Below are positions 1 through 39,192 of a stretch of 39,192 nucleotides of DNA, in pieces. How positions within the stretch are numbered: position 1 is the first letter of the stretch; every line of letters begins with the position of its first letter. The notes below the pieces were generated by a model. That model saw only the letters and a list, made by a program, of their open reading frames with translations. It did no database searches and had not been told where the DNA came from. This stretch comes from a virus, in IMG/VR virus record IMGVR_UViG_3300026488_000006, positions 1 to 39,192 of that record; one strand, given 5' to 3'. The position numbers and the translations under genes are program-made.

Positions 1-127
1 CTGCCGGACCGATGTTCCGGGCCTCGACCTCAAGGCGACCGGTGTTCAGCTCGACGGTAGCAGTCCAACGCCCCACATCGGGCTCAACGTTCACGTCGAG
101 AACCTCAATCTTAAACCGCCTCTTCCT
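1..127. repeat. Terminal direct repeat, copy 1 (identical to 39066-39192); circular-permutation overlap
   Basis: Read directly: nt 1-127 are identical to the last 127 nt of the window. Confidence 0.9.
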
Positions 128-137
128 TGGCATTAAA

Positions 138-1802
138 TCACCTCCTAACGACCTGTTTAAGATATGCCGTCGCCTGCGCGAGCTTCGGGCGTAGGAACGG
201 GTAAGGACCGCGGGTTATCACGACGGCCTCGCGGGCGCGAGTTAGGGCTACATACCAAACGCGCACCTCCGCCTCGAAATCCTCGCGGTCGCCCTCTTCG
301 AGCTCCGTGCGAATCCTCGGCGTGATGGTATCGTAAATTATCACCACGTCGGCCTCACGCCCCTTGGCCGAGTGAATAGTATCAATGTAGATTTCACCAG
401 CCGGCTTCTCCATCCGGCCATTAAGCCGAGCGCGCAACGCTTCGAGGGCAACCTCGGCTAAGGACTGACTACCAAGCGCCTCGGCCACCTTCTCCGGCTT
501 GAGCGGGCCGAGCGGGTCGCGGATTATCTTCTCGGCCAGTAGGTTTGATGGGTTAGCTGTGAGAACCTCGACGGCGCGGTCGAGCTTCGGGCCTTCGAGC
601 CCGGTGAGCCTAAGGTAAAAGCGCGCGTCGGAGCGGAGCGGTGGCTTCCTCTCCTTGAGCGTCTCGATGAAGTTCTCAATCCTGTCCACGAAGTCCTTCC
701 ACACCTGCATCCGGCGCGTCTTGAAGCGGTAGAACGGAACGCCCTTCTGGAGGAAGAGCTCTTCGAGGTCCTTCACCTGGCTGTTCGTGCGCGCGAGCAC
801 CATAACGGAGAAGCCCTTCCGCGCGAGGAGCAAGGCGTTGTCCGGGATACTCATAAAGTCTATGTCGCGCATCAACACCTTTCCACCCCGCACCCTCGGC
901 TGAAACTTCTTCGGGTAGCGGTTGCGGACGAAGAGCTTGACGAGGAGCTGTGAGGCGAGGAGCACTTGGGATGGTAAGCGGAAGGAGCGCTTGAGGACGA
1001 CAGTCTCGTCGGCGGGGAACTCGTGGAGCAAGAAGTCCGGAGAGGCGCCCTGGAAGCGGAAGAGCGTTTGGTCATCATCACCACTGATGATAGTAAATTC
1101 AGTGTCCACCATCCAGTTCTTAAAGACCTCCCATTGGAGCGGGCTGAAGTCCTGGAACTCATCCGCGATGAGCACCGGGCGCTCCGGGTGCACATCCGTG
1201 ACGAACGCCAGGGCGAGGATGTCATCGAAGTCTATGATTTTCTCGCGCCGTTTGAACTTGAGCCATTGCTCCGCAAGGACGCCCCACTCCTCGTTTTCAG
1301 CCATCAACTTGTCCACGACACGTCCGAGGTTTAAGAAGCGCGGGAAGTAAACGTTGACGGCGTAAGTGTAGGCGTTGAAGAACTGGTTGCCGGGCAGAGT
1401 CGTGAGCTCCTCGTTGGGGTCATAAGGGACGCCGACCTCGCGGGCGAACTTGGCCTTCCACCAGCCGACGGCCCCGGGCTTGCCGAGCGTCCGGCTGACC
1501 ACCCGGGGCGAGACAATGCGGGCAGAGCGGAGTAGGTGAAGCGCTATGCCGTGCATCGTGCCAAAGAGGCCCGCGCGGTAGCCACGCCGGAAGCCGACCC
1601 TGCCGACGAGCTCGTCAACCGCACTGTTGGTGAAGCTCATAAGGACGACTTCGCGGGGCGAGTAGGCCTTGTGCGGGAGGTCGAGGTCGTACTCTGCGAG
1701 CCACTCCGAAGCGTCGAGCCGGCCGGTTAGGTGGCCGAGTATCTGCGTGAGCGCGTAGGTCTTCCCCGTGCCCGGCGGGCCGAAGATTCGGAGGTTCACC
1801 AC
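138..1802 (-). CDS. Superfamily 1 DNA helicase, UvrD/Rep/PcrA-like
   Basis: Walker A GPPGTGKT; motif II ADEFQDF; motif III GDDDQTLFRFQGA; motif V TIHSAKGREADVV; motif VI VALTRAREAV. RBS GGAGGGGTGAT precedes the GTG start; the gene stop overlaps the RBS of the next gene across the origin. Confidence 0.85.
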   Translation of the reverse strand: MVNLRIFGPPGTGKTYALTQILGHLTGRLDASEWLAEYDLDLPHKAYSPREVVLMSFTNSAVDELVGRVGFRRGYRAGLFGTMHGIALHLLRSARIVSPRVVSRTLGKPGAVGWWKAKFAREVGVPYDPNEELTTLPGNQFFNAYTYAVNVYFPRFLNLGRVVDKLMAENEEWGVLAEQWLKFKRREKIIDFDDILALAFVTDVHPERPVLIADEFQDFSPLQWEVFKNWMVDTEFTIISGDDDQTLFRFQGASPDFLLHEFPADETVVLKRSFRLPSQVLLASQLLVKLFVRNRYPKKFQPRVRGGKVLMRDIDFMSIPDNALLLARKGFSVMVLARTNSQVKDLEELFLQKGVPFYRFKTRRMQVWKDFVDRIENFIETLKERKPPLRSDARFYLRLTGLEGPKLDRAVEVLTANPSNLLAEKIIRDPLGPLKPEKVAEALGSQSLAEVALEALRARLNGRMEKPAGEIYIDTIHSAKGREADVVIIYDTITPRIRTELEEGDREDFEAEVRVWYVALTRAREAVVITRGPYPFLRPKLAQATAYLKQVVRR

Positions 1803-1803
1803 A

Positions 1804-2757
1804 TCACCCCTCCGCGTCGTTCACGTAATCCCAGTCCCCAAAGTCGGTGCGGGTGCGCTCGATAGCCGAGAGAGCCTCATCAATCTCCGAGTGCGCCGGC
1901 TTGAGCTCGCGCTCCGTGAGCTCGACGAAGACCGCCTCTGGCACGAGGTAGTAGTACGGCCTCTTATATCCCACTCTAATCTGGCGCCTCTCGATGCCGA
2001 ACTTCCTAAGCGTCTCCGCGAGCTTCTTGATTGAAGTGATGCCCAGCATTGAGCGAGCCTTCTGACGGACGAGGCGCGCAAGGACGGCGTAGTACTTCCC
2101 GCGCTTGTCCACGTAAATCATCGCCTCGGGCACGGTCGCCTTGTCCTTCGCGCTCTCAAGGCTGATGGGCGGATAGAGGTCGTAGAGCTCTGCCATCAAC
2201 TCACCGACGCCGATGTCATCCTCGCGCACCATCACGGCTTGCTCGAAGGCGCGGGTAATCAACTGTTGAAGCTGGTCAACGCGCTCGCCGTCCTCGGTCT
2301 GATAGGTGCGCAGGATAATTGGGACATTGAAAAGCTCAAGCGTGAAAGAAGCAATCTCGCCGAGGACGGAGCGACGGTCAGAGGCGATGGATTTGACCGG
2401 GATGATAAGAGGCTCGTCCTTGCCGTAGAAGTAGATTTTAAGCTCCCGCGTCGCGCGGTTGTAGAGGATTTTATCCGCAAAGCTCAGCATCAGCGACACG
2501 GGGTCCGTCGCGACCAGCGGGCAGTTCATGATGTCACAGACTTCCGGGGCGACTTGGTTCACGCTGAGGCAGGAGAACGGCCTCGTAGCCCCCTTGGCCT
2601 CGCGGAAGAGCTCGCTCGCGAGGTCGTCCCCGGCCAGCTCGGCCACGTCGTTGTACTTCGGCTGGTACTCGTGGATGTAAGCCAGCACGAGCTCCTTCTC
2701 CTCGCCCGTGAGAGTGCCCTTTTCAAGGAGCGCCCTAATGCACGGAGGGAGGCTCAT
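1804..2757 (-). CDS. Hypothetical protein (317 aa) with a Cys cluster (CLSVNQVAPEVCDIMNCP); possible replication-associated protein
   Basis: RBS GGAGGTGAGGGT before ATG; its stop overlaps the helicase start. Function not recognisable. Confidence 0.6.
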   Translation of the reverse strand: MSLPPCIRALLEKGTLTGEEKELVLAYIHEYQPKYNDVAELAGDDLASELFREAKGATRPFSCLSVNQVAPEVCDIMNCPLVATDPVSLMLSFADKILYNRATRELKIYFYGKDEPLIIPVKSIASDRRSVLGEIASFTLELFNVPIILRTYQTEDGERVDQLQQLITRAFEQAVMVREDDIGVGELMAELYDLYPPISLESAKDKATVPEAMIYVDKRGKYYAVLARLVRQKARSMLGITSIKKLAETLRKFGIERRQIRVGYKRPYYYLVPEAVFVELTERELKPAHSEIDEALSAIERTRTDFGDWDYVNDAEG

Positions 2758-3347
2758 ACCCTCACCTCCATCACCGCCTCGTAGGCGACCTCCTCGCTAA
2801 TGAGCCCCTTATTTATAATATATAGTAGGTATCCAGCAACGTCTCTCTGCCTCAGCGGGAGCTTCACACCACGCCTCCAGAGCTCGTCGAGGAGGTAGCG
2901 CGAGGCGACCACGAAGAACACCTGTGGCTGGCGGAAGTTGTAGTTGAACGGGCCGAGGCGGAGAGTTGGGCCGAAGTGGAACTCCACGACGAGGTAACGG
3001 GCGACCGGTATCTCACCACGCTCAAGGCGGGCGTCCTTGAGCATACGCTTAAAGGCCTCAAAGGGGTCGGCGAACGGACAGGCCTTCCGGCGCTCCTCGT
3101 TGCAGTACTTCTTCAGGTGCTCCGGCTTTGCACCGAAGGGGCACGGAAAGAGCGGGGCGGTGTTCAGCATCGCCCGAATCCCGCGCTTCCTCTGTTCATA
3201 AGTATCGAAAGAGTAGTAGCCGAGGCTCCAGAGGGCCGGCTCAAGCTTTTCGTCGCCGAAGGTGTGGAAAAAGGATAAGAGGTCGTCGAGGGCCTCGGTG
3301 TCGCGGGCGGAGATGGCGTTTTTGACGCACTCCGGGAGCTCACTCAT
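2754..3347 (-). CDS. Hypothetical protein (about 197 aa) with Cys-rich segment (CPFGAKPEHLKKYCNEERRKACPF)
   Basis: Track ORF 2754..3419; start moved to the ATG at 3347, which follows RBS AAGGAGGTGG; the upstream part of the track ORF is probably untranslated. Confidence 0.55.
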   Translation of the reverse strand: MSELPECVKNAISARDTEALDDLLSFFHTFGDEKLEPALWSLGYYSFDTYEQRKRGIRAMLNTAPLFPCPFGAKPEHLKKYCNEERRKACPFADPFEAFKRMLKDARLERGEIPVARYLVVEFHFGPTLRLGPFNYNFRQPQVFFVVASRYLLDELWRRGVKLPLRQRDVAGYLLYIINKGLISEEVAYEAVMEVRV

Positions 3348-3522
3348 CGTGAGCCACCTCCTTGCGGACGACCAGCTTGTCGGCATAAACCTCGACCTTG
3401 ACGCGCTCGGTGTTGCCAATCCACCAGCGCGGGATGCTTATCCTCGGCGAGGTCCGGAACCTCTTGTCGAGGTACATTACCTTCCTTTCGAGGACAGCAG
3501 TCGGCTTCTCCATACGCACCAC
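3340..3522 (-). CDS. Small hypothetical protein (60 aa), first gene of the origin-spanning minus operon
   Basis: C-terminal codons contain the RBS of the next gene and its stop overlaps that gene's ATG (ATGAGTGA); TATA-like ATATTTAAGG lies upstream on the minus strand. Confidence 0.4.
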   Translation of the reverse strand: MVRMEKPTAVLERKVMYLDKRFRTSPRISIPRWWIGNTERVKVEVYADKLVVRKEVAHDE

Positions 3523-3708
3523 CGGGCATTAGTTAGTGCACTTCTCCTTAAATATCTTGCGAAAGCAGTTCCGTTTAACGCCGGCGGGCTTGTTAATTAG
3601 GCAAACACTTCTGTTTAACACTAGGGCAAGAGTTAGGCGCCACCGTTGCTGTGGGTCAGCCAGCCTCGACGGGCGCCGAAAATCCGGGGTAGCCAGCCAC
3701 TCTACATT

Positions 3709-4233
3709 GTCTTCACGTCATCGCAACGGGGCCCGGCGTTGCGGTGATGAAGACACATAGGTTTAAACTTGTCCGTTTTGTTACCCACTTCTGTTCCTAT
3801 GATGTGCTTATGTGGACGCCGAAAAAGGTAGGAGCGGGCTTTTTCGGTGTACAAAAGTGTTCTGAAGACAAAATCGCTTCTCACGAAGACACGTAATAAG
3901 GTGATGAAGACACAAAGGTTGACCTTATCACGGAAACAAGAGAGGGCTTTTTTGCCCATTTTAAAGGTAGGAGAATGCCGTTTCAATGTACAAAAGTGTT
4001 CTGAAGACAAAACCACTTCTCACGAAGACACGTAATTTCGGGCCCTGCTCCACTGACAGTAGTACTGCATCACCATAGGCCAGCATTACCAACGGCGGTG
4101 GCTCAACGCTTTGCTGGAAAAAATGTGCACATCTGGGGAATCAAGGTCAACCCCGTGTCTTCATCACTTTGTTACGTGTCTTCGTGAGAAGCGATTTTGT
4201 CTTCATCACCCCCATTACGTGTCTTCGTGAGAA
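3709..4233. repeat. Iteron array / putative replication origin or master regulatory region
   Basis: Two 49-bp direct repeats (3849-3897, 3988-4036); GTGATGAAGACAC at 3744-3756 and 3901-3913; inverted copies at 4155-4167, 4172-4209 and 4214-4233. At least 11 GAAGACA cores in about 525 bp, switching orientation around a 120-bp centre. Confidence 0.6.
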
Positions 4234-4335
4234 CCCAAAACAAGGGTATTTTTGGCTTATATGGTTAAACATGTGTGGTTTTACGGCGACTGTCTAAAAA
4301 CCGTAAAAAAGAAGTTAAGTCCCGGCGCTGGATGT

Positions 4336-5565
4336 CTAGAGCCACTGCCCCAACCGGTGGTTTTTGGCCACATCGCCAAGCTCCCGCTCAAACCTCCGCC
4401 TTATGATTTCGCAGTAGTCCGGATTCATCTCGATACCGACCCAACGCCTACCGAGCTTCTCCGCCACGACGAGAGTAGTCCCTGCTCCAGCAAACGGGTC
4501 GAGGACTACGCCGTCCTTCGGGCAAGCGACCTTAATTAAGAGCTCCGGGACGTCTGGCGGGAAGACCGCAAAGTGGGCGTCCTTGAACGGGCGGACGTTT
4601 ATTTGGATAACATCATTCGGGCGGACTTTGTAATCCCCCTCTCGTATCTTGCGGGCTATTCCTTCGTTGATTTCTCTAGAGCTCCTCGGATAAAGTTCGC
4701 CCTTGTTGTGAGGGCCAACTCTCCAGCGATACTTGGCTCGTTCCCGGGTCAATTCTGACGGTTCTGGTGCGACGGCTTTCCAATCAAAATAATACTTCGG
4801 CCTCTTCGTGAAGTGGAAGATGTACTCCCAGCTGTGGCTGAAGCGGTCTCTGACTGATTCGGGCATGGCGTTACCCTTCGTCGTCCTGTCTTTGTAAAAG
4901 TGCACTTTCTTTGCCCAGATTATTTTCTCCCGCAGAATCCAGCCCTCGTCGTAAACCATCTTGACGGCGAAGAGTTCAGGCACGAGAGCGAGGGACTTTT
5001 TCTTTAGTCCATCTGGCCACGCAACCTTTGGGACGTTGCTCCTCCCGTTCCACTTCGGGTCGTTGTCGTTGCCGAGACCATAACCGTGCCCACCACCAAC
5101 CCACGTGTCGTCAATGTTCACGAAGAGGCTCCCCGTCGGCTTGAGGACACGCTTGACCTCACGGAAAATCTCGACGAGGTGCTCGACAAACATCTGAGGA
5201 GTCGGCTCAAGGCCGAGCTGTCCATACCACGCCCCGCACTTCTTACAGATGAGGGCCGTCCGCTTGTTATACTTCTTTATCCGGGTCGTGCCCCTCGCTC
5301 CGACCACTTCGTCCTGCTTCCCGCGGACGTTGTTTCTGTTCTCGTGCTGAAGGCCAACTTCTTGCCCCACCCACTCGTGGTCGCAGTCCGGGTCGCCTCC
5401 AAAGACGGTGAACGTGGCGTCGCCGTAGTCCCTCTTGGCCCAATAGGGTGGAGAAGTAATTACCACATCCACGCTCTCATCAGGGAGATAGCGGAGCACT
5501 TCGAGGGCGTCTCCACAGTAGAGCCTGCCGAGCCGGGTTTCGAAGTAGGGCTCCATTCCAACCAT
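4336..5565 (-). CDS. DNA methyltransferase, beta-class amino-MTase (N6-adenine or N4-cytosine)
   Basis: Motif IV SPPYW near the N-terminus and motif I DPFAGAGTT near the C-terminus (order IV then I is the beta class). Track ORF 4336..5586; likely start is the ATG at 5565 after RBS GAGGTGGTG. Confidence 0.85.
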   Translation of the reverse strand: MVGMEPYFETRLGRLYCGDALEVLRYLPDESVDVVITSPPYWAKRDYGDATFTVFGGDPDCDHEWVGQEVGLQHENRNNVRGKQDEVVGARGTTRIKKYNKRTALICKKCGAWYGQLGLEPTPQMFVEHLVEIFREVKRVLKPTGSLFVNIDDTWVGGGHGYGLGNDNDPKWNGRSNVPKVAWPDGLKKKSLALVPELFAVKMVYDEGWILREKIIWAKKVHFYKDRTTKGNAMPESVRDRFSHSWEYIFHFTKRPKYYFDWKAVAPEPSELTRERAKYRWRVGPHNKGELYPRSSREINEGIARKIREGDYKVRPNDVIQINVRPFKDAHFAVFPPDVPELLIKVACPKDGVVLDPFAGAGTTLVVAEKLGRRWVGIEMNPDYCEIIRRRFERELGDVAKNHRLGQWL

Positions 5566-5576
5566 CCCGCACCACC

Positions 5577-6314
5577 TCACAGCCACCCCTTCTCGGCCTC
5601 AGCCTCCAGGAAGTCAAGAACCGAGCGGAGGCACTCCTTCAGCTTGGCAACCTTCGCCCGCCTCTGCTGGACCTCCTCGTCGCTCTCGCCGGCGCGCTTC
5701 AGCGTGAGCGTGTCGAGCATCAGCCTGAGGTACTTCGCGTGGGTCCTTGCCTCGTCGAGGCTGTCGCCGTGCACCTGGATGAGGGACTGTCCGTTGAACA
5801 GCACCGCGTCGGCGCCGAAGCGGTAGCCCGCGATGACCACCTCGTCCACGCCCCTGATACCGCTGTCCGGGTCGGCGAAGACCAGGAGCGCGACGGCGCG
5901 GTCGGTGCGGGTGTGTTCATCGAGCTCGACCGGCCCGTGACTACCGGTTAAGCGAAGGCGGTAGATGACTTTCCCGGGCACGGCCACGGCGACGGCCCTG
6001 TCGAGCTCGAACGCCGGGTAGCCGGCCAGCTGGAGCGCCCTGGCGAACACGCGGTTTGGCCCGAGGAGCGTCCAGCCGTACTCTGGGTCGCCCCACTCCT
6101 CGACGAGGCCGGACAGGGACCTTATGAGCTCCCCCAGCGCCTGCTTCGTGAGCGGTAGCCTGTTCTCCTGCCAAAGCGAGCGGAGCTTTTCGGCCAGCTC
6201 GGCCACGCTCTCGCTGTCGGCCACGGCGTCCGCTATGTCGTGGTAGAGCCGGACGAGCTCCGCCCTGTCGGGAATCACTATGTGGTCGAGCTCGTAGCGC
6301 GCCACCTCACGCAC
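5577..6314 (-). CDS. Hypothetical protein (245 aa) immediately upstream of and overlapping the methyltransferase
   Basis: Co-oriented, 3' end overlaps the MTase start; no convincing nuclease motif seen. Confidence 0.55.
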   Translation of the reverse strand: MREVARYELDHIVIPDRAELVRLYHDIADAVADSESVAELAEKLRSLWQENRLPLTKQALGELIRSLSGLVEEWGDPEYGWTLLGPNRVFARALQLAGYPAFELDRAVAVAVPGKVIYRLRLTGSHGPVELDEHTRTDRAVALLVFADPDSGIRGVDEVVIAGYRFGADAVLFNGQSLIQVHGDSLDEARTHAKYLRLMLDTLTLKRAGESDEEVQQRRAKVAKLKECLRSVLDFLEAEAEKGWL

Positions 6315-6405
6315 CTCCGCACCTGGCTTTTCTCTTCACGGCCCACTCTATGAGTGTAGCGCCGGCGTAAGCGAGAATCATGTCGGAGGATGGTGTCTTC
6401 ATGGC

Positions 6406-6573
6406 TCACCACACCTCCTCGACGCGGACGAGGGCGACTTGTTTGAAAGACCCGGTTTTCCCTATGAGTTCGGCCACGGTTCGGGCCTTATCGCTGTCGT
6501 CGTTGGCGCAGAGGATGCGGAGGTAGTCGCGCCCTTGGACTTCTTCGACGCCAAGGACCCAATACCGGGTCAC
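6406..6573 (-). CDS. Small hypothetical protein (55 aa)
   Basis: Not in the ORF track (<60 aa). GTG start two nt after the upstream stop; C-terminal codons GAGGAGGTGTGGTGA carry an RBS; protein-like composition. Confidence 0.35.
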   Translation of the reverse strand: MTRYWVLGVEEVQGRDYLRILCANDDSDKARTVAELIGKTGSFKQVALVRVEEVW

Positions 6574-6575
6574 GT

Positions 6576-6836
6576 TCACCACCTCACCGCGACCATTGTC
6601 CAGGTGGCGTTCTCGCCGAGCGCGACTTTGAAGTCGTAGCCGTTCTCTTTAAGCCATGTGATGGCCTTCTCCGCCGGGCCGTCGGCGGGCCCGCCTCTGA
6701 ACCACGCGAAGACTGTGCTTTTCTTTGGCGAGTAGCTGATGAGGTATGCTCCGAGCTCCTCAAGCTTTGCCACGAGGCGTCCAAAGTGGTAGTAGTCACC
6801 CGCCTTGAAGAAGCCCTTAGCTATCACCATCACCAC
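6576..6836 (-). CDS. Hypothetical protein (about 85 aa)
   Basis: RBS GGAGGTGGTG then ATG; stop overlaps the next start. Confidence 0.5.
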   Translation of the reverse strand: MVMVIAKGFFKAGDYYHFGRLVAKLEELGAYLISYSPKKSTVFAWFRGGPADGPAEKAITWLKENGYDFKVALGENATWTMVAVRW

Positions 6837-7359
6837 CTCCGAGCGTCTGGGTGAACCAGCCCTTCGTGGCGAGTACCTTCACGGCCTGCTCGGCAGGGAT
6901 GATTTTATCCAGTAGGCCGGCGAGTTCAGCCCAGCGCTCGTCCGGGTAGAACATTGCCGATTGGGCGACGCGCCTGAGGTTCTTTAGCGCTTTCACCGCG
7001 AGCATTCCGGCTTCCCTCGGCGTGACGAACCACTCCGGGGCGAGGACGAAGCCCGCCTTGGCGCCGTTGGTGTAGATGGTCAGCCGGCGCATCTTCCGCG
7101 CCCCACTCTTTGTGAGCAGGTTGAGGAAAGCCAGCGGGAGCGTTAGTACGTTCCGCTCGCCCTCGGCTACGCCTTGGAACTCCTTCTTCAGCCCCGCCGG
7201 GATGTGGTGCTCCTCGACTGCCACGAGGAAGTTGCTGTTCGTCCAGAGGTAGTAGGTGCCCGGTGCCACCGTTAGTCTCGCTTGGTGGCCAGGGATGAGG
7301 AGTAAGTACCTACTCGCCGGCCTGAGCTCTTGTTTAAGTGCCCAGTCGAGCGGAGTCAT
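6817..7359 (-). CDS. Hypothetical protein (180 aa)
   Basis: RBS GGAGGTGATG before ATG at 7359; C-terminus ends in Gly-rich codons that form the next gene's RBS. Confidence 0.55.
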   Translation of the reverse strand: MTPLDWALKQELRPASRYLLLIPGHQARLTVAPGTYYLWTNSNFLVAVEEHHIPAGLKKEFQGVAEGERNVLTLPLAFLNLLTKSGARKMRRLTIYTNGAKAGFVLAPEWFVTPREAGMLAVKALKNLRRVAQSAMFYPDERWAELAGLLDKIIPAEQAVKVLATKGWFTQTLGGGDGDS

Positions 7360-8057
7360 TCGGCATCACCTCCGAGCTTCATCCAGTGGTCGTACTCATC
7401 GAGGAGCAACTTTATCGCGTCGCGGGCGAGTGGGCGCATTTTCGGGAGGCAGGCCTTCACGAGCTTGCTGTAAACTTCCAGCTCGCCCGCGCCGACCTCG
7501 CCGGCGTTGAGCTCGCGAACGATGTTCCGCGCCTGCATAACTACTGTGTTCTCGGTTATGTGGTGGACGCCCCCCCTCGTGCCCAACGCCTTCATGGAGT
7601 AGTTGCCAGTGATTGGGTTGAAGAACACGCGCACCTTCCGGAACGTCCATAGTGGAACGCTCTTGCTGGCCTTGACCTTGCCGTCGAGCTTGTAGTAAAC
7701 ACGCCCGTCAATGATGCGCATTTCCCCCTCCTTGAGCTCGTCCTTGAGCACCCACTTGCCCACTTTCTTTGGACTCTTCGCTTTCTTTCCCGGCCCGGCC
7801 CCGGCTTTGTCCTCTACCTCGGCGCCTTTGTCGGCGAGGCCGAGCTCCGGCGCCTCCGTTTTGGCCGGTTGGGGGGCCGGGACAACATTGGGGCTTTTCT
7901 TGCCCAGCCTAATGGAGTCCTCAATGTTCTTTATGAAGACGTGGGCGGTTCGCTTGCTGACGCCGACCTTGAGGAGCTCCTCTTCGAGGGCCTTCTTGGC
8001 AGAAAAATATTCGGAGACGGCGGAAACGAAGCGGGCGACGGCTTCGTCGAGGCTCAT
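7356..8057 (-). CDS. Hypothetical protein (233 aa) with a Lys/Ala/Pro-rich basic linker; possible DNA-binding protein
   Basis: RBS GGGGGTGA before ATG; low-complexity basic segment PAPQPAKTEAPELGLADKGAEVEDKAGAGPGKKAKSPKK. Confidence 0.55.
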   Translation of the reverse strand: MSLDEAVARFVSAVSEYFSAKKALEEELLKVGVSKRTAHVFIKNIEDSIRLGKKSPNVVPAPQPAKTEAPELGLADKGAEVEDKAGAGPGKKAKSPKKVGKWVLKDELKEGEMRIIDGRVYYKLDGKVKASKSVPLWTFRKVRVFFNPITGNYSMKALGTRGGVHHITENTVVMQARNIVRELNAGEVGAGELEVYSKLVKACLPKMRPLARDAIKLLLDEYDHWMKLGGDAE

Positions 8058-8317
8058 TTGGTGTCACCCCCGAGCGCGACCAGCAACGCTTCCACGAGGC
8101 GCCAGGACTTCGGCCCGGTGAGGATTGCGTCAAAGTGGTCGTCGTGCTCAAGCGTGTGGACCTCGCGGAGCTCGGCGTTGCCTTTCACCCAGGCGCCCCT
8201 CCTGGCGTCGAAGTTCCAGCCGGCCCTTTCGAGGACGGCCCAAAGCGTCTGTGGCCTCATCTCCGGCACGAGGATGAAGAACTCCTGCCCCGCGAGCCTC
8301 AGCGCGAGCTCAATCAT
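8054..8317 (-). CDS. Hypothetical protein (87 aa)
   Basis: RBS GGGGGAGGTG before ATG at 8317; tiled in operon. Confidence 0.5.
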   Translation of the reverse strand: MIELALRLAGQEFFILVPEMRPQTLWAVLERAGWNFDARRGAWVKGNAELREVHTLEHDDHFDAILTGPKSWRLVEALLVALGGDTK

Positions 8318-8643
8318 GTTGCACCTCCCCCAGCGCCTTTATTGCTCGGCTGATTTGAGTTAGGCTGATTCGAGCCCTGGTTTGAGCCGGCCTGATTTGA
8401 GCGCGCTTCGGCTATAGCTTCGGCGAGCGCCAATTCTGCGAGCTTCGTGGCCACGCTCTTTCCGTCAGCGTCAATCATCATCAAGAACAGGCCAAAGCTT
8501 TCGTCTTCCTTCCCCTGCTCGCGGAGTTCGGCAATTTTCTCGGCCAGCTGTCGGTTCCACTCTTCACGGCTTAGCCCGCTCTCCTGCCACAGCTCCTCGG
8601 GCGTGACGACCTTCGCTCCGGCGTGCCTAACTTTGGCCTTCAT
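8314..8643 (-). CDS. Hypothetical protein (109 aa) with C-terminal SNQ-repeat low-complexity tail
   Basis: RBS GAGGGGGGTGAGCT before ATG at 8643; tail encoded by imperfect tandem repeat at 8349-8402. Confidence 0.5.
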   Translation of the reverse strand: MKAKVRHAGAKVVTPEELWQESGLSREEWNRQLAEKIAELREQGKEDESFGLFLMMIDADGKSVATKLAELALAEAIAEARSNQAGSNQGSNQPNSNQPSNKGAGGGAT

Positions 8644-8749
8644 AGCTCACCCCCCTCATGAAAGAATAGCACAGGCCGGCGCGGTACTTCATAGCAGTAC
8701 CACCGGTGCTACTACGGCGCTGGGGCTTATAAGGATTGCCACCACAAAG

Positions 8750-9313
8750 TCAAAGAAAAGGTTGGCGAATGTAAAGGTAGTGGAGCTCGGCTCCTTTATG
8801 AGCCCCAGCGCCAGACTCATTGGCTCCATCCCAACCGAGAATTTGCCTCAGCTTCTCGGAGTCGCCCCAAATGCCCTCGTTCAGAGCCACAGTTCGTATC
8901 TCGGAGGCCTTCTTCAATAGCTTGTCGAACGAGATGTTGCGCTCGCAGACGTGGAGCACGATTTCGCCACCGGCGACCCTTCTGAACTCAACGACCCTCG
9001 GCTCGTTGCTTCTGTCTTGTAGTAAATACTTGCGGTACACCTTGCCATCCTTGGTGAGCTCGATGCAACACTTGTGCCCCCACTGGTATTCGTCGAGCAC
9101 GTACTCTTCAATCCTCGCGTCGTCAGTCTCGTACTGGTTCCAGAACCTTACTAAAGACTCTGCTTTTTCCCTGTCTGAGAATACGGCCAGTATGCGGTAG
9201 TCTGAATACTCGCCCGCCGTGACCACGTACACTTTCTTAGCCGGCGCTTCATTTCTGTTTAGAACTGGGGTGCCGTTCGCACCCTCCCCGACGAGAACCC
9301 GGTACCCCGGCAT
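8750..9313 (-). CDS. Hypothetical protein (187 aa)
   Basis: ATG at 9313 after GGTGATG; TATA-like TTCTTAAATATT upstream on the minus strand. Confidence 0.5.
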   Translation of the reverse strand: MPGYRVLVGEGANGTPVLNRNEAPAKKVYVVTAGEYSDYRILAVFSDREKAESLVRFWNQYETDDARIEEYVLDEYQWGHKCCIELTKDGKVYRKYLLQDRSNEPRVVEFRRVAGGEIVLHVCERNISFDKLLKKASEIRTVALNEGIWGDSEKLRQILGWDGANESGAGAHKGAELHYLYIRQPFL

Positions 9314-9392
9314 GTGACATCACCAAGTACAACCTGACGTTTGGAATATTTAAGAATTGTCACCAGAATGTAAAGGAAAAGCTTGGCAAACG

Positions 9393-9539
9393 TCAAGAAG
9401 AGGTGCCCGAGTCGAGCTCGTCAATCTTCCGCTTTACCCAAACGCTCGCCTTCCACCAGCCGTAGCTTATCAGCCCGAGCAGGAAAATGTAAAAGAGGCG
9501 CTCGGCGAGGTTGTTTTTTCGCTCCGGTTGCCCCGGCAT
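9393..9539 (-). CDS. Small putative membrane protein (48 aa)
   Basis: Not in the ORF track. RBS GAGGTGG overlaps the upstream stop; ATG at 9539; one hydrophobic helix (LFYIFLLGLISYGWW). Confidence 0.3.
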   Translation of the reverse strand: MPGQPERKNNLAERLFYIFLLGLISYGWWKASVWVKRKIDELDSGTSS

Positions 9540-9549
9540 GCTCGCCACC

Positions 9550-10803
9550 TCACTTGGAGCTTAGTGCCTTCGCCACGCTGACAGCCACGACGGCCCCAAC
9601 GCCGAGCATGATGAAGTTCGCCATCTTGTCCAGGGCTGAGCCACCGCCACCACCGCCTGAGCCACCGCTCGGCTTGGTCGCGTTGGCCACGTCGGTCACG
9701 TGCTTGAGGAGCTCCTGACAGGCGGGGTTGTTCGGGTCGCTACACGCGCTCGTCACGAAGTTGATGTACTGGCTGAAGGCCTCGGCGCGCTTCTTGTCGG
9801 CCTCGGCGTAGATTGCGTCCACCCTGACGACCTTGACCGCGAAGGCGATGGCTATGACTATCACCGCCAGCGCCACGAGGACGTAAACGACCGGCATGAG
9901 CTCCGGCCCGAGCGAGCCCGCCTTGACCACGGGCACGAGCACGGTGTAGGTGCCGTCATGGTTCTTGACGATGTACGGCCCACGGAGCTTCTGCCCGGCG
10001 TAGGTGTACTCGTAGGTCGTGTCAACAACGAACCCCAGGGGCGCCACCATCTTGGCCGTCTCCTGCACGGCCCTGGCCAGCACGTCCTCCATCTTGGGGC
10101 ACTTCTTGATGATGCCCAGCACTTTCTGGCACTCGTCCTCGACCGTCACGGCCAGCACGGCGCGGTTGGAGTTCAGCAATACGCCCGGCGGGGTCATTAG
10201 CGACGCCTGGTAAGCGACCCAGTAGTAGCCACGCGGGATTGTGACCCCGAACTTCTGCTCGAACTCCTGTATTGTCTCCTCGGGCACGCTCGCGTTGGGG
10301 AGCCTCAGCCTGGACAGCATGACGCCGTTCTGCCAGTCGGTCACCTGGTCCTTGAGCTCGCGCTCCGGAGGCTGGTTTGGCCCGGCGTACTTGAAGCCGA
10401 TGACCGTCGAGTAGTCCACGAAGAGCACTGGCACGGCGTCAATGACGTTCACGCAACCCACGTCCGGCACCGGCAACACGGGGCCATGAGCGTTGGGGCT
10501 CTTCTGACCGCACACCTCGTGGCTGAAGTACTGGTACATTGCGAGCCACAGGTTGGGGCTCGTCCAGAGCGCCACGTCCCCATTCTCGCCGTGGATGGTT
10601 TTCTTTTTCCAGCTCGGCTTGGCCTCGGGAATCTCGCCGGTCTCAACGTCGAACGGTACGTATGTGGCCCGGTAAGTGCCCTGCCACGCTCCCCGTGCGA
10701 GGAGCACCCAGAGCGCGTAGGTCAGCTTGTCCATCGGCTTTGATGGGTCAACCGGCGTCAGCCCGACCGCCTCGACGTAGCTCATCCTGTCCTTGTAGCT
10801 CAT
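9550..10803 (-). CDS. Putative membrane-anchored virion/envelope protein (417 aa)
   Basis: RBS GAGGTGA before ATG; internal hydrophobic helix; Gly-rich linker (SGGSGGGGGGS) followed by a C-terminal transmembrane anchor. Confidence 0.6.
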   Translation of the reverse strand: MSYKDRMSYVEAVGLTPVDPSKPMDKLTYALWVLLARGAWQGTYRATYVPFDVETGEIPEAKPSWKKKTIHGENGDVALWTSPNLWLAMYQYFSHEVCGQKSPNAHGPVLPVPDVGCVNVIDAVPVLFVDYSTVIGFKYAGPNQPPERELKDQVTDWQNGVMLSRLRLPNASVPEETIQEFEQKFGVTIPRGYYWVAYQASLMTPPGVLLNSNRAVLAVTVEDECQKVLGIIKKCPKMEDVLARAVQETAKMVAPLGFVVDTTYEYTYAGQKLRGPYIVKNHDGTYTVLVPVVKAGSLGPELMPVVYVLVALAVIVIAIAFAVKVVRVDAIYAEADKKRAEAFSQYINFVTSACSDPNNPACQELLKHVTDVANATKPSGGSGGGGGGSALDKMANFIMLGVGAVVAVSVAKALSSK

Positions 10804-10818
10804 CTCTCGTCACCTCGG

Positions 10819-11682
10819 TTATTCCTTGTGGGTGGCCTTCGCGAGGGCGTAGGCCGTCACCAACCCGGCTCCAAGGAGCGCGAGGCCGGCTAAACTATTT
10901 TTTTCCTCCGTCGTGTTGACCCCGGGGCCGGGCCCCGGCCCGGGCCCCTCTGCCGGCTTTATCTCGACAGTTATTGTATTCTGGTAGGCGAGCCGGTCAT
11001 CGACATAAACTTTCACGACTGCCTGTATCGTCCCCTTTGCGTTCTTTGGTATTTGGATGGGTAGGTTAAAGCGGGCTCCATAGGCGCCCTTTGTCGTCAC
11101 CGGGCCGGACTTCACGGTTCCAAACGGCGTGTCCATCTCGGCGAGGAACTTGTGGGTGTTGTAGTCATTCAGCACGCGGGCGTTCACAGTGACGGTTAGG
11201 GTTCCACCCGCCTTGACGGAGCTCGGCGCATTTATGCTCACGTCAACCTTTGGTAGCTGGTACTCGCCTGCCTTGACCTTTGCGCTGGCTATTAGTGTCC
11301 CGCTCGGCACGTCGGCAGGGCTGGCGAAAGCAACGATGGTAACGCCTTCCTCCGGCATCGTTATGTAGCCAACGGTCGCGATTTGGCACTTGTTTAGCTT
11401 AACGGCGCCGAGCTTTGTCCCCTTCTTGTTGCTCGCCGTGATGTAAGCATCCGGCCCTGTCCCCTTAGCGTACCAAACCTCAATGGTCACCGGGAAACTC
11501 TTCCAAATGGCCCAGTCCGGCACGCCGACGATAACCGGCACCTTCTGCCCCGGAGGTGCCGAGGCTGGCACATTGAGTATCTCTTCGGGGCACGGCTGGG
11601 GGGTCGGTTCGGGGCCGGCCTGGCTAACGTTCACCCCAAAGGACTTGGTATCAACAACGTGCCACTCCGCCATCTCCATCAC
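10819..11682 (-). CDS. Putative surface protein (about 285 aa) with C-terminal TM anchor
   Basis: N-terminus MAEWHVVDTKSFGVNV is paralogous to the N-terminus of 12185..12496; PGPGPGPG linker then hydrophobic anchor. True start is probably the third ATG (about 11673). Confidence 0.6.
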   Translation of the reverse strand: MMEMAEWHVVDTKSFGVNVSQAGPEPTPQPCPEEILNVPASAPPGQKVPVIVGVPDWAIWKSFPVTIEVWYAKGTGPDAYITASNKKGTKLGAVKLNKCQIATVGYITMPEEGVTIVAFASPADVPSGTLIASAKVKAGEYQLPKVDVSINAPSSVKAGGTLTVTVNARVLNDYNTHKFLAEMDTPFGTVKSGPVTTKGAYGARFNLPIQIPKNAKGTIQAVVKVYVDDRLAYQNTITVEIKPAEGPGPGPGPGVNTTEEKNSLAGLALLGAGLVTAYALAKATHKE

Positions 11683-11686
11683 CCCC

Positions 11687-12136
11687 TCAACTAAGCAATA
11701 ACAACATGGCGCCGGCGATTAGCCACCAGGGAACGTTCCCTTCCTCCTGAGCTTCCGCCTGGGCCGTTGCCCCCTGTTTGGCGGTGGGCCCGAGGATGGT
11801 CACCGCGAACGTCGCCGTGCCGAGTAGGCGCCCGTACTTGTCCCTTACTTCGAGGGTAAACGTTCTCTTACCGCCCGGGACTGTTCCCTTACACGCAATT
11901 GGATACCCTGTCACCGTGCGTCCGGGAACGACCGTGCACCCCGGCACTTGGACTGCTAAACGGACGATGGTTGGTGGCTGGAGGTCCCTTATCGGGCCCG
12001 CGCGCCACTCGTAGCCCATGCCCTTCAACACGAGGACTGCGTCGAAGGGTACGGGCGCGCCCTTAATCTTGACCCAAACTGTCATGACTTCGCCCGGCCT
12101 ATAAATCTGCTTCTCGGGTATGGCTTCAACTTCCAC
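11687..12136 (-). CDS. Putative membrane-anchored protein (149 aa)
   Basis: RBS AAGGAGGTGAT before GTG start; C-terminal hydrophobic anchor (VPWWLIAGAMLLLLS). Confidence 0.55.
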   Translation of the reverse strand: MEVEAIPEKQIYRPGEVMTVWVKIKGAPVPFDAVLVLKGMGYEWRAGPIRDLQPPTIVRLAVQVPGCTVVPGRTVTGYPIACKGTVPGGKRTFTLEVRDKYGRLLGTATFAVTILGPTAKQGATAQAEAQEEGNVPWWLIAGAMLLLLS

Positions 12137-12184
12137 AGAGCATCACCTCCTTGCGTGCCGGGGTGCACGGCTCCGCACCCCGGC

Positions 12185-12496
12185 TCAGTAGTAGGCGCTC
12201 AGCGTCACGGTTCCGGTGTAGTACCCCGGCTTGGACGGTGCCGTAAGGTCGAAAGTCAGCTCGACTTTTTGCCCGGCCCTGTATGCTGTCCCGTTCTGTG
12301 AGTATGTCTTGCCGAAGATGTTTATGGTGGCGCTGACTGGCACCGGCCTGTCGGTCGGTATCGCCCACACCGTCACCGTAAACTTCTCCCCGGCGCGCAC
12401 TTCCTTCGGGACGCTTACACCCCATTTTATGTTTGGCGCGGGCATCTGGACGTTCACCCCGAAAGTTTTTTGCCCAACAACGTGCCACGTTGCCAT
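12185..12496 (-). CDS. Hypothetical beta-rich protein (103 aa), paralog of the N-terminal domain of 10819..11682
   Basis: RBS AAGGAGGTGGTG before ATG; shared N-terminal motif MATWHVVGQKTFGVNV. Confidence 0.55.
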   Translation of the reverse strand: MATWHVVGQKTFGVNVQMPAPNIKWGVSVPKEVRAGEKFTVTVWAIPTDRPVPVSATINIFGKTYSQNGTAYRAGQKVELTFDLTAPSKPGYYTGTVTLSAYY

Positions 12497-12538
12497 TCCA
12501 CACCACCTCCTTCCTTTTTGTCGTTATGATTTTAACCC

Positions 12539-12850
12539 TTATTTGAGCGCCTGGATTAGATACTCAATGAGCGTGATAATTGCCCCTAAAACTGAAATTG
12601 CGCCCCACAAGCGGTTCCTATCCCGTTCGAGGCGCCGGATGCGCTCCTCGTGGTCTTTGAACTTTTCGTCGTGCTCGCTTTTGATTTCCCCAATCATCCG
12701 GGCCACAGAGTCGTTGTTCTCATCTATCTTCCTGCTGAGTTGCGTTAGCATTTCTTTCACCCACTCCATATCCGTGGACAACTTTGCCATAGCAACGGCG
12801 AGCCCTTCCTTCGATAGCAAGCTGGCGTCATAATTGGTTTTGTCATCCAC
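12539..12850 (-). CDS. Coiled-coil protein with C-terminal TM helix (103 aa)
   Basis: RBS GGGGGGTGA before GTG start; heptad-like charged region; hydrophobic C-terminus. Confidence 0.5.
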   Translation of the reverse strand: MDDKTNYDASLLSKEGLAVAMAKLSTDMEWVKEMLTQLSRKIDENNDSVARMIGEIKSEHDEKFKDHEERIRRLERDRNRLWGAISVLGAIITLIEYLIQALK

Positions 12851-12864
12851 CCCATCACCCCCCG

Positions 12865-13155
12865 TTAATCCCAGTCTTCCATTTCAGACCGCTTGTCATT
12901 AACGAGGACCTTATGGAGGGCATCATGGAGCTGGGCAACGTCCAACTTGAGCGCCTCAACGTCGCCAACAAGCTTCCGCACTTGTTCCTTCAGGAGCCTA
13001 ACGTCTTCTTCGAGGTCTCTGATGGACTTTTCCAACGCGGTGACGCGCTCCTCCTTAACGGCCCTTCCTGTTTTTTCCATTAACCACTTTGCCCCAATGA
13101 GGGCGAGCGCCCCACCGGCCAACGTTGACACGAAAGCGCCGAGGTCAAACGCCAT
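12865..13155 (-). CDS. Small membrane protein with N-terminal TM helix and coiled coil (96 aa)
   Basis: RBS GAGGTGAAGGAG before ATG; N-terminal hydrophobic segment. Confidence 0.5.
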   Translation of the reverse strand: MAFDLGAFVSTLAGGALALIGAKWLMEKTGRAVKEERVTALEKSIRDLEEDVRLLKEQVRKLVGDVEALKLDVAQLHDALHKVLVNDKRSEMEDWD

Positions 13156-13519
13156 GCTCCTTCACCTCGATGGTGTACTTGTGGGCGAGCCACCCGTGCC
13201 TTACCGTGATTGACACGCGCCTCGCGTTGCACTTCATAGCGGTGACCCACACCGTGGTTTTCTTGGAGACCTCCAGCTCGATTGAGCCGGAGCCCCTGAC
13301 CTGAGAGCTCCCCTCCACCAGCACTATGAAGTCTGAGCCCGGTACTTCTATCTTGACCTTCACGGGCGTGAAGTACGGCTCAATCTGGGCGCCGAAGATT
13401 ATCGCACCGCTCTGGCTCTTGATTAGCTTTCCGTCGTCGAGCCCGAGCAATGTGACGCTCGCCGGCCCCTTGCCAAGGATGAAATATAGGATTTGGCGGA
13501 GGAGCTCACGCCACCGCAT
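13145..13519 (-). CDS. Hypothetical protein (124 aa)
   Basis: ORF tiled in operon; RBS weak. Confidence 0.45.
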   Translation of the reverse strand: MRWRELLRQILYFILGKGPASVTLLGLDDGKLIKSQSGAIIFGAQIEPYFTPVKVKIEVPGSDFIVLVEGSSQVRGSGSIELEVSKKTTVWVTAMKCNARRVSITVRHGWLAHKYTIEVKEHGV

Positions 13520-13525
13520 ACCGCA

Positions 13526-13996
13526 TCACGGGAATGTTATTGTGACGTAGATGTCGAGCAAGATGGTGTTGTCCTTCGTTATGGCGGGGTCAATGTTCAC
13601 GTGGTTGATGAGCGTGCCGGTGGTGTAGTCGTTGCCGTCCGTGTGCTCATAGATGCCCGCCTCGGTATAGGTGTAGCCGTTCGCCTCCTCGGGCATGTAG
13701 CGGACGTAGTACTGCACCGTGTTGTTGCTGACCGTCAGCTGTCCGGTCTTGGCAGTCGAGGCGACAGGCTGGAAGAGGCCGGTGTCGCTCTCGCTGGGCG
13801 TCCCGGAGCCGGTACCGAGGACCAGCATCCAGTTTGAGGAGCCCTGGCTGTTGCCCCACGCCTGCGCCAGTAACTTCTTGAACTCCGTCGTTAGGACGTT
13901 CTTGCGCTCCACCTCGTCCAACACGGCGCCCGTGCGGGCGTCCCTTATGACGAACTTCCAAACGGCCTTGGCTGTGGCGGTTTCCCCAACCTTCAC
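13526..13996 (-). CDS. Putative structural protein (156 aa), paralog A of an adjacent pair
   Basis: RBS AAGGAGGTGAT before GTG; shares motifs with 14009..14713 (VLGTGSGTP.SD.TGLF, RYMPEE.NG.T.TE.G.YE, KD.T..D.YV.I). Confidence 0.6.
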   Translation of the reverse strand: MKVGETATAKAVWKFVIRDARTGAVLDEVERKNVLTTEFKKLLAQAWGNSQGSSNWMLVLGTGSGTPSESDTGLFQPVASTAKTGQLTVSNNTVQYYVRYMPEEANGYTYTEAGIYEHTDGNDYTTGTLINHVNIDPAITKDNTILLDIYVTITFP

Positions 13997-14008
13997 GTTA
14001 TCACCTCC

Positions 14009-14713
14009 TTAAACTTGGTTCACGTAAATGCTTACGTACACGTCAATCATCTTCGTGTCGTCCTTCTCAATCGGGGACGGCAACATAGCGTGCTCGAAGA
14101 GCTGGCCGTTCTGGTACTCCTGTGGCGGGATGTAGTGGTGCTCATAGACCGGGTTCCCGCCGACGGTCGGCGTGTAGCTGTACCAGTGGAACGGGATGTT
14201 CTCATAGACGCCGACCTCCGTAATGGTTTGACCATTGAGCTCCTCGGGCATGTAGCGGGCCCAGTAGCGCCAGCCGTTGCTCAGCTGTTCGAGCTTTGCG
14301 TCGGCGCCCCACGGCAGGGGTGTGATGACGAGCCTCTCGCCGACCTTCTCGTTCTGGTTGTTGTAGATGTCCTCAACGGAAATGCTGAGGCCGTCTTGAC
14401 CCTCGCCACGGGCCGATGCGTTGATGGGGTTGAACAGTCCGGTGTCGCTCACGTCCGGCGTCCCGGAGCCGGTGCCGAGGACGATTGCCCACTGCGGGCG
14501 CCTGTAAAGGGAGATGTCGTTCGGGCACTGATACGTCTCGTCGGGCTTCTTGTACTCCGCGACGAACTTGCCGGTGAGCCAAGCCTGCTGGAGTAGGGCG
14601 ATGCCGGCCGAGGTGATAACGTTGTCCGTCTCCACCTTCCAGCGCTCGCCGGTCTCAACGTCCGTGACCACGACCATCACGTGCCCCTTGATAATGGCGC
14701 CGTTAAGTTTCAT
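14009..14713 (-). CDS. Putative structural protein (234 aa), paralog B of an adjacent pair
   Basis: RBS GGGGGTGGTTGA before ATG; conserved blocks shared with 13526..13996. Confidence 0.6.
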   Translation of the reverse strand: MKLNGAIIKGHVMVVVTDVETGERWKVETDNVITSAGIALLQQAWLTGKFVAEYKKPDETYQCPNDISLYRRPQWAIVLGTGSGTPDVSDTGLFNPINASARGEGQDGLSISVEDIYNNQNEKVGERLVITPLPWGADAKLEQLSNGWRYWARYMPEELNGQTITEVGVYENIPFHWYSYTPTVGGNPVYEHHYIPPQEYQNGQLFEHAMLPSPIEKDDTKMIDVYVSIYVNQV

Positions 14714-15348
14714 TCAACCACCCCCAGCTCCTTAAGGATGTCTGATAGGGTTTTAACCCGTCTGACCAATCCGATGCCCTTTATTCTGTGACGTATCATC
14801 CAGATGTTGATGAGGCGAGATTTTGTTTCTGGTGGGAGCTGTCCGAGTGTCGTTGTGGTGGGCACGGATTTTCCAATTTTTCTTGCTATTCTTTGTGACG
14901 CTTTGGCCCCGAGTATTTTCTCCCCGTTGATATAAACCCCCTCTGTGCGCAGTTCTACCTTCGAGAAGTCGTCAGGTATGTCGTCTATGCTGAATGGGTC
15001 ATTTGGGTCGTTGTGTTTTAGCATCAAGCTGGTTTGGAACAATACATCGTCGCGAGGGAAGATGTATTGTTCTTCGTTTGGAAGGAGTTCGAGTATTGCC
15101 CGGTCAATATTCTTTATGCCTTCTATGACTTCGACCCCGGGAACATTGCGGTACTGTTCAATATCCCTGTCGTCAACTACGAGACGTATCTCGTAGCCGT
15201 CTTCGAGGTTCTGCACTAATGTGTAGAGGCCGGGGTCTCTTGGATTGATGCCACCTGCCCTTTCTCCTGTTTGGAAGTTCACTTTTATTTTCAGGGCCAC
15301 ATATCTTTTTAAGTTGCGTAAGTCATTCAACAACACCACCTCCTTCAC
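14710..15348 (-). CDS. Hypothetical protein (about 205-212 aa)
   Basis: Start codon ambiguous: RBS AGGAGGTGGTG lies inside the track N-terminus, so the true start may be a TTG near 15330. Lower-GC sequence. Confidence 0.5.
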   Translation of the reverse strand: MKEVVLLNDLRNLKRYVALKIKVNFQTGERAGGINPRDPGLYTLVQNLEDGYEIRLVVDDRDIEQYRNVPGVEVIEGIKNIDRAILELLPNEEQYIFPRDDVLFQTSLMLKHNDPNDPFSIDDIPDDFSKVELRTEGVYINGEKILGAKASQRIARKIGKSVPTTTTLGQLPPETKSRLINIWMIRHRIKGIGLVRRVKTLSDILKELGVVE

Positions 15349-16835
15349 TTACCGCCTATTCCTTGAGTGTCTGACCCAGGAGCTCCGCCTGATTTAACTA
15401 TACTAAAGTCTGAGGGGGACAGTTGGTATAATCTACCGGAGTTATCAGAGTACCAGATAATTTCGGGGCTACCACCTATACCGCGAGGCGTGGATGTGGG
15501 CGCAGATGCGTTGCGTATTATACTAAAATCGTCAGGGGATAGTTCGTATATTGTTGAGGAACGCTGTCCTTTGACAGTCCACACTGTTGAATAATCACCC
15601 CCTGCTCCACCAAGGTAAGATGTTAAACTTTTACTCCTTAGGATAGATAAATCTTGAGTTGATACTTCGTACACATTGCCATTGTTCCAATTGGAGGCCC
15701 AAAATGTGTTGTCATCTCCTCCGGCGCCGGACATACCAATGTATGAGCTACTAAGATGGTTACTGCGCGTCAAGCTGAGGTCTTGGGGTGAAATTTCGCA
15801 AAGATAAGCAAGACCACTGGCAAACCAAATGACATCTTTGTTACCACCTATTCCTTGTGGGTAGGCATAGGGACTGGGTGTTGACCTGACTACTGAAAAA
15901 TCGTTGGGTGAGAGTTCATATATTGTATCATTTCCATCGTCAACGTGCCACACTACGTGTTGGACAACTGGTTCTGTTGAGACCGAGATTGAGTCCACGC
16001 TCGCCTGCTCCTCGGCCAGCGTGCTGAGGGCGCCCTTCTGGTACAGCAACCTGTCGCTGGCGTACACTGAGTTGGCGAAGGCCCTAATGACCAGCGTCTC
16101 CCCGCCCTGCGGAACGTAACCGACAGGTATGTCCTCACTGGCCTGTACTTCGCTTATATCGTAGCTCTCGGCTTCGGAGAAGGTAGCTGATACACCGCCA
16201 TCCACGACCCCAACTTCGCTGACCGAGGAGGTCACGAGGGAAGCAACGTTGTGCGAGCTGGAATCGTTGGTCTCTGCAAGCTCGTCGAACACGAGTTTGA
16301 TGACTTGGGCTTGGTTTATGAGAACGTTTTCCTGTGCGCTAACGGTCTCAATGAGGGTGGGGGTGAGTATTTGGCCGGCCCATACTTCCACATTGGCCTC
16401 GTCGAGGAGGCGCTCGTTTATGGAGGATGTTACACGGTCGGCCGTTTTTGTTGCAACGGAGTCAGTGGCCCCTTGAGTGTCGCCGGCCGTCCGATATTTT
16501 CTCAGCTTGGTATCATAACTTAGGCCGTCGGTGCTGGCCTGCTCCTCGGTCAGTGGCCTGATGACCAGCGGTCTCTCGACTGCCGTCGCGCTGTCGTTAA
16601 TCAGGTACTCAAGCTCCCTTGCCACCACCTCGTCGGCTATTACGGCGATGGCGTCCTCCGGGACGGCGGTTCTTTCTCTGACCGTGTATGCGTACCTGCC
16701 GTGGATTATCACGAGCGTGGTGTCTCCGCTGTGGTGGACCTCGGCCTCGACGGCCTCGCTGAGTAGGTCAATTAACTTCCTCGGCCCGAATCTTGTACTG
16801 CCGACCTTCAGCACCGACGGCCAGCGCCTCCTCAT
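15345..16835 (-). CDS. Repeat-containing protein (496 aa) with beta-propeller-like C-terminal repeats; candidate receptor-binding protein
   Basis: RBS GGGTGGGGTGAAGT before ATG; at least 5 repeats of about 45 aa in the C-terminal half (pattern IYELSP.DFS..RS ... GIGG ... W); AT-richer than neighbours. Confidence 0.6.
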   Translation of the reverse strand: MRRRWPSVLKVGSTRFGPRKLIDLLSEAVEAEVHHSGDTTLVIIHGRYAYTVRERTAVPEDAIAVIADEVVARELEYLINDSATAVERPLVIRPLTEEQASTDGLSYDTKLRKYRTAGDTQGATDSVATKTADRVTSSINERLLDEANVEVWAGQILTPTLIETVSAQENVLINQAQVIKLVFDELAETNDSSSHNVASLVTSSVSEVGVVDGGVSATFSEAESYDISEVQASEDIPVGYVPQGGETLVIRAFANSVYASDRLLYQKGALSTLAEEQASVDSISVSTEPVVQHVVWHVDDGNDTIYELSPNDFSVVRSTPSPYAYPQGIGGNKDVIWFASGLAYLCEISPQDLSLTRSNHLSSSYIGMSGAGGDDNTFWASNWNNGNVYEVSTQDLSILRSKSLTSYLGGAGGDYSTVWTVKGQRSSTIYELSPDDFSIIRNASAPTSTPRGIGGSPEIIWYSDNSGRLYQLSPSDFSIVKSGGAPGSDTQGIGGK

Positions 16836-16838
16836 ACT

Positions 16839-17150
16839 TCACCCCACCCACATGACGTAAATCTTCTGTGCGTTTTGCCCGCTGACAACGTAAACCTTTC
16901 CGAGGTTGTCAATCACGATGTCCACGCTCTCACCGGGGTCGAGGGCGAACCCGGTCCCGGTACTAACCGAGTCGTCGAAGCCGATGTAAACGGCGTCCGT
17001 GTTGGCCTTGTCGGCCTTGATGGTGACCATCTTCACCTCCAGCGCCCCGAGGGCGGTCGGCGTCGTGCTGACTGTGAACTGAAAGGTCCCGCCCTTCGAG
17101 GGCGAGCCCAGGAGGTCTTTCATTGCGCGGTAGCTAATCATGGCGACCAC
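16839..17150 (-). CDS. Small beta-rich hypothetical protein (103 aa)
   Basis: ORF tiled in operon; stop overlaps the RBS of the next gene. Confidence 0.5.
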   Translation of the reverse strand: MVAMISYRAMKDLLGSPSKGGTFQFTVSTTPTALGALEVKMVTIKADKANTDAVYIGFDDSVSTGTGFALDPGESVDIVIDNLGKVYVVSGQNAQKIYVMWVG

Positions 17151-17563
17151 CTCACCTGTCTGCCCCCAACCTCAAGGGTCGCCACCACGTTGGAGCTTGG
17201 GCTTTGGTTCACCTTGACGTAGAGCGCGAGTGCTTTAAGGCCAGTTAGGGCTCCAAAGTCCGAGGCGTCAAGGAGGAGTGTGCCGGTGGTGTTCTTAGCC
17301 AGCAGGGGCGTGCCACCCTCGTCCGTCGTGGCTATGACGTTGCCCTCTGTACCGTCTGGGAGGGTAATACGCACATACGAGACATCGAGTAGGTAGCCGT
17401 CATCAGGCTCGAAGGTGGCGGTAAACTCTGACCCCACCGGTGAGCCGGCTGGTATAGTCAGCTCGACCTTAGAACCCTTTGGTATTGGCTTGTAGGAGCT
17501 GAAGGTCGGCCCAAGCGCCCGCTTGAGTCGGTCATAATCAACACCTATCGAGCGCCCAAGCAT
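17138..17563 (-). CDS. Hypothetical protein (141 aa)
   Basis: ORF tiled in operon. Confidence 0.5.
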   Translation of the reverse strand: MLGRSIGVDYDRLKRALGPTFSSYKPIPKGSKVELTIPAGSPVGSEFTATFEPDDGYLLDVSYVRITLPDGTEGNVIATTDEGGTPLLAKNTTGTLLLDASDFGALTGLKALALYVKVNQSPSSNVVATLEVGGRQVRWSP

Positions 17564-17574
17564 TGCTCATCACC

Positions 17575-18159
17575 TCACGGCAGGAACCCGGTGTACTGGC
17601 TCGGTGCCACCGGCGGTAAAGTAACCGGCTGTCTGGGCCGTTCCGGCTGTCTGATTGGCTGGTTCAGGAGCTGGATTATCGTTTCAATGCCAAATATGAC
17701 CCTAAGTGAGTCAACGAAGACCCCGATGTCGGTCACTTCGAGGATTAGCACGTCGTAGTTTACCGTAGCATCGGTGGAACCTGGGACTGCCGTAATTGTC
17801 AGCGTGCCCTTTAGGCTCAAAGGTGGCTGGGGCGTGAACTCTGCTGTGTATTTGCCGGCCGGGTCGTAGTTGGCTACGTAGGGCATGTTGCTCTTGTCAA
17901 AGTAGCCAGCGTCGTAGAGTTCCTGCGGTATGAGGGAGAACTGGAGAGACTGTCCGCTCTCTTCGGGGTCGTAGGATATGCGTAGGCCCGCATCTGCTAC
18001 ATCGGTGCTGACGCGGGCGCTTATGAGCCAACCGAACTCGCCGTTTTCACTTTCGTAAAGTTCTTTTGGGGCGTCGTCGGCGTTTAGTTTCTCGCTACCG
18101 TTCACTCTAACCCAATTCCATCCATTGAGGATGGGGAGTAACCCGAGTATGTCCACCAT
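17575..18159 (-). CDS. Hypothetical protein (about 194 aa)
   Basis: Track ORF 17575..18231; start moved to ATG at 18159, preceded by GGTGGGAGG and directly after the upstream stop. Confidence 0.5.
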   Translation of the reverse strand: MVDILGLLPILNGWNWVRVNGSEKLNADDAPKELYESENGEFGWLISARVSTDVADAGLRISYDPEESGQSLQFSLIPQELYDAGYFDKSNMPYVANYDPAGKYTAEFTPQPPLSLKGTLTITAVPGSTDATVNYDVLILEVTDIGVFVDSLRVIFGIETIIQLLNQPIRQPERPRQPVTLPPVAPSQYTGFLP

Positions 18160-18163
18160 AGTA

Positions 18164-18727
18164 TCATTCCTCCCACCAGTCAACGCGGATGCTAATCTGA
18201 TTGGCGTTTGAGCTTTTGTTGATGACTTCAAAGAGGACGCTGTGTCCCGGTGGTATCACGAAGGCTACGAGGCCCTCGTCCATACCGCCGACCGCTTTGT
18301 TGCCAGAGCCTCCAGGGATGACCTCTTCTCCCACCACAGTACCGCCGGAGTAGTTGGTCACGTCAATGATGACCTGTGCCACGCTCGTTGCAGTGGAACC
18401 GACCCGGAACGGGACGGGCTGTATCTGGGTCCCGCCTTGGAGTGTGGGGTCAATGACGTACTTAATCCACGCCTGGTCTGTCGTGCTCATCTTGGTGGTC
18501 ATGATGTGGATAGTTTTACCGCTCCCGGCCGGGTTGATGATGGTTAGGTCGGCAGTCGCTCCGCTGGAGATGTGGGGCCAAAGCTTTGAAACGAAGAACG
18601 CCTTGTCCTCGCTGGCCTTTATCTGGTACTGGGTGTAGGCGATGGTGTGGTCTGTGTCAGCTTTTGTAATCTTGGCGTTGATTTCTGCCGTGTTGGGGTC
18701 GCTCCTAAACACTCCCGTTACGGTCAC
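18164..18727 (-). CDS. Hypothetical protein (187 aa)
   Basis: ORF tiled in operon. Confidence 0.5.
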   Translation of the reverse strand: MTVTGVFRSDPNTAEINAKITKADTDHTIAYTQYQIKASEDKAFFVSKLWPHISSGATADLTIINPAGSGKTIHIMTTKMSTTDQAWIKYVIDPTLQGGTQIQPVPFRVGSTATSVAQVIIDVTNYSGGTVVGEEVIPGGSGNKAVGGMDEGLVAFVIPPGHSVLFEVINKSSNANQISIRVDWWEE

Positions 18728-18731
18728 CCCC

Positions 18732-19046
18732 TCAGATTAGTTCGTAGGTGACCGTAACGAGCACCGTACCACTTGCACTTAGGGAGCCAACGAGTTTGAA
18801 TCCCCTATCGAGGTCGTAAACGCCCCAGCACCCGTCAGCCATCTCGCTCTGGCCGGACTGGAGCACGATGGTGTCAACGTCCTTGCTGAGCGAGCCGTCC
18901 GGGCTGACTTGCTTTAAGCTGACGTTCACGGCGGACGAGCCGGTGTTGACGAACTTGACGTAGCGCACCCTGACCTTGCGGTGCTTTGGCGGGACTATAA
19001 GGTCAACTTCGGTCGTGTCGGTAAGGGTTTTGTGCACCGTCGGCAT
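18732..19046 (-). CDS. Small beta-rich hypothetical protein (104 aa)
   Basis: ORF tiled in operon. Confidence 0.5.
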   Translation of the reverse strand: MPTVHKTLTDTTEVDLIVPPKHRKVRVRYVKFVNTGSSAVNVSLKQVSPDGSLSKDVDTIVLQSGQSEMADGCWGVYDLDRGFKLVGSLSASGTVLVTVTYELI

Positions 19047-19049
19047 TCA

Positions 19050-19709
19050 TCACACCCCCGTACCCATTAGCTCGTTCCACCTCTTTGATGCGTACTCAAA
19101 TAGGTCGTCTCCAACGAGCTTTTTAAGCCACATCGGGGCCTCGTATGGCTCAAGGAAGGTGTATATCTTGCAGGCCTTCTTGCCCTCGATGAGGGAGTCA
19201 ATCTTCTTCGTGTCCCTGATGACGCGGTAGGAGTACTTGGCGATGTCGAAGCTGAGCATAGCGTAGATGTCCTGGCCACTTTGGTTGCTTATCTTAAAGC
19301 TCGGGTAGAGGTCGAGGAAGGTTATTAGCTCAGCCCTAGCGTCCGGGTCCTCGAACGGGCTTATTATGCCGTCAATCCACTTTGTCTTGCCGGGCACTGA
19401 ACGAGTGCCACGGAGGCTGTACCTGGCGACCCTTGGCGGAAAGTCGAGGTAAACCTCCGCCTCTTCTGGCGCAACGCCGACGAAGGTGTGCAGTATGAAC
19501 CTCTCGCGCTCGGGCTCAAGAACTCTATCGTTCGTCCCTGGGAAGGTTGGTTCAATCCAGTCGGTGGTCTTGCCGGCCTGAACCACGCCAACCTCGTACG
19601 GCTCGTAGCTCATTATTTCTCTACCTGTCACCCTAAAGAACACGGGGCCCTCACGGAAGGCCACCGCGAGGTAGTGTCCGGGCTTAAGGAATTCTGGCTT
19701 TTCGCGCAT
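19050..19709 (-). CDS. Hypothetical protein (about 219 aa)
   Basis: Track ORF 19050..19724; ATG at 19709 after RBS GGGAGGTGGTGA; TATA-like TTATTTATAA about 95 nt upstream on the minus strand. Confidence 0.5.
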   Translation of the reverse strand: MREKPEFLKPGHYLAVAFREGPVFFRVTGREIMSYEPYEVGVVQAGKTTDWIEPTFPGTNDRVLEPERERFILHTFVGVAPEEAEVYLDFPPRVARYSLRGTRSVPGKTKWIDGIISPFEDPDARAELITFLDLYPSFKISNQSGQDIYAMLSFDIAKYSYRVIRDTKKIDSLIEGKKACKIYTFLEPYEAPMWLKKLVGDDLFEYASKRWNELMGTGV

Positions 19710-19831
19710 TTCACCACCTCCCAAAGTTATAACTGCCGAGAACAGTGTTCCCGGCCTTCTCTCTCTTCGGCCGTCCGGTCACCTTTGCCACCTCCGTTAC
19801 GGAGTTATAAATAAGGAAAAGATGTTAGGCT

Positions 19832-20515
19832 TCAGAAGTGGGTCTTGAAGAACCTACCGCGGGCGACGGTGAATCCAAGGAGCTTCAGCTCGCCGGTGGT
19901 CGGGCTGGAGCTGTTGGCGTCCGGGCTGTGAACCTCAATCTTGTAGTAGTCCTTCGGAACAATGGGGACGCTGTTAAAGTTCCAGACGGCGACGCCGTTC
20001 CTGTTGTCCTTTATGACGGCGTTGCTAACGTCAATCGGCAGGAGCTGTCTCTGGCCGACGGCGAACCTAATGCCGTCAATCCTGGCGGTGACGTCGGTGC
20101 CGTCGTAGAAGTCAACGATACCGAAGATGAGGTATCCGGCGTCGTCGTGTGCGGTGCCCTCGGCGAGGGTCTTCCACTCGGCGTCGAAGCTGACCTTGAA
20201 CCTGTCGCCGTAGGCAGTGACGCCGGCGCCGAGGGTGCTGTTCCCGCCGTTGTCAACGAAGTGGCCTGGCCTAAGCGGGGTGAGGCCAATCTCCATGTCT
20301 GACGCAACCTGGCCACCGAACTTGGCGCCACCGAGGCTGTGCTTGACAGCCTCAACGAAGCCCCTTATCTGCCTCTTGTAAGTCTGGAGGAGCTCGTAGA
20401 TGACGCCATCCTTGGGGCCGAAGAGGTTGTCGAGCTGGGCGTTCAGCTTGGCCTCTTCCTTCGGGTCGAGTGGAAGGGTGTTAAGGTCGGTGTCAATAGA
20501 CTCGAACCTAACCAT
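19832..20515 (-). CDS. Hypothetical protein (227 aa), candidate virion protein
   Basis: RBS GGGGGTGAAGAGCA before ATG at 20515. Confidence 0.55.
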   Translation of the reverse strand: MVRFESIDTDLNTLPLDPKEEAKLNAQLDNLFGPKDGVIYELLQTYKRQIRGFVEAVKHSLGGAKFGGQVASDMEIGLTPLRPGHFVDNGGNSTLGAGVTAYGDRFKVSFDAEWKTLAEGTAHDDAGYLIFGIVDFYDGTDVTARIDGIRFAVGQRQLLPIDVSNAVIKDNRNGVAVWNFNSVPIVPKDYYKIEVHSPDANSSSPTTGELKLLGFTVARGRFFKTHF

Positions 20516-20529
20516 TGCTCTTCACCCCC

Positions 20530-20967
20530 TCAGAACAAATACTCCTCCTCTTCCTCTACTGGAGCCGGCTGGGTCTCAACCGGAGCCGGGGTGACGGCCA
20601 CGGTAATCGGCTGGGCGACGGGGGCGCTCATAGCGACCTTGTTCCAGGTGAGGCCGAGGTTGCTGGCGACCTTATCGGCGAGCTGGTCGGGCGAAACCTT
20701 GTCGTTAACCCACTCCCAGATTGGCGGGAACAGCGCACCGAAGACAGCGTAGCCCCTCCACTCGGGGTGGCCCATCTTGTCAGCGACCCAGCTCATCAGT
20801 CCGGCGCCAAGGACGTTTCCGAAGTAGCCGAGCCACTTGTTGCCGTTGCCGGCCCTCTCAAGGACGCCACCGATGACGGCGCTGGCGAGGCCGGAGACGG
20901 TCGCGTATCCGAGGCCGACGACGGTCTTCTCCGTGAAGATGTTCTTTATGTCCTCAACAAATCCCAT
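20530..20967 (-). CDS. Putative membrane protein (145 aa) with acidic C-terminal tail
   Basis: Gly/Ala-rich hydrophobic segments; C-terminus EEEEYLF. Confidence 0.55.
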   Translation of the reverse strand: MGFVEDIKNIFTEKTVVGLGYATVSGLASAVIGGVLERAGNGNKWLGYFGNVLGAGLMSWVADKMGHPEWRGYAVFGALFPPIWEWVNDKVSPDQLADKVASNLGLTWNKVAMSAPVAQPITVAVTPAPVETQPAPVEEEEEYLF

Positions 20968-21007
20968 CTCGCGTCACCTCCATCCGCTAAATAATGAGGG
21001 GTGGGCG

Positions 21008-21442
21008 TCAGAGCCCAGCGCCTCTGAAGAACTCTCCAGCCTTGTATGTGCCATACTCTTCGCCCTTCTTCGCCCTAAGCATAGCCTCAAGCTCAGCGAC
21101 GGTGTGGTAGCTCTTCTTGACCCTGCTCGGGTATTCCTCAGGCTTCATAGCGTCTGGGGCGCGGTAACCCCTCATCTCCTCGGATATCCTCCTCAGCCTC
21201 TCGGCGAGAGGCATTCCCTTGGTGGCGCTCGCAATCTTGGCGAACTCCAGCCTGGTCTCAATCTGGCCGAGGTGCGGGCTCTCGATGGTGTACGGGAGGT
21301 TCGCGAGTATAGCTCCGCTCTTCTTGACCCACCAGCGCGCACCGACGCTCTGGATGTAGAATCCCTTAGCTCCGATGTTATTCATAGGAGTTGCCTTACC
21401 GGCGAGACCGGCAACGAGGGTCTGGGGCCTTATCTTCGTCAT
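21008..21442 (-). CDS. Hypothetical protein (about 144 aa), candidate abundant structural protein
   Basis: Track ORF 21008..21532; ATG at 21442 after strong RBS GGAGGTGGTG; own TATA-like box (CATAAATATC) upstream. Confidence 0.5.
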   Translation of the reverse strand: MTKIRPQTLVAGLAGKATPMNNIGAKGFYIQSVGARWWVKKSGAILANLPYTIESPHLGQIETRLEFAKIASATKGMPLAERLRRISEEMRGYRAPDAMKPEEYPSRVKKSYHTVAELEAMLRAKKGEEYGTYKAGEFFRGAGL

Positions 21443-21649
21443 CTCAACACCACCTCCAGTGGTTCTTTTTGTTGCCGGGTTTCGGCCCCCGGTAGGGCTC
21501 CCGGTCTCGTTCTCTGTGTATGTTTTTTGCAAAAGAGATATTTATGTCTTTCGCTCCGCAAAACCCGCCCTTTGCAGAAAGCAATGTTTCGCATGTGGTT
21601 GGTCAACGGTTGAGTTTACAAATGTAAAAGAAAAGGTTGCGTGGCACAG

Positions 21650-22174
21650 TCACTCCAGCGCCCACTCAAGGATGTCGAGGAGCTTGTCGAGCTTTGTCCT
21701 CGGTCTCGCCCACCGCTTGCCCTTCAACAGCTTCACCATCGCCTGACTCTTTGTGAGCAGTTGGCCGTCAACGAGGACGGCCTTCTTACCCACGAGCCCC
21801 GGCCTGCCGAGGTATCTGCCAACGTCCACAACCTCACCACCCACGAGCTCCGCAACCTCCTCGTGGCTCAACTCTCCGGCGAGCTTTGCCAGCTTTGCCA
21901 TTTCCTCCCACGCCTTCCGCTTCGCCTCGGTCGGTGGCTTCTCCGGCGTCCGGCGGAAGTAAATGGTGTCACCCCTTTTGGCAACCACGACGGCCCTTGA
22001 GCCCTTCATAGGCTTCGCCGGCGTGCTCATAGCCTTCCGGTAGAGCCTTTCCAACCTCGCGAGCCTGTCCTGGTCGAGAGGTCCCCCATTCAGCTCCACC
22101 GCCAACGGCGACGGCTTGAGCTTTGGACGCCCTTCTTTGAGCTCGTAGGCGACCTTGGTTAGGAGTGTCTCCAT
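21650..22174 (-). CDS. Hypothetical basic protein (about 174 aa)
   Basis: Track ORF 21650..22219; ATG at 22174 after GAGGTGGTGCTT, directly after the upstream stop. Confidence 0.5.
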   Translation of the reverse strand: METLLTKVAYELKEGRPKLKPSPLAVELNGGPLDQDRLARLERLYRKAMSTPAKPMKGSRAVVVAKRGDTIYFRRTPEKPPTEAKRKAWEEMAKLAKLAGELSHEEVAELVGGEVVDVGRYLGRPGLVGKKAVLVDGQLLTKSQAMVKLLKGKRWARPRTKLDKLLDILEWALE

Positions 22175-22184
22175 AAGCACCACC

Positions 22185-22715
22185 TCAGACGCCGAAGCCG
22201 AGGAAGCCGAGCTTCTCAAGGTCGGTTAGCCGGCGCCTGTTTAGGATTTTCACGCGCCCGTTTTCCCACATCATCACGCCTTCTCTGCTGAAGACCTTTA
22301 AGACCTCCTGCGGGTCTTCGTAGCCGAGCTCCCGGATGCGCTCCATAAGCTCCTGTATGTCGTAGTCGCGCCCGCGCAGGTAATCGTAGGCTCGGTCGTA
22401 GGGCTCCGGGATTTTCGGTATCTCGGCGATGAGCTTTGCGACGGCCTTTTTCACGCCGGTCGCCACGCTCCCGTATTGCCTCTCCAGCTCCCTCGCGTGG
22501 TCGAGGGAGATGTAAACGTTGCTCAGCCGGACGGTCTTATACTTGAGCCTCCTTATCTGCGCGGGGCTGAGCTTGTACCCCCAGCGCCTTTCAATCTCGG
22601 CTTGGAGCGTCTTGTCGGTGAACTTGCTAACGACGGGCATCTTACCCCAGTTCTCCTCGACGAACTCCTCAATCTGAGCCAGCACCGGCGCCGGGATGTC
22701 CGCGAGCCTAACCAT
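22185..22715 (-). CDS. Hypothetical protein (176 aa)
   Basis: ORF directly downstream of the giant gene. Confidence 0.5.
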   Translation of the reverse strand: MVRLADIPAPVLAQIEEFVEENWGKMPVVSKFTDKTLQAEIERRWGYKLSPAQIRRLKYKTVRLSNVYISLDHARELERQYGSVATGVKKAVAKLIAEIPKIPEPYDRAYDYLRGRDYDIQELMERIRELGYEDPQEVLKVFSREGVMMWENGRVKILNRRRLTDLEKLGFLGFGV

Positions 22716-22721
22716 ACCCCA

Positions 22722-25700
22722 TCACCTCAGCTCCTTCCTCAACTCCGCAACGAACTTTTCATATATCTCGTTGAACGGCCAGGGGAATTCTGGCTCGTAG
22801 CCAAGACTCTTCAGCACCGTCGCGGGCACCACTGCGACCAAGTAGAACATCGTGGGCTCGCAAAGCCAGCCCTTCTCGTTCTCTCCGAGCTCGTCCTCAA
22901 ACTTGACCTGCACCGTGAAGTGGTTGTAGTCCGCCTTGTGGCAAATCTTTCTGTGCTTTCTGAGGAAAGCCAGCACGGCAGTACTGTAAGGCTCGCCCGC
23001 CTTAGCATTCCTCTTCAGCCATGCACGTATGAGGCTCGCAACCTTCCTATATACCTCGTGGATGCCACCCTCGACCAGAGCACCGCCCGCCTGCTCCACA
23101 GCGTATAGCGCCATCGCTTCGGCGAACGTCAGCGGGGCCCTCTTCTTCCTGTCTATGTACTCGCCGATGATGTTCTCCCCGAGCCACTTCTTGAGAAAGT
23201 CGGCATACATGCTGGCGTCCGAGTGAGTCTTGGCCTTCTCCTTAAGGTAGCGCTCAACGCCATACCACAGCATAGCTGAGAGCTCGCGCGGGTCTTCGAG
23301 GGCCCGACTGAGCCACTCCGGCACCTCGCCGAGGTACTGGTAGATGTTCTTTGGCTTCGATAGTTCTTTCCTCCGCTCGACTATCTCAGTTGCTGAAACC
23401 ACCCCACCCGAGCGCTTCTTCATCTCGACCGGGAGCTCTCGGCGCCCGACCTTTTGGTTGTACACACTTGTGGCCAACTTCGAGGCTTCGATGACGGCGC
23501 TGTCGAACGGGAGCTCGCCCTTGGCCACCATATCCGCGAGAACCCATAGGTCGCGCTCGATGTCGGGGAGCACGAAGTCGAGGTCAATGTTGCGCTTGAG
23601 TAGTCTGCGGTCGAGGCTCTTGAGTAGGCGCTCATAGGTGGCTCTAACTTCCTCTGGCACTTCCGGTGCTCTTCTTGGCTCAATCTCTTCGCTTATGGCC
23701 TCTTCTTCCGGCGTCAACTCCTTCACCTCCCTTTCGGCCCTGCGCTCGGGTTTTGCACCCAGCATTTTCTTCGCTTCCTCGACCTTCGCCTTCGGCAACG
23801 CCTTCCGCGCCTCCTTCATCACGATGGCCATCGCCCTCGGCTGGGTGAGCCTGCCTTCATAGACCTCGCGGGCGAGGCGCTCGATGAGCTCAAGCGGGGG
23901 CTCCGGCGGTCTGACATCGTGGAGCTCGAAGTAGCCTTCCCAGGTGTCGGTCAGCTTGCGCCTGATGAAGCGGAGGTCTTCCTCCTCCTGCGTCGCCATC
24001 TCGGCGACTTCTTCGAGCGGGAGCTCCGTCGCCTCGCCGTGCACCTTGACCGGGACCTCAACCTCCTCAAGCGGGGCCCCCTCTTTCTCCCCGGCAATAG
24101 TTCTCACCATGGACTCCTCCGGGATTTCGGCCTTCTGCTTCTCCTCCAGCTCGGCCTCAAGCTCCGGTAGCTCTTCCGGTGCCGGCGGTAAGTATTCCTT
24201 CGCCAGCTCGCGGACGTGGCGTGCCCATTCTTCCGGCGTCATCCCGAGGCGCCTGGCGAACTCTTCATCATTGGCCAACTGCTCGACCACTTCCTCGGCG
24301 CTGGTGGCACCGTACTGCTCCGGGTGCTCAAGGGCGTCGCGGATGTAGTCGTCAACCTGCCTCAGCAACTCGGCCCGCTCTTCCGTCTCAGTTGGCTTGA
24401 GCTTCCACCTCATAACCTCGGCTCCAGCCCTCGCGAGGAGCGCCTCCTCCTTGTTGGTCGGGAGCGTCCGGGCGTAGTGGACGAGCATATCATAGACCGT
24501 ACGGAACGGGTAGTAGTCGAGCTTCTGCCAGTCATAGTCTTCGACCTCGCTCGGGCTGATTGCGCCGAGGAGGACGAGCGTCTTGGCCACGCGCTCCGGC
24601 GTCGGCTTTAGGCCGAGGTAAAAGCCGAGCTGGGCGCGCTCTATTGAGGGCTTCGGCTTCTCCTCGCGGGCGGGCTTAGGCTCTGGCTGTGCGGACTTGG
24701 CAGTCCCCGGGACTTCTCTCGGCTTTTCCACCTTCTTCTTGCATTTTTCCACCTGTGGTGCCAGGAAGCGCTCAAAGTACGTAGTCACCAGCTCCTGTAA
24801 GTAGTTGGCTTTGACAAAGTTTAGGTGGCCGGGCTTGAGCTCGCGACGGACGACGTTGTAATACCCGCGGGCGTTGTCTGAGATGTGGCACACGCCGTTG
24901 GGGTAGTGTTTCTCGGGGTACAAAAACTCCTCACGGACGCCGAACTCGCGCTCAAGGTGGCGGGCGAAAACGTCCCTCGGAGCTGTCTTGGCGAACTCCT
25001 CGACTTGCTTCGTGAGCTCCGGCGTCACGTAGCGGACGTTGTAGTTTGGCTCATAAGACTCCGATTGTTTTGCTAATGCCTCAAGCTCAGCCTTTACTCT
25101 GTTGAGCGTCTCCCGCACGTCTTCCATCTGCTCCTTGAGCTCCTCGTCGCTCACGCGCGGGTTGCCTATCATCCTCCCAAGCACGCGCACCTTCACCTTT
25201 AGCGAGTTCTTAATGGTCGTGCTTAGCTTCCAAGGGAGCTTTTCCGGCAGGTTCTTGCGGAGCTCTTCGTATTCCTTGATTAGCTTCCTGGCCTCTTCCT
25301 CAAGCGCAAGGCGCTTTTCCGCCTCGGTGCCGGCCTTTGACTTAACGCCCAGCCCGCTCGTCAGGTAGCCGACGTATTTGCAGAAGTCCGGCATATTGGC
25401 GTCCTTCCACGTGAAGTTGGAGAGGTACTGGGCGAGGTAGAGTATCTCGCGGTCGAGCGGGTTGGCGCCGTGCCACTTGGGGATTTTTCCACGCTTTATG
25501 TCGGCACAGGCCATATCGAGCGGTATGAGCACGGCTTTGACCGGCTCGACCTTCCCGGCGTTGTAAAGCTTCCACGCCATAGCCGTGAGCGCCATGAGCT
25601 CCCTAAGCTTCTTCAGGCAGTCGTAGGGGCTCCTGCTGTCCCTACACAACTTATCGTAGTCGGTCCTCAATAGGATGAGCTTTCCGCCCGACAGGCACCA

Positions 25701-27761
25701 CCCAAGCTTTTTGCGCTCTATGAACTCACATATCTCGTCCGCCGAGACCTCCGCACCCATCCTGGCCAGCCTGCTCACCAGCCCCGGTAGCGTGTCCCAG
25801 ATTGAGAAGACCGTTGGGCTCTTGTTTAGCTTCTCGTCAATTATCTTCATTAATTCCTCGCGCCAGTCCACCTTTTTCGGACTCAGCCTCTCCAGAACTT
25901 CCTTTGTGAGCTCACGGGCGAGTGAGTGGACGCAGGGAACGTACTTACGCGGGTCTTTTCCACGACCAACCTCACAAACCCCGTCGAGCTCGATGGTCTC
26001 GCCGTTCACCCTTGCGCTCAACGTGATGTAGGCGCCGTGTAACTGCCCCAACCTCATCGTCAGCTCGAAGTCGCCCACCGCCGTCTTGACGAGCCACGTT
26101 TTTTCAGCCTGCGTGTCGCTGTTCCATTCCTTGACTGCCTTCCAGTCCAACGGGGGCTTCCCGGTCTCGTGGAGCACTACCTCGTACACCCCGTCGTAAA
26201 GCGCCTTCCGAGCATTCTTCCATACCTCGTTCCAGGGCTCCTTGAGCTCCGGCGGGTTAAGGCGGACTTCGCCGAACTTCTTTGAGAGGCCGGGAACGTT
26301 CATAGTGCGCTCGATGATTTCGAGGGCGTCGGCGATGGCGTTATCAGTCAGCTTCCTTACCCACGCCTTCCGCTTCGGCGACCAGCGGAACCCGTGCGCC
26401 TTGAGCTCGCGCCTAACCTCTGCCGGCGGGGCGCTCGTAAAGACCACCCAGAGCCTATCGTCGGCGTGGTTAGCAATGATTTTCCAGCCGTCACCCTTGG
26501 CCAACACCTGAACACCGCTTGTCGTGCCCTTGGCCTGCGCTTCTTTTTTCTCTAACTCCTCAATACGGGCCTTGAGGCGCTTTATTTTTTCACCAACACG
26601 GCGGAGCTCAAAGTCGGGGAAACCAATCCTGCCCAGCTCGTCCGGCTCCGGCCAAAAGAAGAAGTGGCCGGCCTCTGCAACTTTAAATGCGCCAATCTCT
26701 TTAAGCTTCCTCTCCTTCTCTTCGGGCGTGAGCTTCTTTGAGCGGATGATTTTGTTCGCTTCCTTCATTATCTCACGGCGCTTTTCGAGTATCGCCAACT
26801 CTTCCTTTAACCTCTCCAGTTCGCCAACGGCCTTTTTGTTCACGGCGCCCTGCTTCAGAGCTTCCTGCTCCTTCTTCAGCTCCTCTGCCAATTTATCAAG
26901 CTTCTTAAAGGCGTTCTTGATGAACTCGTCGAGCGCTGACAGCTTCCTATGTTCAGTCCGCCAGAGCTTTTCGAGCCGGTCTTGGCTCGGCATCCTCGCC
27001 GGCCCAACCACGTGGGCGCTCGGAATTCTCGCCCTCGTCGTTAAGTAGTCCTCATAAAGCTCAATGTAGCGCTTCGAAAAGTTTTGTATCAACCTCTTCG
27101 CCCGTTCGGGGCCGATGAGCGGGCAGAGCTTCTGCACCTTCTCAGCGTAGCGGTTCAGAGTGCGGAGGTAAGAGAGCTGGTCATACTCCGCGTCTTTCTC
27201 CGGGGTCCACGAATTAATAGAATACGCGCCCTTCGCCCGCTCAAACGGGAACGGTGTAACTTTGACGGGGATTATATCAGCCTTCCCGCCATAGTAACAC
27301 TCGATTTCAAGCGTCCAATTGTCCTGAATAAACGGGCCCCGTTCCCGCTTCGCCCTAACAACTGTCAAGATTTTATCAACGGGGCGCTCAAGCTCTTCTA
27401 CAAGAGAGTTCAATTGCGGGAGCTCGGATTTAAGCCTCTCAATAGCACCCTTGAGCTTCTCAACGTCTTCTGGTGTGAATTTATAGCGCCCAATGTCGGC
27501 CTCTCTCATTAAGTCGCGGTAGCGGTCAATGAGCTTATTCACGGCCACCCAGTCCCTCCACAGCCTCAAGAACTCCTCAACGCGCTCTTTCATCCCGGGC
27601 GGGAACTCCTCGCCGGCCTGTCTAATCTCATCTATATGTTCCTTGAGCCATAGGGCGCGGACGTAGTTCTTCATATCCTTTGTTCCCGAGAACCACCCGT
27701 TTTCGGCCCGGATGTCGTTAAACTCCCAGATGAGCTTTTGGACTTCATCGTACAGGTTCAC
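22722..27761 (-). CDS. Giant multidomain protein (1,679 aa) of unknown function
   Basis: Uninterrupted 5 kb ORF; GTG start at 27761 after RBS GGGGGTGGTGGC; coiled-coil-like and highly acidic/basic segments; no Walker A, no polymerase or primase motif that I could confirm. Confidence 0.7.
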   Translation of the reverse strand: MNLYDEVQKLIWEFNDIRAENGWFSGTKDMKNYVRALWLKEHIDEIRQAGEEFPPGMKERVEEFLRLWRDWVAVNKLIDRYRDLMREADIGRYKFTPEDVEKLKGAIERLKSELPQLNSLVEELERPVDKILTVVRAKRERGPFIQDNWTLEIECYYGGKADIIPVKVTPFPFERAKGAYSINSWTPEKDAEYDQLSYLRTLNRYAEKVQKLCPLIGPERAKRLIQNFSKRYIELYEDYLTTRARIPSAHVVGPARMPSQDRLEKLWRTEHRKLSALDEFIKNAFKKLDKLAEELKKEQEALKQGAVNKKAVGELERLKEELAILEKRREIMKEANKIIRSKKLTPEEKERKLKEIGAFKVAEAGHFFFWPEPDELGRIGFPDFELRRVGEKIKRLKARIEELEKKEAQAKGTTSGVQVLAKGDGWKIIANHADDRLWVVFTSAPPAEVRRELKAHGFRWSPKRKAWVRKLTDNAIADALEIIERTMNVPGLSKKFGEVRLNPPELKEPWNEVWKNARKALYDGVYEVVLHETGKPPLDWKAVKEWNSDTQAEKTWLVKTAVGDFELTMRLGQLHGAYITLSARVNGETIELDGVCEVGRGKDPRKYVPCVHSLARELTKEVLERLSPKKVDWREELMKIIDEKLNKSPTVFSIWDTLPGLVSRLARMGAEVSADEICEFIERKKLGWCLSGGKLILLRTDYDKLCRDSRSPYDCLKKLRELMALTAMAWKLYNAGKVEPVKAVLIPLDMACADIKRGKIPKWHGANPLDREILYLAQYLSNFTWKDANMPDFCKYVGYLTSGLGVKSKAGTEAEKRLALEEEARKLIKEYEELRKNLPEKLPWKLSTTIKNSLKVKVRVLGRMIGNPRVSDEELKEQMEDVRETLNRVKAELEALAKQSESYEPNYNVRYVTPELTKQVEEFAKTAPRDVFARHLEREFGVREEFLYPEKHYPNGVCHISDNARGYYNVVRRELKPGHLNFVKANYLQELVTTYFERFLAPQVEKCKKKVEKPREVPGTAKSAQPEPKPAREEKPKPSIERAQLGFYLGLKPTPERVAKTLVLLGAISPSEVEDYDWQKLDYYPFRTVYDMLVHYARTLPTNKEEALLARAGAEVMRWKLKPTETEERAELLRQVDDYIRDALEHPEQYGATSAEEVVEQLANDEEFARRLGMTPEEWARHVRELAKEYLPPAPEELPELEAELEEKQKAEIPEESMVRTIAGEKEGAPLEEVEVPVKVHGEATELPLEEVAEMATQEEEDLRFIRRKLTDTWEGYFELHDVRPPEPPLELIERLAREVYEGRLTQPRAMAIVMKEARKALPKAKVEEAKKMLGAKPERRAEREVKELTPEEEAISEEIEPRRAPEVPEEVRATYERLLKSLDRRLLKRNIDLDFVLPDIERDLWVLADMVAKGELPFDSAVIEASKLATSVYNQKVGRRELPVEMKKRSGGVVSATEIVERRKELSKPKNIYQYLGEVPEWLSRALEDPRELSAMLWYGVERYLKEKAKTHSDASMYADFLKKWLGENIIGEYIDRKKRAPLTFAEAMALYAVEQAGGALVEGGIHEVYRKVASLIRAWLKRNAKAGEPYSTAVLAFLRKHRKICHKADYNHFTVQVKFEDELGENEKGWLCEPTMFYLVAVVPATVLKSLGYEPEFPWPFNEIYEKFVAELRKELR

Positions 27762-27846
27762 GCCACCACCCCCTACTCGACCGCTCCCCGATGTTCGTAG
27801 TTAGGCGCTCGAAGTATAAACCATTTTCGCCGGAGCCACCGAGAAA

Positions 27847-27860
27847 CCTATATAATATTG
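27847..27860 (+). promoter_or_regulatory. TATA-like box (CCTATATAATATTG) for the 27878 gene, probably leaderless
   Basis: AT-rich box about 20 nt upstream of the GTG start, in the divergent intergenic region shared with the giant gene. Confidence 0.4.
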
Positions 27861-27877
27861 TACAACGTATCCCCTAA

Positions 27878-28189
27878 GTGGTGATTAGCGTGCCGTCCCA
27901 CCGCTACCACAAAGCCCTTAACCGGCTCGTGCTCGGCGACGACTGCGAGCCCGTGAACCTCATCAAGGACGCACCCTACCGGCTCTTTCCCGGCAAAAAG
28001 CACCGGCAGTACTTCCACGACCGGGCCACGAACTTCTGGCTCGGCATTCTCCTTGGGCCGAAGGCCTTCCTTGCCGGTGAGCTCCACGACTGGCTGGATA
28101 GGGAGTTCATCGAGGACAGGGAAACGGGCCGGCTCGTCCCGCGAGAAAAGTGGATAACTAAGAGGCGCCGGCGAAAGAAGAGGCGTTAG
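27878..28189 (+). CDS. Hypothetical protein (103 aa) with strongly basic C-terminus (KRRRRKKRR)
   Basis: GTG start just downstream of the TATA-like box; stop overlaps the stop of the convergent gene (TTAG). Confidence 0.5.
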   Translation: MVISVPSHRYHKALNRLVLGDDCEPVNLIKDAPYRLFPGKKHRQYFHDRATNFWLGILLGPKAFLAGELHDWLDREFIEDRETGRLVPREKWITKRRRRKKRR

Positions 28190-28428
28190 CCTTCCTTTTT
28201 CCGGGGCCGGATGATGGCCACGCGCCCCGGCAGGAGGAAAACCTCCAGCTCCTCGCCCGGCTCGTAGAAGCCGAACGGGATAAATACTGCGATGCCCCTG
28301 TCGTTGAACTTCGACGCCTTCCGGATGAGCCTCACACCCTCTTTGTCCTTGATTTTGACCTGCCGAGCGAGCTTCGGCTTCGGTCCTTTCACGATTACCT
28401 TGTCCTGACGAACCTCGACCTCCGTCAT
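28186..28428 (-). CDS. Small basic hypothetical protein (80 aa), possible DNA-binding protein
   Basis: Track ORF 28186..28632; ATG at 28428 after RBS GGGGTGGTGGGA; the longer track ORF runs into promoter DNA. Confidence 0.5.
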   Translation of the reverse strand: MTEVEVRQDKVIVKGPKPKLARQVKIKDKEGVRLIRKASKFNDRGIAVFIPFGFYEPGEELEVFLLPGRVAIIRPRKKEG

Positions 28429-28527
28429 TCCCACCACCCCGATGATGTTTTGTTTAAACGAGTATATAAAGGATTCCCCGGCCGAGCTCGGGAGCGAGCC
28501 GGAGCGATTACTACTGCCCGACGTGCC

Positions 28528-28563
28528 GTTGCAAAAAAGTTGTAAAAACGGCAGATTTTTAAG
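28528..28563 (+). promoter_or_regulatory. Conserved early-promoter element (GTTGCAAAAAAGTTGTAAAAACGGCAG plus TATA-like ATTTTTAAGG)
   Basis: 24 of 27 nt identical to 29887-29913; same distance (57-58 nt) from motif end to the start codon. Confidence 0.5.
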
Positions 28564-28611
28564 GTCTAAACTGCTAATATATTTTGAAGAACGCAAAGGT
28601 GGTGGTGAAAA

Positions 28612-28800
28612 ATGGCGAAGGAAAGAATACACCTCGGATGGGCTTCTGTGGACGTGGAGAGGTACGCAGTGAAGGGAAAAGACGGTAGGTGGTATATCAG
28701 ACAGCAGAGCAACCGTGCGGGAGACCCTGGGTACATGATAGCGGTTGTCAGGACGAGGGAAGAAGTCGAAAAGTACAGGATTGGTGAGGTGAGAGCATGA
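28612..28800 (+). CDS. Small hypothetical protein (62 aa)
   Basis: RBS AGGTGGTGGTGA before ATG; first gene of the plus-strand operon. Confidence 0.55.
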   Translation: MAKERIHLGWASVDVERYAVKGKDGRWYIRQQSNRAGDPGYMIAVVRTREEVEKYRIGEVRA

Positions 28801-29102
28801 GCGTCGAGCGCGTGACGGACGCCCTTGTGGATGCCTACCAGCTTCTCGACCTCTCCGAGCGCCTCATCGAGGAGCTCGAAAGCGCCCCGCTCTCCGAGCT
28901 CCCGCGCCTACTTCAGTTTTTGAAAAAGAACATCCGCGACGCGAAGGCGCTGATAAACGACGCCGAGGCCGAGCTCGACAAGACGGTCAGGGAGCTCGAT
29001 GAGGCAGAGGTGAAAGACCTACTCGTTGATATGGAGGTTGAAGAAACCAGGCGCTACGAGGCGCTCGCGAGGGAAGCTGACCGCGCGGGGGTGATGTTAT
29101 GA
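28797..29102 (+). CDS. Hypothetical acidic coiled-coil protein (101 aa)
   Basis: RBS GGTGAGGTGAGAGC; ATGA start/stop overlap. Confidence 0.55.
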   Translation: MSVERVTDALVDAYQLLDLSERLIEELESAPLSELPRLLQFLKKNIRDAKALINDAEAELDKTVRELDEAEVKDLLVDMEVEETRRYEALAREADRAGVML

Positions 29103-29335
29103 AGCTGGTCATAACCATAGCCGACGAGCTGGACGAGTGGTTTTCAAAAATGAGCTTCAAAATCGAGAAGGACGGCAAAACGATACTTAACGACGAGATG
29201 ACCAACTGGGACAACTCAGCGTTTGAGGAATGGTTGGTGGATATGTTTGTGGAGGTTCTGAAGAACTTAAAAGAAGTGGATGAATGGGCCTTTAAGAAGG
29301 CCCTTCAGCGCTTCGTCGGAGGTGATGGACAATGA
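29099..29335 (+). CDS. Hypothetical protein (78 aa)
   Basis: RBS GGGGGTGATG; ATGA overlap. Confidence 0.55.
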   Translation: MKLVITIADELDEWFSKMSFKIEKDGKTILNDEMTNWDNSAFEEWLVDMFVEVLKNLKEVDEWAFKKALQRFVGGDGQ

Positions 29336-29535
29336 AGGTCACGAAAGTTGAGCGCTTTAAGAGGACCTCACGGGTCTGGTTCGACGACGGCACAATCGCG
29401 ATAATCTACGACCTCGGCGGGAAGGACTGGGCGAGCGTCATCACGGCGGACAAAAAAGACATCACGGCGACGCAGAGGGGGCGCGCCTACCTGGCTGAGG
29501 CATACCGCGCCCTAGCGGAGGAGGTGGGCGTATGA
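29332..29535 (+). CDS. Hypothetical protein (67 aa)
   Basis: RBS GGAGGTGATGG; ATGA overlap. Confidence 0.55.
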   Translation: MKVTKVERFKRTSRVWFDDGTIAIIYDLGGKDWASVITADKKDITATQRGRAYLAEAYRALAEEVGV

Positions 29536-29687
29536 GGTGGGTGGTCATCTCCCGCGACCGCGAGCTCAAGGTCGAGACAGCGACGAACCAAAAGGAGGCA
29601 TTATTTAGGCAGAAGCTCCACCGCAACGCCCTCGCCCTACCAGTCCGCGAGGTCCCAACTCTTATCCACCTCCTCCAGCACCTTTGA
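29532..29687 (+). CDS. Small hypothetical protein (51 aa)
   Basis: Not in the ORF track. RBS GGAGGTGGG before ATG; ATGA overlap with upstream stop; followed by an oligo-T tract. Confidence 0.4.
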   Translation: MRWVVISRDRELKVETATNQKEALFRQKLHRNALALPVREVPTLIHLLQHL

Positions 29688-29688
29688 A

Positions 29689-29747
29689 CCTTCTTTTTTT
29701 CGCCCGCTTTATAACCCGGTTATAATTTCTCACAACCGGGTTTTGCC
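29689..29747 (+). terminator. Terminator-like element: oligo-T plus palindrome TTATAACCCGGTTATAA and AACCGGGTTTTGCC
   Basis: T9 run immediately after the operon's last stop; about 80 percent identical to 30326-30382. Confidence 0.45.
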
Positions 29748-29886
29748 TGGGGGGCTACATATATACTACATATAATTCCACGCCCCAAGTTTCACCACGA
29801 TAACTTAGTTTTAGCAGTTGATAACTCGGTTATGTCGCGTGAGTTTCTGACGCGACTCCGAGGCGCTCTCAGACGCGAGAACTTTG

Positions 29887-29932
29887 TTGCAAAAAAGTTT
29901 CAAAAACGGAAGGTTTATATATGTGTTTAAAC
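29887..29932 (+). promoter_or_regulatory. Conserved early-promoter element, second copy (GTTGCAAAAAAGTTTCAAAAACGGAAG plus TATA-like GTTTATATATG and GTTTAAAC)
   Basis: See 28528-28563. Confidence 0.5.
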
Positions 29933-29969
29933 ATAAGAGAGAACGAAGAATGTGATAGAGGTGGTCGTG

Positions 29970-30323
29970 ATGGAGAAGGTGAGAATCATACCGCACAGGT
30001 TTGAGGACAAGGAAGAGTACATCAACGCCCTCGTCGGGACCTGGAAGCGCAACTGGGAAATCTTCAAGAAGGAGCACCCGCGCGTCGCTAAGCGCTTTGA
30101 GGAGGCAGTCGAGAAGTACGGCGGTATGGATACTATGCTTAGGAAGTTCGCAGAAGACATAGCTTTTGACAAGCGGAGGACGAGGGTTCAGGTTCCCCTC
30201 ACATGCAGAAGATACTTATACAATGACTACGGTATGAGCATCAAGTTCTACGACGACGGCGACATCGTGTATGCGAGGGGCTCAATCAGCTCAAGCGTCC
30301 GCGACATCCTGGGTGTTTGCTGA
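29970..30323 (+). CDS. Hypothetical protein (about 117 aa)
   Basis: Track ORF 29952..30323; ATG at 29970 after RBS GAGGTGG. Confidence 0.55.
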   Translation: MEKVRIIPHRFEDKEEYINALVGTWKRNWEIFKKEHPRVAKRFEEAVEKYGGMDTMLRKFAEDIAFDKRRTRVQVPLTCRRYLYNDYGMSIKFYDDGDIVYARGSISSSVRDILGVC

Positions 30324-30325
30324 CC

Positions 30326-30382
30326 CTTCTTTTTTCGCCCGCCTTATAACTCGGTTATAGCTTTTCTTAACTCGGTTTTGCC
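30326..30382 (+). terminator. Terminator-like element, second copy: oligo-T plus palindrome TTATAACTCGGTTATAG and AACTCGGTTTTGCC
   Basis: Immediately after the stop of 29970..30323; homologous to 29689-29747. Confidence 0.45.
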
Positions 30383-30512
30383 AAGGAAGGACACGTAACC
30401 CTCACCCCCAACTCTATGTTTAAACTCCCGCAACCCCGACCTTTACAGATGCAAAACCTTAAATACCCCTTTTGCAAAAATCTTATACGAACAACGTCAA
30501 GGGGGTGGCACT

Positions 30513-31598
30513 GTGGACGACGAGGAAAAGCGCGAGAAGGCCGGGGAAAACCGCCCCGACGACTTCAGCGAGCTCGACGACCTTTTAGAAGCCCTTATGG
30601 GCGCCGAGGAGGTGGCAGAAGACAGCCAAAGCGAGGAACCACCCGACGACGCCAAAGAACCACCCGCCGAACCCAAACACAGAAAGTACGCCCCAAACCC
30701 GTACAGCAAAATCAAAGACATCCCCGAAGACTTCCTCACGTTCCTCCTTGAGACGGACGCGAAGTGGGCAAAGCGCAAGCTGTGGCGCGGAATCATCAGA
30801 AGCATCTACGAGAACCCGCGCGCGCACTCGACAGACATTGCCAAGCTCCTCGACACGACGCCCTCCACCGTCATGCGCACCGCCGAGCGATATAGGGCTA
30901 TGTGGAACGAGCTTCGCGAGGACTACGAGGAGTGGAAGCGGAAGCTTGAGGAAGGCGTCCCGGGCGAGTTAGAGTCGAAGCTCCCACCAACCAAAGCCCC
31001 TTCCCCACAGCCGGCCCCGGAGCCGGCGCCGAAGAAGCGTGGGGGCTCGAAGAGCTCTACGGGTGGCGAGAAAGAAGAAAAAATCCCGCAGAAGCTCTAC
31101 GAGTTCACCAAGAGCACGACGACCTTCAAAGAGATTGATAAGACGCTTAGCGAAGTGCTCGGTGCTCAGTTCCACGATACGGCGGTTAGAAAGGAAGTTT
31201 ACGCCCGGCTCGGCGAACTGCTGATTTTCAGCCTCCTCCAGCTCGGTGTGGTCGAGCGTGATAAAATAGTCGCCTACTCTGAACAGCTCTCGACCGACCC
31301 GGACAGGCTCTACGAGTACGTCAAAAACCAGCTCGACGCCGTTCTCCGCTTAACCGACGCCGAGACGCTCCAGCGCGTCTGGGTCGAGCTAACCGCGCTC
31401 AGGCGCCAGGTCAGGGCACTCGAAGCGACCGCCGACATGCTCAGCGACACGCTAAAAGAGTACGAGGACGCCATCCGGTTCCTCATGGGTCTTCTCACGC
31501 GCGACCAGCTCGAAAAGTTCTCCGCGTATGTGTTTATGAAGGAGTTTATGAAGCAGTACGCGCCCCTGCAGGGCGCCGTTCCTGGAGGTGGTAGATGA
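30513..31598 (+). CDS. Hypothetical protein (361 aa) with acidic N-terminus and a helix-turn-helix-like segment; possible transcription regulator
   Basis: RBS GGGGGTGG before GTG; segment RAHSTDIAKLLDTTPSTVMRTAERYRAMWNE resembles an HTH; C-terminal codons form the next gene's RBS. Confidence 0.55.
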   Translation: MDDEEKREKAGENRPDDFSELDDLLEALMGAEEVAEDSQSEEPPDDAKEPPAEPKHRKYAPNPYSKIKDIPEDFLTFLLETDAKWAKRKLWRGIIRSIYENPRAHSTDIAKLLDTTPSTVMRTAERYRAMWNELREDYEEWKRKLEEGVPGELESKLPPTKAPSPQPAPEPAPKKRGGSKSSTGGEKEEKIPQKLYEFTKSTTTFKEIDKTLSEVLGAQFHDTAVRKEVYARLGELLIFSLLQLGVVERDKIVAYSEQLSTDPDRLYEYVKNQLDAVLRLTDAETLQRVWVELTALRRQVRALEATADMLSDTLKEYEDAIRFLMGLLTRDQLEKFSAYVFMKEFMKQYAPLQGAVPGGGR

Positions 31599-32779
31599 TG
31601 GAAGCCGTGCAGGTCGAAAAGACCGCCGAGGAGGCGCCGACCGAGGTGCCGAAGCTCGAAGAGTTTCTCCCCGTCGGAGAAGCCCAGCCCGCCGAGGAAA
31701 ACGCCCCAGAGCTCCCGAAAGAGGTGCAGAACCAGATTGCGACGACAATCGTCCAGGGCCAGATGGCCGGCCTAAGCGAGGAGGAGATAAAGGAGAAAAT
31801 CAAGGAGCGCTACGGCCTAAGCGACGAGGAAGCTGAGCTCACGATGCAGATGATAATGAAGTACCTCGACCGCTCCCAGAGACAGGAATACGAGCTCAAG
31901 AAGACCGCACTCGGAATGATGCCGGCGCTCGCGGAGACTATGGCGCAGAGCCAGAACCCGCTCGCCCCGCTGATTATGCAACGCCTCATCGAGATGGCCG
32001 GATTCAAGGAGGAGAAAGACGACTTCGTGAAGGACATCGTGGAGGCGAAAAAGCAACTCTACAAGGTCAAGATGATAAGCGAGGTGCTCAAGGACGACGA
32101 GGGCAAAAAGTCCGGCTCGTTCGACGCGCTCATCCTTGAGATGATACGTCAGATGGAGCGGGAGAAGGCCGAGGCCCAAAAGATGCTCTACCAGCTCCTC
32201 CTTGAGGAGCGGAACAGGAAGGACAGTGGGGAGACCGAGGCGCTAAAAGAGGCACTCGTGAAGTTCATAGACGCGATAGACCAGCGCCTCGAAATGATGA
32301 TGGAGATGATACAGGAACAGAAGAGCACGCCGGTCAACGGGGGCCCGCGCTACAAGGACCCGCTTGAGGAGCTTTTGGAGCACCAGCAGAAGCTCAACCA
32401 GCTCCTTGAGACCCTCGAAAAGGCCGGGCTCGTGAAGCGCAACGATGACGAGTCCAGCCTCCTTGAGGCTCAGCTAAAGCTCAAGGAGTTCGAGCTCAAG
32501 CAGAAGGAAGTCGAGGCGAAGCAAATATTCTACTCGAAGCTCGCCGAGGCGCTGAGCAACCCACAGACGCTCCGGGTCATCTTCGACGGGCTCAGAGGCA
32601 TCTTCGCCGGGCTCCTCGGTAGGGCGCCGAGCCCACAGACCTTCAACAACGCCCTCGCTCAAGCACCTGTCCAGGCGCCGGCCCCCACGCCGGCCCCCGT
32701 CCCCAAGCCAGAACCGCCGGCGGACATTCCGAGCCTTGAGGAGTTCGTCCAGCAGGCCGGGGGTGAGGGTGGTGGCTGA
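31595..32779 (+). CDS. Coiled-coil rich hypothetical protein (394 aa)
   Basis: RBS GGAGGTGGT; ATGA overlap; E/K/Q/L-rich heptad-like sequence; Pro/Ala-rich region near the C-terminus. Confidence 0.6.
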   Translation: MMEAVQVEKTAEEAPTEVPKLEEFLPVGEAQPAEENAPELPKEVQNQIATTIVQGQMAGLSEEEIKEKIKERYGLSDEEAELTMQMIMKYLDRSQRQEYELKKTALGMMPALAETMAQSQNPLAPLIMQRLIEMAGFKEEKDDFVKDIVEAKKQLYKVKMISEVLKDDEGKKSGSFDALILEMIRQMEREKAEAQKMLYQLLLEERNRKDSGETEALKEALVKFIDAIDQRLEMMMEMIQEQKSTPVNGGPRYKDPLEELLEHQQKLNQLLETLEKAGLVKRNDDESSLLEAQLKLKEFELKQKEVEAKQIFYSKLAEALSNPQTLRVIFDGLRGIFAGLLGRAPSPQTFNNALAQAPVQAPAPTPAPVPKPEPPADIPSLEEFVQQAGGEGGG

Positions 32780-32987
32780 ACCGAACCCCAAGACAGTCGC
32801 AGTCTTCCGCTGGCTCGCCCAGACGCTCCGGGCGGGCTACAACAACCCCGCCGTGCTTTTGAAGGCGAAAGATGAGATAAAGAAAAACGAAAAGGTGATT
32901 GAGGGGGCGGTGAGGGATGCCATTCGGCCCGAATTTGAGGAATACGTCGAGCTCGTTAAGTCCCTCCTCGGCGGAGGCTCAGCTTGA
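32772..32987 (+). CDS. Small hypothetical protein (about 71 aa)
   Basis: Track ORF 32736..32987 begins at a TTG; an in-frame GTG at 32769/32772 follows RBS GGTGAGGGTG and is the more likely start. Confidence 0.45.
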   Translation: MAEPNPKTVAVFRWLAQTLRAGYNNPAVLLKAKDEIKKNEKVIEGAVRDAIRPEFEEYVELVKSLLGGGSA

Positions 32988-33306
32988 CAAAGCGCTTGAG
33001 GAGTACGACCGACTCTTTCAGGAGGAGTTCGAGCGGAAGAAGGCGATTTGGCTCAAGATGACGCAGGAACAGCGCGACCAGTACACCCGCACCGTGCTCG
33101 GCCGGATACTCAAGAAGGCCAAGGAAAACCCGCTTGAAGGACTAAAAGCCTTTGCCCAGCTCATAGGCTCGCCAGAGGGTGTTTTGGTGTGGGCCAACAT
33201 CTGGAAGCCGGAGTACTGGCCTTACGTGGCGGAAGTTACCGGGGAGGCCTACAAGCTGATGGTGAAGTTCGCCGTGCTCAGTGAGGTCGGGGGTGGGCAG
33301 AAGTGA
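32917..33306 (+). CDS. Hypothetical protein (up to 129 aa), start uncertain
   Basis: Overlaps the previous ORF by about 70 nt in the +1 frame; alternative start at ATG 33058 has a weak RBS; end is well defined (GTGA overlap with the next gene). Confidence 0.4.
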   Translation: MPFGPNLRNTSSSLSPSSAEAQLDKALEEYDRLFQEEFERKKAIWLKMTQEQRDQYTRTVLGRILKKAKENPLEGLKAFAQLIGSPEGVLVWANIWKPEYWPYVAEVTGEAYKLMVKFAVLSEVGGGQK

Positions 33307-33713
33307 GCCTCGAACTCATGCGCCGATGGGTCGCCTCGCTCCCGCCGGCGGAGCGGTCGCTCCCACTCCTCCACGTGGGCGAGGCCTTCTACACACCATT
33401 GCAAGCGCTCCGAGAAGTTGAAAAAGGTACAACGATTGGTGAAAAACTACAACAGCTCGTAGAGCAAGGGCGCTTTGGGACGGACTTAAACGCCCTTGCA
33501 AAGGCCCGCCTCCAGCTCCTCCTTGAGCGGGCGAAGGGCTACGAGATAGCCTCGCTCAGCGGGATAAGCATTCCCACTGACAAGCTCGCCAAGCTCGTGG
33601 CTCAAGGCGACCTATCAAATCCACTCATCCAAGAGCTCGCGGAGGCCGACCTCCTTCTCGCCCAACAGGCGCTCAAGCTCGGTAAAAAGCTCGCTGGAGG
33701 TGGTGGGAAATGA
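33303..33713 (+). CDS. Hypothetical protein (136 aa)
   Basis: RBS GGGGGTGGGCAG before GTG; GTGA overlap; Gly-rich C-terminal codons form the next RBS. Confidence 0.55.
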   Translation: MSLELMRRWVASLPPAERSLPLLHVGEAFYTPLQALREVEKGTTIGEKLQQLVEQGRFGTDLNALAKARLQLLLERAKGYEIASLSGISIPTDKLAKLVAQGDLSNPLIQELAEADLLLAQQALKLGKKLAGGGGK

Positions 33714-33997
33714 CGCCGGCTGAGCTCCTCGCTCAGGTTGAGGCGCTCCTCGACGCGGGGCGCTACAACGAGGCCCTTCGGCTCCTCGCCTCGGATAGGG
33801 CACTCTACCAGCGCGTCACTCAGGGCGTCATCAGGGCCCTTGAGAGCGACCCCCATGGCATCATCACGGACATAAACGGCAACGTGTGGCGCACGAGCGA
33901 CCTAATCCGCTACGTCAGAGCCGGCCACTGGTTCGGCCCGCTGTTCAACCTGCTCCGCTCCGAGGTCGAGCTCCTCCGGCGCCAGCTCGGGGGGTGA
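33710..33997 (+). CDS. Hypothetical protein (95 aa)
   Basis: RBS GGAGGTGGTGGG; ATGA overlap. Confidence 0.55.
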   Translation: MTPAELLAQVEALLDAGRYNEALRLLASDRALYQRVTQGVIRALESDPHGIITDINGNVWRTSDLIRYVRAGHWFGPLFNLLRSEVELLRRQLGG

Positions 33998-34767
33998 CGC
34001 CCTTGCTTTACATTTTGCCGACCACGCACGGTGTTGACGTGCCGAGCACGATAATGAAGAACGTCGCGCCCCAGATTGACGAGAGCCCGATAATCCTCTG
34101 GGACGGCGAAGCGACCGCCGAGAACGCCAGGAAGGCCATCCTTGGGCACAACCCGCCGTACATTTTCACGACCGGCCATGGGCTCCCGTGCGCCACCACG
34201 CTCCAGGACTTACAGCCGTTCATCAGCCTCGCAGAGCCCCAGATGAGCCCCTACTGTAAGGCCGAGCGCAACCTCGACATCGTGAAGGGTCGCGTCTGGC
34301 ACGTCCACTCGTGCTGGTGCGGGCTCCAACTCGCACAGGAGATGGTCAAAAGGGGCGCCTGGGCGGTCTTCGCCCACGACAAGGAGTTTTTATTCCTTAT
34401 GCCCAAGACGGGCAAGATTGACATCATTACCGCCACGCCGTTTCTCGCAGAGTTCACCGTTGACAGTGCAATGCTCAGCGGAATGACCGCCGGCGAGGCG
34501 CAGAAGGCAAGGGAAAAGGCCTATGACCATTGGCTCGACTACTTCCTCAAGGGCGAAGGGCAGAAGCTCGACCCGGCCCCGCTCGTGGCGCGCATCGTCC
34601 TCGCCGACAAGATGATTAGCAAGCTCTACGGCGACCCGACAGCAACTGTAACAAAGCCCGGACCAAGAAAGACCTTCCAGCTCGGCCTCCCTCTCGATAG
34701 GCCAGTGGGCGGTTCCGCCATTTGGCTCGCGCTCCCCGTGGCACTCCTGATGTTTGCAAGGGGGTGA
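33994..34767 (+). CDS. Hypothetical Cys/His-containing protein (about 257 aa) with C-terminal hydrophobic anchor
   Basis: Track ORF 33886..34767; in-frame GTG at 33994 overlaps the upstream stop (GTGA); conserved-looking His/Cys residues (HGLPCATT, HSCWCG); C-terminal AIWLALPVALLMF. Confidence 0.5.
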   Translation: MTPLLYILPTTHGVDVPSTIMKNVAPQIDESPIILWDGEATAENARKAILGHNPPYIFTTGHGLPCATTLQDLQPFISLAEPQMSPYCKAERNLDIVKGRVWHVHSCWCGLQLAQEMVKRGAWAVFAHDKEFLFLMPKTGKIDIITATPFLAEFTVDSAMLSGMTAGEAQKAREKAYDHWLDYFLKGEGQKLDPAPLVARIVLADKMISKLYGDPTATVTKPGPRKTFQLGLPLDRPVGGSAIWLALPVALLMFARG

Positions 34768-34771
34768 GCCT

Positions 34772-34939
34772 ATGGCGAGGCGCGACACCACCGCAATCCT
34801 CAAACGGCTAAAAAAGCGCCTCGACCGGGCGAGAAAAGCCCTCCTCGTTGAGGACAGCGCCACGGCGCTGGAGCACGTGGATTGGGCAATCCTTGAGCTC
34901 GAAGAGCTCGCCGAAGAAAGTGCGGAGGTGGGAGAGTGA
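34772..34939 (+). CDS. Small hypothetical protein (about 55 aa)
   Basis: Track ORF 34754..34939; ATG at 34772 after RBS GGGGGTGAG. Confidence 0.45.
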   Translation: MARRDTTAILKRLKKRLDRARKALLVEDSATALEHVDWAILELEELAEESAEVGE

Positions 34940-35295
34940 TACCGCCGAGCTGGGCCTACGGGATAAGTACGGGAAGCCTGCTAACGATGCTACTCGGCGT
35001 CCTCCTCGGGGCGACGCTCGGGACCATCATCGGCACCGAGATTGCTTACCGGCGCACCGAGCGGTGGCTACGAAAGCTCCTAACAGACAAAGAGTTTCAG
35101 AACCTCGCCGTCGGCTGGCTCAAGCGGACGGCTCAGCAGTTCGAGAACGAGTACGTGAAACCGAAAATCGAAAGCGAGGAGTTCCGCGAGCTCGTCAGGA
35201 AGGCGAAAGAACAGGCAATGCAGGCGCTCCTCGGGCCGGGCGAGCCCCCAACCGACGTGCCGAGCCTTGATGACTTCGTAGGGGGTGAGGGGTGA
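34936..35295 (+). CDS. Membrane protein (119 aa) with N-terminal TM helix
   Basis: RBS GGAGGTGGGAGA before GTG; hydrophobic N-terminus LLTMLLGVLLGATLGTIIG. Confidence 0.55.
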   Translation: MIPPSWAYGISTGSLLTMLLGVLLGATLGTIIGTEIAYRRTERWLRKLLTDKEFQNLAVGWLKRTAQQFENEYVKPKIESEEFRELVRKAKEQAMQALLGPGEPPTDVPSLDDFVGGEG

Positions 35296-35507
35296 TGGAC
35301 GTTGCCTTGTTAGCCGAGGTGTTGACGGCCATCCTGGCCGTCGTGAGCTTCCTCCTTGGAGCGAAGTGGAGGAAGGCAAAAGCCGTGCTCCGCGACCTCG
35401 CGAAGGCCCTCGAAGACACGTACCAAGCCCTCGAAGACGACAAGCTGACAAAGGAAGAGCTCAAGCAGTTGATAAAAGACTGGAAAAAAGTGCTGGAGAA
35501 CGTTTAG
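35295..35507 (+). CDS. Small membrane protein (about 70 aa), TM helix plus coiled coil
   Basis: ATG at 35295 after RBS GGGGGTGAGGGGTG; last gene of the plus operon. Confidence 0.5.
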   Translation: MDVALLAEVLTAILAVVSFLLGAKWRKAKAVLRDLAKALEDTYQALEDDKLTKEELKQLIKDWKKVLENV

Positions 35508-35788
35508 GCCCAGCCCCCGCCGTTTGGGCCGGGCCACTCCGGGCGGAGCCGTACTGGCTCCACCGCCCCTCTTTTTAGGAGCACGCCCCAGACGCCAGGG
35601 GGCATAGCGTTGGCCGTCACGAGGTCGCCCTTTCTGAACGGCCCGCGCGGGCCGTCCGGCGTCATAATGCCTTCTGGAAAGTCCATGAGGAACCGGTAGG
35701 CCCACTGCGGGGCCGGGCGCTCAGTTCTCGCCGTCCTGGCCTTCGGCCTCGCCTTCACCCAGCCGAGGAGGCTCGCCTGTGCCACCAC
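35504..35788 (-). CDS. Hypothetical protein (94 aa), last gene of the origin-spanning minus operon
   Basis: GTG start just after the upstream stop; its stop overlaps the stop of the convergent plus-strand gene. Confidence 0.45.
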   Translation of the reverse strand: MVAQASLLGWVKARPKARTARTERPAPQWAYRFLMDFPEGIMTPDGPRGPFRKGDLVTANAMPPGVWGVLLKRGAVEPVRLRPEWPGPNGGGWA

Positions 35789-35791
35789 CCA

Positions 35792-35956
35792 TCACCCCCT
35801 CTCTCCGCTCTGCTCGCCGGGCGTGAAAAGAACGAAAGGCCGAAAGTCGGGCGCCGGGAAGGTGATTACTGCCCCGCAGTGCGGGCAGTGAACCGGGCGG
35901 TGGATGTCCTCGACCTCGAAGGGCTGTCCGCAGTAAGGACAACGGACGCGCATCAT
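35792..35956 (-). CDS. Zinc-ribbon protein (about 54 aa)
   Basis: Track ORF 35792..36001; ATG at 35956 after RBS GGAGGGGGT; two CxxC pairs (CPYCG ... CPHCG). Confidence 0.5.
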   Translation of the reverse strand: MMRVRCPYCGQPFEVEDIHRPVHCPHCGAVITFPAPDFRPFVLFTPGEQSGERG

Positions 35957-36249
35957 TTTGCCGACCCCCTCCACCTCATCATCCTCCGTAGCTTTCTCCA
36001 AACAGGGATTGTTTCTCTACTCATATAGTTTCTTTTAGCGAGCCACTCTTTGAACTTCTCGTCACACTCCTCGTCTTCATCAAGGAAGTCGAGTAGTTGA
36101 AGGACTTCCTTATATCTGCCGTACTTCCGCCACACGGCCCACAAGACTTGAGCTCCGAGCCATACCATGAATGCCACAAGCGCCCACGCAAGCGCCGTTA
36201 GCACGGCGAAGCCGGTGTAGGTCCAGATAGTTTCAATGCTCACGGCCAT
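35953..36249 (-). CDS. Small membrane protein (about 98 aa)
   Basis: Track ORF 35953..36324; ATG at 36249 inside a 19-bp sequence also found at the dpdA-like start; hydrophobic helices. Confidence 0.5.
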   Translation of the reverse strand: MAVSIETIWTYTGFAVLTALAWALVAFMVWLGAQVLWAVWRKYGRYKEVLQLLDFLDEDEECDEKFKEWLAKRNYMSRETIPVWRKLRRMMRWRGSAK

Positions 36250-36320
36250 CACGCTCCTTTTTTCTTTCAGAGTGCACATAGTGGAACCACCATATGTAAT
36301 ACTCCTCCGTGATTCCCATT

Positions 36321-37130
36321 TCACACATTCGAAATCACCTCAGTAAGGCTTTTCTGACGGGAGTTTTGGAACCCATCTAATAACCGAACCCAATGGAGTA
36401 CTCTCTGTCGTATCTGCATCCAGATAGGCTTAGAGTTCTTCACGCGGTCAATACCATACCTATATGCCAAACTGTCCGCCGAGTAAAGAGCTTCTCTCAC
36501 GTCAGGATACCTGAGCACTCCAAACTTTACTCCAAAAGCGTGCAACTTAACCCTCCTTGGTGTCGCTTCTCTTATTGCGAGTATGTATCTCCGTATTTGC
36601 GGTTCTTGCCCGCGCCGGCACATTGTGCCGAGGCCGAGAAGTTCAGTCAGGAGACCATGCTCCTTCATATAATCGAGCATCCAGAGATAGTCGTCAAGCG
36701 CCCACCCCTGCAATACTGCCACAAAGTGCTTCTTAAGTTCAGGATACTGGTCGTCAATTAGATTCTGAATTACAATCTGGTTTTCTATCGTTTTCATCTG
36801 ATTTTCTCGAACCGTGCGACCCCACTTCTTGCGGACTTCCGGTTCGCACGGATAATCCCTATTCGCAAAGAGGACATTCTCAAAGCGTCCAGAATTGAGC
36901 TGACGAAGGACAAACTCAAGGTAGCGCTCGTGTGGGTCCGGGTATTCTTGCATGCGGTAAAAAAAGCTGAAGCCTCCGCTGTCAATGAACAACCAGCTTG
37001 TGTTCCTAGGTGGGGTTCTAACTCTGGAAGCATAGTTAATCATAACATTGAACTTGCGCGGAGCGAGGCTTTCAAATGCCTTTTTTGCTGAACCATCCCC
37101 CACACCAAAAAAGAAACTAAACACGGCCAT
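36321..37130 (-). CDS. TGT-family transglycosylase, DpdA-like (7-deazaguanine DNA transglycosylase candidate)
   Basis: Motif WLFIDSGGFSFF matches the tRNA-guanine transglycosylase active-site motif (E. coli Tgt ILTDSGGFQVF); downstream blocks align loosely with TGT (VAVLQG, LLGLGTM, YSADSL); no CxCxxC...H zinc site. Track ORF 36321..37271 starts at a TTG; ATG at 37130 follows RBS AGGAAGGAGCGTG. Confidence 0.7.
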   Translation of the reverse strand: MAVFSFFFGVGDGSAKKAFESLAPRKFNVMINYASRVRTPPRNTSWLFIDSGGFSFFYRMQEYPDPHERYLEFVLRQLNSGRFENVLFANRDYPCEPEVRKKWGRTVRENQMKTIENQIVIQNLIDDQYPELKKHFVAVLQGWALDDYLWMLDYMKEHGLLTELLGLGTMCRRGQEPQIRRYILAIREATPRRVKLHAFGVKFGVLRYPDVREALYSADSLAYRYGIDRVKNSKPIWMQIRQRVLHWVRLLDGFQNSRQKSLTEVISNV

Positions 37131-37296
37131 CACGCTCCTTCCTAAGTGTTGCAATAAAGCACTCGTCGAAAAACTCACAAGCTTCACAGAGCGAGTCGCC
37201 CTGAAAGTCTCCAAAGCAAGGCGGTAGTTCCTCAGCGCCCTCATTGTCGAATTCGCCCCAAACCTCTCCAAAAACCGTTATGAGAACCTTAGCCAC
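37117..37296 (-). CDS. Small Cys-rich protein (59 aa), possible metal-binding
   Basis: Not in the ORF track. GTG start after RBS GGGGGTGACGGGGC, directly after the upstream stop; C-x11-C-x2-C-x5-C; overlaps the dpdA-like start by 14 nt in another frame. Confidence 0.35.
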   Translation of the reverse strand: MAKVLITVFGEVWGEFDNEGAEELPPCFGDFQGDSLCEACEFFDECFIATLRKERDGRV

Positions 37297-37310
37297 GCCC
37301 CGTCACCCCC

Positions 37311-37547
37311 TTAAACTTCCACCTCGGCCTTTCGGCCGGCGGGCTCGCCGAGGCGGACGACGGCGTAGCCATGCTTTGCAAGGGCCTTAATGATTTTGAG
37401 AGCCTCGGCGTCGTCGCTGAGTACGGCGAGCAAGATGTCCTTGCCGTCCGGCAGGCGCCCGTGGAGCTCGCCACAGCAGTACTCGACGTGATGGAGCTCG
37501 TAAACGCCGTAGGTGTTGTCGAGGCCGTCAATCACGGCGACCCTCAT
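37311..37547 (-). CDS. Hypothetical protein (78 aa) with HHVEYCCGELHG motif
   Basis: ORF tiled in operon next to the dpdA-like gene. Confidence 0.5.
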   Translation of the reverse strand: MRVAVIDGLDNTYGVYELHHVEYCCGELHGRLPDGKDILLAVLSDDAEALKIIKALAKHGYAVVRLGEPAGRKAEVEV

Positions 37548-37577
37548 GCTTCCACCTCCAAAAATTTAAGAAAGGGT

Positions 37578-37880
37578 CTAATCGGCCTCATTCTCTTGGA
37601 AGTATCTTCTCGTGTCATCATCGAAGAGGCTGATATCTTCTTCCTTATAGAAAAACATTGCTAAAGCTCTGGACTTTAGGAGGTTGTTGAGGTCGTCCTT
37701 TCCAAAAACATTCCTTGATACGGCAAAACTTGTCTTATAGTATCCTTTCTTTTTAGATGGTGCGCTCCAGTCACCAACAGGGTCCTCTGCAATTACTACG
37801 TACTTAAAACCGGCCTCCTTGTGCTTCTGGAGGTAGTCTATAACCTCATCAATAGTTGCAATCATTGTCGCCATTCTCAT
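37578..37880 (-). CDS. Hypothetical protein (100 aa), AT-richer gene
   Basis: ORF with noticeably lower GC than the genome average. Confidence 0.5.
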   Translation of the reverse strand: MRMATMIATIDEVIDYLQKHKEAGFKYVVIAEDPVGDWSAPSKKKGYYKTSFAVSRNVFGKDDLNNLLKSRALAMFFYKEEDISLFDDDTRRYFQENEAD

Positions 37881-37891
37881 ACACCCCCGAC

Positions 37892-38395
37892 TTATCCTTC
37901 AACCATTATCCAACGCTCCCGGCGGGCGTACTGCGGGAGCATGACGCGAACCCACCACTCGACGAAGGCCCAAGGCACGTGGTAGCCCTTTCCCGGGACG
38001 TAGAAGTCGCGGGGCTCGTAGCCGTTGCGGTAGCACCACCACTTAAAGTCGTTGCGGAGCGTGTATTCGCCGACGACGTGACGGTAGCGCCTCATCAGCT
38101 CGCTGAGCTTCACGCGCCGGCCCTCGCAGAGCGCATACTCGGTCACGAGGTCAAAGTGCCTATCTGGCTCAGTCGGCGTCCGCTCGTCAACCAGCATCTC
38201 CTCGTAGCGCACCTTTGCCCAGAAGTGGTTCTTGAGCCAGTGCTTTTCGAGGGCGTCAATGTAGTGGTAGGCCGTGTGCACCTGGTAGCCTCTGACGAGC
38301 CACAGGTAGGCAAAGTAGGGGCCGGCCCGGACGAGCCAGCCGTGGCGGAGGGTTAGTCGCTTAAACTTACCCATAGACACCACCCTGCGAGCCAC
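37892..38395 (-). CDS. Trp/Tyr-rich hypothetical protein (about 160 aa)
   Basis: RBS GGAGGTGG upstream; true start probably the ATG of MGKFKRL. Confidence 0.5.
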   Translation of the reverse strand: MARRVVSMGKFKRLTLRHGWLVRAGPYFAYLWLVRGYQVHTAYHYIDALEKHWLKNHFWAKVRYEEMLVDERTPTEPDRHFDLVTEYALCEGRRVKLSELMRRYRHVVGEYTLRNDFKWWCYRNGYEPRDFYVPGKGYHVPWAFVEWWVRVMLPQYARRERWIMVEG

Positions 38396-38472
38396 CTCCT
38401 TCGGTAGAACTTATGTTTAAACTTATTAAAAGCTTTGCGGTTGGGGAATGCAAAGGTAGGATTTTGCAAAAG

Positions 38473-39192
38473 TCAATGCTCGGGGTAAGCCACGACTAAA
38501 AACGGGCCGACGCACCAAGTGTCGAGGAGCGCGAACTCGTAAACCGGCGTGTAGCCGGCCCTCTCGCCGACACGGCGGACTATCTCCTCGGCCTCTTCGA
38601 GGTCGTCGGCCCAGCCCTCGTACTCCTCGCCGGAGACCGTGTTCTTCACCACGATGCGGTAGCCAGCCGGCTTTTGCTTTTTGAACCGGCGCATCTTCTC
38701 CCAGCGCTCCGGCCAGGTCTTCCTCCACTCTGCCTCGCGCTTCTGCCACTCCGAGAGGTCGCCAGTGCGTTTCTCGTTGCGCGGGAGCTGGACGCGCTTT
38801 GAAAGGGCTTTCATCACCATCGCCAGCGCAAACGGGCCGAGCTCCCTGTTGAAAAAGCGGACGCGGACGAAGGCACCGGGGCGCTCAGCAACGAAAAAGT
38901 ACGCGACCTTTGGGTCGTCGGGCAGGGTGGCACCTTCCCTCACGAGCTCGTCCCAGAGCTCGTCGCGACCTGAGCGGAGCTTCCAGCCGGCGAAGTGCCT
39001 CAGCCCAATGCCCAAAAGCGGGCCGAGCCCCTGCCTGTTCATACCCAACAATAGCTTTTCGGCTTCTGCCGGACCGATGTTCCGGGCCTCGACCTCAAGG
39101 CGACCGGTGTTCAGCTCGACGGTAGCAGTCCAACGCCCCACATCGGGCTCAACGTTCACGTCGAGAACCTCAATCTTAAACCGCCTCTTCCT
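38473..39192 (-). CDS. Hypothetical protein (about 241 aa), wraps across the window boundary
   Basis: Track ORF 38473..39159 starts at a GTG; in circular coordinates an in-frame ATG at the position equivalent to 131-133 follows a strong RBS (GGAGGTGATTTA) just after the helicase stop. The first two codons lie outside the window end but are present at 128-133. Confidence 0.55.
   Translation of the reverse strand, partial: RKRRFKIEVLDVNVEPDVGRWTATVELNTGRLEVEARNIGPAEAEKLLLGMNRQGLGPLLGIGLRHFAGWKLRSGRDELWDELVREGATLPDDPKVAYFFVAERPGAFVRVRFFNRELGPFALAMVMKALSKRVQLPRNEKRTGDLSEWQKREAEWRKTWPERWEKMRRFKKQKPAGYRIVVKNTVSGEEYEGWADDLEEAEEIVRRVGERAGYTPVYEFALLDTWCVGPFLVVAYPEH
39066..39192. repeat. Terminal direct repeat, copy 2 (identical to 1-127)
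   Basis: Read directly; implies a unit length of about 39,065 bp. Confidence 0.9.

Follow-up and report, generated by a model that had tools for sequence, protein, structure and literature searches.

The baseplate protein gp44 of the archaeal tailed virus HFTV1 (PDB 9h4p chain BD) carries, twice in tandem, a domain homologous to the two proteins described here. This 954-aa multidomain protein of a siphovirus tail begins with a gp27/MuSo2-like hub and ends with a carbohydrate-binding domain; it anchors the tail fibres while bearing that carbohydrate-binding domain distally (PMC12494034). In tail and tail-collar fibres (PF12571, including P2 gpH, and phrog_4176, phrog_4618, and phrog_1780), the same chain continues beyond the domain into a shaft and a receptor-binding tip, and the domain's relatives in the bacterial podovirus GP4 are fibre I gp80 (PF23140) and the fibre-tail adaptor (PDB 8jou_a, 136 aa). 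Structural counterparts are also present in myovirus baseplates as the dimeric proteins phi812 gp118, A511 gp105, and T4 gp8, and the arm-segment dimers of phi812 reinforce the arms that bear receptor-binding proteins (PMC13433997). The oligomeric state thus differs among these proteins, since the fibre N-termini and gp44 are trimers, whereas phi812 gp118 and T4 gp8 are dimers.

Outside tailed viruses, the ORF164 family of betalipothrixviruses (AFV9 YP_001798574; phrog_18275) consists of stand-alone proteins of about 160 aa from crenarchaeal non-tailed viruses. The AFV9 gene adjoins ORF293 and ORF1170 (1170 aa), a segment of the latter being common to large rudivirus proteins. We found no paper discussing the ORF164 family in our literature searches. 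The genome of another non-tailed archaeal virus, SPV1 (Portogloboviridae), is circular and encodes no packaging ATPase, and the shell of this virus is built from two single-jelly-roll capsid proteins (PMC8459092); its vertex complexes are thought to bind receptors (PMC8459092).

Here we describe two adjacent genes in a 39,192-nucleotide viral sequence, referred to as the window. In contrast to the situation in HFTV1 gp44, the domains of the window are on two distinct small proteins, and the genome has no tail genes; unlike in tail fibres, the domain stands alone. Motifs of the fibre N-termini (LGTG.G.P...DT.L and NG.T..E.G.Y) are present in the same order, whereas no sequence similarity to phi812 gp118, A511 gp105, or T4 gp8 was detectable. 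The pair resembles the betalipothrixvirus proteins in its stand-alone form and its apparently non-tailed archaeal context, although those viruses are linear, filamentous, and enveloped and carry the gene as a single copy.

The paralogous pair and its domain family

The shorter ORF (13526..13996, minus strand) starts with GTG and encodes a 156-aa protein, the widespread and conserved copy, whereas the longer ORF (14009..14713, minus strand) starts with ATG and encodes a lineage-restricted 234-aa paralog with the same core and three loop insertions. The 12-nt spacer between them (13997..14008, minus strand) contains a Shine-Dalgarno-like motif, GGAGGTGA, as read from the sequence, which lies 4 nt upstream of the GTG codon. 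Besides, the start of the 234-aa gene overlaps the stop of the upstream 212-aa gene (14710..15348, minus strand) in an ATGA. Both genes look functional and seem to be co-transcribed as one operon.

The paralogy of the two products was confirmed far beyond chance by BLASTP (77 bits, E of 1e-22, 30% identity over a gapped 216-column alignment), and in the family alignment their cores were identical at 65 of 154 aligned positions (42%). The adjacent 156- and 234-aa paralogs proposed by an earlier sequence-only reading, together with the pairwise alignment it had suggested as a check, were thus upheld, and the three shared blocks it had listed (VLGTGSGTP.SD.TGLF, RYMPEE.NG.T.TE.G.YE, and KD.T..D.YV.I) were all found, collinear in both products. 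The insertions of the longer copy comprise residues 51-71, 103-137, and 177-198 (21, 35, and 22 aa) and map after residues 52, 83, and 122 of the 156-aa protein. Two of these three sites are the usual length-variable loops of the family, where 54 of 57 and 36 of 57 relatives carry insertions. A hydropathy scan revealed no hydrophobic segment in either protein.

We modelled the 156-aa protein with AlphaFold, using as the input alignment 58 of its 83 metagenomic homologs. The model (pLDDT of 90.2 and pTM of 0.84) contains eight strands and one helix, in accord with the earlier description of the pair as beta-rich. The values listed for its structural neighbours were 12.5 for the HFTV1 baseplate hub gp44, 8.3 for a phi812 baseplate protein, 7.7 for the phage GP4 fibre-tail adaptor, 7.5 for a T4-like gp7, 6.4 for the Sf14 neck protein, 6.2 for phiKZ gp139, 5.9 for a second wedge subunit, and 5.1 for the Bxb1 tail wing arm. 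Foldseek likewise placed HFTV1 gp44 first (E of 1.7e-4), followed by the phi812 arm segment and A511 gp105. The model therefore shares its fold with solved members of the tail-fibre N-terminal and baseplate adaptor group. No capsid jelly-roll rose above noise among its structural matches and its eight strands did not form a jelly-roll matching known capsid proteins, and no carbohydrate-binding module was present among the top matches. Structure prediction, which had been proposed as a jelly-roll test for a small and large capsid protein pair, hence yielded a fibre/baseplate fold for the 156-aa protein; of the candidate "capsid or structural pair", a virion-structural role is still probable, whereas the pair of jelly-roll capsid proteins is not retained.

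Sequence profiles pointed in the same direction. The 156-aa protein matched PF12571 (Phage_tail_fib, the tail-collar fibre N-terminal domain) with 21.1 bits and an E of 3.3e-4, below the gathering threshold of 23, and the 234-aa protein had no match to this family in the Pfam scan. PF12571 was matched by 6 of 58 close relatives at an E of ≤0.01 and by 17 of 107 wider relatives at an E of ≤0.001 (best, 5e-6). PF23140 (GP4 fibre I gp80) was matched by 9 of the 107 relatives, the 156- and 234-aa proteins of the window themselves being without a match. By sequence, then, the 156-aa protein reads as a remote, sub-threshold member of the PF12571 superfamily. Consistent with this, its motifs aligned in register with the N-terminus of P2 gpH, a bona fide PF12571 member (residues 1-200; hhalign E of 2.9e-4, 93 columns, probability of 41%), and G61, G63, P67, and E112 were invariant in the family alignment including P2 gpH.

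Among PHROG profiles, phrog_4176, annotated as a tail fiber protein, matched both the 156-aa protein (E of 1e-7) and the 234-aa protein (8.4e-5), and intermediate relatives matched PHROGs annotated as tail fiber, tail collar fiber, and baseplate wedge. The uncharacterised viral families phrog_18275 and phrog_5417 gave significant full-length matches. For the 156-aa protein, the E values were 2.2e-17 (residues 2-153 against positions 2-161 of the 164 in phrog_18275) and 6.5e-15, and those for the 234-aa protein were 2.9e-6 and 2.8e-4, respectively. Furthermore, a profile of 107 family members searched against the PDB sequence set retrieved HFTV1 gp44 (E of 7.6e-15) in two tandem stretches, residues 403-508 and 517-569; the wide profile was needed for this match, since a narrower close-family profile gave only a spurious match (E of 2.6). 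The profile match and the fold together establish homology to this solved archaeal tailed-virus baseplate protein, which carries the domain twice. We consider it highly probable that the pair is homologous to the tail-fibre N-terminal/baseplate adaptor domain superfamily at large. The two proteins are soluble, stand-alone paralogous copies of this domain (PF12571/PF23140 superfamily).

The family is large. A HMMER search of 1.84 billion cluster representatives recovered 4028 relatives at an E of ≤1e-3 and 478 at an E of ≤1e-10, most of the 4028 being stand-alone proteins of 145-185 aa, and many independent metagenomic contigs carried homologs at 46-99% identity. Close homologs of the 234-aa type occurred in only three clusters. 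Among isolated viruses, homologs were found in betalipothrixviruses only (AFV9 ORF164, AFV3, AFV6, and AFV8; 29-31% identity, E of 1e-13 to 7e-16). On IMG/VR contigs, the domain was either stand-alone (170-210 aa) or formed the N-terminus of 450- to 580-aa proteins. One contig (L015) encodes in order a tail terminator, a tape measure protein, a 113-aa protein, a 463-aa protein, and a 504-aa protein bearing the domain; a second contig (L018) has the same ORF sizes and order, the family scan having covered L015 of these two. On a third (L017), the gene of a stand-alone member comes immediately after one whose product had PHROG matches to tail proteins and, weakly, to a baseplate hub. The pair thus adds remote new members to a domain type that is known and very widespread, and what is unusual is the setting, apparently a non-tailed, unclassified archaeal virus; betalipothrixviruses are the sole cultured carriers outside tailed viruses.

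The duplication is patchy within the virus group to which the window belongs. The 234/156 pair recurs in the related locus L009 (52% and 80% identity, respectively), L006 (10001-11100) has a distinct pair of neighbouring genes for proteins of 181 and 180 aa, and a single copy was found in five of eight related loci (L007, L008, L021, L022, and L023). In a rough neighbour-joining distance tree without support values, the 234-aa type fell outside the main clade and the two L006 copies were split. Three metagenomic proteins of 267-315 aa (P0135, P0163, and P0173) are fused two-domain chains. Tandem doubling of the domain is therefore recurrent and independent, as seen in the L006 pair, the fused chains, and gp44. 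This recurrence suggests that two stacked or paired copies are a favoured functional unit, though not a universal requirement.

Genome and gene neighbourhood

Positions 1-127 of the window are identical to positions 39066-39192, an exact direct terminal overlap of 127 bp. An independent ENA assembly (k141_...) is 39,206 bp long, equal to 39,065 bp plus a 141-bp overlap that corresponds to the assembler word size k. Since both assemblies reduce to 39,065 bp plus their overlaps, the window is a complete circular, or circularly permuted, genome of this length. About 33 genes, all on the minus strand, occupy the stretch between 27.8 and 0.1 kb, and no tRNA gene was found in the window.

Pfam and PHROG searches of about 40 window proteins assigned only a UvrD-like helicase, an N6/N4 methyltransferase, a DpdA-like protein, a DUF7336 protein, a primase-like region, and sub-threshold coiled-coil families. 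The same resources revealed no terminase, portal, HK97 capsid protein, tail tube, tape measure, or FtsK/A32-type ATPase among the scanned ORFs, which included every ORF of ≥350 aa; the earlier statement that no packaging ATPase is present agrees with these scans. Genes for a tail or baseplate were likewise not detected among these ORFs, and the pair was thus not seen together with a Caudoviricetes tail module. In addition, a tblastn search of 50,697 phage and archaeal-virus records with 14 concatenated structural-module proteins gave no match. A related locus is present in a Thermoproteota MAG. The window belongs to an undescribed archaeal virus lineage known from metagenomes only, and the hosts of this virus group are probably Thermoproteota archaea. 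Assignment of the window to the lipothrixviruses was considered and rejected, given its circular assembly and only one shared gene.

Upstream of the pair lies a gene (15345..16835, minus strand) for a 496-aa candidate receptor-binding protein and putative partner of the pair. The first 272 residues of this protein are conserved, and its C-terminal part is an array of about five repeats of 41 aa, 'IYELSPxDFS...GIGG'. It had no Pfam or PHROG assignment; the repeat array is possibly a propeller. The 212-aa gene is situated between this gene and the pair, and its product had no significant Pfam or PHROG match and no tblastn match in L009 or L021, which places it in a variable cassette. Immediately downstream of the pair, a gene at 13145..13519 (minus strand) encodes a 124-aa protein without a Pfam or PHROG family match, which has a counterpart of 49% identity at the same relative position in L009.

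In L009 (3451-5642), a 324-aa protein corresponds to these first 272 residues (49% identity), whereas a separate 402-aa protein takes the place of the C-terminal part. Judged by eye, the 402-aa protein resembles DUF2341/ConA-type lectins, and at the same position L021 encodes a 401-aa protein with a precomputed DUF2341 (PF10102) match. Throughout the virus group of the window, the family member is always preceded by one or two proteins of 275-930 aa. A conserved proximal part combined with an exchanged distal cassette, as between the window and L009, is the signature of a host-recognition module. A beta-rich 187-aa protein encoded farther upstream (18164-18727, minus strand), with a weak phrog_5335 match, is 79% identical in L021 but 39% in L009, which is otherwise closer, and 35% in the distant L006; this mosaic conservation suggests module exchange.

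Proposed role of the pair in the virion

The explanation that we favour, with a probability of roughly 0.6 for the whole, is that the paralogs adapt receptor-binding proteins to the virion. By analogy with the characterised relatives, we consider it somewhat better than an even chance that both are low-copy, minor virion proteins on which receptor-binding proteins are mounted. Three lines of evidence argue for such a role, i.e., the characterised relatives (fibre N-termini, the stretch of gp44 between its hub and its carbohydrate-binding domain, the GP4 adaptor, and the phi812 arm segments) place the domain between an anchor and distal receptor-binding parts, the gene position fits, and the core is conserved while its neighbours are variable. 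The two proteins would oligomerise into an adaptor, probably as trimers in two stacked layers or in a mixed complex, by analogy with the fibre N-termini and gp44. One face of the adaptor would dock on the virion body. Given a circular genome without genes for a terminase, a portal, a tape measure, or a capsid protein of the HK97 type, this body is probably the vertex complex of an SPV1-like shell that bears no tail. The opposite face would carry the interchangeable receptor-binding proteins whose genes lie immediately upstream (the 212-aa protein and the repeat-bearing 496-aa protein), and the loop insertions of the 234-aa copy may create a distinct interface, either for another partner or as an exposed surface. 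The sub-threshold PF12571 score, the small share of close relatives matching that family, the absence of detected tail or baseplate genes that could provide a docking partner, and the differing oligomeric states of the structural neighbours count against this role. So does the annotation of AFV9, in which ORF164 is merely hypothetical and does not appear with the proteins assigned to the virion.

That omission is compatible with a non-virion function of the pair, e.g., as intracellular assembly chaperones or scaffolds for the attachment apparatus, or as host-surface proteins, and small proteins encoded after fibre genes are sometimes assembly factors. We regard such a function as unlikely, since the structural relatives are all built into virions, related fibres and hubs contain the domain within their own polypeptide chain, and hydropathy gave no transmembrane segment suggesting export to the surface. 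Slightly less improbable, though still unlikely, is that the proteins are themselves receptor-binding adhesins, forming lectin-like surface trimers with the 234-aa insertions as the binding site. The genes do lie in the host-recognition part of the structural module, the loops vary in length across the family, and duplication with loop insertions is like the diversification of adhesins. Yet the core is strongly conserved, the 156-aa protein being retained at 80% identity in L009 while the upstream cassette was swapped, which is the opposite of what a specificity determinant would show; moreover, the domain occupies the N-terminal, proximal or anchoring end of fused relatives, with other domains distal, and the top structural matches include no carbohydrate-binding module.

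All characterised relatives of the domain sit in tails, and a circularly permuted, headful-packaged genome would also give a circular assembly, so the element could be a highly divergent tailed virus in which the pair serves as ordinary baseplate or fibre proteins of a conventional tail. We find this improbable in view of the absence of tail and packaging genes from the Pfam and PHROG scans, the 14-protein module without a tblastn match, a best capsid candidate that is a jelly-roll rather than HK97-type, and the homologs in lipothrixviruses, which are undoubtedly non-tailed. Least probable of all, and by our estimate very improbable, is that the pair represents the small and large single-jelly-roll major capsid proteins of heteromeric capsomers, as in two-capsid-protein viruses; SPV1 VP4/VP10 is the kind of system pictured by the sequence-only reading. 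Adjacent beta-rich paralogs of unequal sizes fit that picture, as does a genome without a packaging ATPase, like that of SPV1 with its two single-jelly-roll capsid proteins (PMC8459092). It is contradicted by fold and homology, and the second copy is patchily distributed, whereas both paralogs of a capsid pair would be expected throughout the virus group.

Besides, a better candidate for the single-jelly-roll capsid protein of the element is the 227-aa protein encoded at 19832..20515 (minus strand), for whose predicted structure the best match was the SPV1 capsid protein VP4. The 227-, 224-, and 187-aa proteins showed no sequence link to solved structures or to SPV1. It is suggestive only that the 227-aa protein, and perhaps the adjacent beta-rich 224-aa protein, are shell proteins; the analogy with SPV1 would then fit the genome at another locus, and the paralogs would belong to an attachment complex at the vertices. 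The capsid assignment is accordingly redirected from the pair to the 227-aa, and possibly the 224-aa, gene.

For the adaptor role, a broader and more tentative proposal, to which we give somewhat less than even odds, is that a fibre-docking domain of tailed viruses (Duplodnaviria) was taken over by at least two unrelated non-tailed archaeal lineages to mount exchangeable receptor-binding proteins. These lineages would be the filamentous betalipothrixviruses (Adnaviria) and the undescribed lineage, whose circular genomes measure 39 kb and whose shell protein would be a jelly-roll like that of SPV1; in the latter, the duplicated copies might form a heteromeric two-layer adaptor mimicking the tandem of the HFTV1 hub. 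If true, the domain would be a common plug for host-recognition modules across realms, found in a virus group without a cultured member. Should the non-tailed context be confirmed, parts of the attachment apparatus would move between realms that share no capsid or replication genes, and the domain would help to locate receptor-binding proteins in genomes of archaeal viruses otherwise without recognisable genes. The adaptor role also provides a testable functional label for a large and mostly unannotated family (4028 clusters, including phrog_5417, phrog_18275, and betalipothrixvirus ORF164). Furthermore, the pair marks the location of host-recognition genes in this uncultured virus group.

Other genes of the window

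Two basic, partly helical proteins are encoded by neighbouring genes at 21008-21532 and 21650-22219 (minus strand), shortly before the genes for a hydrophobic 145-aa protein and the capsid candidate in the direction of transcription; other gene callers use internal Met starts for them (144 and 174 aa). They could be nucleoproteins or DNA-condensing proteins, by analogy with SPV1 VP1. Farther upstream, a 1679-aa protein (22722-27761, minus strand) is highly charged and helix rich and has no Pfam match, and its residues 206-482 resemble phrog_19458 'primase' (E of 1.4e-34); it may be a giant replication protein. The DpdA-like transglycosylase (PF23859, E of 2e-20), the N6/N4 methyltransferase, and the UvrD-like helicase are encoded at 36321-37271, 4336-5586, and 138-1802, respectively, all on the minus strand. 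This combination hints at DNA modification, possibly with 7-deazaguanine, against host restriction.

Downstream of the 124-aa gene, two genes on the minus strand (12865-13155 and 12539-12850) encode small coiled-coil proteins of 96 and 103 aa. The former has an N-terminus that is hydrophobic by eye, below the hydropathy threshold, and its architecture recalls the pyramid-forming egress proteins of Sulfolobales viruses; the latter has a C-terminal transmembrane segment and a sub-threshold DUF7201 match. They are followed by a cluster of beta-rich proteins (10819-11682, 11687-12136, and 12185-12496, minus strand) with weak, sub-threshold matches to Ig-like Pfam families. The 149- and 287-aa proteins of this cluster have hydrophobic, anchor-like tails by eye, below the hydropathy threshold, and the cluster may encode envelope or membrane proteins. 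Its 103- and 287-aa proteins share the N-terminal motif WHVV..K.FGVNV and thus form another paralog set in the window.

Follow-up and report, generated by a model that had tools for sequence, protein, structure and literature searches.

The 496-aa protein encoded at this locus poses two questions: whether it recognises a host, and whether the part that would do so is exchanged between relatives. The window, i.e., the whole stretch of 39,192 nucleotides that we analysed, is IMG/VR virus record IMGVR_UViG_3300026488_000006. A sequence-only reading of it had proposed a candidate host-recognition protein with beta-propeller-like repeats in an AT-richer segment. Our analysis makes it probable that the protein serves as the modular receptor-binding protein of a complete, circular virus-like element of ~39 kb, probably archaeal. 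The ATG of the gene lies 3 nt past the stop of the upstream gene, and a public collection holds an identical protein (P0001). Alignment A4 of the five anchor-bearing homologs set the limits of four modules, listed here in coding order:

15345..16835, minus strand: target gene (496 aa, from the ORF table), a putative adhesin made up of anchor, stalk, neck and propeller modules
16512..16835, minus strand: module A, N-terminal anchor domain (aa 1-108), near-invariant
16533..16561, minus strand: linker box 1, encodes RPLTEEQAS, directly 5' of variable module B
16152..16511, minus strand: module B, mosaic stalk region (aa 109-228), from the alignment of homologs
15987..16151, minus strand: module C, conserved neck (aa 229-283), kept in 5/5 homologs
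15999..16027, minus strand: linker box 2, encodes STLAEEQAS, directly 5' of variable module D
15345..15986, minus strand: module D, predicted five-bladed beta-propeller (aa 284-496 plus stop), from lag analysis, blade HMM, AlphaFold2 and Foldseek
~15831-15953, 15705-15830, 15585-15704, 15459-15584 and 15348-15458, minus strand: propeller blades

Module A hardly varies among P0001-P0004 and is also well preserved in P0005 and the proteins of L022 and L023. It has a handful of homologs only and is without known fold; no match was obtained against Pfam, PHROG and NCBIfam or in an anchor-domain scan of IMG/VR. Module B occurs as three sequence types across relatives that have modules A and C in common, and module C ends in ...LAEEQASVDSI, the site of the upstream recombination junction. 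The two linker boxes form direct repeat family D2 (83% identity across 29 nt), and their protein motif is also visible in the homolog alignment.

The sequence-only reading had described at least five tandem repeats of about 45 aa in the C-terminal half of the protein. Self-similarity within aa 291-496 reached its maximum at lag 40 (z = 8.7) and was also high at lags 41/42 and 82/83, whereas the largest z among 500 shuffles was 4.2; the same lag analysis of the N-terminal 290 aa gave no signal above shuffles. A blade HMM delimited units at aa 295-335, 336-377, 379-417, 419-456 and 460-496, and their pairwise local scores were 35-109 compared with 20 ± 4 (maximum 36) for shuffled units. The two methods agree with the earlier count in finding five tandem repeats (aa 295-496), but the period had to be revised to ~41 (36-42 aa each) and the extent to the last 40% of the protein. 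At the DNA level, the copies are too diverged to be detected by Tandem Repeats Finder, and only short matches with spacings of 120, 372 and 492 nt remain. AlphaFold2 predicted 20 strands in five blades for this region (pLDDT 93.7, pTM 0.90), and Foldseek matched the model to solved propellers at probability 1.0. On the strength of this model we are confident in assigning module D as a five-bladed beta-propeller, predicted to form a closed ring with four strands per blade, and the earlier comparison to a beta-propeller was apt.

The top same-size Foldseek match was the five-bladed bacterial glutaminyl cyclase 3mbr (TM 0.66/0.60, 11% identity), which favours an alternative in which the propeller is an enzyme (glutaminyl-cyclase-, lyase- or glycosidase-like) that modifies or degrades a polymer of the host surface, or whose function has nothing to do with entry. 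In the same direction, the family profile reached papaya glutamine cyclotransferase 2faw in the PDB at a sub-threshold E of 0.16, relatives score weakly against the Vgb_lyase (26-37 bits, cutoff 50), SGL and Glu_cyclase_2 models, and five-bladed propellers are common among carbohydrate-active enzymes (PMC4901313). However, identity is ~10% to every structural match, the Pfam enzyme families all fall below cutoff for both the target and its relatives, and the target has no significant sequence or profile similarity to glutaminyl cyclases of the plant or bacterial type. Moreover, nearly all conserved positions of the family recur in every one of its minimal, ~41-aa blades, as expected of structural or multivalent-binding residues rather than of one active site. 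We regard an enzymatic role as quite improbable, and an enzymatic tip would be a host-interaction module anyway.

The propeller belongs to an unnamed family with YELS and GIGG motifs, defined by profile A1 and comprising 2470 clusters. P0001 scores against this profile with an E of 1e-73, being among the 11 sequences that build it; for the genome scan alignment A3 was used, A1 being too diverse. The family unit has 41 residues, IWHCD....IYELSTSDFSVIRS...P...P.GIGGD, the modal number of blades is five, and all five target blades match the motif IW..D....YEL...DFS..R...P...P.GIGG. The His-Cys pair after the Trp is found in about half of the family blades and is absent from those of the window, so the ligand chemistry of the latter may differ from that of typical members. 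The family has no match among Pfam, NCBIfam or PHROG models, the target matches no Pfam propeller family at E <= 1 and no NCBIfam model, and tblastn of the propeller against 50,697 reference phage genomes gave no sequence match. The nearest Pfam repeat families, Vgb_lyase (PF24684), NHL (PF01436), Glu_cyclase_2 (PF05096), DUF6923 and SGL, share the fold class; unlike them, the present family has its own 41-residue unit, a mode of five blades and an obligatory neighbouring partner gene. Other members bear a cyanophage baseplate-plug N-terminus (one relative), Laminin_G_3 or DUF2341 domains, and contigs with the family have been attributed to bacteria (a Dehalococcoidia single-cell genome) as well as archaea (a Bathyarchaeota genome bin).

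The propeller and the gene downstream of it coincide with a segment of low GC:

14714..15987, minus strand: exchanged cassette, propeller module plus partner gene; the low-GC segment (from relatives, junctions and GC)
14710..15330, minus strand: partner gene (206 aa)

In 200-nt windows, GC is 0.43-0.49 from ~14700 to 15950 and 0.55-0.66 on either side; sliding-window analysis thus recovers the dip, with 0.466 for 14714..15987 against 0.578 for the whole window. The lowest-GC 1274-nt stretch in the contig starts at 14691 (0.464; mean 0.577, sd 0.035). The lower GC had been ascribed to both genes, which holds for the downstream gene but, in the target, only for the last 213 codons (284-496). Codons 1-283 have a GC of 0.587 and a GC3 of 0.728, codons 284-496 a GC3 of 0.385, the partner gene 0.545 and the next gene 0.851. 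The dip might be a by-product of the amino-acid make-up of repeats that arose in place with no exchange, the repeats being rich in Ser, Asn, Ile, Tyr and Asp, which have AT-rich codons. Yet GC3 drops within a single gene, from 0.73 to 0.385, and therefore codon usage is shifted, not amino-acid content alone; the non-repetitive partner gene is shifted too. The explanation by composition is refuted by near-identical relatives that carry another cassette, and we give it a negligible chance: the breakpoints against these relatives match the GC dip to within a few bases.

These relatives are two metagenomic contigs, L001 and L002, whose flanks are 96.0-98.5% identical to the window and which show no similarity inside the cassette. 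DNA identity stops at window position 15988 and resumes from 14713, both junctions being sharp, and the slot is filled by a PQQ-type propeller and an unrelated 92-aa zinc-ribbon-like gene. The PQQ_2-type propeller allele sits on the same anchor in L001, L002 and L005, and in L004 and L022/L023 a truncated anchor protein is followed in the same slot by separate DUF2341 proteins (368-aa, 710-aa). Among close relatives of the target the N-terminal part is conserved and the C-terminal parts are non-homologous. Since near-identical relatives have other content between the same breakpoints, the propeller tip and the 206-aa partner gene are one recombinational cassette. Comparison across related elements thereby substantiates the earlier suggestion that these genes are exchangeable, the different cassette in near-identical relatives being joined by two further alleles in distant ones. 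The whole unit is replaced through homologous recombination within the conserved neck (...EEQASVDSI) and at the start codon of the conserved gene that follows, so that close relatives of the element bear different tips. The cassette probably stems from a lower-GC lineage, in which the same propeller is free-standing (251 aa) and followed by the same partner; contigs with this free-standing arrangement have a GC of 0.41-0.43.

The TTG start of the partner gene at 15330, preceded by AGGAGGTG, was set by homologs and by this Shine-Dalgarno-like box, the frame being open to 15348. We found 28 homologs with 42-73% identity, and the family ranges in size from 130 to 206 aa. A partner homolog adjoins the propeller gene in all 14 loci examined, namely the window, L006/L007, L008, L009, L010 and nine of nine IMG/VR viral contigs; in most of the other loci it lies upstream of the propeller gene, in the window downstream. 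A long partner alignment gave no match in IMG/VR and GTDB genomes because the search patterns were too specific, and tblastn then located short partner forms beside every propeller locus. The partner fell outside the tail-fibre-assembly families of Pfam, PHROGs and NCBIfam, and no solved structural neighbour was found for its structure model. By analogy with pairs of tail fibre and assembly protein, it may be a cognate accessory of the propeller, either a folding/assembly factor or a second tip subunit.

The surroundings of the cassette bear on what kind of element carries it:

16839..17150, minus strand: upstream neighbour (103 aa), all-beta by sequence, conserved
14009..14713, minus strand: downstream neighbour (234 aa), the downstream junction, conserved
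13526..13996, minus strand: 156-aa protein resembling a phage tail-collar fibre N-terminal domain (Pfam, PHROG)

The 103-aa neighbour is conserved at 86% identity in L004, a distant relative, and at 76% in L005, and L022 has it too. The 234-aa gene, whose ATG overlaps the partner stop (ATGA), encodes a paralog of the 156-aa gene product and matches the PHROG 'tail fiber protein' phrog_4176 (E 8e-5). The 156-aa protein itself matches PF12571 at E 3e-4, under the cutoff of that model, as well as phrog_18275 (2e-17), phrog_4176 (1e-7) and betalipothrixvirus ORF164-type proteins (E 7e-16). We also scanned the large neighbouring ORFs in six of the nine IMG/VR contigs with propeller and partner, and found tape-measure, tail-fibre, head or virion-structural proteins: tape-measure on L016 (E 6e-100) and L015, tail-fibre on L014 and L017, and head protease/capsid on L014. 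This context (a pair beside tape-measure and tail-fibre genes, a relative with a baseplate-plug domain, tail-fibre-like neighbours) supports the role in host recognition proposed earlier, a role that we infer.

The element is a complete genome of ~39 kb that closes as a circle, and its host is probably an archaeon. A Pfam scan of 38 window ORFs, which include every ORF of at least 140 aa on the gene list used, and scans of subsets with PHROGs and NCBIfam revealed no recognisable capsid, portal, terminase or packaging ATPase. Judging by sequence searches, the hallmark genes of tailed viruses (terminase large subunit, portal, HK97-fold capsid protein) appear to be absent or too divergent to be recognised, and the assignment of the element as a virus rests on indirect signs. 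A 1679-aa ORF (22722..27761) was taken as a tape-measure candidate and rejected, as it has a primase-like region (phrog_19458, E 1e-34) and no tape-measure match; the tail-module reading of this block fell with it. A sphaerolipovirus-like layout, with a packaging ATPase, two jelly-roll capsid proteins (187/218 aa) and a spike gene, was not supported either, and the sole Walker-A-like string, in a 224-aa ORF, is without ATPase similarity in Pfam, PHROGs, PDB and reference phages. An adnavirus-type helical capsid was considered for the 174-aa and 189-aa proteins, both basic and rich in helices, which had no sequence match in the PDB. The comparison with Lipothrixviridae/Adnaviria yielded one gene family in common (AFV9 ORF164-like); that group is marked by a linear genome, helical SIRV2-type capsid proteins and shared structural genes, and the contig here closes as a circle. 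Reference phage genomes had no DNA match to 10000..30000 and no protein match to the target. The window contains no tRNAs, and no RNA family was identified in it by Rfam.

Alternatively, the element might not be viral but a plasmid or another type of replicon, and the target a non-virion protein, a cell-surface or secreted adhesin, still diversified by cassette exchange and serving in cell-cell contact or surface exclusion. Besides the complete circular genome with no detectable capsid or packaging gene, many neighbouring proteins have C-terminal membrane anchors, and members of the propeller family include a 1867-aa surface-fibre-like protein from a Dehalococcoidia contig, which has ~20 FN3-like repeats, as well as large proteins that combine several domains, carboxypeptidase-regulatory ones among them. 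Against this, neither a signal peptide-like nor a membrane segment was found in the target itself, its neighbours give matches to betalipothrixvirus proteins and to N-terminal families of phage tail fibres, and genuine tailed viruses carry the same cassette within their tail modules. The element also encodes a DpdA-like DNA-modification gene and a methylase, and DNA modification of this kind has been described in phages. We consider a non-virion adhesin unlikely.

As a receptor-binding protein, the target would be fixed to the particle by the 108-aa module A, the stalk (aa 109-228) and neck (aa 229-283) would hold the tip outward, and the compact propeller tip (aa 284-496) would touch the host cell, where a glycan or a component of the surface layer is the likeliest target. 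Such an architecture recalls the tail-fibre cassettes of phages. In P2 (H/G), Mu (S/U), lambda (stf/tfa) and the T-even phages (gp37/gp38), the distal fibre and the small next gene are exchanged as a unit, and recombination in the conserved flanks of such cassettes changes host range. Likewise, replacement between the sharp junctions takes in both the propeller and the 206-aa gene, and the partner is co-inherited with the distal domain as Tfa-type proteins are, but by sequence it belongs to no known Tfa family. In contrast to the phage cassettes, the partner lies outside known assembly families and is without a solved structural neighbour, there is no invertible segment, and in other loci the partner is usually upstream of the propeller gene.

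A second parallel is Gp45, the receptor-binding protein of Staphylococcus phage phi11, in which an N-terminal attachment part is followed by a five-bladed beta-propeller that is proposed to bind GlcNAc of wall teichoic acid and has glutamine cyclotransferase as its closest structural neighbour (PMC4901313). With a predicted five-bladed propeller and a glutaminyl cyclase as the best match of its own size in Foldseek, the target would resemble Gp45 (and the related 80alpha protein) as a modular adhesin, and there is no sequence similarity detectable by tblastn in reference phages. Two 'tower' domains follow the phi11 propeller of ~300 residues, whereas that of the target has 213 residues and is terminal; phi11 has a bacterial host and a siphovirus virion, whereas the element here probably has an archaeal host. 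PRD1 P2, with a distorted five-bladed head, and PhiKZ gp131C, with seven blades (PMC4901313), likewise present a propeller as a distal host-contact module; these two and the PQQ-type allele have different blade numbers and belong to unrelated sequence families. The structural matches also included a protein with PQQ repeats from Haloarcula californiae tailed virus 2.

Taken together, the system is of a known kind, and what is new about it is its domain family, partner and host element. No new principle is involved; tailed phages provide classic cases of modular tips that are exchanged along with an accessory gene. It is tempting to speculate, although we hold this only as a tentative possibility, that propeller and partner form an undescribed, widespread two-component receptor-binding module which moves between tailed viruses and a 39-kb circular archaeal-type lineage. 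If so, the partner would be an obligatory component with a fold that has no solved relative, the propeller would consist of repeats for which there is no curated model, and the window would represent a new virus group together with a natural tip-swap pair (window versus L001) for host switching. To our knowledge, almost nothing is known of host recognition by viruses of uncultivated archaea. The locus offers a cleanly bounded natural experiment, in which genomes 96-98.5% identical around the gene carry different propeller tips and to which two further alleles in more distant relatives are added, and the tip-swap pair pinpoints the putative specificity determinant without culture. The propeller family and its constant partner could be used to flag receptor-binding modules among metagenomic viruses and would lend themselves to structural and glycan-binding studies, and the tip swap illustrates, in nature, how elements of this kind probably alter their attachment.

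The minus-strand ORF at 15345..16835 (496 aa) begins 3 nt past the stop of the preceding gene and is genuine; a protein of identical length and sequence (P0001) is present in the public protein collection. The sequence-only reading had described tandem beta-propeller-like repeats of about 45 aa in its C-terminal half. In a lag analysis, the strongest self-similarity of aa 291-496 fell at a lag of 40 (z = 8.7; harmonics at 82/83), against a highest z of 4.2 in 500 shuffles, and the N-terminal 290 aa showed no periodicity above 500 shuffles. A blade HMM placed five units at aa 295-335, 336-377, 379-417, 419-456 and 460-496, with mutual scores of 35-109 versus 20 ± 4 for shuffled units. The tandem repeats were thus confirmed, although these limits correct the unit length to 36-42 aa. 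Judged by their DNA, the copies are old: Tandem Repeats Finder gave no match in the repeat DNA, and only short matches spaced by 120, 372 and 492 nt are left.

AlphaFold2 modeling of aa 286-496 with an 11-sequence alignment resulted in a confident model (pLDDT 93.7, pTM 0.90) with 20 strands, in which the C-terminal part of the protein is predicted to form five four-stranded blades. Foldseek searches of the PDB returned diverse propellers at probability 1.0, including the YVTN domain of an archaeal surface-layer protein, BtuG and BamB; the propeller fold is shown by prediction. Among structures of equal size, the five-bladed glutaminyl cyclase 3mbr matched best (TM 0.66/0.60, 11% identity), and a profile search of PDB sequences gave only sub-threshold matches, namely papaya glutamine cyclotransferase at E 0.16 and one NHL protein. 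No Pfam propeller family matched at E <= 1, and no match was found in PHROGs or NCBIfam. The domain is not rare, however: when 1.84 billion representative proteins were searched with a profile, 2470 clusters matched at E <= 1e-3 and 161 at E <= 1e-30. Five is the modal blade count. The consensus blade, IWHCDsgtdkIYELStsDFSVIRSassPgtnPrGIGGDsn (757 blades from 150 of the 2470 clusters), has two invariant glycines, and its variable positions lie in two loops (6-10 and 29-33). Approximately half of the family blades (P0006-P0157) carry His-Cys directly after the conserved Trp (IWHCD); the five blades studied here (15348-15986) contain none of these Cys and a single His, perhaps because a metal or redox site was lost or because the ligand differs. 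In other family members the propeller is fused to a cyanophage baseplate-plug domain, Laminin_G_3 or DUF2341.

The nearest homolog, P0002, shares 89% identity with the protein through residue 285, after which it runs on as a PQQ_2-type propeller. The contigs that encode it (L001 and L002) share the gene order of the window, with DNA identities of 96.0-96.4% down to 15988 and 97.2-98.5% from 14713 onward, and no DNA similarity in between. Both junctions are abrupt, one lying directly after the codons for ...VDSI and the other at an ATGA, where the stop of the 206-aa downstream gene (the partner) overlaps the start of a conserved 234-aa gene. The replaced unit is therefore 14714..15987. Its counterpart in L001 consists of the PQQ propeller and a zinc-ribbon-like gene of 92 aa that has no relation to the partner. 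Among more distant relatives, L004 encodes an anchor protein of 324 aa that lacks a propeller and, after it, a DUF2341 protein of 368 aa as a separate gene product; in L022 and L023 the anchor protein has 265 aa, and the protein encoded next, of 710 aa, contains three DUF2341 domains. Flanking genes of 103, 234, 156, 124 and 96 aa are conserved despite these differing alleles. The exchangeability expected by the sequence-only reading is thus directly visible, with another cassette inside flanks that are 96.0-98.5% identical. An alignment of anchor-bearing proteins sets the module limits.

Modules of the 496-aa protein (gene on the minus strand)
aa 1-108: near-invariant anchor
aa 109-228: mosaic stalk
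aa 229-283: conserved neck
aa 284-496: swapped tip

A box encoding L(A/T)EEQAS(V/T)D occurs twice in the gene (15999-16027 and 16533-16561, 24/29 nt identical). Each copy directly precedes one of the modules that differ between relatives, and the box may mark a junction, either for recombination or in the protein structure.

The replaced unit coincides with a low-GC segment. Windowed GC is 0.43-0.49 over ~14700 to 15950 versus 0.55-0.66 on both sides, and 14714..15987 (GC 0.466 versus 0.578 for the window) has the lowest GC on the contig for a segment of its length. The lower GC proposed for both genes is therefore real and includes the partner, but its limits are sharper and only codons 284-496 of the larger gene belong to it: GC3 is 0.728 in codons 1-283, 0.385 in codons 284-496, 0.545 in the partner and 0.851 in the gene after it, placing the compositional break inside the gene between codons 283 and 284.

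The partner starts at a TTG at 15330, as indicated by homologs and a Shine-Dalgarno-like AGGAGGTG box. Its family (23 aligned members, 42-73% identity, 40 invariant columns) is more conserved than the propeller (27-42% identity). Contigs of 33-60 kb and 0.41-0.43 GC, one of which has an MCM-type helicase gene, encode a free-standing 251-aa propeller protein that ends in GIGGK, as the 496-aa protein does, with the partner following it. These free-standing propellers (L006 9231-9986; L008 9230-9985) have three short Trp-rich mini-repeats (YWDGSxW-like) before blade 1, in place of which the fused version has anchor, stalk and neck. A short form of ~130 aa, corresponding to the N-terminal half of the partner, directly adjoins a propeller gene in three further settings: on a Bathyarchaeota genome-bin contig (L009), on a Dehalococcoidia single-cell contig (L010, JALPYG010000001), where the 131-aa form precedes it, and in 9/9 IMG/VR viral contigs. 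The L010 gene (6007-11610) encodes an 1867-aa protein with the propeller at its N-terminus and then ~20 FN3-like repeats of ~95 aa (ERGFEWG...IYYRAKA.N..GWGYG); a single copy of this repeat also lies after the L009 propeller gene (6542-6856). Altogether, propeller and partner are adjacent in 14/14 loci.

The element bearing this cassette has an exact 127-nt terminal direct repeat (1-127 = 39066-39192) and its ENA copy is 14 nt longer, as expected if a circular assembly leaves an overlap of k = 141; the contig closes as a circle of ~39,065 bp, and the genome therefore looks complete.

Other genes of the element
138-1802, minus strand: UvrD-type helicase
4336-5586, minus strand: N6/N4 DNA methylase
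22722-27761, minus strand: largest gene, 1679 aa, primase-like region at aa 206-482 (phrog_19458, E 1.4e-34); no Pfam match
36321-37271, minus strand: DpdA-like protein (PF23859, E 2e-20; 7-deazaguanine DNA-modification family)

The DpdA-like gene lies inside another low-GC island (36000-38000, GC 0.48-0.55), and further islands occur at 3500-4500 and 28500-30500. Terminase, portal, HK97 capsid and packaging ATPase were not detectable among the scanned ORFs, including all of at least 140 aa on the working gene list, and the element gave no DNA or protein match to reference phage genomes beyond betalipothrixvirus and haloarchaeal-virus similarities; we therefore call it virus-like and assign no virion type. 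The anchor domain had no match in IMG/VR. A run of proteins with mostly C-terminal membrane anchors (9550..13155, minus strand), of which one (10819-11682) has a PGPGPGPG linker and another (9550-10803) a poly-Gly stretch, suggests a membrane-containing or enveloped particle. A 187-aa beta-rich protein (18164-18727, minus strand) shows weak similarity (E 2e-4) to a Haloarcula tailed virus 2 hypothetical protein. It also shares 38% identity with a protein of 168 aa encoded by the low-GC contigs L006/L007, and its gene is thus one of few besides the cassette that the element has in common with them. The host is probably archaeal, given the two virus similarities, DUF7xxx domain matches and, among cassette-bearing contigs, the MCM gene and the Bathyarchaeota bin.

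Large ORFs near the propeller-partner pair were scanned in 6 of the nine IMG/VR contigs. The neighbors included tape-measure proteins (L015, and L016 at E 6e-100), tail-fiber proteins (L014, weakly L017), a transglycosylase, and virion-structural and head proteins, among them one in L014 that is a head protease or capsid protein. Tailed viruses encode their receptor-binding proteins among such genes. In the window, two paralogous genes past the cassette (13526-13996 and 14009-14713, both minus strand) resemble the N-terminal domain of phage tail-collar fibers (PF12571 E 3e-4, phrog_4176 1e-7, phrog_18275 2e-17), and among 50,697 reference virus genomes they have relatives only in five betalipothrixviruses, whose ORF164-type proteins match at E 7e-16. 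In AFV9 the ORF164-type gene lies two genes away from a 1170-aa ORF. In a paper on Bathyarchaeia viruses (PMC10541130), the large protein of the SIRV2 P1070 type in such filamentous viruses, a group to which AFV9 ORF1170 may belong, is described as forming host-recognizing terminal fibers. Tail-gene context supports the proposed host-recognition function, and host attachment is the best reading of the 496-aa protein; that it attaches to a particle and binds a ligand, and what the partner does, we infer. It is best read as a known kind of protein, a modular receptor-binding protein in which a cassette of tip and accessory gene is exchanged as one, and the novelty lies in an unannotated five-bladed propeller family, its unannotated obligatory partner and the unclassified element that hosts them.

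Follow-up and report, generated by a model that had tools for sequence, protein, structure and literature searches.

The largest gene of a 39-kb circular element, which is probably a virus and probably has Thermococcus as its host, encodes a 1,679-aa protein in which a constant C-terminal domain is joined to variable N-terminal modules, the family being mosaic in its module content and polymorphic in a C-terminal cassette. Our tentative interpretation is that this giant protein is a mosaic polyvalent-type protein of invasion or establishment, comparable to the polyvalent proteins of phages and conjugative elements (Iyer, Burroughs, Anand, de Souza, Aravind 2017; PMC5512222).

The window, i.e., the whole 39,192-nt stretch of DNA analyzed, represents a closed circle of 39,065 bp; positions 1-127 match 39066-39192 exactly, and because this 127-nt terminal overlap joins the ends of the window, the element is complete and circular. 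To type the element, ~35 ORFs were searched with Pfam and PHROGs, tblastn was run against phage and plasmid collections, and profile searches were run against the PDB, which together left the majority of the genes without assignment. The sole replication-type match was a UvrD-like helicase, no replication initiator being recognized elsewhere in the element, and Pfam, PHROGs, NCBIfam, tblastn, and PDB profile searches revealed no gene for a capsid protein, terminase, portal, packaging ATPase, or conjugation. The gene at 19050-19724 was considered as a small FtsK/HerA-type packaging ATPase and dropped because its apparent Walker A motif, GVVQAGKT, is not kept in orthologs. None of the described Thermococcales virus families (PMC12934983), as set apart by their descriptions, fits a 39-kb circle with no recognizable capsid protein, terminase, or ATPase. 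Viral hints in the module headed by the giant gene are weak, consisting of a match to HATV-2 gp010, which sits between portal and protease genes, a tail-fibre PHROG match, and a lipothrixvirus match; a related contig is classed as viral by IMG/VR.

The giant gene is a complete ORF on the minus strand (22722..27761) with a GTG start and its stop codon at 22722-22724. A homolog from an independent metagenome (P0001) has the same length and 93% identity, and the ORF is thus a real, conserved gene. It occupies 5,040 of 39,065 bp (12.9% of the element), in line with the ~13% given in the original prediction, which also placed it at the head of an 18-kb module; this placement is essentially right, since the upstream neighbor is divergent and the same layout is seen in relatives. 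Putative expression signals (27763..27820, minus strand), read from the sequence by reference to the known form of archaeal promoters, include an SD-like GGGGGTGGTGG at 27763-27773, before the start of the ORF. Further upstream, ~55-60 nt from the start codon, is a TTTATA box (27815-27820), itself immediately preceded by a purine-rich stretch. Downstream, a gene of 176 aa (22185..22715, minus strand) is tightly coupled to the giant gene, is 58-84% identical across all related loci, and serves as a positional anchor for the giant-protein family; genome and metagenome scans with this anchor added few extra loci, all short. The two neighbors presumed to be co-transcribed with the giant gene, of 176 and 189 aa, encode basic proteins, and the second is followed by a promoter-like gap (21533..21649, minus strand) with a ATAAATAT box and a TTTTGCAAAA palindrome, suggesting that these three genes may be transcribed as a separate unit ending at this gap. 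The downstream module as a whole encodes small, mostly soluble, acidic proteins and is conserved across relatives.

At full length, the giant protein matched no Pfam or NCBIfam family, and no relative was found in the PDB by sequence, either with the full protein or with profiles of both family alignments searched against PDB sequences. Foldseek against BFVD likewise gave no significant match, the top, non-significant hits being tape-measure and LPD proteins. No Walker A motif, no hydrophobic segment of transmembrane strength, and no Toprim, AEP, or polymerase domain (Pfam, NCBIfam) was found, in agreement with the motifs and TM helices originally reported absent, and the predicted coiled-coil-like stretches are seen as long helical stretches in AlphaFold2 (AF2) models. 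No characterized family covers the whole protein, but it is not a uniform unknown: independent sets of homologs delimit at least six modules that can be told apart, one of which is of DUF3560 type.

The constant part of the protein is its C-terminal core (aa ~1225-1679; 22725..24089, minus strand), which forms the C-terminus of all family members and carries the motifs P.WL...L..P, hPDA.Y.D...W, and ALY.L..GG.L..GG...Y. It occurs in every relative that heads the same conserved module, in proteins ranging from 603 to 1,867 aa, and its coding region is in every case coupled directly to the 176-aa gene. In AF2 models, the core is helical with a small sheet (pLDDT ~90 for aa 1479-1679), and structure searches with it returned only generic helical bundles. 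The last ~145 aa (~1533-1679; 22727..23164, minus strand) constitute a swapped allelic cassette, recognized from the protein identity profile and from blastn of a related locus (L007) against the window; the cassette has no nucleotide similarity to the alternative allele, and both flanks are ~99% identical. Both alleles were present in one MAG or sample (L010, L011), in genomes otherwise ~99% identical, and the alternative allele was found again in a second metagenome. The Cys and His residues that had been taken to mark a C-terminal domain (C1607, C1634, H1603, H1608, and H1614) are not conserved in homologs and lie inside the swapped cassette, and thus define no metal-binding domain.

Upstream of the core, the family is mosaic. 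All-against-all BLAST of 20 family proteins revealed a shuffled module order and a C-terminal domain that is always terminal. One locus (L005), with neighbors 40-84% identical, encodes a 706-aa version without any N-terminal modules, and at another (L001), with neighbors 50-70% identical, the giant protein aligns over aa 5-594 only (42%). The N-terminal helical region (aa 1-149; 27315..27761, minus strand; AF2 helices with pLDDT 50-79) is common only to P0001 and an internal part of P0003, in which residues 633-1202 align by BLAST to residues 5-594 of the giant protein. The region at aa ~491-889 (25095..26291, minus strand), delimited by BLAST, AF2, and composition, is shared with P0003 over aa 491-594, and its remainder (aa ~600-889), which is basic (+14) and holds 7 of the 14 Cys, occurs in P0001 only; apart from helices at 814-904, its fold is poorly predicted. 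By BLAST, module B (aa ~890-1100; 24462..25094, minus strand) is common to P0002 and P0136, the latter being 68% identical over aa 900-1009; in P0002 it lies N-terminal to the DUF3560-type module (module A), so that the order is shuffled. A further module (aa ~1032-1182; 24216..24668, minus strand) matches the N-termini of P0138-P0142, proteins of ~670-710 aa with no Pfam domain. An acidic stretch (aa ~1151-1300, net ~-25; 23862..24311, minus strand), partly a predicted disordered linker, corresponds to the acidic region described earlier as central, although it lies where the last third of the protein begins.

Module A (aa ~150-490; 26292..27314, minus strand), delineated by PHROG matches, homologs, and AF2, has a net charge of +16 and the motifs SAHVVGPARMP (248-258), MKEANKIIR (332-340), PDELGRIGFP (373-382), and GFRWSP (457-462). 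It matched phrog_19458 (E 1e-34) and phrog_6744 (E 3e-29) and recruited 165 homologs, many with PF12083 (DUF3560). P0037, P0044, and P0109, in which PF12083 was detected at 1e-30 to 1e-44, align to residues 280-479 of the giant protein with E 1e-20 to 1e-28, and residues ~174-484 match stand-alone relatives of ~300 aa end to end. The PF12083 model itself did not match the query even at E≤1; its 124 positions correspond to the N-terminal portion of classical members, and in this portion the query has the pattern of a sister subfamily. Judged by its sequence, module A is therefore a divergent part of the DUF3560 superfamily and not a Pfam-defined member: it resembles the family in its motifs and over aligned residues ~174-484 and 280-473, including all three superfamily motifs outside the Pfam model (MKxANKxIR, PDxxGRIGFP, and GFRWSPxxxAW), whereas the first third of the query carries the sister pattern VGPARMPS, unlike the classical family. 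In an alignment of 112 sequences (A1), N336 and W467 are invariant and M332, K333, R436, P445, K454, G457, F458, and W460 are conserved at ≥90%, all of them being present in the query; the conserved residues comprise N, K, R, G, P, W, F, and M only, with no conserved Asp, Glu, or His across these 112 sequences, and none of them looks catalytic. AF2 modeled module A with pLDDT >90 as helical hairpins plus a small ~70-aa alpha/beta domain (aa ~415-487; 26301..26519, minus strand) of three strands, a helix, two short strands, and a helix, which also occurs alone in P0136 (403-472 versus 415-484, 59% identity), with the rest of the module absent. Module A is a basic, non-enzymatic, predicted nucleic-acid binder, with DNA as the presumed ligand. 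For DUF3560 itself, a literature search gave no function, and a sequence profile search of the PDB gave no solved structure.

A tblastn search located module A in 389 plasmids, of which 213 are conjugative, and in 13 phage records. It occurs mostly in plasmids and early phage regions and not in virion modules, and its bacterial copies lie in the early or leading regions of phage and plasmid genomes. Both phage Toutatis and a tailed virus of archaea (Methanofastidiosa) carry stand-alone DUF3560-type copies within early-like arrays of small genes; in a Vibrio plasmid, such a copy lies in a group of small genes flanked by parB and the coupling-protein gene. Whereas these relatives stand alone, the query module forms part of an archaeal protein of 1,679 aa. 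Fusions were also recovered elsewhere: the bacterial polyvalent proteins P0007 and P0008 hold module A with the anti-restriction domains ArdA and ArdC-N and with M78 peptidase, LPD16/25/26, YodL, and DUF4316; P0009, a further bacterial polyvalent protein, holds it with LPD38 and InPase; P0063 is an ArdC-N and DUF3560 fusion; and a 1,306-aa "YodL domain" protein in the transfer region of the conjugative plasmid pMG2200 contains it as well. Such bacterial fused versions are proteins thought to be transferred (PMC5512222).

The joining of a DUF3560-type module and other shuffled modules to a constant C-terminal domain gives the giant protein its resemblance to polyvalent proteins. Like them, it is very large, is composed of many modules, and is encoded by a mobile element; its module content and order are extremely mosaic, as in the orthologous polyvalent proteins of Helicobacter prophages (jhp1044), and its constant terminal region with variable cargo recalls N4 gp50, which has a C-terminal encapsidation region (PMC5512222). 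Module A is the only one of ~six modules to provide a link to the polyvalent domain network, being common to polyvalent proteins that bear ArdA, ArdC, and LPD domains. However, polyvalent examples >1,000 aa are almost all bacterial (PMC5512222), whereas the host here would be a hyperthermophilic archaeon. The query also differs in carrying no named LPD, ArdC, or MuF domain and no enzymatic domain recognizable by Pfam, PHROGs, NCBIfam, PDB sequence and profile, or fold searches; zincin protease, methylase-SNF2, ART, nuclease, and lysozyme domains were found neither in the giant protein nor in its archaeal relatives.

The original prediction offered two alternatives, a replication initiator or primase-like protein and a large structural or genome-delivery protein. 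A role as initiator, primase, or accessory factor in replication of the circular genome now appears very improbable. Its sole signal is the label "primase" on phrog_19458, an annotation carry-over: RASTtk had automatically assigned the term to a stand-alone 306-aa homolog encoded by Faecalibacterium phage Toutatis, a protein in which Pfam recognizes no domain. Such a role would suit an element in which the UvrD-like helicase is the only replication-type gene recognized, and a replication protein gene lies a few kb from the Toutatis homolog, but the giant protein has no Toprim, AEP, polymerase, or Walker motif, and the module is dispensable in relatives (L005). Primase activity was dropped on the helical-hairpin fold, in which the AF2 model of the region matching phrog_19458 shows no primase or polymerase fold, on the annotation-only label, and on the lack of conserved acidic or His residues. 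Of the second alternative, the delivery or establishment form is favored by the polyvalent module and the constant/variable architecture, and the purely structural form less so. A virion protein (scaffold, vertex, internal, or tape-measure-like) whose helical length builds or measures a part of the particle is in our view unlikely. The protein is mostly helical, its gene heads a conserved module of small, mostly soluble, acidic proteins that contains the weak virion hints described above, a related contig is classed as viral, and the non-significant BFVD hits include tape-measure proteins; however, relatives vary from 603 to 1,867 aa among neighbors 40-84% identical, and the 706-aa version is missing the whole N-terminal 1,200 aa, losses that a ruler or scaffold should not tolerate. 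Tail tape-measure proteins resemble the giant protein in being long, mostly helical, and encoded by the largest gene, but the only profile match was phrog_4704 at E 0.64, hydrophobic segments are lacking, close relatives differ in both length and module order, and no tail tube or chaperone genes were found in the element. The preference of module A for plasmids and early phage regions points the same way. In the haloarchaeal virus SH1, the very large gene of VP1 (gp13, a 1,390-aa "head protein") similarly starts a block with structural genes, upstream of the ATPase and capsid genes, but when all window proteins were compared with those of SH1 by phmmer, no match was stronger than E 0.009 (5 bits), and searches of the element recovered neither the ATPase nor the twin single-jelly-roll capsid genes by which that virus group is recognized. 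An SH1-like virus was consequently dropped, there being no similarity to VP1, ATPase, VP4, or VP7.

Quite unlikely, too, is an early protein that is expressed from the first transcription unit once the genome has entered and that acts as an intracellular DNA-bound hub, never entering a particle. The giant gene lies first beside the divergent control region, and the probable internal promoter 1.2 kb downstream of it implies that the gene may not belong to a late or structural operon; both co-transcribed neighbors are basic, and stand-alone DUF3560-type genes occupy early-like phage regions and, in the Vibrio plasmid, the interval from parB to the coupling-protein gene. Against this, the invariant C-terminal domain is at every locus coupled directly to the 176-aa gene, which speaks for a partner in constant physical contact, a 5-kb gene would be a slow first responder, and the bacterial fused versions are thought to be transferred. 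Regulation, anti-defence, or genome segregation or tethering would be the role of such a hub, which differs from the polyvalent-type interpretation only in the delivery step.

If the giant protein is of polyvalent type, we infer delivery or early action, DNA binding, and an anchoring role for the C-terminal domain as follows. The C-terminal domain (aa ~1225-1679) would tie the protein to the conserved module it heads, likely through protein-protein contact with module products or incorporation into a particle or transfer complex, and the N-terminal array would hold exchangeable modules. The protein would act on the element's own DNA or in its vicinity, during or shortly after cell entry, in protection, establishment, or host takeover, and the fast-evolving parts, namely the N-terminal module set and the C-terminal cassette, would reflect conflict with the host or with competing elements. 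A broader and more doubtful proposal is that viruses or plasmids of hyperthermophilic archaea from deep-sea vents use giant polyvalent-type proteins of their own, in which a dedicated new C-terminal domain loads the protein into the particle or transfer complex, the N-terminal array, including the DUF3560 module known from bacterial conjugative plasmids, is rapidly reshuffled cargo, and the ~145-aa cassette is a specificity determinant under balancing or diversifying selection, for example by evading a host sensor or by matching a host or partner variant. If true, this would mean that DUF3560 serves in DNA establishment across domains and that the polyvalent strategy extends to Archaea with an entirely new domain repertoire; were the archaeal family assembled from unrelated modules, what recurs would be the strategy and not its parts.

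DUF3560-type genes are carried by hundreds of conjugative plasmids, including resistance plasmids, and by many phages, and the presence of this module in a giant mosaic protein encoded by a Thermococcus element connects it with a theme of invasion and establishment across domains of life. For biochemical and structural work, the thermostable archaeal version of DUF3560 could be well suited. The pairing of the constant C-terminal domain with the 176-aa gene downstream of it offers a positional handle for finding new archaeal anti-defence or takeover domains, and the two cassette alleles in otherwise identical genomes provide a natural experiment on recognition by the C-terminal tip.

The giant ORF is real: it occupies positions 22722-27761 of the minus strand, starts with GTG, and encodes 1,679 aa, and a protein of the same length with 93% identity was recovered from an independent metagenome (P0001). 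An SD-like GGGGGTGGTGG (27763-27773) and a TTTATA box (27815-27820) were read from the sequence, and the gene accounts for 12.9% of the 39,065-bp element. In line with the original prediction, the protein lacks a Walker A motif and any hydrophobic segment of transmembrane strength. The acidic region, previously described as central, was instead placed at aa ~1151-1300, and homologs do not conserve the Cys and His residues at the C-terminus. Database searches returned no Pfam family, NCBIfam family, or PDB relative for the protein; it is not one uniform unknown, as independent homolog sets divide it into modules. The finding is real, with more structure than could be seen from the sequence alone.

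Relatives were recovered by an exhaustive search with aa 480-1679 and an all-against-all comparison. The C-terminal core (aa ~1225-1679) was present in every relative (P0001-P0004, P0131-P0135, and P0137), always at the C-terminus, in proteins ranging from 603 to 1,867 aa. At all loci where genomic context was available (L001, L003, L004, L005, L007, L017, and L018), a 176-aa gene lies directly 3′ of the giant-protein gene (58-84% identity; 99% in the near-identical variant L007), and the colinear small genes beyond it are also kept. The giant protein contrasts sharply with these neighbors: in L001, the neighbors are 50-70% identical, whereas the giant protein aligned over aa 5-594 only, at 42%; in L005, the neighbors and the plus-strand "early" genes are conserved despite a 706-aa version composed of a winged helix and the core. 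What is fixed in the family is thus the C-terminal ~450 aa, to which the N-terminal ~1,220 aa are added as accessory cargo. The core contains the motifs P.WL...L..P, hPDA.Y.D...W, and ALY.L..GG.L..GG...Y, and was modeled with a pLDDT of ~90 at aa 1479-1679 as helices and a small sheet; fold searches with the core yielded nothing specific.

The last ~145 aa of the protein (~1533-1679, the cassette) represent a localized replacement rather than general divergence. Identity between the giant protein and P0001 is 96-100% to aa ~1500, then 24-70%. At the DNA level, L007 is 98.6% identical to the window down to position 23165, has no similarity over 22727-23164, and resumes at 98.9% identity from the next gene onward. 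One Thermococcus MAG contains two contigs across exactly the same interval, one with the window's cassette allele (L010, 100%) and the other with the L007 allele (L011, 98.7% to L007), so both alleles coexist in one sample. One allele recurs elsewhere, and both belong to the same domain family.

Within the N-terminal cargo, a helical region (aa 1-149) and the segment following module A (aa 491-594) are common to P0003, whereas a basic, poorly predicted segment with several Cys (aa ~600-889) was seen only in P0001. Module B (aa ~890-1100), common to P0002 and P0136, precedes module A in P0002, and module order is therefore shuffled. A further module (aa ~1032-1182) corresponds to the N-terminal ends of five proteins of ~700 aa and is followed by an acidic linker that leads into the core. 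The partner proteins that share these modules contained no Pfam domain except a marginal RQC-type winged helix.

Module A (aa ~150-490) matched two PHROG families (E = 1e-34 and 3e-29). A search with this module alone recovered 165 proteins, mostly stand-alone and ~300 aa long, many with Pfam PF12083 (DUF3560). Classical DUF3560 proteins, which score 1e-30 to 1e-44 against the PF12083 model, aligned to residues 280-479 with E-values down to 1e-28, and a sister subfamily (~300 aa) aligned across the entire 174-484; the giant protein itself did not reach the PF12083 model in the Pfam search, and is thus a divergent member of the DUF3560 superfamily rather than a Pfam-defined one. In an alignment of 112 sequences, N336 and W467 were invariant and the motifs MKxANKxIR, PDxxGRIGFP, and GFRWSPxxxAW were conserved, with no conserved Asp, Glu, His, Cys, or Ser across the module. 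AlphaFold2, run on this alignment, predicted long hairpins of helices and, after them, an alpha/beta domain of ~70 aa, with pLDDT above 90 at aa 150-490, and the module is basic (net charge +16). The alpha/beta domain is mobile by itself, as P0136 carries it without the remainder of module A. The literature searched offered no function for DUF3560, although a DUF3560 gene on ~1,000 plasmids is a target of Klebsiella CRISPR spacers (PMC6965323). A "primase" label on a PHROG match was traced to a phage Toutatis gene whose 306-aa product was annotated automatically and has no Pfam domain, and the label was rejected.

By tBLASTn, module A was found on 389 plasmids (213 conjugative, 156 non-mobilizable, and 20 mobilizable) and in 13 phage records. 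It is embedded in three bacterial polyvalent proteins, two with ArdA, ArdC-N, M78 peptidase, LPD16/25/26, YodL, and DUF4316 domains (P0007 and P0008) and one with LPD38 and InPase (P0009); in all three, the region matched by module A has no Pfam model. On the conjugative plasmid pMG2200, it lies within a 1,306-aa transfer-region protein adjoining topoisomerase III and a relaxase module, and P0063 is a fusion of ArdC-N and DUF3560. Stand-alone copies occur on a Vibrio plasmid, where small genes surround them in the interval from parB to the coupling-protein gene, and in phage Toutatis and an archaeal tailed virus of Methanofastidiosa, where the gene arrays are early-like.

The closest concept is the polyvalent protein, a class of giant proteins in which phages and conjugative elements combine many domains; such proteins are predicted to accompany the DNA into the host, and mosaicism among their orthologs is extreme (Iyer et al. 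2017, PMC5512222). Encapsidation of one, phage N4 gp50, needs a terminal region, and the large examples are almost all bacterial, according to the authors (PMC5512222). The giant protein has the same architecture logic and one common module, but lacks the enzymatic domains behind the name "polyvalent"; its delivery and its virion or T4SS context are at most putative, and we therefore describe it as polyvalent-like in its working rather than as a full member. We rate it a polyvalent-type mosaic in a hyperthermophilic archaeal element, in which nearly all modules are undescribed and a DUF3560 module crosses domains.

Our tentative explanation, plausible but short of an even chance, is a C-terminal anchor with exchangeable N-terminal cargo, including a nucleic-acid-binding module, whose turnover is driven by conflict. 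The constant C-terminal domain would anchor the protein to products of the module that its gene heads, the N-terminal modules would be the exchangeable cargo, and the basic, non-catalytic DUF3560-type module would bind nucleic acid of the element upon entry or shortly afterward; the polymorphic cassette and the fast turnover of modules could stem from conflict with hosts or competitors. A purely structural protein, one of the roles originally proposed, is doubtful given the three-fold length variation and shuffled modules among close relatives, and no similarity to SH1 VP1 or tape-measure profiles was found. An early hub protein that is not delivered, which differs from the anchor-and-cargo explanation in the delivery step only, is favored by a probable internal promoter at 21533-21649, marked by one copy of a palindrome within the supposed 18-kb operon, yet we regard it as unlikely. 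Least probable is the replication factor also originally proposed, as a catalytic signature is absent and relatives can do without the region.

The window ends in an exact 127-nt direct repeat (1-127 = 39066-39192, an assembly overlap), the signature of a circular contig, and the element is thus a complete closed circle of 39,065 bp. A 248-aa partial NCBI protein labeled Thermococcus sp. (P0130) is 100% identical to the giant protein C-terminus, and L010, a 2.8-kb contig in the Thermococcus MAG, matches window 20673-23470 at 100% identity; on these identities, the host is most likely a deep-sea-vent Thermococcus. A 1.7-kb fragment in a Pyrodictiaceae MAG (L012, JAMOSW010000056.1, 1-1703) is 92% identical to window 20674-22410, and is probably a short-contig binning artifact rather than evidence of a second host.

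Hints that the element is a virus are weak. A related 33.8-kb contig is listed in IMG/VR, L001 encodes a weak beta-helix protein, and the 187-aa protein at 18164-18727 (minus strand) is 30% identical over 75% of its length (E = 2e-4) to gp010 of the haloarchaeal myovirus HATV-2, encoded between the portal and prohead-protease genes, the only link found from the module to a known virion module. The 234-aa product of 14009-14713 weakly matched a tail-fiber PHROG (8e-5) and a Betalipothrixvirus protein (7e-4); its gene and the adjacent paralog at 13526-13996 have common 56-70-nt blocks (76-84% identity), and two other genes have common N-terminal coding blocks (11627-11673 and 12450-12496). No capsid, terminase, portal, packaging ATPase, integrase, or replication initiator was recognized in the element. 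The product of 19050-19724 (minus strand), among the module's best-conserved proteins, was rejected as an ATPase, its Walker-A-like GVVQAGKT at aa 46 being GEIQAGNT, GTVASGDS, or GVVSAGNT in orthologs. Among Thermococcales viruses from similar samples, 19 families have been described, and communities without a recognizable capsid protein were classed as probable plasmids (2026 preprint, PMC12934983); compared by description only, the element fits none of the written family descriptions (PMC12934983).

Other genes encode a UvrD-like SF1 helicase (138-1802), an N6/N4 DNA methyltransferase (4336-5586), and a DpdA-like DNA transglycosylase (36321-37271, minus strand; PF23859, E = 2e-20), the last of which suggests 7-deazaguanine-type modification of the element's DNA and lies in a low-GC stretch (0.49-0.52). 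GC also falls to 0.46, compared with ~0.58 elsewhere, in window 15001-16000, within the ORF of a 496-aa acidic protein (15345-16835) that may be an exchanged receptor-binding or fiber gene; in L001, the syntenic stretch codes for a protein of 465 aa that weakly matched beta-helix families (NosD/Beta_helix). In the 33.8-kb relative (L005/L013, IMGVR_UViG_3300005095_000458), locus 3096-8690 contains homologs of the plus-strand "early" genes at 30513-35270, on the giant-module strand, so one block is inverted between the two elements; an HNH endonuclease gene lies just upstream of the module.

Within a lower-GC intergenic gap, a 74-nt direct repeat (3824-3897/3963-4036, 88%) is interlaced with a 51-nt inverted repeat (3863-3913/4155-4205, 96%), which makes 3824-4205 a candidate for a replication origin or a regulatory locus. 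The palindrome TTTTGCAAAA occurs in intergenic, promoter-like regions at 21525-21534, 30470-30479, and 38462-38471 (with up to one mismatch, five matches versus 0.86 expected), and two pairs of 34-60-nt promoter-like blocks are repeated (28528-28561/29886-29919 and 29688-29747/30323-30382); together, these point to a common operator on which a regulator encoded by the element would act.

Follow-up and report, generated by a model that had tools for sequence, protein, structure and literature searches.

Do the repeated sequences in front of several genes of this Thermococcus-associated element form a binding site through which one regulator acts on several promoters? The stretch of DNA analyzed here (the window, 39,192 nucleotides) represents a complete circular element of ~39.07 kb from a virus or plasmid-like family associated with Thermococcus; 10.6% of its genome is intergenic. 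Very few of its proteins are annotated by Pfam and PHROGs: the sole match of the giant protein (1679 aa) is a primase/ArdC-like segment, to distant bacterial plasmids and phages, and for a capsid-like protein of 145 aa, neither the phage collection nor IMG/VR yielded a relative. The 5-kb region searched has no DNA match in phage or plasmid collections, and no Rfam families or tRNAs are found in the window. To our knowledge, hardly any work has addressed how viruses of Thermococcales control transcription. The main text of a 2026 preprint that catalogues these viruses contains neither the word "promoter" nor the word "transcription" (PMC12934983), and no description of the motif was found in the literature.

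The original prediction held that two plus-strand promoters, taken to be early ones (P1 and P2; that both drive small, variable ORFs is at most suggestive of such timing), share a 27-bp element. Indeed, the two copies are identical in 24 of the 27 positions and every sequence quoted is present; the first copy lies where it was placed, at 28528-28554, whereas the second, given as 29887-29913, actually spans 29886-29912. A degenerate search with up to three mismatches retrieves these two sites alone, and none in 100 shuffled sequences. Each copy is followed, as predicted, by a TATA-like box and ends 57 nt 5' of a start codon with a strong Shine-Dalgarno sequence (Table 1). Two properties of the 27-mer had gone unmentioned, namely that its last 6 nt are the BRE and that a 20-bp part of it is a tandem whose units repeat every 11 bp. 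The layout is TTGCAAAAAA-n-TTnCAAAAA, then the 6-bp BRE (CGGCAG or CGGAAG), then the TATA box; unit 1 is (T)TTGCAAAAA with an invariant TTGCA, unit 2 is the degenerate TTnCAAAAA, and the two are one helical turn apart. Exact TTGCAAAAA occurs at four sites (21524-, 28529+, 29887+ and 30472+) against 0.19 expected. With regard to enrichment in intergenic DNA, which was proposed as the check on the motif, TTGCAAAA searched on both strands yields five sites, all of them intergenic.

P1 and P2 have the sequence of canonical, strong promoters of Thermococcales: both comprise a BRE, a TATA box, an A/T-rich region at -10, a predicted start of the pyrimidine/purine type and a Shine-Dalgarno sequence. 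The BRE consensus in Thermococcales is VRAAA (PMC5937170), and the Thermococcus consensus comprises an 8-bp A/T-rich TATA box centered at about -27 with the BRE immediately 5' of it, A/T at about -10 (PPE), a purine at +1 preceded by T/C at -1, and, within the 5' UTR, a GGDGRD Shine-Dalgarno (PMC5316973). In all 14 copies of the tandem with its core promoter (hereinafter, the cassette) that we collected, CG[AG][AC]A[G] is followed by nTTTATAw, as in an archaeal core promoter. The cassettes also have a conserved TA ~11 nt 5' of a conserved T|GAAG, which lies ~30 nt past the start of the TATA box, and a GGTGGT-type Shine-Dalgarno 5-10 nt 5' of the start codon; the positions of the BRE, TATA, PPE and start agree with the published consensus (PMC5316973; VRAAA, PMC5937170). 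The BREs of the window (CGGCA and CGGAA) and ATTTTTAA in P1 are sub-consensus, and four of the related elements (L003, L007, L010 and L148) have the consensus CGAAAG and TTTATATA. A sigma-70 promoter with a -35 box or UP element (TTGACA-17-TATAAT) can be dismissed, with zero sigma-70-like sites in 27700-30600.

Table 1. Promoter features of the window and their coordinates
Feature	Position	Strand	Sequence and remarks
P1 upstream tandem	28529..28548	+	TTGCAAAAAA-G-TTGTAAAAA; a pair of units repeating every 11 bp; predicted position -57 to -38
P1 BRE-like hexamer	28549..28554	+	CGGCAG (relatives have CGAAAG); VRAAA is the consensus in Pyrococcus (PMC5937170)
P1 TATA box	28555..28564	+	ATTTTTAAGG
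P1 predicted start	near G28586	+	T-1/G+1 in TGAAGAAC (PMC5316973); Shine-Dalgarno GGTGGTGGTG; ATG 28612
P2 upstream tandem	29887..29906	+	TTGCAAAAAA-G-TTTCAAAAA
P2 BRE-like hexamer	29907..29912	+	CGGAAG
P2 TATA box	29913..29922	+	GTTTATATAT
P2 predicted start	near G29945	+	Shine-Dalgarno GAGGTGGTCGTG; ATG 29970
P3 (class II)	30451..30479	+	BRE-like GCAAAAC; TATA TTAAATAC 30459-30466; CCC; palindrome TTTTGCAAAA 30470-30479
Class II promoter of long minus-strand operon	21525..21553	-	BRE CGAAAG 21553-21548; TATA ATAAATAT 21545-21538; CTC; TTTTGCAAAA 21534-21525
Third TTTTGCAAAA palindrome	38462..38471	-	~30-40 bp upstream of the TATA-like boxes of gene 37892-38374
TATA-like boxes of gene 37892-38374	38422-38432 / 38415-38422	-	GTTTAAAC at 38415-38422

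The 14 non-redundant copies of the cassette come from six related vent-metagenome elements. Invariant in all 14 are TTGCA, T12-T13, A16-A19, C21-G22 and A25, the interval from TTGCA to TATA is free of indels in every copy, and information content drops sharply directly 5' of TTGCA. Unit 2 ends at the base directly 5' of the BRE, and in none of the copies does the tandem overlap the BRE or TATA. There are two to four cassettes per element (two promoters in the window, up to four in L012), often located just 3' of an oligo-T terminator. The genes downstream are small and mostly non-homologous to one another, so it is the cassette itself, rather than the locus, that is conserved. Cassettes of the same element are nearly identical over their entire length, 5' UTR included, in both L012 and L003. 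Cassettes of different elements differ at many positions, but TTGCA, TT, AAAA and the length are always the same, which argues for purifying selection on these bases as opposed to recent copying. In the related loci with called genes, every TTGCAAAA site lies between genes; these counts rest on called genes because crude ORF masking under-counted intergenic sites. Taken as a whole, the constant distance from the BRE/TATA, seen at 14 promoters from six elements, indicates a promoter-linked cis-element under selection and fits the regulator-binding site that was originally suggested.

The distribution of the tandem suggests a class-specific add-on and not a general promoter feature because the core promoter is found without it in two cases. 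One is L144, a low-GC sister lineage; the other is a plasmid of T. nautili 33-3 (NZ_OX281346.1, 28429-28492), where the promoter is 75% identical to the consensus cassette over 64 nt, from CGAAAG through the start codon, and the TTGCAA tandem is missing there and from the surrounding 40 kb. The GC content is 51-57% in the tandem-positive loci and 44% in the tandem-negative ones. The motif is also lacking in the distant relative L006, an uninformative case, and, within motif-bearing elements, at the giant-gene promoter and at the HTH-gene promoters of L007, L010 and L012. Outside this group, a divergent pair of the cassette is present in L026, a head-tailed virus contig, which, under the host-factor model that we consider unlikely (see below), would hint that unrelated viruses use the same factor. 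The cassette was absent from every Thermococcales genome and host chromosome in a scan that required the fixed spacing to BRE/TATA; given that demand, the host may have a regulon with sites in other geometries. The first pattern scan of IMG/VR returned 35 matches, essentially all in AT-rich unrelated contigs, probably of bacterial phages, and a stricter scan returned a single chance match.

A different arrangement is seen where the core of the motif becomes a palindrome. The 10-bp palindrome TTTTGCAAAA is present in three exact copies (0.02 expected). Two of these correspond to the core that had been reported at 21523-21535 and 38461-38472, and more precisely occupy 21525-21534 and 38462-38471. 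The remaining one belongs to P3, which drives the conserved HTH-protein operon starting with the GTG at 30513. This promoter does share the core with P1 and P2, as originally stated, but has it 3' and not 5' of the TATA box, between TATA and the predicted start, and accordingly is of another architecture (class II). The promoter at 21.5 kb is 71% similar to P3 over 55 nt, with an identical TATA-N3-palindrome spacing. Furthermore, the orthologous structural operon of L144 is preceded by a TATA box with TTTTGCAA on its 3' side. The HTH-gene promoters of L007, L010 and L012 do not have the class II layout. In archaea, a site upstream of the BRE is in the usual activator position, and one downstream of TATA is in the usual repressor position (PMC5937170). 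By this analogy, the palindromes between TATA and the predicted start have a repressor-type geometry.

As for the protein that would recognize these sites, the HTH protein encoded at 30513-31598 had been put forward. The data do not support this candidate, in that its putative recognition helix is highly variable across homologs from elements with an identical DNA motif; moreover, the helix of a tandem-less lineage is similar to that of a tandem-bearing one. Clustering of gene families revealed no element-encoded family that tracks the presence of the tandem, and no RHH/CopG match to Pfam was detected among the 30 window proteins scanned, many small ORFs being unannotated. An 80-aa protein (28186-28428, the divergent gene) appears AbrB-like by eye (Pfam MazE/AbrB E=0.31, AF2 pLDDT 60) and had no significant match in a fold search. 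The 62-aa product of the first gene of P1 has one homolog among 5.8 billion proteins and no fold match (AF2 pLDDT 79). A 100-aa protein (27890-28189), among the most conserved of the family, has only five homologs and, with its His/Asp motifs, looks enzyme-like by eye. A host-encoded binding factor is slightly favored over an element-encoded one.

We propose that the tandem and the palindromes are putative sites for one sequence-specific DNA-binding protein with a position-dependent effect, a model to which we give an even chance; the protein is probably dimeric, given that the single sites are palindromic. It would bind unit 1 strongly and unit 2 less strongly, in a cooperative manner. At the predicted -57 to -38 position, against the BRE, the bound protein would touch TFB/TBP and determine how active the accessory-gene promoters are; in the class II promoters, where its site lies at -19 to -10, it would keep RNA polymerase from being recruited. 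The Thermococcales regulators SurR and TrmBL1 depend on position in a comparable way. As a rule, the archaeal activators described so far act on promoters with a weak BRE/TATA. Two observations favor stimulation at the tandem, namely the absence of indels from the spacing in all 14 copies and the sub-consensus BREs of the window, but activation may be unnecessary in L003, L007, L010 and L148, where the BRE and TATA already match the consensus.

This last point leads to a purely repressive reading, in which one repressor of the immunity or shut-off type sits on every TTGCAA site, the tandem occluding TFB and the palindromes blocking RNA polymerase, and, during a carrier state or at a late stage of infection, silences promoters that would by themselves be strong and constitutive. 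Core promoters of consensus strength in the relatives need no activator, the class II sites are in the classical repressor position, a strong site followed by a weaker one beside the BRE resembles a cooperative operator, and the F55 repressor of SSV1 uses 11-bp tandem repeats. Nevertheless, the tandem overlaps neither the BRE nor TATA in any of the 14 copies, strict helical phasing without indels is more typical of stereospecific contact than of occlusion, and neither Pfam nor the fold search confirmed a gene for a repressor of the RHH, AbrB or another type, so that we regard repression at every site as rather unlikely.

Because the element is rich in A-tracts, its role could also be purely structural. 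Phased A-tracts might act without a dedicated regulator, as an upstream promoter element that boosts or insulates promoters through curvature, histone exclusion or contact with the basal machinery, with the TTTTGCAAAA palindromes being unrelated AT-rich sequence. The A5-A6 tracts are indeed 11 bp apart, in a fixed phase relative to TATA, the candidate search yielded no binder, and the motif is invariant although the proteins are less than 40% identical, as expected of a host or basal-machinery determinant. We consider this explanation improbable, considering that curvature alone does not need the non-A bases TTGC and TT that are invariant in 14 of 14 copies, that the same 8-10-mer forms an exact palindrome at three other promoters (three versus 0.02 expected), that L144 and the T. 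nautili plasmid have promoters just as canonical without the tandem, and that the fixed-spacing scan found no cassette in host chromosomes. Alternatively, the whole could be an evolutionary by-product, that is, a portable promoter cassette spread by duplication or recombination, in which TTGCAA is a recombination boundary or a hitch-hiker devoid of a regulatory role. The recurrence of the cassette before non-homologous small genes, two to four times per element, its frequent position directly after an oligo-T terminator and the near-identical copies with their 5' UTR inside L012 and inside L003 would be compatible with such spread; the constancy of TTGCA, TT, AAAA and length amid divergence elsewhere is not, and the palindromic sites are left unexplained, which makes this origin highly improbable. 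A replication iteron or centromere is ruled out because there are only two units, always joined to a BRE/TATA.

If the sites do bind one protein in a position-dependent manner, the model can be extended to propose, as an unlikely case, that the tandem TTGCAAAAA is a virus-borne upstream activating sequence for a host factor, part of a portable high-expression cassette in front of exchanged accessory (possibly anti-defence) genes, and that the same factor shuts the replication and structural operons via the palindromes. Tandem and palindromic sites would then make a simple two-state switch. Enrichment of TTTTGCAAAA or TTGCAAAAAnTTnCAAAAA at host promoters, if true, would point to a host regulon. 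The 20-bp element is sharply defined by its invariant bases, fixed geometry and natural negative controls, i.e., core promoters that lack it. It provides a testable handle on the coordination of accessory genes with core operons and could serve as bait for a new archaeal transcription factor, and the cassette could become a compact promoter module for Thermococcus genetics.

As a cis-motif, the tandem belongs to a general kind that is already known, while the literature searched contains no description of its sequence. SurR and TrmBL1 activate from an upstream site and repress from a site downstream of TATA; they use one motif (the TGM for TrmBL1/Tgr) upstream of the BRE/TATA in some promoters and downstream of TATA in others, which is like the tandem/palindrome geometry, by logic only. 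The consensus sites are GTTn3AAC(n5GTT) for SurR and TATCACN5GTGATA for TrmBL1, and neither GTTn3AAC nor TATCACN5GTGATA is found in the tandem element. An Lrp/FFRP box, such as TTGYAWWWWWTRCAA of Ss-LrpB, is a 13-15-bp palindrome with 5-bp arms; the element does not fit this pattern, as arms of the form TTGCA...TGCAA would here extend over 17 bp and most copies of unit 2 have TTTCA or TTGTA. Operators of the SSV1 F55 or fusellovirus type, found in early promoters, share with the tandem direct repeats of 11-bp period at several promoters of an archaeal virus, where they coordinate a set of transcripts. However, the F55 sites in SSV1 overlap TATA/BRE and the transcription start, whereas the tandem adjoins the BRE without overlap and no RHH protein was detected among the 30 proteins scanned.

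The BRE-adjacent activator sites of archaea, namely the TRBM of TFB-RF1 in Pyrococcus/Thermococcus, the Ptr2 UAS in Methanocaldococcus and the GvpE UAS in Halobacterium, are likewise bipartite and ~20 bp long, and sit at a constant spacing immediately 5' of the BRE/TATA. The TRBM, a palindrome of 13 nt (TCTGAANTTCAGA) that precedes a weak BRE (PMC5937170), differs completely in sequence from the tandem, so a TFB-RF1 site is rejected. The BREs of the window itself are sub-consensus; unlike activator-dependent promoters, most relatives pair the tandem with a consensus BRE/TATA, and the tandem belongs to a mobile element and not to host genes. Compared with the generic strong promoter of Thermococcales (BRE-TATA-PPE-Inr-SD), the cassette matches from CGAAAG to the start codon, and the tandem is what it has in addition.

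The 27-mer shared by the plus-strand promoters P1 and P2 (serving ATG 28612 and ATG 29970, respectively) is present as originally predicted, save that the second coordinate had been placed one base off, and both copies stop 57 nt 5′ of a start codon with a Shine-Dalgarno (SD) sequence. Such a pair appeared in none of 100 shuffles. Furthermore, exact TTGCAAAAA was found four times (0.19 expected by chance), the palindrome TTTTGCAAAA three times (0.02 expected), and TTGCAAAA at five places, all of them intergenic, with intergenic DNA accounting for 10.6% of the genome.

Comparison of the window promoters with related loci, collected via homologues of the helix-turn-helix (HTH) protein 30513–31598 (L003, L007, L010, L012, L148 and a partial copy in L146), yields a single cassette, denoted class I, in 14 non-redundant copies. 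Its layout matches the Thermococcus promoter consensus (PMC5316973), and the Pyrococcus BRE consensus is VRAAA (PMC5937170). Mapped on the consensus, CGAAAG is the predicted BRE, TTTATA the predicted TATA box, the conserved TA falls at the −10 position of the PPE, and the T-G step is the predicted pyrimidine/purine start. The 27-mer thus opens with a single flanking base, continues with a 20-bp tandem (period 11 bp; approximately −57 to −38) and ends in the BRE. All 14 copies agree at T1 T2 G3 C4 A5, A8, T13, A16–A19, C21, G22 and A25, the stretch from TTGCA to the TATA box is free of indels throughout, and conservation vanishes directly 5′ of TTGCA. The downstream genes are small and, with one exception, mutually unrelated, so that the conserved unit is the cassette and not an orthologous locus. 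The SDs of the window genes are strong, of the GGTGGT type.

Cassette segments (numbered from the first T of TTGCA) and coordinates of other features (window unless stated)
Feature	Position	Sequence or remark
Cassette	1–10	TTGCAAAAAA
Cassette	11	n
Cassette	12–20	TTnCAAAAA
Cassette	21–26	CGAAAG (CGGCAG / CGGAAG in window)
Cassette	27	n
Cassette	28–35	TTTATAwr
Cassette	~47–50	conserved segment containing TA
Cassette	57–61	TGAAG, divided after T
Cassette, 3′ part		SD, then start codon 73–83 nt from position 1
27-mers	28528–28554; 29886–29912	P1; P2
Class II promoters	30442–30496; 21508–21562	P3; long minus-strand operon
Third TTTTGCAAAA palindrome	38462–38471	~30–40 bp 5′ of TATA-like boxes of gene 37892–38374
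Promoter without TTGCAA	27762–27889	5′ of giant gene
T. nautili plasmid promoter	28429–28492	L149 20001–20064
L144 repeated motif	3019–3183; 4231–4457	in L144
L026 divergent promoters	9130–9270	in L026
Repeat cluster	3824–4233	
GAAGGACACGTAAC	~30383–30398	5′ of P3
60-nt repeat	29688–29747; 30323–30382	directly 3′ of P1-operon and P2-gene stop codons
Site related to 60-nt repeat	29816–29831	
GTTTAAAC	3761; 28452; 29925; 30418; 38415	
100-aa protein	27890–28189 (+)	
1679-aa ORF	22722–27761 (−)	
DpdA homologue	36321–37271 (−)	
N6/N4 DNA methylase	4336–5580 (−)	
145-aa protein	20530–20967 (−)	
Small ORFs, GC-rich stretch	34772–34939 (+); 34936–35295 (+); 35504–35788 (−); 35792–35974 (−)	homologues in related elements

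A second architecture (class II) is typified by P3, which drives the GTG at 30513, and the minus-strand promoter at 21.5 kb, 71% similar over 55 nt. Both contain a BRE, a TATA box (TTAAATAC and ATAAATAT, respectively), three bases, and the exact palindrome TTTTGCAAAA, which occupies about −19 to −10, after the TATA box but before the predicted start; according to the introduction of PMC5937170, this is the usual repressor position in archaea. In the distant relative L144, a TATA element is followed by TTTTGCAA 5′ of the structural-operon orthologue; in L007, L010 and L012, however, the promoter of the HTH gene is without the palindrome site.

Other window promoters possess BRE/TATA without TTGCAA. 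In the lower-GC sister lineage (L144/L005, 44% GC), the core cassette AAGCGAAAAC-TTTATATA...TTTGAA...SD is found three times, each time without the tandem (0/3). Some L144 promoters are preceded by repeated T(T/C)GCATGTTTTA(A/G)CA(G/A)(C/T)ATGCAAA, an inverted pair of TTGCA-like half-sites with wider spacing. The Thermococcus nautili 33-3 plasmid NZ_OX281346.1 (103 kb) contains a tandem-less promoter that is 75% identical to the core cassette consensus across the core promoter and 5′ UTR (ccgaaaagTTTATATAc...cgaagaac...ggaggtgg), and a PWM scan of 40 kb of this plasmid gave no match. The core promoter/5′ UTR design appears to be common to Thermococcus mobile elements. A scan of one genome per species (185,579 species) with the pattern TTGCAA-N5-TT-N2-AAAA-N-CG-N3-G-N-TTT hit 96 places, only three of these in Thermococcales, all fragments of the window's own element in one MAG. 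Hence the tandem is not a general Thermococcus promoter feature and, in this geometry, is absent from host chromosomes among the genomes scanned.

Four features favour a putative sequence-specific protein site at the TTGCA element over mere A-tract curvature: non-A bases are invariant, the core recurs as an exact palindrome, only some promoters carry it, and its spacing is rigid. A factor-independent UP-like or histone-excluding role is less likely, and so is the element being a by-product of a "portable cassette". We favour a single factor the outcome of which would be set by position: at −57 to −38, it would modulate accessory-gene promoters, probably by stimulation, and repression of the two core operons would result from binding at −19 to −10. 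The main rival, under which the same factor is a repressor at all sites, is plausible, given that the core promoters of the relatives already conform to the consensus. Early expression, as originally proposed, is plausible by analogy; variable regions of small ORFs have been suggested to hold anti-defence genes (PMC12934983).

The original prediction named the HTH protein as a candidate binder. It has an N-terminal winged HTH (a weak Pfam match below the curated cutoff), and its homologues carry precomputed HTH_24/MarR annotations. However, the putative recognition helix varies (PSTVMRT in the window, PTTVKRA in L007, YSHARKT in L010, YTTIHRA in L012) although all four share the same DNA motif, and the helix of the tandem-less L144 lineage, YPTVHKA, is close to that of L012, which argues against this candidate; given a basic pair shared at helix positions 5–6, it may nevertheless be the binder. 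The divergent 80-aa gene product, with a positional counterpart in L012, is AbrB-like by eye, without support from Pfam (E=0.31), AF2 (pLDDT 60) or Foldseek. The 62-aa first gene product of P1 is 89% identical to its L012 counterpart, the sole homologue, and no fold match was found. The 100-aa protein ranks with the best conserved of the family (61–76% identity in most related loci). It carries a poly-Arg/Lys tail and invariant H/D/E motifs (PSHxxH, PGKKHR, HD, LHDW), by eye suggestive of an enzyme; Pfam gave no match, and the databases contain only five homologues. Clustering of all ORFs revealed no family confined to tandem-positive elements. The motif stays invariant between elements whose proteins share 36–60% identity, and the tandem is lost in a lineage that differs in GC content; taken together, these observations lean mildly towards a host factor. 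In an unrelated contig, L026 (IMGVR_UViG_3300022188_000052, 25 kb, 36% GC), which encodes a phage tail-tube protein, each of two divergent promoters has a TTGCAA tandem followed by CG(T/A)AA(A/G) and a TATA box at nearly class I spacing; an archaeal host for this contig, if confirmed, would point to recognition of the tandem by a host factor.

Several other repeats were detected. In the dense cluster, TGAAGACAAAA..TTCTCACGAAGACACGTAAT forms a 74-nt direct repeat of two copies (88% identical), accompanied by inverted copies with 51-nt arms (96%); the cluster resembles a replication origin or some other array of protein-binding sites. Three copies of the 20-mer TTCTCACGAAGACACGTAAT are present, and GAAGGACACGTAAC is related to these repeats. 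The 60-nt repeat (80% identical) comprises an oligo-T terminator, the palindrome TTATAAC-N3-GTTATAA and AACyCGGTTTTGCC; TAACYSGGTT is present at four places (0.2 expected). This repeat probably represents a further, second type of operator. The 8-bp palindrome GTTTAAAC (five found, 0.33 expected) lies 3 bases 3′ of the TATA box in P2 (29925) and in the minus-strand promoter of the 80-aa gene (28452), the position of TTTTGCAAAA in class II promoters, with GTTATAAC at the equivalent place in L012; it could serve as a third operator or, alternatively, as a second TATA box.

The window begins and ends with the same 127 bases (1–127 and 39066–39192), hence it is a complete circular contig of ~39,065 bp; the overlap is probably the assembler k-mer. 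A 5-kb region of it had no DNA match among known phages or plasmids, and IMG/VR contains one related contig. Hydrothermal-vent metagenomes and MAGs labelled Thermococcus sp. are the sources of the HTH-protein homologues, and the MAG 'Thermococcus sp. 4561-380' bins near-identical fragments of this element. A 2026 preprint, in which numerous new virus families of Thermococcales are catalogued from comparable samples, did not analyse promoters (PMC12934983). Annotatable proteins are few: a UvrD-like helicase, an N6/N4 methylase, a DpdA homologue (DNA 7-deazaguanine modification family), and the 1679-aa protein, residues ~170–484 of which match both a 'primase' PHROG and ArdC/YodL-like regions from conjugative plasmids of bacteria, the remainder being unannotated. 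The DpdA homologue and methylase hint at modification of the element's DNA by its own enzymes, possibly for anti-restriction. The GC-rich stretch 34772–35974, gene-free at first look, is coding, as four of its small ORFs have homologues in 4–7 related elements. The hydrophobic 145-aa protein, encoded second in the operon under the 21.5-kb promoter, is 57% identical to its L144 counterpart and by eye resembles alpha-helical hairpin capsid proteins of spindle-shaped archaeal viruses, a candidate only.

No description of this motif and architecture was found in the searchable literature; a regulator site adjoining the archaeal BRE/TATA is of a well-known kind. SurR and TrmBL1 are precedents for one factor with a position-dependent outcome.

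Follow-up and report, generated by a model that had tools for sequence, protein, structure and literature searches.

Two exact copies of a 19-bp sequence in the window (the whole 39,192-nucleotide stretch of viral DNA analyzed, to which all positions refer) are likely to be instances of a portable ~25-nt gene-junction motif that doubles as a crossover site for cassette exchange. One copy starts a dpdA-like gene and the other a small membrane-protein (TM) gene.

The 19-bp repeat and adjoining genes

As the initial annotation had reported, a 19-bp direct repeat lies at the ribosome binding site and start of the dpdA-like and membrane-protein genes. The sequence CACGGCCATCACGCTCCTT was located exactly twice in the window, at 36241-36259 and 37122-37140, and the minus strand of both copies reads AAGGAGCGTGATGGCCGTG. 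The repeat is exactly 19 nt in length, with mismatches bordering both copies, and no third copy was found in the window at up to 3 or up to 5 mismatches. On the minus strand each copy forms a gene start, that of the DpdA-like gene for copy 1 and that of the TM gene for copy 2. Two or more matches to the 19-mer were obtained in 0 of 100 dinucleotide shuffles. Approximately 12 of the 19 positions are accounted for by the usual strong initiation-region design of the element, and GGRG(N)GTGA-N5-6-RTG was counted at 13 gene starts of the window, where 0.7 were expected. Chance identity at the other 7-8 free positions was estimated at ~1e-3 to 1e-2 for any pair in the window; a chance match is far less extreme than the naive figure, yet still unlikely.

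Copy 1 of the full motif spans 37116..37140 on the minus strand (position 1 = 37140) and contains a Shine-Dalgarno (SD)-like GGAG-C-GTGAT, an ATG (37130-37128), a GTG (37124-37122) and the p59 stop codon TAG (37119-37117). Copy 2 spans 36235..36259 on the same strand (position 1 = 36259), with an ATG at 36249-36247, a GTG at 36243-36241 and the stop codon of a micro-ORF at 36233-36235.

All genes adjoining the two copies are on the minus strand. Upstream of copy 1 lies p59, a small cysteine-rich gene (37117..37296) whose start is a canonical-SD look-alike of the motif (AAGGGGGTGACGGGGCGTGGCTAAG) and which reads through copy 1 to give the C-terminal tail ...KERDGRV. The DpdA-like gene (36321..37124) encodes 267 aa from the GTG at 37124 or 269 aa from the ATG at 37130. 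It is followed by a conserved 31-aa micro-ORF (36233..36328, MCEMGITEEYYIWWFHYVHSERKKERDGREH), the ATG of which overlaps the dpdA stop codon (ATGTGTGA) and the SD of which lies within the dpdA 3′ end. The micro-ORF reads through copy 2, ending inside it with the tail ...KERDGREH, and together with dpdA makes up an 881-bp unit between the two motif copies. The TM gene (35953..36243; GC 0.50) encodes 96 aa from the GTG at 36243 or 98 aa from the ATG at 36249, with a single long hydrophobic segment of ~30 residues. Downstream, and joined to it by an ATGA stop/start overlap, is a Zn-ribbon gene (35792..35956) that has an ordinary SD in the window and homologs in loci L003 and L057 that start with the junction motif. 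Six small genes stand between a UvrD-like helicase (138-1802) and dpdA, the span crossing the circular junction; they include the block at 37311..39159 (p78, p100, p167, a 108-aa call and p228/241). Where the window has this block, relatives have zero genes, or one small gene plus the micro-ORF.

Anatomy and distribution of the motif

The full motif is ~25 nt in length, AAGGAGCGTGATGGCCGTG[G/A][C/G]TGAG. The exact 19-mer was found in 40 metagenome contigs and 18 genome contigs, of which ~33 and 4, respectively, are by our own count vent-type or archaeal (Thermococci, Thermococcaceae, 'Archaeoglobus' MAGs); in these it lies at a gene start every time. Approximately 86 non-redundant motif instances were collected from gene junctions of related metagenomic contigs and the Thermococcus thioreducens chromosome, flanked downstream by 59 protein clusters of unrelated families and upstream by 57. 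Near-copies are arrayed at successive small genes, for example five each in L003, L029, L040 and L055, and all copies within any locus have one orientation. The motif is limited to small accessory genes and is absent from the structural and replication genes of the window.

On its 5′ side, conservation begins sharply at position 1, and it fades after approximately position 25. Its level within positions 1-19 is inflated, since the exact 19-mer was itself the query that retrieved most loci; this bias does not extend to the edges, the flanks or the loci retrieved by protein (L003, L066, L075). The upstream ORF stop begins at motif position 22 in 36/98 instances, at 25 in 13/98 and at 9 (TGATG overlap) in 21/98, and a downstream ORF of at least 40 aa follows in 93/98. 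The motif lies inside overlapping coding sequence. It has no inverted-repeat or hairpin character (self-fold MFE -2.4 kcal/mol), and no TATA/BRE-like sequence was present within it.

A start codon (GTG or ATG) was present at positions 17-19 in 84/100 instances and ATG at positions 11-13 in 73/100; instances without the latter mostly retain the former. The initial annotation had both proteins begin Met-Ala-Val. The ATG that this needs is present at both copies, but its use as the real start is doubtful, the GTG at 17-19 being better conserved. The public gene call of DpdA also begins at this GTG (P0001, 267 aa), which appears to be the start.

The motif/anti-SD duplex was calculated at -14.6 kcal/mol, compared with -12.4 to -15.4 for ordinary dpdA SDs of relatives and -17.6 to -20.7 for the canonical SD, which pairs better; the 16S 3′ end was taken to be ...GAUCACCUCCU, a general sequence and not that of an examined host. 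Eleven other window genes carry an unbulged version of the same SD design. The bulged C7 is kept in 91% of motif instances although it weakens SD pairing. Because the canonical SD pairs better, conservation of C7 and of the GGCC spacer goes beyond SD pairing alone and hints at an additional recognition factor.

Base composition

GC content was 0.48-0.49 at 36001-37000 and 0.486 at 37501-38000, against ~0.58 overall. GC3 values were 0.54 for dpdA (gene GC 0.47), 0.59 for the TM gene and 0.50 for p100, with a window median of 0.76 and a standard deviation of 0.11, and the genes flanked by the motif copies are compositionally foreign. The AT-rich dpdA island described initially was therefore real as regards low GC and GC3, but is a patchwork and not the sole low-GC stretch in the window. 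The GC3 of p78 is 0.74, the 37311..39159 block alternates between high and low values (0.74, 0.50, 0.83, 0.80), and further low-GC stretches were located at 3.5-4.5 kb, 15-16 kb and 29.5-30.5 kb. Contigs rich in the motif have a GC content of 0.42-0.50. The dpdA gene and its linked micro-ORF form one cassette, probably imported from a lower-GC pool.

Mosaic breakpoints

Pairs of loci were compared on each side of the motif. The upstream flank alone was in common in 19 pairs and the downstream flank alone in another 19; both flanks were in common in 8 pairs, all duplicate contigs. In the alignments, flanks up to 100% identical end exactly at the motif. The same short sequence is thus found at unrelated gene boundaries, and homology breaks there.

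Both window copies are such breakpoints. At copy 1, p59 is ~90% identical at the nucleotide level to p59 of L041 and homology ends at the motif/GTG; in L041 a motif variant after p59 leads into a different gene than the dpdA of the window. At copy 2, a three-way alignment with T. thioreducens (L075) and L014 is common up to the motif and unrelated past GTGAG. The unit of dpdA 3′ end, micro-ORF and motif recurs in T. thioreducens and L014/L043, where other genes come after it. Within the motif, the polymorphisms that track the unshared flank begin at position 7 in some pairs and extend up to position 15 in others. Because this switch varies, the crossover point is not fixed, which fits homology-driven exchange.

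Both copies were kept in all six places listed among nine window-type contigs, these six deriving from six samples and three assembly sources (JGI, ENA, Logan), and no deletion or empty-site variant from recombination between the copies was found in these places. The single 19-mer that had been expected to mark an empty site was accordingly not recovered. A motif copy is also present in the complete genome of cultured T. thioreducens, CP015105.

Identity and placement of dpdA

The DpdA-like protein matched Pfam PF23859 with E = 1.2e-20 (74.1 bits, cut-off 27) and PHROG 1279 with E of about 1e-27. Its AlphaFold model (pLDDT 92.9, pTM 0.89) has a TGT-type barrel fold similar to solved TGT and DpdA structures; the top PDB matches from Foldseek were TGT 2pot (E = 2.8e-6) and DpdA 7ui4 (E = 3.6e-6), with TMq of 0.51-0.56. 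Sequence-only PDB searches returned no match. Against NCBIfam NF041059, the bacterial dpd-cluster DpdA equivalog, the protein scored 14.9 bits (cut-off 200), which indicates a viral/archaeal member of the DpdA family and not the bacterial equivalog. The product is a predicted 7-deazaguanine DNA transglycosylase of TGT fold. In common with phage and viral DpdA it has the Pfam and PHROG matches, the fold, an invariant DSGGF motif and a gene that adjoins replication and DNA-methylation genes, but at 267 aa it is far shorter than bacterial DpdA (7ui4, 413 residues). Unlike known DpdA genes, it is also linked to a conserved micro-ORF, of which no mention was found in the literature searched. Homologs of the micro-ORF follow dpdA in L014/L043 and T. 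thioreducens and precede it in L004-L006, and in L074 the micro-ORF is fused in frame to the DpdA N-terminus. DpdA homologs of 50-80% identity were found in metagenomes and Thermococcales. Genes for preQ0 synthesis were not detected in the window, and the host archaeosine pathway would therefore need to supply the base.

No gene separates dpdA from the UvrD-like helicase that precedes it in L003, L073 or L007; in L004 the two are separated by one small gene and the micro-ORF. In all four loci dpdA has an ordinary SD/start context. The window dpdA is 84% identical to that of L003 at the nucleotide level and the helicase backbone 67%. The sole distinct homolog of the TM protein (P0103/L066; 67% identity) has a different neighbor and no motif, and homology starts at GTGAGC. 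The initial annotation had named the same genes without the repeat as grounds for rejecting its cassette reading. Formally such cases exist for dpdA (L003, L073, L007, L004) and for the TM gene (L066), and because both genes also occur without the repeat, the motif belongs to junctions and not to genes. As to a cassette inserted by recombination, the foreign composition of dpdA and its differing position in relatives support that part of the claim, whereas duplication of an initiation region by the insertion does not stand.

Proposed mechanism

The motif probably doubles as a crossover site for cassette shuffling between elements, a role proposed because the same sequence lies at many junctions. 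It would act as a frame-tolerant stop/restart adaptor at the junctions of the closely spaced small accessory genes carried by Thermococcales-type viruses, plasmids and integrated elements. The extended SD (AGGAG, bulged C, GUGAU) would lie 4 nt before the GTG/ATG at positions 17-19, the ATG at 11-13 being an alternative start, and the upstream gene would receive its stop codon from the motif, as TGA at 9-11 or more often at 22-24 or just after. A stop within the motif would give upstream proteins a ...KERDGR[G/E] tail and couple the translation of successive genes. The simplest route of exchange would be homology-driven recombination, or template switching, across 19-25 bp of identical sequence, although this length is short for classical homologous recombination and counts against a homology-driven route. 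Whole genes would be swapped precisely, arriving expression-ready. In the window, the unit of dpdA and micro-ORF lies between p59-type and membrane-protein cassettes in the accessory array, a member of the lower-GC pool being the probable donor.

It is possible, if doubtful, that the motif is a purpose-kept exchange site of hyperthermophilic archaeal viruses and plasmids, with 25 nt serving for stopping, restarting and crossing over and possibly recognized by a factor that would account for the conserved bulged C and GGCC. Such a site would be the translational counterpart of integron attC or T4 PeSL. Small genes of any kind, DNA-modification genes such as dpdA among them, could then travel between elements as single-gene units or mini-circles ready for expression. 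A portable junction of the kind proposed would account for the movement of dpdA, an anti-restriction DNA-modification gene, between archaeal viruses, and would provide a natural 'plug-and-express' junction for archaeal synthetic operons. The analysis also points to a conserved micro-protein that moves together with DpdA and is fused to it in one case.

Alternative explanations

The motif could instead be the operator of a trans-acting translational regulator (an RNA-binding protein or small RNA) that co-controls the accessory cassettes, with recombination as a by-product. This reading, modelled on T4 RegA or the mycobacteriophage SAS proposal, is compatible with the exchange-junction explanation and draws on conservation across the start codon and non-SD positions, on the retention of C7 despite weakened pairing and on the confinement of the motif to small accessory genes. 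We regard it as rather unlikely: no candidate regulator, no complementary sequence elsewhere on either strand of the window and no Rfam match were found. Convergent optimization, whereby the 19-mer is the best initiation region of the host, arises independently and has no role in recombination, is consistent with the ~12 of 19 positions that fit the general SD-spacer-start design and with pairing to the anti-SD; the breakpoints would reflect selection for recombinants broken at gene boundaries. It is nonetheless unlikely. An unbulged canonical SD pairs better and serves the resident high-GC genes, the non-SD positions A1, A2, C7, G14, C15 and C16 are identical across elements of GC 0.37 to 0.58, and convergence does not predict that flanks of up to 100% identity halt at the motif edges and not at arbitrary intergenic or terminal-codon points.

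A dedicated site-specific system, integron-like or homing-like, in which an element- or host-encoded enzyme excises and inserts cassettes at the motif, would explain why a short asymmetric sequence is so extremely conserved, even at positions unneeded for SD pairing, and why single-gene units are arrayed in one orientation. One larger motif-bearing locus does carry an SSV-type integrase, but of the ordinary chromosomal-integration type, and the window proteins scanned matched no recombinase, integrase or nuclease family. With a motif that has no inverted-repeat or hairpin character and inferred crossover positions that vary within it, such a system is improbable, and we infer exchange driven by homology. 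That the 19-mers are the scar of one dpdA-cassette insertion, which duplicated a pre-existing RBS/start by a long target-site duplication or unequal crossover, would agree with two exact direct copies bounding one low-GC gene and with the differing position of dpdA in relatives. This model is very improbable and largely refuted already: in other elements dozens of unrelated genes are bounded by this 19-mer, copy 2 and the micro-ORF already stand beside dpdA in T. thioreducens and L014/L043, p59 of L041 is already followed by a motif variant, a scan of 67 window proteins detected neither transposase nor integrase, and no empty site is on record. Because the motif pre-exists independently at the junctions of both partners, the repeat was not born of duplication at insertion and no duplication is needed. 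Chimeric joins at a short repeat could be suspected where the evidence is mostly metagenomic contigs, many of them short, but can hardly be the cause: a motif of at most 25 nt is far below the final assembly k-mers (k141 contigs), the arrangement of the window is reproduced in nine contigs (the six listed represent six samples and the assembly sources JGI, ENA and Logan), and a copy lies in the finished T. thioreducens chromosome.

Comparison with known systems

The closest analogues of the motif are T4 promoter-early stem-loops (PeSLs), phage boundary sequences and mycobacteriophage start-associated sequences (SAS). The one-orientation arrays of promoterless single-gene units, with a recurring site between them and cassettes common to unrelated backbones, also resemble integron attC cassettes. 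attC sites are imperfect inverted repeats that form single-stranded hairpins and need the IntI tyrosine recombinase; the motif has no inverted-repeat structure and no integrase family was detected among the 67 window proteins scanned, and an attC assignment was rejected. A transposon target-site duplication was likewise set aside, the repeat pre-existing at both partner junctions with neither terminal inverted repeats nor a transposase.

In PeSL cassettes of T4-type phages (Arbiol et al., 2010, PMC2839356; Comeau et al., 2014, PMC4122927), short conserved expression signals are likewise repeated between small non-essential genes, in hyperplastic regions. PeSL copies recombine to give single-gene insertion, deletion or replacement, and neighboring copies can release a one-gene mini-circle (PMC2839356, PMC4122927), for which the analogue here would be a hypothetical 881-bp circle of dpdA and micro-ORF. 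PeSLs are transcriptional (sigma-70 promoter and terminator hairpin), longer and bacterial, whereas the present motif would be translational (SD, start, stop), overlaps both coding sequences and belongs to archaeal elements. It is not a T4 PeSL proper, which has a promoter and terminator stem-loop, since no hairpin is formed (MFE -2.4 kcal/mol).

The SAS of Cluster K mycobacteriophages, GGGATAGGAGCCC (Pope et al., 2011, PMC3203893), are closer in design: both are asymmetric AGGAG-containing sequences in one orientation at the starts of many unrelated accessory genes (non-structural for SAS), both have conserved positions unable to pair with 16S rRNA, and both contain the upstream stop codon (sometimes for SAS). 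The likeness is one of design alone, with no sequence relationship. A translational role of SAS is suspected but unproven (PMC3203893). SAS are 13 bp in length, lie 3-7 bp upstream of the start without including the start or first codons, and are confined to one phage cluster; the present motif is 19-25 nt and includes start and stop codons. SAS have not been shown to be mosaic breakpoints, whereas the motif lies at exchange points in elements of very different GC.

Whether viral mosaicism arises via short conserved linkers or by random illegitimate recombination and selection is a long-standing question. In the modular-evolution hypothesis, homologous recombination at short gene-boundary sequences was proposed to yield the mosaic genomes of lambdoid phages, but most mosaic boundaries have turned out to lack such linkers (PMC3029335). 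The present motif is, like them, a short conserved sequence at gene boundaries; unlike them, it is one defined sequence at dozens of boundaries, with near-identical flanks ending there. Thermococcales hosts of these elements include genetically tractable species (PMC12713403), and with one defined 19-25-nt sequence at dozens of boundaries the linker model is therefore directly testable.

Junction Repeat and Base Composition

The 19-mer CACGGCCATCACGCTCCTT was located at positions 36241-36259 and 37122-37140 of the window, reading AAGGAGCGTGATGGCCGTG on the minus strand. As the initial annotation had proposed, the two copies are exact and lie at two gene starts. They occur nowhere else in the window; searches allowing up to 3 and up to 5 mismatches gave no further copies. 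One copy opens the DpdA-like ORF and the other a small membrane-protein ORF (TM, 35953-36243), both on the minus strand. Both copies were bordered by mismatches, and 0 of 100 shuffles contained two matches to the 19-mer.

The lower GC described for this region was also recovered, at 0.48-0.49 over 36001-37000 against ∼0.58 for the window. The median GC3 of the window was 0.76 (SD 0.11), and dpdA (0.54), TM (0.59) and p100 (0.50) all fell below it. Low-GC genes alternated with high-GC ones (GC3 of 0.74 for p78 and 0.83 for p167; p78, p100 and p167 are small genes between the UvrD-like helicase and dpdA), and low-GC stretches were also present elsewhere in the window.

Distribution and Anatomy of the Junction Motif

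The 19-mer was located by exact-match scans on 18 genome contigs and 40 metagenome contigs. By our count it was positioned at a gene start every time, before unrelated proteins, in ∼33 metagenome contigs from a single sample series and in MAG contigs assigned to Thermococci, Thermococcaceae and 'Archaeoglobus' (GC 0.37-0.58). With mismatches allowed, near-copies formed arrays in which up to 5 successive small genes per contig were each preceded by one, in a single orientation. Matches in high-GC bacteria (Streptomyces and others) differed in flanks and composition and were set aside as chance or unrelated. In four Streptomyces contigs (L010, L013, L018, L022) a conserved gene for a small membrane protein (MAV[IV][LV]AFIF…) follows an identical 19-mer, itself behind conserved upstream sequence; this was treated as an ordinary AAGGAG SD plus ATG of a high-GC genome, unrelated to the motif, and exact 19-mer matches are therefore not diagnostic by themselves.

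The non-redundant motif instances (n = 86) had 59 protein clusters downstream and 57 upstream, with a median downstream ORF of 75 aa. Conservation began abruptly at position 1, the 5′ edge, and decayed after position ∼25 (…GTG [G/A][C/G]TGAG), giving junction motifs at 37116-37140 (copy 1) and 36235-36259 (copy 2) on the minus strand. The upstream stop codon was at motif position 22 in 36/98 instances, producing the protein tail …KERDGR[G/E], at position 25 in 13/98, and was the TGA of positions 9-11 (TGATG overlap) in 21/98. The pattern was present at both window copies, where p59, the small gene upstream of copy 1, ends in …KERDGRV and the 31-aa micro-ORF downstream of dpdA ends in …KERDGREH. 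Conservation within positions 1-19 is inflated, most loci having been found via the exact 19-mer; the unbiased evidence is provided by the motif edges, the flank comparisons and the protein-retrieved loci L003, L066 and L075. Together these three loci (∼72 kb) contained one exact copy and several near-copies against ∼0.01 expected by our calculation.

Several of the larger motif contigs (L035, L041, L046, L053, L058, L011, L032 and L014) carried genes of host type (subtilase, transporters, aldehyde ferredoxin oxidoreductase and an archaeosine TGT bearing a PUA domain) alongside an integrase of the archaeal SSV type, a D12 methylase and PAPS-reductase-like genes. Cassette arrays therefore also occur in chromosomally integrated elements. 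Two Archaeoglobus-binned contigs had flanks 85-98% identical to each other's or to those of unbinned vent-metagenome contigs, so that binning or host range is uncertain; the flank of L011 was also common to a Thermococcaceae MAG contig.

The Motif as a Mosaic Breakpoint

Flanks of 60 nt were compared across all instance pairs. The upstream flank only was shared by 19 pairs and the downstream flank only by 19 pairs; both were common to only 8 pairs, all derived from two pairs of duplicate contigs. In alignments, flank identity reached 100% and ended exactly at the motif edges.

Both window copies were breakpoints of this kind. At copy 1, p59 (37117-37296, minus strand), which encodes a small cysteine-rich protein (…PPCFGDFQGDSLCEACEFFDEC…), was ∼90% identical in nucleotide sequence to a gene of L041 (1726-1848; 88% identical protein) until the motif, and the two were unrelated past the GTG. 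L041 is a Thermococcaceae MAG contig with a GC of 0.44, much below that of the window, and p59 is, on this comparison, another imported cassette. The start of p59 itself resembles the motif, with a canonical SD. At copy 2, the dpdA 3′ end, micro-ORF and motif were common to the window, the cultured T. thioreducens chromosome and L014, and were followed by three unrelated genes.

Polymorphisms within the motif tracked the flank that a pair did not share; in some pairs they did so from position 7 on, in others as far as position 15. As these limits vary, the crossover point varies. A site-specific cut at one fixed position would fit this less well than exchange driven by homology, although the sample is small.

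The expectation that relatives without dpdA would display an empty site was not borne out in these data: none was found, and the window-type contigs shown all keep dpdA. The TM protein fell into only two clusters in a collection of 5.8 billion proteins, and its sole other homolog had a different neighbor and no motif.

DpdA and Its Relatives

DpdA (36321-37124, minus strand) matched Pfam PF23859 at 74 bits (cut-off 27) and PHROG 1279 with E = 1e-27. An AlphaFold model (pLDDT 92.9) was searched against the PDB by fold, and the best matches were TGT structures and the DNA preQ0 insertase DpdA 7ui4 (E ∼3e-6, TMq ∼0.54); PDB sequence and profile searches were empty, the fold search alone giving matches. 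Against the bacterial DpdA equivalog model the protein scores below the cut-off. Judged by profile match and predicted fold, the DpdA label is sound. That both proteins begin Met-Ala-Val, as initially read, is probably wrong: the public call opens DpdA at GTG, a start that lines up better with the MRFFFGV of homologs. Exact lookup of the 269-aa ATG-start protein had no match because of this call.

DpdA homologs with 64-65% identity were present in Palaeococcus ferrophilus and Thermococcus thioreducens. In L003, L073 and L007 (DpdA 71-80% identical) dpdA immediately follows the helicase; in L004 (74%) the two are separated by an 86-aa gene and the micro-ORF, and in the window by six small genes. 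In these four loci dpdA starts MRFFFGV or MERFFFGV after an ordinary SD, with no 19-mer; L003 has an exact 19-mer opening an unrelated 58-aa gene. Nucleotide identity between the window and L003 was 84% for dpdA and only 67% for the helicase; therefore dpdA has moved. A 307-aa "DpdA" in L071 was considered as a fusion variant and rejected as an alternative gene call from one G-to-A difference.

IMG/VR scans with DpdA, p167 and the 19-mer gave no relatives, and megablast and blastn of the region against phage and plasmid collections gave no matches. Protein-level DpdA matches in those collections were to a Methanofastidiosa virus (40%), mycobacteriophages, haloarchaeal plasmids and a T. nautili plasmid (53%), the last with neither motif nor micro-ORF beside its dpdA.

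A conserved micro-ORF of 28-33 aa, with the core [IV]TEEYYxWW[FW][RH]Y[IV]H, accompanies dpdA. It was located at 36233-36328 (minus strand) in the window, ∼1054-1137 in L014, ∼1288-1371 in L043, ∼10787-10885 in L075 (the T. thioreducens chromosome), ∼9924-9995 in L004 and 2122-2220 in L074. Its position is downstream of dpdA in the window, T. thioreducens and L014/L043 (DpdA only 37% identical in the latter two) and upstream in L004-L006; in L074 it is fused in frame to the DpdA N terminus (…EEYYDWWFRYEYEQSRKGFRFFFGVGDG). The micro-ORF product is probably a DpdA partner protein, and the in-frame fusion leads to the prediction of direct binding between the two.

Predicted Translation Initiation at the Motif

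The 16S 3′ end is GAUCACCUCCU. The motif can pair with it as AGGAG / bulged C / GUGAU / CC at -14.6 kcal/mol, near the ordinary dpdA SDs of relatives. A relaxed design, GGRG(N)GTGA-N5-6-RTG, was present at 13 window gene starts against 0.7 expected; 11 of these are canonical unbulged SDs, and the C-bulged 19-mer occurs only at the two low-GC genes. About 12 of the 19 motif positions therefore represent the host's normal strong initiation region. The remaining positions (A1, A2, C7, GGCC) are left unexplained by SD pairing and mark out one particular cassette pool. Positions 17-19 were GTG or ATG in 84/100 anchor-selected instances, against 73/100 for ATG at 11-13; where the latter was lost, the 17-19 start was retained in most cases.

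No Rfam family was detected in the window and no stable self-structure in the motif. On inspection of the sequence, a TrmB/TGM-like operator half-site (GTGAT) was dropped for want of a palindromic partner, and an archaeal promoter was dropped as TATA/BRE are absent from the motif.

Gene Content of the Element

The window (GC ∼0.58) has an exact 127-nt direct repeat at its two ends (1-127 and 39066-39192), which points to a complete genome of ∼39,065 bp, either circular or with terminal redundancy. The helicase-to-dpdA gene block crosses this junction. The region was near-identical in nine contigs read, six of which are shown, from six samples and three assembly sources. Besides DpdA, its products include a UvrD-like helicase, a DNA methyltransferase of the N6/N4 type and proteins with weak similarity to tail fibres; preQ0 pathway genes and an integrase were not detected in it. 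A 1,679-aa ORF (22722-27761, minus strand) matches a primase PHROG over residues 206-484 (E = 1e-34), the rest being unannotated, and probably encodes a giant replication protein of the primase-helicase type. The element fits those Thermococcales virus genomes whose replication modules contain an AEP primase and a UvrD helicase (PMC12934983, a study with 3,074 Thermococcales MGE contigs).

Further repeats were observed. Positions 3700-4240 (GC 0.48-0.51), between the replication genes and the methyltransferase, are dense in 50-74-nt direct repeats (3824-3897 / 3963-4036, 88%) and inverted repeats (3863-3913 / 4155-4205, 96%; 20-nt perfect arms at 3878, 4017 and 4214), and are a candidate replication origin or regulatory region. 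A 60-nt direct repeat (29688-29747 and 30323-30382, 80% identity) near a strand-switch region contains TTTATAA-like archaeal TATA-box sequences; the two copies look like duplicated promoter regions. The adjoining genes 13526-13996 and 14009-14713 have segments in common at an offset of 555-660 nt (13642-13711 / 14197-14266, 76%; 13767-13822 / 14427-14482, 84%), which suggests a tandem paralog pair, possibly of structural or fibre-like proteins.

Proposed Mechanism and Alternatives

The two 19-mers are best explained as copies of a portable stop/SD/start adaptor that would couple translation of packed accessory genes. As the same sequence lies at many junctions, it would also be a crossover site for whole-gene swaps between elements; we infer both the translational and the recombinational role from sequence comparison. 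dpdA and the micro-ORF would form one swap unit, probably from a lower-GC donor, now placed between p59-type and TM-type cassettes. The initial reading of a foreign cassette placed by recombination is thereby retained; its proposal that insertion duplicated a translation-initiation region is not, both partners having already had the motif. Recombination between the two copies would give the deletion junction ...TTATTGCAACACTTAGG-AAGGAGCGTGATGGCCGTG-AGCATTGAAACTATC... and the circle junction ...CACTCTGAAAGAAAA-AAGGAGCGTGATGGCCGTG-TTTAGTTTCTTTTTT...

Convergence alone, towards an optimal initiation region, leaves unaccounted for both the identity at non-SD positions and the breakpoints exactly at the motif edges. 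For an integron-like site-specific system, both a recombinase and any hairpin are lacking. The observations are consistent with a trans-acting translational regulator that binds the motif, and such a regulator would account for the conserved bulge; no candidate was found. Recurrence across assemblies and a copy in a finished genome exclude an assembly artefact.

Comparison with Known Systems

No description of the motif was found in the searchable literature, coverage of which was incomplete. A string search with the motif core returned unrelated primer sequences only, and a preprint on the Thermococcales virome is silent on both DpdA and a motif of this kind. In T4-type phages, modules are shuffled and mini-circles form through conserved expression signals between small genes, the PeSL cassettes (PMC2839356, PMC4122927), and these cassettes are closest to the motif in behavior. 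Closest in design are the start-associated sequences (SAS) of Cluster K mycobacteriophages (PMC3203893). Unlike PeSL, SAS and phage boundary sequences, the motif is translational rather than transcriptional, holds both stop and start codons, is archaeal, and is demonstrably located at many exchange points.
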